The notes beneath the pieces are model-generated. The model was not told where the DNA came from and made no database searches. It saw only the letters and a program-made list of their open reading frames with translations. The translations under genes and the position numbers were made by a program. From Nitrospirota bacterium (GTDB lineage: Bacteria > Nitrospirota > Thermodesulfovibrionia > Thermodesulfovibrionales > Dissulfurispiraceae), in the NCBI GenBank assembly GCA_040754455.1, contig JBFMCP010000038.1:1-26354 (forward strand): a stretch of 26,354 bases of DNA, written 5' to 3'. Position 1 is the first letter of the stretch. The number at the start of each line of letters is the position of its first letter. Positions 1 to 26,354 of this stretch are shown piece by piece.

Positions 1-3000
1 TGTTGAAGTCCCAGGCATAGCTGCAGCCGCCCTGACAGGTCGAGCCCGATCCGTCAAAGTTGACCTTGTAGTCAACCACTGCGTCGGCGCTCCAGTTGTT
101 CACTGCCACTGGCTTCGAAATCCCTGCCGCCTCGGGAGTTATGAGCGACGCCATGTAGGTCGGGTCATAACCGAGGAAATCATTGGCGTTGAGAGTGGTC
201 TTGATCAGATCGCCGTCAGCGCATGATGCCTTGGGCATTCCCATCATATCGACGCACTTCTTCGCCTGATCCCATGAAGCTACGTGGTTCGGGTTGCCAG
301 GGTTCTGCTCAATGCTGATCGGCCAGGTGACCTTGTAGTCGAGCTGTCCCTGTGGGTTCGTAAAGGTCGACTGCTGGAGCATGATCTTGAAGTGCTTGCG
401 CACCTCAGCCCTCTGATAGAGCAAGCCGTTGGGATTGGCAGCATACTCCTCGGCAGGCCATGGTTTGCCGTTACAATCGGAATCCACCATGCACATGCCG
501 TTCGCCCTGAAGCTGTTGGAATCGCACTGTCCGGGCATACCCATTGACGGGTTTGCCCCGACGCAGGTGCCCATGGTGAACATCGGGTTGTTGCTCGGCA
601 TACAGGCGTTGACGCTGTAGCCGGGGAACGGACTCATGCTCTCGGCGCCGGCAAAAGGATTGCAGCCGAGGGTAGACCCTGATACTGTCTCGCGGATGGT
701 GAAGCCCTGGAGGCCGGAGATGCCGTCGTACATGCCCATCAGCATCGCAGTCCCCTGAGGGAAGCCCATCGCGGTATCGAACGTCGAGGTCATGAAGTTG
801 ACACAATGCTGGAGCTGGGTCCAGCCCATGCCGAAAGGATCGCCGCAGGCAGCCGTCATGATCGGGTTGCCGGCCTGATCGAAGTAGGTGGAATCCGGCT
901 GCGTGCCGCCGCCGCACATCATCGTGCAGTCATAGTCGGCAAAAAGCGCAAACCAGTTCTTGATCGCATCATACTGGCCGATGCCGAACCCCGTGCTCTC
1001 GAGAGGCTGCTGGTAGCTCTCGAAGAAGCCGATCGACTTCGAGGAGTAGTTGGGGTTCGGGCCGGTCGGCTGACCGTACTGGTTTCTCGCAAAAGGATCG
1101 ATGCTCGAGTGGCAACTGACGCAGCCGCCCCTCTTGCTGCCGCCCAATGCCCACTCCTTGGGTGCAACGCCGTGGGTCACATCGAAATCGGCCCAGAAGA
1201 GGCGCAGCTTGTTGGCATGACGGCTTCCGTCAACGATCAGGCTCGGGCTGGTCATCGCGTCGATTTCGGCCTTGGTGTCGATCGCGAAGGAGTCGGCAAG
1301 GGCGAAGCCGTCGAAAAGCGGCACCATGTTGCCTGCGTTCAGCCTGACGTCAATCGCTCCCTGAGAGAGGAGCTGACGTGCCGCCAGCGCAGTATCCCTG
1401 TGCTTCACCGGAGCGACGAGCGTACCGGTCGGGTAAGCGCTGTCAGCAGGATCGAGCGCAAGCTCGCTGCCGGTCGTATCAGCGACACCGTTCACCGTTG
1501 CAACATCGATGCTCTTCACGAATATCGGCAGCACTGCCGGGTTGATAGGATATATCTTCTTCTCGCCCTCCTTGGTCATCCACTTGCGGAGGACCGGCGA
1601 AGGCTTGTGCGAACCGGTGATGAGGTCGTAGTTCCAGTCGAGCATGTTACGTGCATTGCCCTTGTAGAACCCGACTGTCCAGTCTCTGTATTTCAGTTTT
1701 CCCGGTGCTGCATATATCTCGGGGATGTGGCAGGTCGAGCAGCCGATCTTCTCGATATGGAATGCAGGGAAGTTGGCGTGCGTCGGCGTCGGCGGATTGT
1801 AGACGACATCGTTGCCGTTCTTGTCCTTTACGATCTTGCCGATCCTCGGGTGGTCACGATGAGTATGGCAGCTCTCGCAGGAGACAGTGCCGTCCAGGTT
1901 GTTCTTGCCTTTGGTGTCCGGTGCGGAATCACTCTGCAGGAACTGGTGGTCGATGCCGAACACCGTCTCAGCAGGATACGCAATGCCGTTGTGGGTCGTG
2001 GCCGGGATGTCTCTCGAGCCACCCTCGAGCTCTGTGGAACCGATTGCCGAGTGACAGGTCGCGCACTGGTGAATGACCGAGTTTGCATTCTTGCCCATCT
2101 CGTGGACGTCGGTATCGGGCATTCTCTCTTTGGTGACGACCTTTGCATTAGGCCCGAGCATCCACTGCAGCGTCGGGGAGGTCAGCTCCTCGGTGACCAC
2201 AGGATCGCCCGGGTTCTTGCCGAGCCCGAACATCGCATTGAACATGCTCATGCCCCACTTGTCATTAGGGCCTTGTCCGATCCGGTGCGCCCTCTTGCCC
2301 ATACCGGTCTTGCAGCCGAGCTCGAGCCAGCGCTTGTCATTCATGCTGCCTGTCTGGGTGTCAAATGCGGTTCCGGCAGGGTTGAGGATAGCATAGTTGC
2401 CGTAGCCGAACTTCATCTGCATCATACCGGGCAGTCCGACCGTGTTCTCGTCACGGGCATGACAGACCGAGCAGTTCTGGCTGTTGGGAGTGCCCACGAT
2501 CTTATCTGCTGTAATGACCGAAGGCATGCCCGTAACGCCGATTGCGTTCCCGTTGGCGTCAAGCACCGCCTTTGCGCCGATACCGAGCGATGCGGCCAGA
2601 TCAAACCTGCCGCTCTTGATCGCGAAGTTTCTGTTGTACATATCATAGGCAGTACCCGGAGTATAGGGAGCTGCCTCGCCTTGGCAATAAGGATCTGTCA
2701 GCGGACCGATGCCGGTGGTGCTGCAATTCTTTGAATTGAGCCAGGCGATACCGTTCTTTGAGCCGTTCATGTGACAGAGGAGACAGTCGACCTCTGCCTT
2801 GTTGGTTGCAGACAATCCCGGAAGCTGTGCGGTCGGATCGTCAACCGATACGAGACGACCGTTGGGATAGGCAGCGCTCGGCGCCTCAAAATAGTACCGG
2901 TCGCCGGTCGGCGATGCTGCGCTGTAATCGTTCTGATTCCTGTCGTATTCCATCTGTCCGCCTCCGACGTGGCAGACACCGCAATACATTGCCCAGTCTT

Positions 3001-3481
3001 GGGCACCGCTCTCGATTGATCTTGAGTCTACGCCGTCTCCAAGGGGATCTACGTTTTTAGCCGCCAACTGGCGGTTGGAGGGCGGTCAAAACTTGCCGAA
3101 CATTCCTGGCGAGCTAGTAAACCAAGGAAGTCCGTATTTTGATCTGAACTTGTTGCTGTAGTCTTCATTGCGGCCCTGGTTGGAATGGCGTCCGACCGAA
3201 ACACCGTGCTCGAATGATTTCACATCATAGCTCTGCCAGTGGAGCTTGCCGTCCGATTCGAGGACAGCCTGGGTGTGGATCGAATGTTTCTCTCCGCTGC
3301 CGTAATTATGGCAGGTTCCGCAGGTCTGCTTTGGGCTGTAGGGCGTGACACCATCGGTGATCGGGGTTCCTGCGGAATCCTTCAGAACCACATCACCGCC
3401 GGGGTGCATCGCCATTGCGACCGGGAGCCCTGCAAAGAGCATAATAGCAGCGAGTACAGCTATCAATAGTCTCTTGCTCAT
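1..3481 (-). CDS. Large secreted octaheme c-type cytochrome (OTR-like heme spacing), probable selenoprotein via in-frame TGA at 3086-3088; 3'-truncated by the window edge
   Basis: Manual translation: ATG at 3481 behind GGAGG; signal peptide MSKRLLIAVLAAIMLFAGLPVAMA; CGTCH; ...SPGMFGKF-TGA-PPSNRQLAAK...; the same frame then stays open to base 1 with CGVCH, CLLCH, CSVCH, CATCH, CESCH, CSTCH, CVSCH (8 CxxCH in total), a Cys/Met-rich region and the start of a PKD-like domain (VNFDGSGS...YAWDF). The downstream part is absent from the ORF track because it has no stop in the window. Confidence 0.85.
3061..3088 (-). promoter_or_regulatory. UGA codon plus candidate bacterial SECIS element
   Basis: mRNA reads UGA CCGCCCUCCAA CCGCC-AGUU-GGCGG: 11-nt spacer, then a GC-rich stem with a G/GU-containing apical loop, similar in geometry to the E. 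coli fdhF SECIS. Confidence 0.65.
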
Positions 3482-3632
3482 CAAATTTCCTCCCATTTGA
3501 ATTGTTATTACCATAGTACTACCATCTAAGGACTGCCGTTGCCCTCTCCGCTCGGAAGGGCTTGCTTCCCACTGCCTGTCACGATCTCTTGTGCGGAGTC
3601 GGGGGACTCCCTGATCAAGCTGCTGCCCTGTA

Positions 3633-3648
3633 TGCAAAAGGCATACCA
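3633..3648 (-). promoter_or_regulatory. sigma54 (-24/-12) promoter for the octaheme gene
   Basis: Minus strand TGGTATGCCTTTTGCA = GG-N10-GC, about 150 nt upstream of ATG 3481. Confidence 0.7.
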
Positions 3649-4134
3649 TAGTTTAGATACTTCGAAACTTAATATATTCACGGATACTGGACTTGATAAT
3701 CACAACTTTGGACCAACGGCATTGCCGTTTGTTTCCAATGACTACCGTGGTCAGCCGCACATCAGATACCTTATCCCTTGCTCTCACAGAAACGTTGTCA
3801 GACAGACCGCCGGCGTATCCATGGCGGCATTTCTCCCATGTGCGGGGTGATTTCACACGGGCAGTCGAGACCCATTCAAAAAATCACCGGGAGTCGACCT
3901 TTTATATTAATGAAGGCGCAGCCCTCTCCTGCCCACCAGCCATGCAAGGTATCCGCTGCAGCTTCACACCCGCCTCAGGGTATCCTTGGCTCGTTTGATA
4001 AATAATGAAGAGCGGCCCTAAAAAGAGCAAAGAGGAAGGCAGGTGGGAGTCAGGTTGAATATACCCCAGGATGGGGTGATTTCCCCCCCCTTCCAAGGAC
4101 AGCTCCAAACCTCCGGGAGTCCAATTCCGCTGAT

Positions 4135-4147
4135 ATTCAGATAGTTA
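4135..4147 (+). promoter_or_regulatory. IHF-like binding site
   Basis: ATTCAGATAGTTA, one mismatch to WATCARNNNNTTR, just upstream of a sigma54 -24 box. Confidence 0.4.
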
Positions 4148-4153
4148 CGCTCC

Positions 4154-4169
4154 TGGCACGCCGATTGCT
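4154..4169 (+). promoter_or_regulatory. sigma54 (-24/-12) promoter for the OmcE-like gene
   Basis: TGGCACGCCGATTGCT, an exact match to TGGCAC-N5-TTGC. Confidence 0.85.
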
Positions 4170-4306
4170 TCTTCATAGGCAAGATTTACGAGATTGCCTG
4201 TCACTGATTGCAGTGCTTCACGGTTCGGGGGTTCCGTGAAAAGCAACCACAACCCTGCCGGACGGCGGGGGAGGACAGAAAAATTTTCGAGCATGTGGAG
4301 GAAGAG

Positions 4307-5053
4307 ATGAAGAAAATCGTAGTAGTACTTTCGATGGCGGCCCTGAGCGTCTTGCTCGTCGCCACAATGGTATTCGCAGTAGCAGCGCCCGGCTCAGGTA
4401 TCAAGGGCACGTTCCATGATCTCAGTAAAACAGGCGCAACCGCAGTCGCCTACGGCGACACCGCAGAGCAGGCGGGCTTAGACCGAATCTGCGTCTACTG
4501 CCATGCACCGCACCACACCGCCAAGCTCACTGACAGTGCAACGAGCGGCGGCGTGCAGTACCTGCCCCTCTGGAACCACGGCGTAACCACTCAGACTTAT
4601 ACCACCTACACCAATGGTCCGGACGATCCGGCAGACGGCAACCACCTCTCAGCAGCAGAAGCTATGGCTGGCCAGCCCGGCAGCGTCTCCAAGCTCTGCC
4701 TGAGCTGCCATGACGGCACCGTCGCGACCAACCAGTACGGCTTCTACTCCTCGCCTTCCAAGGGCGCAGGCGACAAGTTCATCAGCGCAGGCCGCGCACT
4801 CATCGGCGGCGGAGGCGACCTGACCAACCACCATCCCGTCGGCTTCGACTATGCTATGGTAAAAGCTACGGACGATGAAATCGCCGACACCACTGCAACG
4901 CTCGGCAGCTATACCATCGGCGACCTCCTTTGGGCCGGCAAGATGGAGTGCACCACCTGCCACGATGTGCACAACACCAAGAACACCGGTAACAAGTTCC
5001 TCTGGATCGAGGACACGAACAGCCAGTTCTGCATGGCCTGCCACCTGAAATAA
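4307..5053 (+). CDS. omcE: Tetraheme c-type cytochrome, OmcE-like (cytochrome nanowire subunit family), 248 aa
   Basis: ATG 4307 after GGAGG; signal peptide; CVYCH, CLSCH, CTTCH, CMACH with the OmcE-type context I-K-x-T-x-HDLS...ICVxCHxPH...PLWN...CxSCHDG...DLxNxHPVxF...ECxxCHxVH...FL...CxxCH at the C-terminus. Family recognised from memory; orthology not verified. Confidence 0.85.
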   Translation: MKKIVVVLSMAALSVLLVATMVFAVAAPGSGIKGTFHDLSKTGATAVAYGDTAEQAGLDRICVYCHAPHHTAKLTDSATSGGVQYLPLWNHGVTTQTYTTYTNGPDDPADGNHLSAAEAMAGQPGSVSKLCLSCHDGTVATNQYGFYSSPSKGAGDKFISAGRALIGGGGDLTNHHPVGFDYAMVKATDDEIADTTATLGSYTIGDLLWAGKMECTTCHDVHNTKNTGNKFLWIEDTNSQFCMACHLK

Positions 5054-5077
5054 GAGCAACACGCAGAACACATAGAC

Positions 5078-5111
5078 AAAAGGGGAATGGGTACAGCCCA
5101 TTCCCCTTTTT
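5078..5111 (+). terminator. Rho-independent terminator
   Basis: AAAAGGGGAATGGG-TACAG-CCCATTCCCCTTTTT perfect stem with U tract, 25 nt after the stop. Confidence 0.9.
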
Positions 5112-5215
5112 CATTCAAAGGGCACAATTAAGGAATCCATTGATTTTGATTTTTTCTATTCGCATTTCGCATTCCACCGGGTGAACGGCCTTTATAGTGT
5201 GAAAGGTACCTTGTG

Positions 5216-5224
5216 TGCTATCAT
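5216..5224 (+). promoter_or_regulatory. Possible extended -10 sigma70 promoter for the accessory cluster
   Basis: TGcTATCAT about 50 nt upstream of ATG 5275; no clear -35. Confidence 0.35.
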
Positions 5225-5274
5225 AAAGGACGTCTCCTGACGGGGCGCAAAGATTCAAGAACGAGGAGTTTCCG

Positions 5275-6459
5275 ATGAATACCGTGAGGTTGATCTGTCT
5301 GGCGCTTTTGGCTGTTTTCGTACTAACAGGGTGCGGGGGGGCACCACCGAAAAAAGAGGATGCCCCGACGGTCTTTTATCCCGATCCTCCCGAACCTCCC
5401 CGCATACAGTATCTCACCTCTTTCACCAGCGCACGCGACGTCGAGGCCGAGAAATCCGCATTCGATGTCTTCATCACCGGCAAGAAAGACGATACCCTCC
5501 GGCTCGACAAACCCTACGGCGTGGCGATGCACAACGGCAAGATATACGTTTGCGACACCAACTCTACCGTGATGGTCTTCGACCTCGAGAAGCGGGCCTT
5601 CGCGCCTCTCATCGGCGCGAAAGGTCTGGGCAAGCTGGCGCAGCCGCTCAATATCAGCATTGACCGCGACGGCAACAAGTACGTCGCCGACCCGCTGCGC
5701 GGCCAGGTGGTCGTCTTCGACAAAAACGACCTCTACGCCCGGGCAATCGGCATCAGCGCGGGCTGGAAGCCGGTCGATGCAGTAGTCTACGAAAACGAGC
5801 TCTATGTCGCCGATATCCAGAACGGCGAGATCAAGGTCTTCGACAAAAACACCGGCGACCTCCTGAGAAAGCTCGGACAGAGAGGGGACCTCAACCAGCG
5901 GCTCGCCATGCCAACCAACATCGCCTTCGACAGCACCGGCGATCTCCTCGTTTCGGATGCCGGCATCTTCAGGGTCGTGCGAATGGACCGCGACGGCCAT
6001 ATCAAGACCACCATCGGCGGCGTCGGCGCCAACATCGGCAAGTTCGCGCGGCCCAAGGGGATCGCCATAGACCGTGAAGACCGGCTCTATGTTGTCGATG
6101 CCGCCTTCGACAATGTGCAAATGTTCAACAAGGACGGCTACCTGCTCCTCTTCTTCGGCAAGGCCGGCAGGAAGGCGGGCGACCTCTACCTGCCGGCAAA
6201 GGTCGCCATCGATTACGACAATGTCCGGTACTTCCAGAAATACGCGGACCCCAACTTCACGATCGAATATCTCATCCTTGTCACGAGCCAGTTCGGCGAC
6301 AGGATGGTCAACGTGTACGGGTTCGGCAAGGAGCGGGGGAGAAGATATCCCACGGACGAGGAGTTGAAGAAACTGATCGAAGAGCGGATCGAACGCATGA
6401 GGAAGGAGGAGCAGGAGCGGGAAAAGGCGGCATCGGAAGAAGACGAGAAAAAGAAGTAA
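5275..6459 (+). CDS. NHL-repeat beta-propeller lipoprotein
   Basis: GAGGAG RBS; lipobox LTGC; repeated F/L-x-x-P-x-G/N-I-A-x-D...YV-x-D motifs; charged helical C-terminal tail. Confidence 0.9.
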   Translation: MNTVRLICLALLAVFVLTGCGGAPPKKEDAPTVFYPDPPEPPRIQYLTSFTSARDVEAEKSAFDVFITGKKDDTLRLDKPYGVAMHNGKIYVCDTNSTVMVFDLEKRAFAPLIGAKGLGKLAQPLNISIDRDGNKYVADPLRGQVVVFDKNDLYARAIGISAGWKPVDAVVYENELYVADIQNGEIKVFDKNTGDLLRKLGQRGDLNQRLAMPTNIAFDSTGDLLVSDAGIFRVVRMDRDGHIKTTIGGVGANIGKFARPKGIAIDREDRLYVVDAAFDNVQMFNKDGYLLLFFGKAGRKAGDLYLPAKVAIDYDNVRYFQKYADPNFTIEYLILVTSQFGDRMVNVYGFGKERGRRYPTDEELKKLIEERIERMRKEEQEREKAASEEDEKKK

Positions 6460-6478
6460 CACGACCGCCTGGTGTGCT

Positions 6479-7048
6479 ATGAGAAGATGGATGTGGATTT
6501 TCATCGGTGCTCTGGCCGCGGCATCCGTCTACGGATGCTCGCAGCACTACCTTCTGGAGGATGACCAGGGGAATGTGCTGGGCACCGAGGAGCAGAAATA
6601 CAGGGTGCTGAGCTTTTTCTTCGACGGCGTGCCGCCGCCGGTCAAGGAGTCCGGACAGGAACCGGGGGAGGAGGCTTCGAAAACAACGGCAGTGCGGCAG
6701 CGCTTCACTGCCCACGGTCCTTACGCAGCACGATTCTGCGATGCATGCCACCTGCGCGGCAGCAACAAGCTCCTGATGCCGGTCGAAGAGCTCTGCCTGA
6801 ATTGCCATACGCTGAGTACGGCCAAGAAGAAGCTCCACGGGCCCCTCGCCGCAGGCAGCTGTAATGTCTGCCACGACCCCCATGGCTCATCTTACCGCTA
6901 CCTCCTCGTCTCCGACTCGAAGACCTTCTGCTACCACTGCCACAACCAGAGTGACGTCATGAGGCGGCCGGTCCATCAGGGCACTGACCTGGAGTGCACC
7001 ATGTGCCACGACGCCCATGCTGCGGACAGCGAGTTTTTGCTGAAATGA
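6479..7048 (+). CDS. Pentaheme c-type cytochrome lipoprotein
   Basis: Lipobox VYGC; CDACH, CLNCH, CNVCH, CYHCH, CTMCH in doubled-CxxCH arrangement; LSFFFDGVP motif. Confidence 0.9.
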   Translation: MRRWMWIFIGALAAASVYGCSQHYLLEDDQGNVLGTEEQKYRVLSFFFDGVPPPVKESGQEPGEEASKTTAVRQRFTAHGPYAARFCDACHLRGSNKLLMPVEELCLNCHTLSTAKKKLHGPLAAGSCNVCHDPHGSSYRYLLVSDSKTFCYHCHNQSDVMRRPVHQGTDLECTMCHDAHAADSEFLLK

Positions 7049-7266
7049 CGGGAAAAGGAAAAAAACAACAAAAGATTCGATGGGAAAACCCGAAAAAAAA
7101 AGAGATTCCGTTACAAATTAATGAGGTAAGAGAGCCGGTGCCTGTCCTTGCTTCGAGTATCTTGATGCTGAAAAGCAGACGGCTTTGAACCGGAGTTGCA
7201 GCTTTGGAAATCAGATCGCTTTTTTAATTTTCTATTTCATCTGCGGGGGGGAAGACGGAGAGGCGG

Positions 7267-9312
7267 ATGCGGCGGACAGTCATACTTGTTCTGGTGGTAA
7301 ACGTGCTCCTGCTCATGCCCTGCGGGGCAGGGGCGGATGCTCGCCGCTTTATCCCCAGGATATCTGCGTTCGAGGCGAACCTCGATGTCGAGGCAGAGCA
7401 TGAACGGAACAAGAACACCACCGACGGCCAGGGCTCTTCGACCCGCAGCACCGTCATATCCGAAAGGCTCGTCCTCTCCTCGGTCGGCTATGTGTATCAC
7501 CCCCGGTTCATCACCTTCCTGGCAGAGCTCGCCGGCGGCCTCAAGCAGGACGAATCGCATACCTCGTCATGGCACGGCGACACGTTGTATGAATACGAGC
7601 TCCGGGCCTATGTCCTGCCCGAGCATCCCTATAACCTCGAGCTCTTCACGCTGCGTCGGGAGCCGACGCTCACCGGCCGGTCACTCGCCGGCGGCGACCC
7701 CGTCCTGTATCAGAAAGGCGGCATCTTCCGCTACAAAGAGCGTCCCATCTTCTTCGACATGAGTTATATTTTCGATGATATCGAATCCGGGCAGAGCGAC
7801 TCGAGCACCGAAACGTTCAATACCAATGCGAGCTATTTCACCGACACCTTCCACGTGGGGGCCGGGTACTCCCACTCCGACTCCGACTCGAAATCAACCG
7901 GCATCGCTCCCCGTTCCTCACAGTACAAAACAGACCGCTACTATGCGAACAACTGGATTGATTTCGAAGAGGCGCGCCTCTTCAGCAACCTCCAGTACCA
8001 GGTCAGAGAAGAGAGGCGTTCCGACGGCCCCAGAGAAAAGGACCGCAACCTGCAGTGGACCGAACAACTGGATATCTACGTGCCCAAGAACTTTGAGACG
8101 AACCTCACCTACAACCACTTCCAGGATACCATCGAGACAAAAGAGGCCGGTGTGGCTGATACAGCGAGGATCTACAACAAAGCCCATAATCCCGCTCTCA
8201 GGATCACCCACCGGCTCTACGAAAGCCTGACCACCAATTACCAGCTCAATTATATCGATACCAAGACGTCGGGCGGCGAGATCAAATCGACATCCCATAT
8301 CGGCGGAGTTGCCTATACGAAAAAGCTGCCCTGGGAGAGCAGACTGAACACCGGCGTCACCCTCGGCACTATGCTCACCGACAGTACCGGAAGCATTCTT
8401 GTCCTTGAGGAGCCCTTCACTGCAACGCCAAGCGATCCGCAATTGAACACCTATACACTCAAACAGTTCAATGCCGATGTCAATACAATTAGTGTGGTGA
8501 TCCGGCACCCCACCATTACCGCTGACCGCCAGCCGCTTTTCAGAGGAGTTCACTATGATGTTGAACCGTTCGGTACAACGTTCAGGATCAGGGTATTCAG
8601 TTTGGCAGGCATCACTTTTACCGATGCGTCGACGCCGAATCCCCTCGCAGCCCAGCAGTTTTTCGTCACCTATGCTTCCGCTCCCGGCGATTACAAGCTG
8701 AGGACGGATACGGTGGCGTACAACATCCAGTTCAGCCTCTACAAGAATCTCTTTTCGCCCTACTTTGCCTTTTCCCGTTCCAAGCAGAGCCTTGAAGAGG
8801 GCTTCGTTGCCGGCGGACCGCAGACGACGACCACAAAAACCACCGGCGCCGTTGTTCAGAAGCAGCCGTTTATCTATCTGATCGAATATATGCAATTCGA
8901 TTCGTCCATAAGCCCTCTCAGGAAGTGGCGGACCGAGCTCTCCTACCGCCAGGACGTCACTGACACGGTCCTCGTCGATTCGAGGGTCCGCTACGAAAAG
9001 ACCGACTATGTCATGATCGCCGGGGAACCTGATTCAGGGTACAGTGAAGAGCTGTACGGCATAAACATCTCGGTACAGAAGCGGATTCCGCGACGGGGGC
9101 TCCAGATCATGGTAAGCGGGGCCTATTACCGTTCCGGCGGCCCTACCGACACGGATACCTATGTGCTCAACAATCTCCTTACCTGGCGCATCGGGAAGCT
9201 CGACCTCGAGGCCGGCACCAATATCATCCATACGGAGGCGACATCGAGCGCGAGCACAAGCAAATACACCTCGCAGCTCTACTACCTCAAATTCAGGAGG
9301 AACCTATTTTAA
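7267..9312 (+). CDS. Large outer-membrane beta-barrel protein
   Basis: GGAGAGG RBS; signal peptide; many alternating-polarity Tyr/Ser/Thr-rich strands; C-terminal LYYLKFRRNLF beta-signal ending in Phe. Confidence 0.8.
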   Translation: MRRTVILVLVVNVLLLMPCGAGADARRFIPRISAFEANLDVEAEHERNKNTTDGQGSSTRSTVISERLVLSSVGYVYHPRFITFLAELAGGLKQDESHTSSWHGDTLYEYELRAYVLPEHPYNLELFTLRREPTLTGRSLAGGDPVLYQKGGIFRYKERPIFFDMSYIFDDIESGQSDSSTETFNTNASYFTDTFHVGAGYSHSDSDSKSTGIAPRSSQYKTDRYYANNWIDFEEARLFSNLQYQVREERRSDGPREKDRNLQWTEQLDIYVPKNFETNLTYNHFQDTIETKEAGVADTARIYNKAHNPALRITHRLYESLTTNYQLNYIDTKTSGGEIKSTSHIGGVAYTKKLPWESRLNTGVTLGTMLTDSTGSILVLEEPFTATPSDPQLNTYTLKQFNADVNTISVVIRHPTITADRQPLFRGVHYDVEPFGTTFRIRVFSLAGITFTDASTPNPLAAQQFFVTYASAPGDYKLRTDTVAYNIQFSLYKNLFSPYFAFSRSKQSLEEGFVAGGPQTTTTKTTGAVVQKQPFIYLIEYMQFDSSISPLRKWRTELSYRQDVTDTVLVDSRVRYEKTDYVMIAGEPDSGYSEELYGINISVQKRIPRRGLQIMVSGAYYRSGGPTDTDTYVLNNLLTWRIGKLDLEAGTNIIHTEATSSASTSKYTSQLYYLKFRRNLF

Positions 9313-9379
9313 TCGCAATAAGGTAAAATAGACGGCACAACAAAACAAGACAAACGAACAGGAACAATCAGGAGGAATC

Positions 9380-10456
9380 ATGAGAAAAGTACTCACTTCC
9401 GTCATAGCAGCAGCGGTGATCGGCACACTGGCCCCTGCTGCCCATGCGTTCCCCAAAGAGGGGATGCAGGGAGCAGGACAGGAGCAGAAACAGCAGCTCA
9501 CTCCCGAGCAGATCGAGCAGGCAAGGAAGAGCAGGGAGGAGGCGCGGAAAATTATCGTGGCACGGGTGAACGGCGCGGCGATCACGATGGAATCACTGGT
9601 TAAGATGATGAACCGGCTTGGCCCTGCCTCAAAAGACATCGAGAGCACCAAGCGGGACGCACTGGACAAGCTCATCTTCCAGGAGCTTGCCTTTCAGAAG
9701 GCCAAGGCAGAAGGGATAACGGTGGAAAAGGAAAAGATCGATGCAGCCGTCACCAATTTCAGGAATAATGTGGGCGGCGATGAGGAATTCAAGAAAGCAC
9801 TTGATGCCGAGGGGCTGACACTGGAGATGCTGAAGGCGCAGATTGAGCGGAGCCTGATGCTGGAGCAAATATTCGGCAGGGAGGTCTACAGCAAGGTAAC
9901 CATCCCCGAGGATAAAGTGAAAGAGGAGTACGAGCGTGAAAAGCACCGCTTCATAAAGCCCGAAAAGGTAGCGGTGGTCGATGTGCTGGTCCTCCAGAAG
10001 GAGGGCACGGCCGATGCTGCGAAAAAGGCGGCGGAGCTCCTCGAGAAGATCAAGGCCGACAGGAATCAGGACCCCTGGAAGCTCGTTCTCGACGGGAGCT
10101 TCATCGTGCGGCACTACCAGATAAGAAAAGACAAGGACAAGGAACTCCATGAGGCAGCGGTCAAGCTCAAGCCGGGCGAGCTCTCCGGCGTGATAAAGGC
10201 TCCCGACGGCTATCACGTGCTGAAGCTGAAAGAGTATTCGCCGGAAAGGTACTATACATTCGAGGAGTCCCGGGGGGCACTGGAAGGCAAGTTCAGGTAT
10301 GAGGCCCAGGAGCAGCGGGTCAAGGAGTGGCTGGAGGAATTGAAGAAAGGTGCAAAACTGGAAATAATAGAGTCGGCTCTCGCCACTCCGTCAGCGGAAG
10401 CAAAGTCGTCGAGCGCTCCTTCGGGCGGGAAGGACGTACCGGGAAAAAAACAGTGA
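9380..10456 (+). CDS. SurA/PrsA-like periplasmic chaperone with parvulin (PpiC)-type domain
   Basis: AGGAGG RBS; signal peptide; VARVNGAAIT...LDKLI...GITV SurA-N motifs; LKPGELSGVIKAPDGYHVLKL parvulin tail. Confidence 0.85.
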   Translation: MRKVLTSVIAAAVIGTLAPAAHAFPKEGMQGAGQEQKQQLTPEQIEQARKSREEARKIIVARVNGAAITMESLVKMMNRLGPASKDIESTKRDALDKLIFQELAFQKAKAEGITVEKEKIDAAVTNFRNNVGGDEEFKKALDAEGLTLEMLKAQIERSLMLEQIFGREVYSKVTIPEDKVKEEYEREKHRFIKPEKVAVVDVLVLQKEGTADAAKKAAELLEKIKADRNQDPWKLVLDGSFIVRHYQIRKDKDKELHEAAVKLKPGELSGVIKAPDGYHVLKLKEYSPERYYTFEESRGALEGKFRYEAQEQRVKEWLEELKKGAKLEIIESALATPSAEAKSSSAPSGGKDVPGKKQ

Positions 10457-10515
10457 CATGCGGGAATATGCAGTAAGCCGTACAAGAAGCGTTGTGCGCA
10501 GGAGTAGCGGACACG

Positions 10516-11541
10516 ATGTGTAGACGACTCTTCAAAGCACTCTGGTGCGTCGTGCTCATCCTCGCTACCGGCTGCAGCACCAAATGGGTGATGGACGCCG
10601 ATGTGTCGGAGACGCAGCAGCTCTGGGTTCAGGAACCGCGGATCCCGAAGGCCAGACATGTTCTGACCATCAGGGGCTTCAAAGAGACCGGGACCTCTCT
10701 CAAATCAGTGCTGTTCGGCAAACGTGGGCACCCCCTCCTCCGTCCCGTTGCCGTAGCAACAGGACGCGACGGCAGGATCGCCATCGTCGATGCCGAAGCA
10801 CGCTGTGTCGCGCTCTTCAGGGCATCCGACCAGAGCTACTCTCCGATCTGCGGCACCGCAGATATCGATTTCGTCTCCCCTGTCAGCGCCATCTTCGATG
10901 AGGAGCTGAGGCTCTATGTCGCTGATTCGGCACTGGGCAGGGTCTTTGTCTTTGACGCACAGGGAGCGCCGCTCACGGCCTTGAGCACACCGTCCGGGGG
11001 GTTCGCCCGGCCCACAGGCCTCGCCTATAACCTCGACCGGAAGATGCTCTATGTCATCGATACCGTCGCGAATAAAATATACGCATACTCGCCGAAAGGC
11101 GAGCTCCTCTTTTCGTTCGGCGAACGAGGGACCGCTGCCGGCCAGTTCAATTACCCGACCCATCTTTTCTGGTCGCCTGCCGGGTTGCTGTACGTCACCG
11201 ATGCGATGAACTTCAGGATCCAGATATTCAATGATGATGGTACGTTCAGAACCGCGTTCGGCAGCCACGGCGACGGGTCGGGGGATTTCGCCATGCCGAA
11301 AGGCGTGGCGGTCGACCGCTTCGGGACTATCTACGTTGTCGACAGCCTCTTCGACAATGTGCAGCTCTTCACCGAGCGGGGCAACTTTTTGCTCACCCTC
11401 GGCAGGCGCGGCAGCGGTCACGGCGAATTCTGGCTGCCGTCAGGGGCTTTCATCGACAGCGACCGACTGTATATAAGCGATACCTATAACCAGAGGGTGC
11501 AGGTGTTCCAGCTCTACGGAAACCCGTATGAACAGGAGTAA
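10516..11541 (+). CDS. NHL-repeat beta-propeller lipoprotein
   Basis: ATG 10516 gives a signal with lipobox ATGC; six NHL repeats (FARPTGLA, FNYPTHL, FAMPKGVAVD, FWLPSG). Confidence 0.9.
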   Translation: MCRRLFKALWCVVLILATGCSTKWVMDADVSETQQLWVQEPRIPKARHVLTIRGFKETGTSLKSVLFGKRGHPLLRPVAVATGRDGRIAIVDAEARCVALFRASDQSYSPICGTADIDFVSPVSAIFDEELRLYVADSALGRVFVFDAQGAPLTALSTPSGGFARPTGLAYNLDRKMLYVIDTVANKIYAYSPKGELLFSFGERGTAAGQFNYPTHLFWSPAGLLYVTDAMNFRIQIFNDDGTFRTAFGSHGDGSGDFAMPKGVAVDRFGTIYVVDSLFDNVQLFTERGNFLLTLGRRGSGHGEFWLPSGAFIDSDRLYISDTYNQRVQVFQLYGNPYEQE

Positions 11542-11580
11542 CTCCATACATAAAGCGGCGAAAAGCATCAGGAGGGGCGG

Positions 11581-13359
11581 ATGACCCAGAAGAAAAGAAC
11601 AACAGTGTCTTATGTAATCGGCGCATTCTATGCCGCATGCTACATCCTGTTGAGTGCTCCCGCAGCATGGGGGGCCAAGGCAGGTATCGCGTCCACCGTG
11701 CATAATCTGTCGGTATCCGGGCCCGGAGAGCTCAAGGCCCTCACCGAAACGCGCATCTGCGTCTTCTGTCATACGCCGCACAACGCTGCACCCCAGACGC
11801 CCCTCTGGAACAAGAATATTGACCCGGTCAGCTACGACATTTATGCCAGTACAACGCTCCATGTGAGCCCCTCTCAGCCGACAGGCTCATCGCGGCTCTG
11901 CCTGAGCTGTCACGACGGGACCATCGCACTCGGCAATGTCCGGACGCCCTCTGGAGGCATCCAGACCACGGGAGAGATCACTTCTGGCCGGCTCTCCTAC
12001 ATAGGAACCTCACTCACCAATGACCACCCGATCTCATTCTCCTATTACGACGCCACGGTAAACCACGAGATCGCGCCGTCTCCGCCCGCAGGACTCCTGT
12101 TCTTCGGTCCCCGGTACCTGGTGCAGTGCTCCACCTGCCATGACGCCCATGAGGACGCCTATCGCTCGCCGGACAAAAGCGGACGCTTGACAGGGAAGTT
12201 TCTCGTTATGAACAACCGTTACTCCGCGCTCTGCACGCAGTGCCATATAAAAGACGGCTGGCTGTCCGCCACACACCGGAGCACAGCGCAGCCGGTCAAC
12301 GCCGTGCTGCCGCTGAGCCCGAGACTCTGGCCGACCTGGCTCTCTGTCACCGAATGGGGCTGCGAGAGCTGCCATACACCACACTCTGCAGGAGGGAATC
12401 AACGGCTCCTCAACTTCCAGGAAGAGGAAAAGAATTGCCTCCTTTGTCATAACGGCACAGTAGCACAGAAAAACATCCAGGCGCAGTTTCAGAAGCTGTC
12501 ACACCACCCTGTAGAGACAGCGACCATCGGGCTTACCGGAAACGCTCACCAGCCCAACGAATCGCCCTTGCTGCTTTCGGGCCATGTGGAATGCGCCGAC
12601 TGCCACAATGCGCACGCTGCCAACAACAGGACCGCCTCCGCTCCCTATGCATCGGGGAGGCTCGAACTGGTAAGCGGAGTGAGCATCACCGGCGCTGCAG
12701 TGAGCCCGGTGACCTACGAATACGAGGTATGTTTCAAATGCCATGCCGATTCCAGTGGTGGCTTTCCCCTTGTTTCCCGCGTCGTCAACATGACGAACAC
12801 GCGCTTTGAATTCGATACGGCAAACCCTTCCTACCACCCGGTCGCCGGCGTCGGCAGAAACACGTTTGTCCCAAGCATTCCGAGCACGTACAAGCCAACC
12901 CTCACGGCATCGAGCATCATCTATTGCAAGGACTGCCATGAGAGCGATGAGAGCACGGACATCGGCGGAGCAGGCCCCCGCGGGCCCCACGGCTCACAGT
13001 ACCGACCGCTCCTCAGGGAGCGCTATGAAACGCTGGACAACACCTTCGAGAGCTTCCAGAACTATGCCCTCTGCTACCGCTGCCATAACAGGGACAGCAT
13101 TCTTGGCGATCAGAGCTTCAAGGAGCACCGGGAGCACATCGTTGAAAAAAACACGCCGTGTTCAGTCTGCCACGATCCGCACGGCGTCCGTTCAGACGGT
13201 GGGCTGACCGGCGACCACACCCACCTGATCAACTTCGATACGCGCGTCGTGTCTCCTGTTCAGGGGCGGACATATCCAACGTTTACCGATCTGGGCACCG
13301 GAAGGGGAAGCTGCACCCTCGTCTGCCACGGCAAGACACACAATCCACTGTCGTACTAA
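11581..13359 (+). CDS. Multiheme c-type cytochrome (11 CxxCH plus one CxxxCH) with OmcE-like N-terminal module
   Basis: AGGAGG RBS; signal peptide; CVFCH, CLSCH, CSTCH, CTQCH, CESCH, CLLCH, CADCH, CFKCH, CKDCH, CYRCH, CSVCH, CTLVCH. Confidence 0.92.
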   Translation: MTQKKRTTVSYVIGAFYAACYILLSAPAAWGAKAGIASTVHNLSVSGPGELKALTETRICVFCHTPHNAAPQTPLWNKNIDPVSYDIYASTTLHVSPSQPTGSSRLCLSCHDGTIALGNVRTPSGGIQTTGEITSGRLSYIGTSLTNDHPISFSYYDATVNHEIAPSPPAGLLFFGPRYLVQCSTCHDAHEDAYRSPDKSGRLTGKFLVMNNRYSALCTQCHIKDGWLSATHRSTAQPVNAVLPLSPRLWPTWLSVTEWGCESCHTPHSAGGNQRLLNFQEEEKNCLLCHNGTVAQKNIQAQFQKLSHHPVETATIGLTGNAHQPNESPLLLSGHVECADCHNAHAANNRTASAPYASGRLELVSGVSITGAAVSPVTYEYEVCFKCHADSSGGFPLVSRVVNMTNTRFEFDTANPSYHPVAGVGRNTFVPSIPSTYKPTLTASSIIYCKDCHESDESTDIGGAGPRGPHGSQYRPLLRERYETLDNTFESFQNYALCYRCHNRDSILGDQSFKEHREHIVEKNTPCSVCHDPHGVRSDGGLTGDHTHLINFDTRVVSPVQGRTYPTFTDLGTGRGSCTLVCHGKTHNPLSY

Positions 13360-13438
13360 CAGCTATCAGCAAAATAAAGAATGGAATGACAAAGTATTTT
13401 TCCCTTCTTTTGCTGACGGCTGACAGCTGATAGCTGTT
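13358..13438. repeat. Heptanucleotide-periodic inverted repeat between convergent genes (possible bidirectional terminator)
   Basis: AACAGCTATCAGC (13358-13370) pairs with GCTGATAGCTGTT (13426-13438); right arm GCTGACG GCTGACA GCTGATA GCTG. Confidence 0.75.
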
Positions 13439-13440
13439 TC

Positions 13441-14886
13441 CTATTTGTCGTCGGGTACGTCGATTTTCAGTTTCTTCAGGCGGTAGCGGAGCGTGTCCCT
13501 GCTCACATCGAGCAGCTTCGCCGCTTTCCTTTGATTGCCGTCGGCAAGTTTAAGCGCAGTCTTGATGAATTCGGCTTCCATCGCCTTCAGCGAAAGGGTG
13601 GTAGGGAGCACATGGTCTACCGCTTCAGCCGGGGCCTCGGCTGTCTTGAGGGGCTTCTCGGAGAGGATATTCGAGGGGATATCGTTGATGTCGATCTCGT
13701 CGTTCTTTGAGAGGATGACAAACCGCTCCACGAGGTTCTTGAGCTCCCTTACATTCCCTGGCCATGAGTAGTGCTGCAGGATTTCGAGGGCGCGGGGGGT
13801 GATGCCCTTTGGCCTGCCGTCATACTTCGTTGCATAATGGTTCAGGAAGTACTGCACCAGCAGGGGGAGGTCCTCTTTCCGCTCCCGCAACGAGGGCATT
13901 TCTATCGCCGCTACGTTCAGGCGGTAAAAGAGATCGAGCCTGAACTTCTTGCTGTGGACCAGATCCTGGAGGTTGACATTGGTGGCAGCGAAGATCCTGA
14001 CATCGGCATGGGTATACTTGAGGCCGCCGATCCTCCTGAAGCGCCGCTCCTCGATGAGGTCGAGGATCTTCGACTGCATCTGATACGGCATATCGCCGAT
14101 TTCATCGAGGAAGACCGTGCCGCCCTGGGCGATCTCGATGAGTCCCTTCTTGTCGGCCTTCGCATCGGTGAACGCGCCTTTCTCATAGCCGAAGAGCTCG
14201 CTCTCGATCAGGTGGTCGGGGATATTCGAGCATCCTATCTCCACAAAGGGTTTGTCTTTCCGCGGGCTCAGCTCGTGCATCTTTTTGCAGAGGGAGCTCT
14301 TCCCTGTGCCGCTCTCGCCGGTGACGAGCACAGTGACATCAGTCTTGGTGGCCAGGCGCTCCATGATCCTGATGATCTCCTTCATTTTGTCGCTGACAAA
14401 GACAAAATCTCCCATGTCCGATGACTTCGCTGCTGAAGGAGCAGTATCGACTTTTATCGAGGTGAGGATTTTTTTCAGGTTGTTGAAATCGAGCGGCTTG
14501 ACGAGATAATCGTAGGCGCCGATCTTCATCGCCTCGACCGCACCCCGGACATCGGCGTTGCCGGTGATGAGGATGACGATGGTCTCGGGGTTCATCTCCT
14601 TTATGGTTTTCAGCAGTTCGAGACCGTTGGCATCAGGGAGGTTGATATCCAGCAGGATAATCCCGGGGTTTTCCTCTTCGATACTCTTGAGCGCCTTGAG
14701 ACCGGAGCTTGCCGTTATAACACCGTATCCCTCTTTCTCGCAGAACCCTTTGATCGAGCTCCGGATGAGCGATTCGTCATCAACAACCAGTATCTTTTTA
14801 GATGTGTGCGAAGCGGCGGCAGGTCCGCTGTTGCTGATACCGAGACTGTTATGCATTATCGGCGTCCTCCCCCTCTCCACTGGCAT
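13441..14886 (-). CDS. sigma54-dependent response regulator (NtrC/AtoC family)
   Basis: Receiver (ILVVDDE, LLDINLP), AAA+ (GESGTGKS, ESELFGYEKGAFTDA, FLDEIG, WPGNVRELKN), Fis-type HTH. Start could be a downstream ATG. Confidence 0.95.
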   Translation of the reverse strand: MPVERGRTPIMHNSLGISNSGPAAASHTSKKILVVDDESLIRSSIKGFCEKEGYGVITASSGLKALKSIEEENPGIILLDINLPDANGLELLKTIKEMNPETIVILITGNADVRGAVEAMKIGAYDYLVKPLDFNNLKKILTSIKVDTAPSAAKSSDMGDFVFVSDKMKEIIRIMERLATKTDVTVLVTGESGTGKSSLCKKMHELSPRKDKPFVEIGCSNIPDHLIESELFGYEKGAFTDAKADKKGLIEIAQGGTVFLDEIGDMPYQMQSKILDLIEERRFRRIGGLKYTHADVRIFAATNVNLQDLVHSKKFRLDLFYRLNVAAIEMPSLRERKEDLPLLVQYFLNHYATKYDGRPKGITPRALEILQHYSWPGNVRELKNLVERFVILSKNDEIDINDIPSNILSEKPLKTAEAPAEAVDHVLPTTLSLKAMEAEFIKTALKLADGNQRKAAKLLDVSRDTLRYRLKKLKIDVPDDK

Positions 14887-15003
14887 AACAAATGAATAAA
14901 GAGAACAACGTCTGCGGTACGAGCACCGCAGATGAAAGCACGTTCATACGACGTCCCTTATTCTACCCCTTTGCTGACGTATTTAGCAATAAAACCGGAC
15001 GGA

Positions 15004-15696
15004 CTAAAACCGCCAAGTGCTCCCCGGCTTCCTCGAGCCCGGTGCGGGCGGCGTCTGGGGCCGGGGCGCAGGCCGCGGAGGCGTCTGAACGCTCCTCCCC
15101 CCTCCCTGCTCTGAATGCTGCGGGGCGAACTCTTCCTCGCCCTGCGGGGGCGCTGCCGCTGTGGTCACTGCACCGCTCCGGTCCTTTTTCCCCGAAGTAA
15201 TCACCTTGACCTCTATCCTGTCCTCGCCCCTGACGAGCACGACCTTTTCGTGTTTGACCTCTTTCAGGACATAGCCGCTCAGGGAATCCCCGATCTTCAG
15301 CGCATTCTGCCGCTTGCCGCGCCCCGGTGTCGTGCGCTCCGCCTTTTTATCGGTCATGTAGGCGAGGCTCACCTCATCGGTGATGAGCGTTCCGTAGAGG
15401 ACGAATTCGGGTTTTGGAAGCGCCTTTTCCTCTTTCTTCAGGGGCGGAATCTTCCGCTCGGGGTGAAACAGGTTCTGCTCCGCAATGATCGTATACTCCA
15501 GGTGCGGCGGAATCTGCTGCGGCTGGCCTGCCGCCCCCTCTTTCTTCTCCTCCACCACCGCTTTGGTCTTGAGCACCGGCAGCTTTACGGTGACATTGAA
15601 CATGGGGAACAGAACATATCCAGCAAATGCCAGTGCACTACCCAGCAGGAGCAGATTCAGAATATTTATATTTCGTAAGAGTGATTGCAGCCGCAT
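15004..15696 (-). CDS. Type II secretion GspC-like inner-membrane protein
   Basis: N-terminal TM; NLFHPER; FVLYGTLI...AYM...IGDSLSGYVLKEVKHEKVVL HR-like domain; no PDZ; operon position. Confidence 0.65.
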   Translation of the reverse strand: MRLQSLLRNINILNLLLLGSALAFAGYVLFPMFNVTVKLPVLKTKAVVEEKKEGAAGQPQQIPPHLEYTIIAEQNLFHPERKIPPLKKEEKALPKPEFVLYGTLITDEVSLAYMTDKKAERTTPGRGKRQNALKIGDSLSGYVLKEVKHEKVVLVRGEDRIEVKVITSGKKDRSGAVTTAAAPPQGEEEFAPQHSEQGGGRSVQTPPRPAPRPQTPPAPGSRKPGSTWRF

Positions 15697-16364
15697 TACT
15701 TGCCTCCGTACAGGGCGGATACATCCAGTTTTACCATAAGGTCCCTGGGCTCCTTGAAGTTTTTGACCCTCGCATCGAGCTCCTTTATCACGAGATAGGG
15801 GACCCGCGTCTCGATAGAATAGAGCATGTCGCTCAATGCGCCCGGATCAGGCACGCTGGCGTCGATGCTTATGGAGATGAGCTTGAACTTCGCCCCCCCT
15901 TCAGCCGGTGCCTCGTCCTTCTTGCCTTTGGCAGCGCCAGCCTTTTTGGCGGGAGACTCTTTCGCAGGCTGCTGCTCTTTGCCAGGTGCAGCCGCTGCAT
16001 CAGTCTTGACGAGGTCCTCGGGCTTGCCGATCCTTTCGCTCGAAATCGTTCCCCCTCTTCCCGTAATAATGCCCTTCACCGTATCCTGGAGGTTTGCCGA
16101 GGCAAGGGAGACCGGCTCGCCCTCGATGAGCTTGGTGTTGTTCGCCTTCACCTTCTCCTTGAGTGCAGCGAGTTTCTTTTCGAGCTCGGGCTTCTCGGCG
16201 ATGATCGCCGTATACTTTTCGAGTGTCTTCATTTTTATGTCCTGCTGCTCCTTGATCGAGGCGAGCTCGGCCTTGATGCCGAGATAACCGTATTGATACA
16301 CTACCATGATCAGGAGCAGTCCGATTGCCGGGATTGCCATGCCAAGGGTTTTATTTTTTTTCAT
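15696..16364 (-). CDS. gspM: Type II secretion protein GspM-like
   Basis: TM, coiled coil and ferredoxin-like C-terminal domain (LSDMLYSIE...LVIKELD); follows gspL. Confidence 0.75.
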   Translation of the reverse strand: MKKNKTLGMAIPAIGLLLIMVVYQYGYLGIKAELASIKEQQDIKMKTLEKYTAIIAEKPELEKKLAALKEKVKANNTKLIEGEPVSLASANLQDTVKGIITGRGGTISSERIGKPEDLVKTDAAAAPGKEQQPAKESPAKKAGAAKGKKDEAPAEGGAKFKLISISIDASVPDPGALSDMLYSIETRVPYLVIKELDARVKNFKEPRDLMVKLDVSALYGGK

Positions 16365-17868
16365 CTTTTATACCCTCCATCTCCATCTTGATCTGGAACC
16401 GGTCCATGTTCTGCCGCGCATCCCTGAAGGTAGGTGACGCGAACTCGACCTTCCTGAAGTATTTGGAAGCCTCGAGCTTCGAAATGAGGGGCGTTGCCGA
16501 CGGCGCATAGCCCTCGATGTTGATCTGGGACTCGCTGATCCTGAGCCTCGTGAGCCAGGAATTGGTCGGGAGAATCACCGTAAGCTCCTTGAGCATATTG
16601 ATGAAGAGCGGCCGGTTATTCTTGAAATTCTCAACCGTGACGAGCTCGTCCTCCAATGCCGCTATCTCCGTCTTCAGCTTTTCCACATTCCTCACTTCGC
16701 CCTTTCTTGATGCTATCTGCCGATCGATCTCCATGAGTCGCTGGTTCTCAATGTTGAGGGGGATTACCAGATAGGTAGTGACAAGCGCAAGGAGCGCCAG
16801 TGCCAGTACGATCGTGAGCCAGAAGGGCGTCTTTGCCTTTTCCCTCACCCCTTTGCTGAGCAGATTAAAGCCCTTTGCGTCGGGCCAGAGGTGGTCCATG
16901 GCACCGCCGATCACCGCAGGAGCAACATCCTTGAAATCGGTTATGCCGCTTATTTTTTTATCCATCTCGTCGGCAATACCTATGGGGTACCTGCTCTTCT
17001 GGCGCACCATCTCCTTGAGCGTGGACGTCTTCCCCCTGAATGAAATATAGACTTTGGGAGAAGCGCCTTCGCCTTTCAACGGGGCGGCATGTGATGCTAT
17101 ATGGTTCTCGATAACCGCTACCCGGTGATGGTCGTCGTCCTGGGTAAAACCGTTCGAAAATACCGCGGATAACGCTCCGTTGTCGACGACTCCGCCGCTG
17201 ACGCCCTCCTCATTGACGGTCATGAAGACGAACCCGTTACTTCCGGTCATGTAGCGGTACAGTGCCGATATCCCCGACAGGTCGAACGTAATGCCTTTGA
17301 CGCTGATGCCGCTCTCCCTCAGCGCAGCGAGGTAGGGATTCATGAGGTCCGCCTTCACTGCAGCAATGAGCAGCGACAGACGCTCCTTTTCCTCCCTGAG
17401 CACCAGATAATCGTAAAACGCTTCTGCCGCGCTGAAAGGGGTAAAACGGTCAAGCTCATAAGAGATGACCTCTGGGAGGTTCGCAGCTGCAGCCGAGGGG
17501 AGTTCGGCGGCCTTTACGACCACCCAGGGCTTCGGGATAGTGAGCACAACGTCGGTCTTTCTGATACCCAGATCCTTGAAGGCGAGCGCAGCGGTGGATG
17601 CAACCTCCTCGGGTTTGGGATAATGTCCTTCGGCGAATTTATAGCGCTTGTATCCTTTTATTTTGTAGTGGGAGAGGGCACGGGAGGCATGGACCGCCGC
17701 AATGGTACCCTTCTCTATCGTTATGCACAGGCATGATGCGGGAGCGACCGCCTCATGGGCAGGGTTGAAGGTCAATGCCTTCCAGACCGGGGCTCCCAGG
17801 GTCTTCAGCCGTGCCGTCACCGTAGAGGCAACCGATGTCACCCTCTCAATTACTGCTGAGCTTTCCAT
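16351..17868 (-). CDS. gspL: Type II secretion protein GspL (actin-like domain, TM, PilN domain)
   Basis: YELDRFTPF...YDY; NLL motif before TM; LKELTVILPTNSWLTRL...IEGYA...LEASKYF PilN domain. Confidence 0.85.
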   Translation of the reverse strand: MESSAVIERVTSVASTVTARLKTLGAPVWKALTFNPAHEAVAPASCLCITIEKGTIAAVHASRALSHYKIKGYKRYKFAEGHYPKPEEVASTAALAFKDLGIRKTDVVLTIPKPWVVVKAAELPSAAAANLPEVISYELDRFTPFSAAEAFYDYLVLREEKERLSLLIAAVKADLMNPYLAALRESGISVKGITFDLSGISALYRYMTGSNGFVFMTVNEEGVSGGVVDNGALSAVFSNGFTQDDDHHRVAVIENHIASHAAPLKGEGASPKVYISFRGKTSTLKEMVRQKSRYPIGIADEMDKKISGITDFKDVAPAVIGGAMDHLWPDAKGFNLLSKGVREKAKTPFWLTIVLALALLALVTTYLVIPLNIENQRLMEIDRQIASRKGEVRNVEKLKTEIAALEDELVTVENFKNNRPLFINMLKELTVILPTNSWLTRLRISESQINIEGYAPSATPLISKLEASKYFRKVEFASPTFRDARQNMDRFQIKMEMEGIKDEKK

Positions 17869-18806
17869 GGTCGTATTTCCTCGGGATTCTTGTAATAAAT
17901 GTATTTATACTTGTTGCCTTCGAGAGTCACTATCGCCCTGATGGCATAACCCGCATTATTCCGGGCCTTCTTCCCCTCTGCCTCGATGGTATAGGCACTG
18001 TTTCCGTCCTCTGTCATAAGGTAGCGGGAGAAATTCGCGGCATCTACTTCATTAAGAGCTTTTATCTCCTTTGTCTTCCGGTATTCAATTATTATATCAG
18101 CAATATCGGCGGTTATACCAGGAACCGCCATGAGGACCTCTTTCGGTGCCGCATTGACATTGATCTGGCCGCTCCCTGAATAGACCGTAATGAAATCGGC
18201 AAGCCCCCTCTTCTCGCCATCGCCGTAAAGTATCTCCTTCGTAAAGCCTTTGACGAGCAGAAGCTCATCGATGGTATCGAAATCGGCGTTCTTCGGCTTG
18301 TACGGGTTAGGCAGGGACATATAGTAGGCGTCTTCCGCACCGTTCAGGCGAACAAGGTCATCGGCATCCCTCCAGTCCATCATTGCATCGACGAGTGCTG
18401 CCGGCTCCTCATCGTCCTTTCCCTTGATGCCGAGAGTGGTGAGCAGGTTGATCAGGATGTCCGTAGTGGCCTTATTCAAATCCACCTTGCCTGATTCGCT
18501 GAGGAGCCTTGCGCGGTACTCACCGGTGCCTGTTTCCGCATAATAATAGGTGCCGTCGACCTTCCACGGCTCGGTCCCCTCGAGGACAACGTCCGGCGAG
18601 GGATTCTGCTTCCTGTAGAGCAGCTCCATAATTCCGCGCTCAATGCCCGCCTCGGCAATGAATTTGCTTTCAACTCCCTCCTTGAACGACAACGTCGCAT
18701 AGGTATCAGTCCTCGTCATGGCAGAAAAAGCGAACACCACCACCATGAGGATGGTCAGGATCCACATCACCATGATAAGGACGATACCGTTTTGATTATG
18801 CGCCAC
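17850..18806 (-). CDS. gspK: Minor pseudopilin GspK
   Basis: G|IVLIMVMW leader; AEAGIE; ESGKVDLN; DWRDADD; ELLLVKG; INVNAAPKEVL. Confidence 0.93.
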   Translation of the reverse strand: MAHNQNGIVLIMVMWILTILMVVVFAFSAMTRTDTYATLSFKEGVESKFIAEAGIERGIMELLYRKQNPSPDVVLEGTEPWKVDGTYYYAETGTGEYRARLLSESGKVDLNKATTDILINLLTTLGIKGKDDEEPAALVDAMMDWRDADDLVRLNGAEDAYYMSLPNPYKPKNADFDTIDELLLVKGFTKEILYGDGEKRGLADFITVYSGSGQINVNAAPKEVLMAVPGITADIADIIIEYRKTKEIKALNEVDAANFSRYLMTEDGNSAYTIEAEGKKARNNAGYAIRAIVTLEGNKYKYIYYKNPEEIRPWKAQQ

Positions 18807-18820
18807 TACTCATCCTTATT

Positions 18821-18898
18821 CAAAATGCAAAAAGCAAAATGAAAAAATAAAAATTAAGATATTCCTTATTTTTGCATTTTTAAATTTTAATTTTTATG
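18821..18898. repeat. AT-rich heptanucleotide-periodic inverted repeat between gspJ and gspK
   Basis: CAAAATG CAAAAAG CAAAATG AAAAAAT AAAAATT ... TTTGCAT TTTTAAA TTTTAAT TTTTATG. Confidence 0.7.
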
Positions 18899-19522
18899 TT
18901 ACCCTTCCGTCGGAAATGCCGTCTTGTTTTCGAGCACGTTTCTGATCCTCATCGGTATGATGAGCGACAGATTGGATTTGCCCTTCTCTACAATGAGCCG
19001 CACCTTTTCGGGAACGTTCTCCCCGTCGGTCCATTCCTCGACCCACTCGCCCTGTTCATCGGTCGGCCCTTTGTAGAAGTATTCAAAGGCGATCTCCTTT
19101 GCATCATCGATAAGCTTTGTCTCCCGCGTGGTGCCGGTTGTCGCGTGTACCTCTGAAGCATACAGCACCTTTTTCCCGTTTTCCTCGGCAACGCGATAGC
19201 TCACCATCACATACCCCGCCCCTTCTCCCCAGAGCGAAAAATGAGAGGGGAAAGATAGCTGGTAATGTCCTCCGGTAAATTCGGTTTTGGTGGCCGCGGA
19301 GTCGGCCTCCGACTTTTTCAATATGAATGCCGATTGTATCTGGGAGTCGATGATGTTCACCGAGGTCCTCGTTCGCTCCAGCGCCATGATCTTCCGCTCT
19401 CCCGCATCAACGGAGCGAAAGCCGAGGCTCATAGCGCCGGTAGTTATGATGATAATGATCCCGATTACCGTAATCGAGATCATAAGCTCGATGAGGGTGA
19501 ATCCTGCGTCCTTTATGTTCAT
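18899..19522 (-). CDS. gspJ: Minor pseudopilin GspJ
   Basis: G|FTLIE N-methylation site; C-terminal WVEEW...PEKVRL; gene order H-I-J-K. Confidence 0.88.
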   Translation of the reverse strand: MNIKDAGFTLIELMISITVIGIIIIITTGAMSLGFRSVDAGERKIMALERTRTSVNIIDSQIQSAFILKKSEADSAATKTEFTGGHYQLSFPSHFSLWGEGAGYVMVSYRVAEENGKKVLYASEVHATTGTTRETKLIDDAKEIAFEYFYKGPTDEQGEWVEEWTDGENVPEKVRLIVEKGKSNLSLIIPMRIRNVLENKTAFPTEG

Positions 19523-19983
19523 ACCTTCTTTTCGATCAGCTTCATCGTATGCAATGATAAAGAGCGGTCCTTTATCCCCTTTTTCCAGCGAACGGTAAGG
19601 GTGACATCGAGGAGCTCCACATTCAGTTTTTCCGTCCTGTCTTCGAGGTCCTTCTTTACCGCGACATCAACAGCATACCCGTCCTCTGTCTGGAAATTCC
19701 ATACCTGCTCCTTCAGCTCAGGGTCGTCCAGCACCTCTCTCATGAGCGCCTCTGCCTTGATCGTTGCAGCCACGTAGTCCTCGGATGCCGTAATCGACCG
19801 CATGTCCGCAGAAAAGAGCTGCATGATCATAACCAGAGCCATGGCGAGGATCGAGAGGGCGACCAGCACCTCCAGGAGAGTAAAACCGGATTCCTGTTCT
19901 ACTCTCCTGAAGGAATTTAAAGTTAAAAGATCAAAAGGTAAAATCGCGGAAGCTTCCCTCTTTTTGAATTTTTCTTTTTGCAT
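19519..19983 (-). CDS. gspI: Minor pseudopilin GspI
   Basis: G|FTLLEVLVAL; short domain ending VTLTVRW; long 33-aa leader. Confidence 0.88.
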   Translation of the reverse strand: MQKEKFKKREASAILPFDLLTLNSFRRVEQESGFTLLEVLVALSILAMALVMIMQLFSADMRSITASEDYVAATIKAEALMREVLDDPELKEQVWNFQTEDGYAVDVAVKKDLEDRTEKLNVELLDVTLTVRWKKGIKDRSLSLHTMKLIEKKV

Positions 19984-19990
19984 CTTGATT

Positions 19991-20470
19991 TTATTTTATG
20001 GTTACCGCCCCGATGATCGGGTCCATTTCGATACGTACCGTTCTTTTTTTCGTTGACAATACAATAGTGCTTGTCTCTGAGGTGCCGATCGCCTGAAAGA
20101 CAAAGCGACGGTGTCCCTGGACGACCTCACCGTAAAAGGGATCCTCTATCTTCACGGTCACCTCATCGGGCAACCTTTTTTCGCCGCGTCCCTCTATGCC
20201 GTATGTCCGCTCATCGAGATTCAGGGTAAAGGTCTGCCTGCCGCCGTTGATGGCCGCCAGCGACCGGGCGTACCTGATGGTCGCCGACATGTCCCGTGCA
20301 ACGGAATTGAGCCTGCTCGAAGGGAGCGCATTGACGAAGAGCACCGTGGAGAGCCCGATAATGAGCGTGACGAGAAACAGCACGAGGATCAGCTCAAGAA
20401 GCGTAAAACCGGCATCCCTCCGGGAACTGTAAATTGTAAATTGTAGATTTAAAATTGATGTTTCCCCCAT
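19991..20470 (-). CDS. gspH: Minor pseudopilin GspH
   Basis: G|FTLLELILVL; IRYARSLA GspH/FimT motif; start ATG 20470 or TTG 20485. Confidence 0.88.
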   Translation of the reverse strand: MGETSILNLQFTIYSSRRDAGFTLLELILVLFLVTLIIGLSTVLFVNALPSSRLNSVARDMSATIRYARSLAAINGGRQTFTLNLDERTYGIEGRGEKRLPDEVTVKIEDPFYGEVVQGHRRFVFQAIGTSETSTIVLSTKKRTVRIEMDPIIGAVTIK

Positions 20471-20493
20471 TTCCTCACTTCTCAATTTTCGAT

Positions 20494-21687
20494 TTAGAAC
20501 GGCAGTTCGGTGATGCTGAAGATCGCGAGGAGCATCGAGAGGACGATAAAGGCGATAACCAGTCCCATGCCGAGAATCATTGCGGGCTCGATGAAGCTTA
20601 CGAACCGTTTGATCGCAACTTTCAGGCTCTTCTCATACGTGTTCGCCACTTTGATCAGCATAGTGTCGAGCTGGCCCGTCTCCTCGCCGACCTTGATCAT
20701 GGAGAGCGCAAGCTGCGGAAAAACATTGGCGTTCGCCAGAGGAACGGCGAGGCCCTTGCCTTCTTTGGCGCCTTTTGAGACATCATCGATTGCAGAGGCG
20801 ATGATCCGGTTGCTGATGACATCCCGCGCATTGTTCAGCGCCTGGAGCAGCGGCACGCCGCTCTGGAGCAGCGTTCCCAGCGTCCTCGTGAAGCGGGCGG
20901 TTTCGAGTTTCCTCACGACATCGCCCAGCAGCTTGAGCTTGAAAGCGTCCCATTTGAGCCGTCCGTCATCGGTCTTGATATATCTCTTCAAAAGAATCCA
21001 TCCCCCTATGACCGATGCCGCAACGATCCACCAATAGGCCTTGAGGGCATTGCTGAAGGTGAGGAGTATCTGTGTCGGGAGCGGCAATGAGCTGCCAAGC
21101 TCGGTGAAGATCGACGAGAATTTGGGGAGCACGAAGGTCAGCAAGACGATGATCGAGATGCCGCCGGTGATCATGAGGATCGTCGGGTAGATCATCGCGG
21201 AGAAGACGTGGTCCTTCAATTCTTTGGACGTCTCGAGGAACTCATGCAGCTTGTCGAGCACCACGTCGAGGACACCGCCAGCCTCGCCCGCCCGGATCAT
21301 ATTGATATAGAGCCGTGGAAAGACACTCGGATGTTTCTGCAGGGCGTCTGAAAAAGAACTGCCTTCCCTGATCGATTTGAGTACCGCCTGAACGATGCCC
21401 TTCATCTCCTTGCTCTCCGATATCTCGGAGATCATGTTGAGGCTCCGGTCAAGGGGCAGTCCTGCATTCAGAAGTGCTGAGAGCTCCGTGGTAAACGTAA
21501 GGAGGTCACCTTTCGATGACTTCAGGGAGAACCGCTTTGCTCCGCCTTCTTTCGGTGCGGTGACCTGTAGAGGGATGACGCCGGTATTTCGTAATCTCTC
21601 GACAGCGACCTTTTCATCAGCGGCCTCGATAACGCCCTCTACCAGCGCGCCTTCACGCGTGGTTGCCCGGTATGCAAAAATCGCCAC
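20494..21687 (-). CDS. gspF: Type II secretion inner-membrane platform protein GspF
   Basis: FTTELSALLNAGLPL, AGEAGGVL, AMIYP, FTRTLGTLLQSGVPLL, GEETGQL, EP motifs. Confidence 0.95.
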   Translation of the reverse strand: MAIFAYRATTREGALVEGVIEAADEKVAVERLRNTGVIPLQVTAPKEGGAKRFSLKSSKGDLLTFTTELSALLNAGLPLDRSLNMISEISESKEMKGIVQAVLKSIREGSSFSDALQKHPSVFPRLYINMIRAGEAGGVLDVVLDKLHEFLETSKELKDHVFSAMIYPTILMITGGISIIVLLTFVLPKFSSIFTELGSSLPLPTQILLTFSNALKAYWWIVAASVIGGWILLKRYIKTDDGRLKWDAFKLKLLGDVVRKLETARFTRTLGTLLQSGVPLLQALNNARDVISNRIIASAIDDVSKGAKEGKGLAVPLANANVFPQLALSMIKVGEETGQLDTMLIKVANTYEKSLKVAIKRFVSFIEPAMILGMGLVIAFIVLSMLLAIFSITELPF

Positions 21688-23226
21688 TTATATCTCCTGT
21701 GTTACCCTGAGCACTTCGCTCAGTGTGGTTATCCCCTCCCGGATGCGTTCAGCACCGTACTCGAGCAGGGTCCTCATGCCGTTGCGCCGCGCCAGCTCCT
21801 TGATCTGGTTCGAATCCACATCCTTGAGCAGGAGCCTGCGCATATCCTCATCGACGACCAGCAATTCGTACAACCCGCTTCTGCCGTAGTAGCCGGTAAA
21901 TGAGCACTGCTCACATCCCCGCCCCTTATAGAGCGTCGCGTCGCTGCCGATGCCGAGGAGCGACAGCTCCTCCCTGCCCTCCGGAGAACGGTCCACCTCT
22001 TTACACGCAGGGCAGATCACCCTCACCAGCCGCTGCGCGAGGATGCCCCTCACTGTGGAGGAGAGGAGGAATTTCTCAATACCCATATCGATAAGCCGTG
22101 TAATCGCGCTCGGCGCGTCATTCGTGTGGAGCGTCGAGAAGACGAGATGCCCTGTAAGGGCCGACTGTATTGCGATCTCCGCAGTGTCGAGGTCTCTGAT
22201 CTCACCGATCATGATGATGTCGGGGTCCTGCCTGACGATATGTCGCAGGGTATTGGCGAAGTTCAGCCCGATCTGCGGCTTCACCTGGATCTGGTTGATG
22301 CCCTTGAGCTGGTATTCGACCGGGTCCTCGACCGTGATGATCTTCTTGTCCGGCGAATTTATTTTGTCGAGCGCACCGTAGAGCGTCGTCGTCTTGCCGC
22401 TTCCTGTCGGCCCGGTGACCAGGATGATGCCATTGGGCCGCTTGATAAGCGAGCCGAACGTGGCAAGCGTCCGTTCATCGAAGCCGAGGAGGTCCAGGTC
22501 GATGACAATGCCCTCTTTGCGGAGTATTCTCATCACGATGCTCTCGCCGTGCAGCACCGGGATGGTGGAAACCCTGAGGTCGATCTCTTTGTCGCCGACT
22601 TTCAGCTTGATGCGGCCGTCCTGGGGCAGCCGCTTCTCGGCGATATTCAGCTTCGCCATGATCTTTATCCTCGATACGATGGCGGCCTGCAGTTTCTTGG
22701 GCACTGATTCGATATCCTGCAGGACACCGTCGATGCGGTAGCGGACCTTGAGCTCGTCTTCGAACGGCTCGATATGGATATCGCTCGCCCTGCTCTCGAC
22801 CGCCCTGGTGATCAGCATGTTCACCAGCTTTATGATCGGCGCTTCGGAAGCGAGGTCCTTCAGGTGGCCGATGTCCTCTTCCTCGTCTTTGAGAAACTCG
22901 ACGCCTTTTTCACCGATATCCTCGATGATGCGGTTGATGTTCTGCGCCTCCTGCTCGTAGAACTTGGCGATATATTCATCGATCGTTGCGCCCTCGGCTA
23001 GGCTCACCACCACCTCTGCGGAAAGGGCTATCCTGAGGGCATCGATGGCGTCGGAATCGGTATGCGCCATGGCGACCTTCAGGATATTGTTCTTGTACTC
23101 CAGCGGCACGATGCGATGCTCCTGCACGAACCGCGATGAAATGCCGTTCAGCACGAGCGGCACCTTCGGGAGATCATCAATGGTCAGTATTTTGGGATTA
23201 TTCAATGACGGGGTTTCGTACGACAT
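21688..23226 (-). CDS. gspE: Type II secretion ATPase GspE
   Basis: ASDIHIEP, RYRIDGVL, LPQDGR, Walker A GPTGSGKTT, RQDPDIIMIGEIRD, TGHLVFSTLHTND, tetracysteine motif. Confidence 0.96.
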   Translation of the reverse strand: MSYETPSLNNPKILTIDDLPKVPLVLNGISSRFVQEHRIVPLEYKNNILKVAMAHTDSDAIDALRIALSAEVVVSLAEGATIDEYIAKFYEQEAQNINRIIEDIGEKGVEFLKDEEEDIGHLKDLASEAPIIKLVNMLITRAVESRASDIHIEPFEDELKVRYRIDGVLQDIESVPKKLQAAIVSRIKIMAKLNIAEKRLPQDGRIKLKVGDKEIDLRVSTIPVLHGESIVMRILRKEGIVIDLDLLGFDERTLATFGSLIKRPNGIILVTGPTGSGKTTTLYGALDKINSPDKKIITVEDPVEYQLKGINQIQVKPQIGLNFANTLRHIVRQDPDIIMIGEIRDLDTAEIAIQSALTGHLVFSTLHTNDAPSAITRLIDMGIEKFLLSSTVRGILAQRLVRVICPACKEVDRSPEGREELSLLGIGSDATLYKGRGCEQCSFTGYYGRSGLYELLVVDEDMRRLLLKDVDSNQIKELARRNGMRTLLEYGAERIREGITTLSEVLRVTQEI

Positions 23227-23344
23227 TTGAGTACACCTTTACGAACCGGGTGAACGTTGAGAGCGCCTGCGTCCATTTCGATATCACCCTCCGGCCTTTT
23301 CGGACTCATACATCCGGCCGTGATTTGAATTCCTGTATCTCTTA

Positions 23345-23375
23345 TTGCAAATGGGATTTTTATGCCCATTTGCAA
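23345..23375. repeat. Perfect 11-bp inverted repeat in the gspE upstream region
   Basis: TTGCAAATGGG-N9-CCCATTTGCAA. Confidence 0.7.
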
Positions 23376-23422
23376 CTTCCCTATTATACTTCTCTTCATG
23401 CAAAAAAACCACTTAGTTAATA

Positions 23423-23450
23423 AGATTGCACATACATCTTTAAGTGTCAA
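23423..23450 (-). promoter_or_regulatory. sigma70-type promoter for the gspE operon
   Basis: TTGACA-N16-CAATCT on the minus strand. Confidence 0.55.
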
Positions 23451-23504
23451 GGATTAATTTGCAGTTGCTTGACCGTGACAAAGAGCTTTTCAGATTGTAT
23501 GAGT

Positions 23505-23533
23505 AAAGGGATTGCCCATTGGCAATCCCCTTT
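23505..23533 (-). terminator. Rho-independent terminator downstream of gspG
   Basis: GGGATTGCC-AATG-GGCAATCCC-TTT on the minus strand. Confidence 0.7.
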
Positions 23534-23583
23534 AGGTATCCGCAGCATTGAAGGATAAAACCACTAATAAAAATTGCGCACCG

Positions 23584-24015
23584 CTATTCCCAATTGACGA
23601 TGTCTTTATCCTCTCCTTCGCCGCCTTGTCTGCCGTCGCGTCCGTAAGAATACAGATCGTACTCGCCATGTTCGCCGGGGCTCTGATAGATGTACGGCCT
23701 TCCCCAGGGATCAACAGGCACTTCTTTTTTCTTCAGATAGGGGCCCTCCCACCTCTCTACGCCGGGGTTTGTTTGGAGCGCACTCAACCCCTGCTGGGTC
23801 GTCGGGTAATCACCTACATCAAGGCGGTACTGATCAAGTGCCTGTCCCAGAAGCTCGATCTGTGCCTTTGCCGCTGCTGCCTTTCCCTTTCCGAGCTTCG
23901 GAAAGAGACGCGGGGCGACCAGTGCCGCGAGGAGACCGATAATGACCATAACCACCAGCAGCTCGACGAGGGTGAAACCCTTCCTGTCCCTTAAAATTCT
24001 ATCTCTCATATTCAT
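23584..24015 (-). CDS. gspG: Major pseudopilin GspG
   Basis: G|FTLVELLVV; YRLDVGDYPTTQQGL; WEGPYL; DPWGRPYIY; SYGRDG...GEGEDKDI. Confidence 0.97.
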   Translation of the reverse strand: MNMRDRILRDRKGFTLVELLVVMVIIGLLAALVAPRLFPKLGKGKAAAAKAQIELLGQALDQYRLDVGDYPTTQQGLSALQTNPGVERWEGPYLKKKEVPVDPWGRPYIYQSPGEHGEYDLYSYGRDGRQGGEGEDKDIVNWE

Positions 24016-24067
24016 ATCATCACCTTGCCGTTGAATTTATCAAGCGCGCATGCGCACAAGCTCTTTT

Positions 24068-24096
24068 ATATTACAAGAAAACCGGTTTCTGTTCAA
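24068..24096 (-). promoter_or_regulatory. sigma70-type promoter for gspG
   Basis: TTGAAC-N17-TAATAT on the minus strand. Confidence 0.55.
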
Positions 24097-24119
24097 CGTA
24101 GAAGAAAGGCACAAAATTC

Positions 24120-24148
24120 TTGACACTCAAAGGTAAATACATTAATCT
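24120..24148 (+). promoter_or_regulatory. sigma70-type promoter for gspD
   Basis: TTGACA-N17-TAATCT, 30 nt before the TTG start with GGAGG RBS. Confidence 0.65.
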
Positions 24149-24177
24149 TATAAGAGGCTGAAACACGGAGGGCTTTT

Positions 24178-26202
24178 TTGTCCAGGCACTACTCAAAAAC
24201 CGTTTGTCTTTTCTTCTGCATCGTTACTCTTTTATTATTGTCCGGATACACACTTCCTGTTGATGCCGCCGGGCAGCATCCTCTGCTGAAGCTCGTTCAG
24301 GAGACGCCGGAGGGAACTCCAGTACCGCCGACTGTTCCTGAACCCGAATCGGCTCCCCCACCTCCTCCGGCTCCTTCTCCCGTACCGCAGCCTGCTCCCC
24401 CGGTAACACCGCCGCCGTCTGCAACCGAGCAGAAGGCTGTTCCTCCACCTGAGGTACGGCCAACGCCGCCTCCTGCCGCCCCTGCGCCGGTACGCCCTGC
24501 TCCGAGGGCTGCTGCACCGGCAGGCTCGAGCTTCTTTTTCGATGATGCCGATATTTTCGAGGTCGCACAGACCGTTTTCGGCGAAATACTCAAGGTGAAC
24601 TACATAATAGATCCGCAGGTGAAGGGAAGGGTCAACTTCAGGACAACGACACCCATACCCCGCGACAAGATACTGCCGGTCATGGAGATTATCTTCAGGC
24701 TCAACGGTATCGCTGTTATCGAGGAGAGCGGCCTCTACCGCATCATCCCCATCGCCGGCATAGCAAAAGAGCCGGCTCCCATACGCTTCGGCAAGGACCC
24801 CGAGTCAGTAGAACTGAAGGGCACCGCACTAGTGCAGGTCGTGCCTATCGAATATATGAACTCCGCGGAAATGGCGAAGATCATTACCCCCCTCCTGACA
24901 CAGGGAGGCGCGGTCCTCGATGTCCCGAAAAAGAATTTCCTGATCCTTGCCGATACCGATGCCAATGTCAAAAGGCTTTTGCAGCTGATCAGCATGTTCG
25001 ACGAGAACGCAGCGCAGGACATTTCACAGCCAAAGATATATGTCTACCCGCTCCAGAACAGCAAAGCGGATCATGTATCACGAATCCTTCAGCAGGTGGT
25101 CCTCGGCACAGCAGGCGCAGCACCGGCACCGCGGACCCCCAGCACCCAGACACCGCCGGCAACAACGCCGCGGCCCCAACCAGCGCCGCCGACGCCACAA
25201 CCCGGTCAGGTGCCTTCAACCACCACCGGCGAGCCGCTCGTCTCTCCTGGAACAAAAATAATTCCTGATGAGGTCACCAATTCGATCGTCATTTTCGCCT
25301 CGCCGGGAGACTATGCGCTTATACAATCCGCGATAAAACTGCTCGATACGATGCCGCGGCAAGTGCTTATAGAGGGCATTATCGCGCGGGTGGATTTATC
25401 GGATAATTTGAGCTTTGGAATGCAGTGGAAAATAAATACCGATTTAACATTGGGAGATAGAGGCGGTCTCCATCCATTCACAAACAGATTTGATCTAGAT
25501 GGCACATTAGAGTTCAACGCACCAATTGACTCGCCAAATTTCACCTATACTGCAAGAGATTCACGAGGAAACATTAAATTATTGCTTCAGTCACTTGCCA
25601 CAGAAGGTAAGGCAAAGGTTCTGGCTGCTCCTCACATCCTCGTTTCAGATAACCGCGAGGCGAGAATACAGGTCGGTCAACAGGTTCCGATCCCGACCTC
25701 AAGTACCAATGTATCGGGTACAACAGATATCCAGACGACATTCCAATATAAAGATCTGGGAGTAATCCTTAAAGTGAAACCGCAGGTCAATGAAAGCGGG
25801 TTGGTAGCTTTGGAGATAACACAGGAGATTTCCTCCTCCTCGATTGAGACAGCCACTATCAGCACCGGAACTGCTCCTGTCCTCAATAAAACAGAGGCAA
25901 CAACCAATCTTGTCGCCCAGGACGGTCAGACGATTATCATCGGCGGACTCATCAGAGAGGATAGCACCAAAAACAAATCCGGTATTCCATTTCTCAATAA
26001 AATCCCGATACTCGGCTTTCTCTTCGGCAGCACCGAAAACACCACATCCAGAAATGAGCTAGTGATACTCCTCACGCCTCATGTTATCAGGAATCAGTTG
26101 GAGGCAAATGGCATCACCAATGAATTTATCAGCAGGCTCAAAACAATAGGCGAGGATTTAAAGAGCGTTCGTCCCTTGGAGAATAAAGCCTCTCAGAAGT
26201 AA
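24178..26202 (+). CDS. gspD: Type II secretion secretin GspD
   Basis: N0 (FDDADI...NYIIDPQVKGRV), NolW-like domains, LDTMPRQVLIE, secretin core (GVILKVKPQVN, GQTIIIGGLI, IPILGFLF, ELVILLTPHVI); Pro-rich linkers. Confidence 0.96.
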   Translation: MSRHYSKTVCLFFCIVTLLLLSGYTLPVDAAGQHPLLKLVQETPEGTPVPPTVPEPESAPPPPPAPSPVPQPAPPVTPPPSATEQKAVPPPEVRPTPPPAAPAPVRPAPRAAAPAGSSFFFDDADIFEVAQTVFGEILKVNYIIDPQVKGRVNFRTTTPIPRDKILPVMEIIFRLNGIAVIEESGLYRIIPIAGIAKEPAPIRFGKDPESVELKGTALVQVVPIEYMNSAEMAKIITPLLTQGGAVLDVPKKNFLILADTDANVKRLLQLISMFDENAAQDISQPKIYVYPLQNSKADHVSRILQQVVLGTAGAAPAPRTPSTQTPPATTPRPQPAPPTPQPGQVPSTTTGEPLVSPGTKIIPDEVTNSIVIFASPGDYALIQSAIKLLDTMPRQVLIEGIIARVDLSDNLSFGMQWKINTDLTLGDRGGLHPFTNRFDLDGTLEFNAPIDSPNFTYTARDSRGNIKLLLQSLATEGKAKVLAAPHILVSDNREARIQVGQQVPIPTSSTNVSGTTDIQTTFQYKDLGVILKVKPQVNESGLVALEITQEISSSSIETATISTGTAPVLNKTEATTNLVAQDGQTIIIGGLIREDSTKNKSGIPFLNKIPILGFLFGSTENTTSRNELVILLTPHVIRNQLEANGITNEFISRLKTIGEDLKSVRPLENKASQK

Positions 26203-26227
26203 TCGTCGAGTGTAATGTAATGATAGC

Positions 26228-26354
26228 CTAGAACTCATTTCAAAACCTTTTTCAAAGTGAGCATAGCACAAGCGATATGAAACAGACCGGCATAGGTAGT
26301 GATCAATCGCTCATGTCTCATGGTGAGTCTCCGAAAGTGGCCCAACCACGCTAT
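26228..26354 (-). mobile_element. Terminal part of an IS5-family insertion sequence (transposase C-terminus, stop at 26235-26237, element end at CTAG)
   Basis: Minus frame IAWLGHFRRLTMRHERLITTYAGLFHIACAMLTLKKVLK*, matching the IS5 DDE tail W-L-x-x-F-R-R-L-x-x-R-x-E-R; ends TTTTGAAATGAGTTCTAG. Confidence 0.8.

Follow-up and report, generated by a model that had tools for sequence, protein, structure and literature searches.

Gene layout and reading frame

The window, that is, the whole stretch of 26,354 nucleotides that was analysed, begins with a minus-strand coding sequence (2..3481) of at least 1160 codons. When TGA is translated as selenocysteine (Sec, U), this sequence encodes an octaheme c-type cytochrome in which codon 132 specifies Sec; all coordinates of the gene and its upstream elements are on the minus strand. 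A Shine-Dalgarno sequence, GGAGG (3489..3493), can be read upstream of the ATG at 3481 with a 7-nt spacer. Residues 1-24 (MSKRLLIAVLAAIMLFAGLPVAMA; 3410..3481) look like a Sec-type signal peptide when judged by eye, with likely cleavage after VAMA, and the homologs begin alike. The N-terminal segment that follows, up to residue 131 (3089..3409), contains heme motif 1 (PYSPKQTCGTCH; 3308..3322, with CGTCH at residues 54-58), the conserved H99 and the peptide SSPGMFGKF. Next comes the UGA codon 132 (3086..3088), which is read here as selenocysteine on account of the Sec/Cys column in the homologs. Heme motif 2, CGVCH (residue 167; 2969..2983), is followed by VGGGQMEYDR, and nowhere is conservation within the superfamily stronger than in this block. 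The remaining motifs are CLLCH (motif 3, residue 233; 2771..2785), CSVCH (motif 4, residue 337; 2459..2473), CATCH (motif 5, residue 473; 2051..2065), CESCH (motif 6, residue 535; 1865..1879), CSTCH (motif 7, residue 581; 1727..1741) and CVSCH (motif 8, residue 787; 1109..1123). With its multiple CxxCH motifs and a signal peptide recognised by eye, the product has the features of a secreted multiheme c-type cytochrome.

A sequence-only reading of this DNA had described a 131-codon open reading frame ending in SPGMFGKF-TGA that continues in the same frame. This continuation is real, as translation gives 1160 codons with 1+7 CxxCH motifs. Beyond the TGA, 1028 further codons are open in frame as far as window position 2; since this is the window edge, the gene is present without its C-terminus. 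Full-length Cys-type homologs (1084-1399 aa) align across the TGA position, and homologs extend into C-terminal PKD or Ig-like repeats. The same reading had stated that the downstream part lacks a signal peptide of its own and has its first ATG beside a heme motif, which is borne out by the sequence. Downstream of the TGA, the earliest in-frame ATG (2989) stands two codons ahead of CGVCH, the sole start-like codon before it is a TTG at 3067, and the peptide that directly follows the TGA (PPSNRQLAAKNVDPLGDG...) has a hydrophilic character and is not a signal peptide.

If the TGA were a true stop, a monoheme cytochrome of 131 codons and a heptaheme protein would be encoded by separate genes, which is how gene callers annotate the locus. 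Same-frame neighbours do occur in the window. When the 1542 in-frame stops of all six frames are ordered by the length of the shorter open flank, this TGA (188/1028 codons) takes second place, behind the TAA that separates gspE from gspF, which are truly two genes in one frame. The frame layout alone is thus not beyond chance, and the case for Sec is therefore carried by comparative data. Attachment of c-type hemes occurs only after export, yet the heptaheme part on its own has no signal peptide. Moreover, apart from the ATG adjoining heme motif 2, the only start before this motif is the TTG, which lies inside a hairpin.

Codon 132 across homologs

In total, 74 homologous sites were compared, taken from the window and 71 GTDB loci. 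The DNA search, in which residue 132 was left unfixed, yielded 73 sites in 72 of 75 sources (TGA 27, TGT 27, TGC 18, TCA 1), and locus L014 adds one TGA. The column at codon 132 consequently holds 28 TGA, 45 TGT or TGC (Cys) and a single TCA (Ser), and none of the 74 sites has Trp, Arg or Gly, a TAA or TAG, or a frame offset. As expected for a selenoprotein, all sites except the one with Ser carry TGA or Cys at this column, with conservation on both sides. Among 11 full-length relatives, the column is Cys in ten and Asp in one, in the context ...SSPGM(F/Y)G(K/R)x-C-PPSNRQLA. A separate alignment (A1, n=14) has Cys in 12/14, Asp in one and Ser in one, with all eight heme motifs invariant, and Sec or Cys occupies the column in 56/56 aligned members. 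Asp or Ser is found in three relatives (P0067, P0098 and L035), so Sec/Cys132 is not indispensable everywhere. An in-frame UGA with protein-level conservation on either side and Cys-bearing homologs aligned to it, both of which are found here, are hallmarks of a selenoprotein gene.

These data also bear on the two-gene explanation, as 45 homologs carry Cys in an unbroken frame, and every stop at the column is a TGA, with neither TAA nor TAG among them and the hairpin accompanying each one. This makes two separate genes highly improbable. Alternatively, the TGA could stem from faulty sequencing or from a nonsense mutation that arose recently and left a pseudogene, given that the window comes from a single assembly. 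However, 27 independent assemblies, which cover several phyla, share a TGA at this column, and both flanks are still conserved at the protein level, which leaves this explanation hardly credible.

A SECIS-type hairpin

Downstream of the UGA lies a SECIS-type hairpin, CCGCC-AGUU-GGCGG (3061..3074), of which the stem begins 11 nt after the UGA and the loop lies 16 nt from it. According to section 5 of PMC13188914, bSECIS elements have a loop of 3-9 nt, a stem of 4-16 bp, a minimum free energy (MFE) of at most -7.5, a G within the first two loop positions and a UGA-to-loop distance of 16-37 nt. The window hairpin agrees with each of these rules, having a 4-nt AGUU loop with G at position 2, followed by U, a 5-bp stem, 16 nt spacing and an MFE of -9.4 kcal/mol. 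The family form of the hairpin, CCGCC-AG(U/G)U-GGCGG, is present in 28/28 TGA sites and 0/46 non-TGA sites. The mean MFE of nucleotides +10..+42 is -9.79 kcal/mol at TGA sites versus -2.79 kcal/mol at the others (Mann-Whitney p = 2.9e-12). The stem is short (5 bp in 19/28 TGA sites); in locus L018 it is 3 bp by a simple count, while RNAfold gives -9.8 kcal/mol.

The hairpin overlaps the conserved NRQLA peptide, so its conservation is partly at the protein level. Cys-type genes, which encode the same peptide without the hairpin, serve as a control for this overlap. The R-Q-L-A codons are CGC CAG TTG GCG in 20/24 Sec sites and in 0/29 Cys sites, where the Leu is written CTN. In the codons that separate the UGA from the stem, the wobble positions show free variation. 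In addition, 83.6% of the cells in the hairpin alignment pair, both sides change in 4/7 pairs, and the covariation score of 0.218 compares with 0.094 for shuffled alignments and was reached by 0/500 shuffles; slid registers score at most 0.087. RNAalifold returned the identical 5-bp stem. No Rfam match was found, either in an E-value scan of 2800-3300 or in the whole window at gathering thresholds, and the hairpin thus falls outside every curated SECIS family. The proposal that UGA132 is selenocysteine is supported by the TGA/Cys column together with a SECIS-type hairpin confined to the TGA genes.

Split annotation

In public annotation, the gene appears as two entries, one a small 'cytochrome' and the other a 'hypothetical/InlB/PKD' protein with a truncated N-terminus. 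Among the 150 representatives listed, at least 34 short proteins end exactly at query residue 131 and at least 25 long proteins start at query residues 139-177, in line with the earlier suspicion that standard pipelines would split this gene. All 34 short proteins finish in ...GM.GK(Y/F/W) or close variants. The long proteins that were inspected begin with (M/L)AAK in 18/21 cases, at the TTG within the hairpin (3067-3065), which is a false start picked by gene callers. Because the annotation cuts the gene in two, counts of multiheme cytochromes and of selenoproteomes are wrong in lineages involved in sulfur and metal cycling.

Decoding of UGA132

The interpretation starts from what is observed at the locus and in its homologs, namely a single frame, a Sec/Cys column, a hairpin specific to the UGA-containing genes and an annotation split at the same codon. 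The stretch from 3481 to 2 is almost certainly one gene with a recoded UGA132, and the residue inserted is very likely Sec rather than another amino acid. In the proposed mechanism, the ribosome would decode UGA132 as selenocysteine, directed by the hairpin that starts 11 nt downstream, to which SelB carrying Sec-tRNA(Sec) would bind. The product of more than 1160 residues would be exported by means of its N-terminal signal peptide, after which eight c-type hemes would be attached. A probability of roughly 0.85 is assigned to this full explanation of a single gene, a hairpin-directed Sec132 and an exported octaheme protein. Neither selA, selB, selD nor tRNA-Sec was found within the window or 29 homolog loci, tRNA scans included. 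A complete selABCD set is described for Thermodesulfovibrio genomes bearing selC* in PMC5389517, and Sec-type MccSep with a SECIS is known from Nitrospirota and Desulfurivibrio (PMC13510729).

A genome-wide reassignment of TGA (code 4/25) was ruled out, as TGA terminates 3/18 other window genes at their expected lengths and is thus an ordinary stop here. A second read-through candidate, the TGA-terminated cytochrome at 6479-7048, was rejected, its extension being junk.

A different residue at codon 132 was considered as well. UGA132 could be read as Cys, either by a selC* tRNA-Cys(UCA) with a SelB-type factor or by near-cognate suppression, in which case the protein would be a Cys enzyme. In PMC5389517, selC* tRNA-Cys, some with an opal anticodon, are described from Thermodesulfovibrio, Thermodesulfobacteria, Nitrospirae-like contigs and deltaproteobacteria, and opal-to-Cys decoding is demonstrated in a reporter. 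The window GspE points to Nitrospirota/Thermodesulfovibrionales, and Cys serves at column 132 in 45 natural homologs. On the other hand, every selC* genome also has a complete Sec apparatus according to this source, and the hairpin fits the SelB/bSECIS consensus. UGA and hairpin are kept in 28 genes from several phyla although TGY is one base away, which argues for selection for something other than Cys. Decoding as Cys is hence improbable, and selenocysteine is the preferred residue.

It is also conceivable, if unlikely, that both outcomes occur, with a stop at UGA132 giving a secreted 107-residue monoheme protein, recoding giving the octaheme protein, and the selenium supply setting the ratio. 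In favor of this, a signal peptide and a heme motif are both present in the upstream part. In bacteria, Sec insertion has to compete with termination, and PMC4513850 gives 30-40% recoding in E. coli. However, no free-standing N-terminal homolog with another stop was found, as all listed short fragments end at the TGA column. Furthermore, the N-terminal part is always fused in Cys-type genes, and the heme-1 module and the downstream part have conserved blocks in common.

Comparison with known cytochromes

MccSep, or ExtKL (GSU2937-2936), of Geobacter sulfurreducens is a pentaheme selenoprotein polysulfide reductase (PMC13510729). The window protein had been set apart from it in the sequence-only reading, and this distinction stands. 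The MccSep/ExtKL model NF040886 does not match the window protein (P0001) or eight Sec-type relatives at E<=0.01, and the MccSep architecture of five heme motifs followed by Sec in a C-terminal Ig-like domain is absent. The two have much in common: like MccSep, the window protein is a multiheme c-type cytochrome, periplasmic or secreted, whose gene contains a single in-frame UGA-Sec and is cut in two by annotation. In both cases, Sec homologs are paired with Cys homologs, and a short SECIS-like hairpin lies within 30 nt. Both families are also hosted by Desulfobacterota and Nitrospirota. They differ in the number of hemes (five versus eight), in size (about 49 kDa versus more than 1160 aa) and in the position of Sec, which comes after all hemes in MccSep's Ig-like domain at the C-terminus and between motifs 1 and 2 in the window protein. 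Sequence searches of the PDB detected no similarity to MccSep, whose presence in the PDB copy used is unconfirmed. The shared U-P-x-x-N-R motif (GUPTPNR in MccSep, FUPPSNR in the window protein) may reflect convergence. MccSep is the best working model for chalcogen-bond cleavage by a Sec beside a heme.

The earlier description of the protein as OTR-like holds for a distant kinship and for the eight CxxCH motifs in one polypeptide but not for family membership, as matches to the OTR model TIGR04315 lie far below its curated cut-off of 375 bits. The window protein scores 21.7 bits, a homolog (L001) 48 bits (E 9e-13, residues 465-810 on profile positions 125-428) and members of the wider family 26-52 bits. 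The weak matches to this Shewanella enzyme (PDB 1SP3) are colinear over heme motifs 3-8, and the heme-8 region of relative P0128 aligns to 1SP3 residues 392-419. OTR is one of a group of multiheme enzymes that catalyse reactions of S and N oxyanions, and a Cys lies near its Lys-ligated heme 2. The enzyme, described by Mowat et al. in 2004, reportedly has a Lys-ligated active-site heme. In contrast, the window protein is 2-3 times larger, and its N-terminal Sec module (residues 1-230) is unmatched in the OTR profile and the PDB. A GenBank-annotated Sec form of OTR is listed in Table 1 of PMC13188914.

Among solved structures, the best matches of the wider family, all weak, are to NrfA, octaheme nitrite reductase and OcwA (OcwA 6I5B, E 8e-4; NrfA 6V0A, 2e-3 to 4e-5). 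These matches span only two to four heme motifs, the enzymes have no Sec/Cys module, and OcwA, which works as a terminal reductase at the cell surface and has hemes of non-bis-His type (PMC7096707), contains nine hemes. The GSU2204 family (NF041027) is likewise a predicted heme-motif selenoprotein, from Geobacter-type clusters, but its members are MtrB/PioB-type outer-membrane barrels according to PMC13188914 (Table 1), and NF041027 gave no match at E<=0.01 to the window protein and eight Sec-type relatives. Nothing in the PDB matched the Sec module in sequence searches with the window protein, profiles A2 and A4, the 84-aa Sec region and P0128; profile A2 hit only PKD domains, from the C-terminal repeats. 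A search of the ESM Atlas with the natural Cys-type homolog P0004 returned generic multiheme clusters only.

Heme-c selenoproteins were first shown experimentally in 2026, with MccSep (PMC13510729). A catalogue from the same year contains 119 prokaryotic selenoprotein families, just three of them with heme-c motifs among the Table 1 rows covered (PMC13188914). It is strongly supported by the sequence comparisons that the window gene represents a further heme-c selenoprotein family, differing in architecture and Sec position. Literature searches for this family found only the MccSep/ExtKL papers and a review; the lists of 637 homologs in PMC13510729, or the papers behind the table of the review, could include members under a different name. 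What is likely a catalytic terminal enzyme in clusters for extracellular electron transfer has been overlooked.

Conserved residues and possible function

Sec/Cys132, P134, H99, R284, K396, H460, H512, H568 and H575 are each conserved in 56/56 members. For eight hemes there are only six conserved non-motif His residues, of which five are invariant and one, H770, is found in 49/56. Two conserved Lys residues, K51 (53/56) and K396 (56/56), are candidates for heme ligation. The heme domain amounts to 10.8 kDa per heme, which falls in the catalytic 'peptide-replete' class (classification according to PMC7096707). Residue 132 is probably catalytic, in a redox site with the first two hemes, since Sec/Cys is invariant in the 56 aligned members and lies between heme motifs 1 and 2, within the superfamily's most conserved block. 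Sec132 could be a nucleophile positioned next to a heme, or it could serve as that heme's distal ligand. In the latter case, TsdA and SoxAX, in which a His/Cys-ligated heme acts on thiosulfate or tetrathionate, would offer a chemical analogy, although they have no sequence relationship to the window protein. The remaining hemes would form a wire that brings electrons from neighbouring multiheme cytochromes. The natural Sec/Cys pairs provide a ready test of the choice of selenium at a heme site.

The substrate may be an inorganic sulfur, selenium or arsenic species, a suggestion with slightly less than an even chance that draws on the MccSep analogy and on the genes found next to relatives. One branch of the superfamily, which is of the Cys type and membrane-anchored, sits in arsenic-resistance clusters, and a literature search found nothing describing multiheme cytochromes in ars operons. 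A broader and rather speculative reading is that the Sec/Cys between hemes 1 and 2 marks a catalytic module, so far unrecognised and spread across many phyla, with a surface Sec branch and a quinol-linked arsenic branch. The window branch would then be a large, secreted-looking Sec enzyme wired into a porin-cytochrome/T2SS electron-export cluster. If true, this would be the first case of a selenoenzyme working at the outer membrane or outside it, acting on insoluble sulfur, selenium or metalloid substrates. The branch in ars operons that is anchored in the membrane through a fused cytochrome b would be an arsenic redox enzyme linked to quinol and, if so, a candidate for Arr-independent arsenate respiration, which has been reported for Anaeromyxobacter PSR-1 (PMC4432346). 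The ars-linked branch is a testable lead on unexplained arsenic redox chemistry.

Distribution and gene neighbourhood

Members of the family occur in Thermodesulfobacteriota, Nitrospirota, Calditrichota and Planctomycetota, among other groups. The nearest relatives of the Sec gene are found in Desulfobulbaceae and Desulfurivibrionaceae, but the window GspE is 77-83% identical to proteins of Nitrospirota, Thermodesulfovibrionales and Dissulfurispiraceae, for which reason an origin in Desulfobulbales was rejected as the simple reading. About 150 nt upstream of the ATG, a -24/-12 element (TGGTATGCCTTTTGCA; 3633..3648, minus strand) with two consensus mismatches is tentatively considered a sigma-54 promoter, although the window as a whole contains no more sigma-54 consensus matches than expected by chance. 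A gene for a sigma-54 activator is located at 13441-14886. The small cytochromes of the window weakly resemble the family of GSU2203, a neighbour of GSU2204.

An in-frame UGA codon in an octaheme cytochrome gene

The candidate Sec gene of the window lies on the minus strand and runs from an ATG at position 3481, preceded by GGAGG with a 7-nt spacer, to position 2. Its product (P0001) begins with MSKRLLIAVLAAIMLFAGLPVAMA, judged by eye to be signal-peptide-like, and this segment is followed by the first heme motif, PYSPKQTCGTCH. An in-frame TGA is found at 3088-3086 (minus strand, codon 132), directly after TSSPGMFGKF, and the frame continues beyond it without a stop for 1028 codons, up to window position 2. 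With TGA translated as selenocysteine (Sec), the gene encodes 1160 residues, with the C-terminal end beyond the window edge and CxxCH motifs at residues 54, 167, 233, 337, 473, 535, 581 and 787. The only start-like codons between the TGA and the second heme motif are TTG 3067 and ATG 2989, and the peptide downstream of the TGA is hydrophilic. The sequence-only reading had described this frame, TGA and heme motifs accurately. The window sequence by itself is not decisive for readthrough, since the TAA that separates gspE from gspF is flanked by still longer open stretches and marks a true gene junction. Genome-wide reassignment of TGA is contradicted by its use as the stop codon of 3 of the 18 other window genes. 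Residues 856-1060 (window 302-916, minus strand) form an insert of 205 residues with 16 Met, 9 Cys and 25 Gly, which may bind metal or be rich in disulfides. This insert is restricted to the clade of the window gene (P0003, P0004, L001-L006) and is missing from shorter relatives.

TGA or cysteine codons at column 132

A word-indexed protein search with residues 1-330 of the window product returned 71 relatives out of 3813 candidates, none of which is named a selenoprotein by its source. Most span the post-TGA part only (44-58% of the query region), and a minority span all of it. Among the 11 full-coverage relatives retrieved, 10 have Cys at the TGA column and one, P0067, has Asp, and the surrounding block, SSPGM[FY]G[KR]x-C-PPSNRQLA, is conserved on both sides. 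In an alignment of 15 sequences, all eight heme motifs are invariant and the column holds Cys in 12 of the 14 homologs, Asp in one and Ser in one.

Genome contigs were also scanned, with 604 pattern matches giving 114 confirmed and 80 kept, and 74 loci were returned. Codons were then surveyed by anchoring on the PYSPK and heme-2 motifs and leaving the residue at the column free; loci L012 and L025 do not reach the site. With the window included, 72 of the 75 sources yielded 73 sites: 27 TGA, 27 TGT, 18 TGC and 1 TCA. A further TGA is present in L014, where the upstream frame is interrupted, bringing the TGA total to 28. The sequence-only reading, that UGA132 is read as Sec, gains support from these homologs, which have TGA or Cys with conservation on both sides. 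The outcomes named beforehand as speaking against it, which are Trp, Arg or Gly at the column, TAA or TAG, or a frame shift, occur at none of the surveyed sites. The probability that the residue at UGA132 is Sec is put at about 0.88. The rare members with Asp or Ser at the column (P0067, P0098 and L035:2410) may lack activity or have a different function.

A conserved hairpin downstream of the UGA

Every TGA gene carries the hairpin CCGCC-AG(U/G)U-GGCGG or a compensated variant, such as UUUCGCC-AGUU-GGCGAAA or UUCGGC-AGGU-GCCGAA, with a stem that begins 11 nt past the UGA. By a simple stem count, the hairpin is present at 28/28 TGA sites and at 0/46 non-TGA sites. The count reaches at least 5 bp at 27 of the TGA sites; the exception is L018, with 3 bp and a fold in a shifted register. 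The mean downstream MFE is -9.79 kcal/mol at TGA sites versus -2.79 kcal/mol at non-TGA sites (p = 2.9e-12). The R-Q-L-A peptide is encoded by CGC CAG TTG GCG at 20/24 Sec sites but at 0/29 Cys sites, where Leu is CTN. As the same peptide is freely encoded in Cys-type genes, the hairpin appears to be selected at the RNA level.

In the 28-row alignment of TGA genes, 83.6% of the cells are paired and two-sided changes occur in four of the seven pairs. The covariation score is 0.218, compared with 0.094 for shuffles (0/500 reach 0.218) and no more than 0.087 when the register is slid, and RNAalifold yields the identical 5-bp stem. The base following the UGA is C in 22/28 TGA genes. The 11-nt spacing between UGA and stem also agrees with that of the minimal E. 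coli fdhF SECIS. No Rfam family matched the hairpin in scans of the region and of the whole window. The window hairpin has a 4-nt loop with G and then U at loop positions 2-3, a UGA-to-loop distance of 16 nt and a free energy of -9.4 kcal/mol, and it agrees with the bSECIS consensus model of PMC13188914 in all four of its constraints. In the mechanism that is standard for bacteria, SelB loaded with Sec-tRNA(Sec) would bind this hairpin and insert Sec at UGA132. Two tandem paralogous Sec-type genes occur in one Nitrospirae MAG (L009:6001-10038 and L009:10312-13386), each with its own TGA and hairpin, one being the G-U wobble variant CCGUC...GGCGG.

Split annotation of the family

When 1.84 billion representatives were searched exhaustively with HMMER, 214 matches at E<=0.001 resulted. 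Among the 150 of these that were listed, 34 are short proteins (86-179 aa) stopping exactly at query residue 131, all 34 with C-termini of the ...GM.GK(Y/F/W) type, and 25 are long proteins starting at query residues 139-177. In 18 of the 21 long fragments inspected, the start is (M/L)AAK, corresponding to the TTG codon of Leu139. These matching ends indicate that dozens of independent clusters have the gene cut at one common position, and they bear out the expectation that standard pipelines split this protein.

Family placement and proposed function

Pfam gives only sub-threshold cytochrome matches for the window product. Its single NCBIfam match is a weak one to the octaheme tetrathionate reductase (OTR) model TIGR04315 (21.7 bits, cut-off 375); the homolog L001 scores 48 bits (E 9e-13) against the same cut-off. 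The OTR matches follow heme motifs 3-8 colinearly, and members of the wider family also match the MmcA model TIGR04314 weakly. For the later hemes, the best structure matches, also weak, are OcwA (6I5B), NrfA and octaheme nitrite reductases, while the N-terminal Sec module has no NCBIfam match and no detectably related solved structure. Of the earlier label "OTR-like", distant kinship thus holds and family membership does not. The proposed distinction from ExtKL (MccSep), the pentaheme selenoprotein of Geobacter sulfurreducens, was confirmed, as its model NF040886 matched neither the window product nor the Sec-type relatives searched. The GSU2204 model NF041027 gave no match to these proteins either. 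Judged from sequence, the octaheme Sec family is a distant relative of the OTR/NrfA class and a member of neither MccSep nor OTR, and the group is filed here as a putative new family of Sec-containing multiheme cytochromes. In a catalogue of 119 families, the available text names ExtKL, GSU2204 and a GenBank-annotated Sec form of TIGR04315 as the selenoproteins with heme motifs (PMC13188914). A literature search gave no description of this octaheme Sec family; the supplements of PMC13510729 and of the sources of the review might list members.

Sec/Cys132 is situated between heme motifs 1 and 2 and, together with P134, is invariant in 56 superfamily members. H99, R284, K396, H460, H512, H568 and H575 are each conserved in 56/56, and K51, Y60, R137, E178, D180, Y279 and D458 are near-invariant. 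Only six non-motif His are conserved (five invariant, H770 in 49/56) for eight hemes, so the distal position may be open or non-His in at least two of them. The heme domain of the window product amounts to 10.8 kDa per heme, which corresponds to the "peptide-replete" catalytic class of PMC7096707. The nearest mechanistic model is MccSep, whose GUPTPNR resembles FUPPSNR of the window product and in which, according to PMC13510729, Sec325 beside a His/Cys-ligated heme attacks polysulfide or selenite. From this likeness and the conserved residues, Sec132 is proposed as an active-site residue. It would act as nucleophile or heme ligand in a reductase of inorganic S, Se or As species, with the other hemes feeding electrons to the Sec132 site; this function is offered as a reasoned proposal.

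Carriers and phylogeny

A quick, unrooted ML tree covers the 56 sites (21 Sec, 35 Cys) that have 300 or more residues downstream, shorter rows being left out. The window gene, which is 62-68% identical to L001, groups with Sec forms of Desulfobulbaceae and Desulfurivibrionaceae, followed by Nitrospirota Sec forms. This tree requires a minimum of 4 Sec/Cys switches, versus 17.2 for shuffled labels. GspE of the window (21691-23226, minus strand) shares 77-83% identity with proteins from MAGs of Nitrospirota, Thermodesulfovibrionales and Dissulfurispiraceae, which makes a Nitrospirota of the Thermodesulfovibrionia type the probable host. These two signals disagree, and the Sec gene may therefore have moved between phyla. 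Use of Sec is reported for both lineages, which gives the Sec reading indirect support: Sec-type MccSep has been described in Desulfurivibrio and Nitrospirota (PMC13510729), and complete selABCD in Thermodesulfovibrio genomes with selC* (PMC5389517).

Gene neighborhood

The Sec gene is transcribed divergently from a porin-cytochrome-like cluster on the plus strand (4208-13359), which encodes, in order, a 4-heme cytochrome, an NHL propeller, a 5-heme lipoprotein cytochrome (lipobox VYGC), a 681-aa protein, a SurA/PpiC isomerase, a second NHL propeller and an 11-heme MtrC-like cytochrome. The 681-aa protein has a signal peptide, a C-terminal ...RRNLF and no family match, and looks like an outer-membrane barrel. 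The cluster is followed by a sigma-54 response regulator (13441-14886, minus strand) and a complete type II secretion set (15004-26202: GspC-like, M, L/PilN-PilM-like, K, J, I/H pseudopilins, F, E and secretin D), which is a plausible export route for large cytochromes. A perfect sigma-54 -24/-12 match, TGGCACGCCGATTGCT, is located upstream of the 4-heme cytochrome gene (4154-4169, plus strand) and one with 2 mismatches some 150 nt before the start of the Sec gene (3633-3648, minus strand), with the total of such matches in the window no higher than chance. Genes for SurA/PpiC isomerases, c7-type cytochromes and NHL propellers are repeatedly found beside the close homologs L001, L003, L006, L008 and L009, and MauE and rhodanese genes lie downstream of the Cys-type L002. 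Homologs carry C-terminal PKD, InlB-B or carboxypeptidase-regulatory repeats, which would fit a surface or secreted location. Extra C-terminal heme motifs are found in L008:5983-10437 (13 CxxCH) and L013:5964-8633 (11), versus 8.

A membrane-anchored branch with arsenic-type neighbors

The distant, mostly Cys-type members (755-919 aa) combine eight hemes and the invariant Cys/Sec with a cytochrome-b-like membrane anchor at the C-terminus; 12 of the 13 examined have 3-5 hydrophobic segments beyond heme 8. Cytochrome b-type domains were recognized in L053 (PF01292) and L018 (TIGR01583, 114.5 bits, cut-off 115.85). Arsenic-type neighbors were observed at 6 of the 11 distant loci examined, and thioredoxin and/or DsbD/CcdA neighbors also at 6/11. 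ArsM, above the NCBIfam cut-off, is encoded directly downstream in L021 (gene 5785-9267) and L032 (gene 5893-9620), the latter also with an ArsC-type neighbor below cut-off. ACR3, above cut-off, neighbors L053 and L067, ArsR/SmtB and rhodanese neighbor L045, and an ArsP_1-type permease neighbors L027. A literature search gave no description of ars clusters that include a multiheme cytochrome. Arsenate respiration in the absence of arrAB has been noted for an Anaeromyxobacter that has 54 multiheme cytochromes (PMC4432346). The ars-cluster link is a lead on the distant branch and no finding on the window gene. Further loci of this branch are L039, L041, L065 and L026. The Sec-type L018:815-3466 and L026:5845-8301 carry a fused formate-dehydrogenase-gamma-like cytochrome b domain, which implies that the Sec module is coupled directly to the quinone pool.
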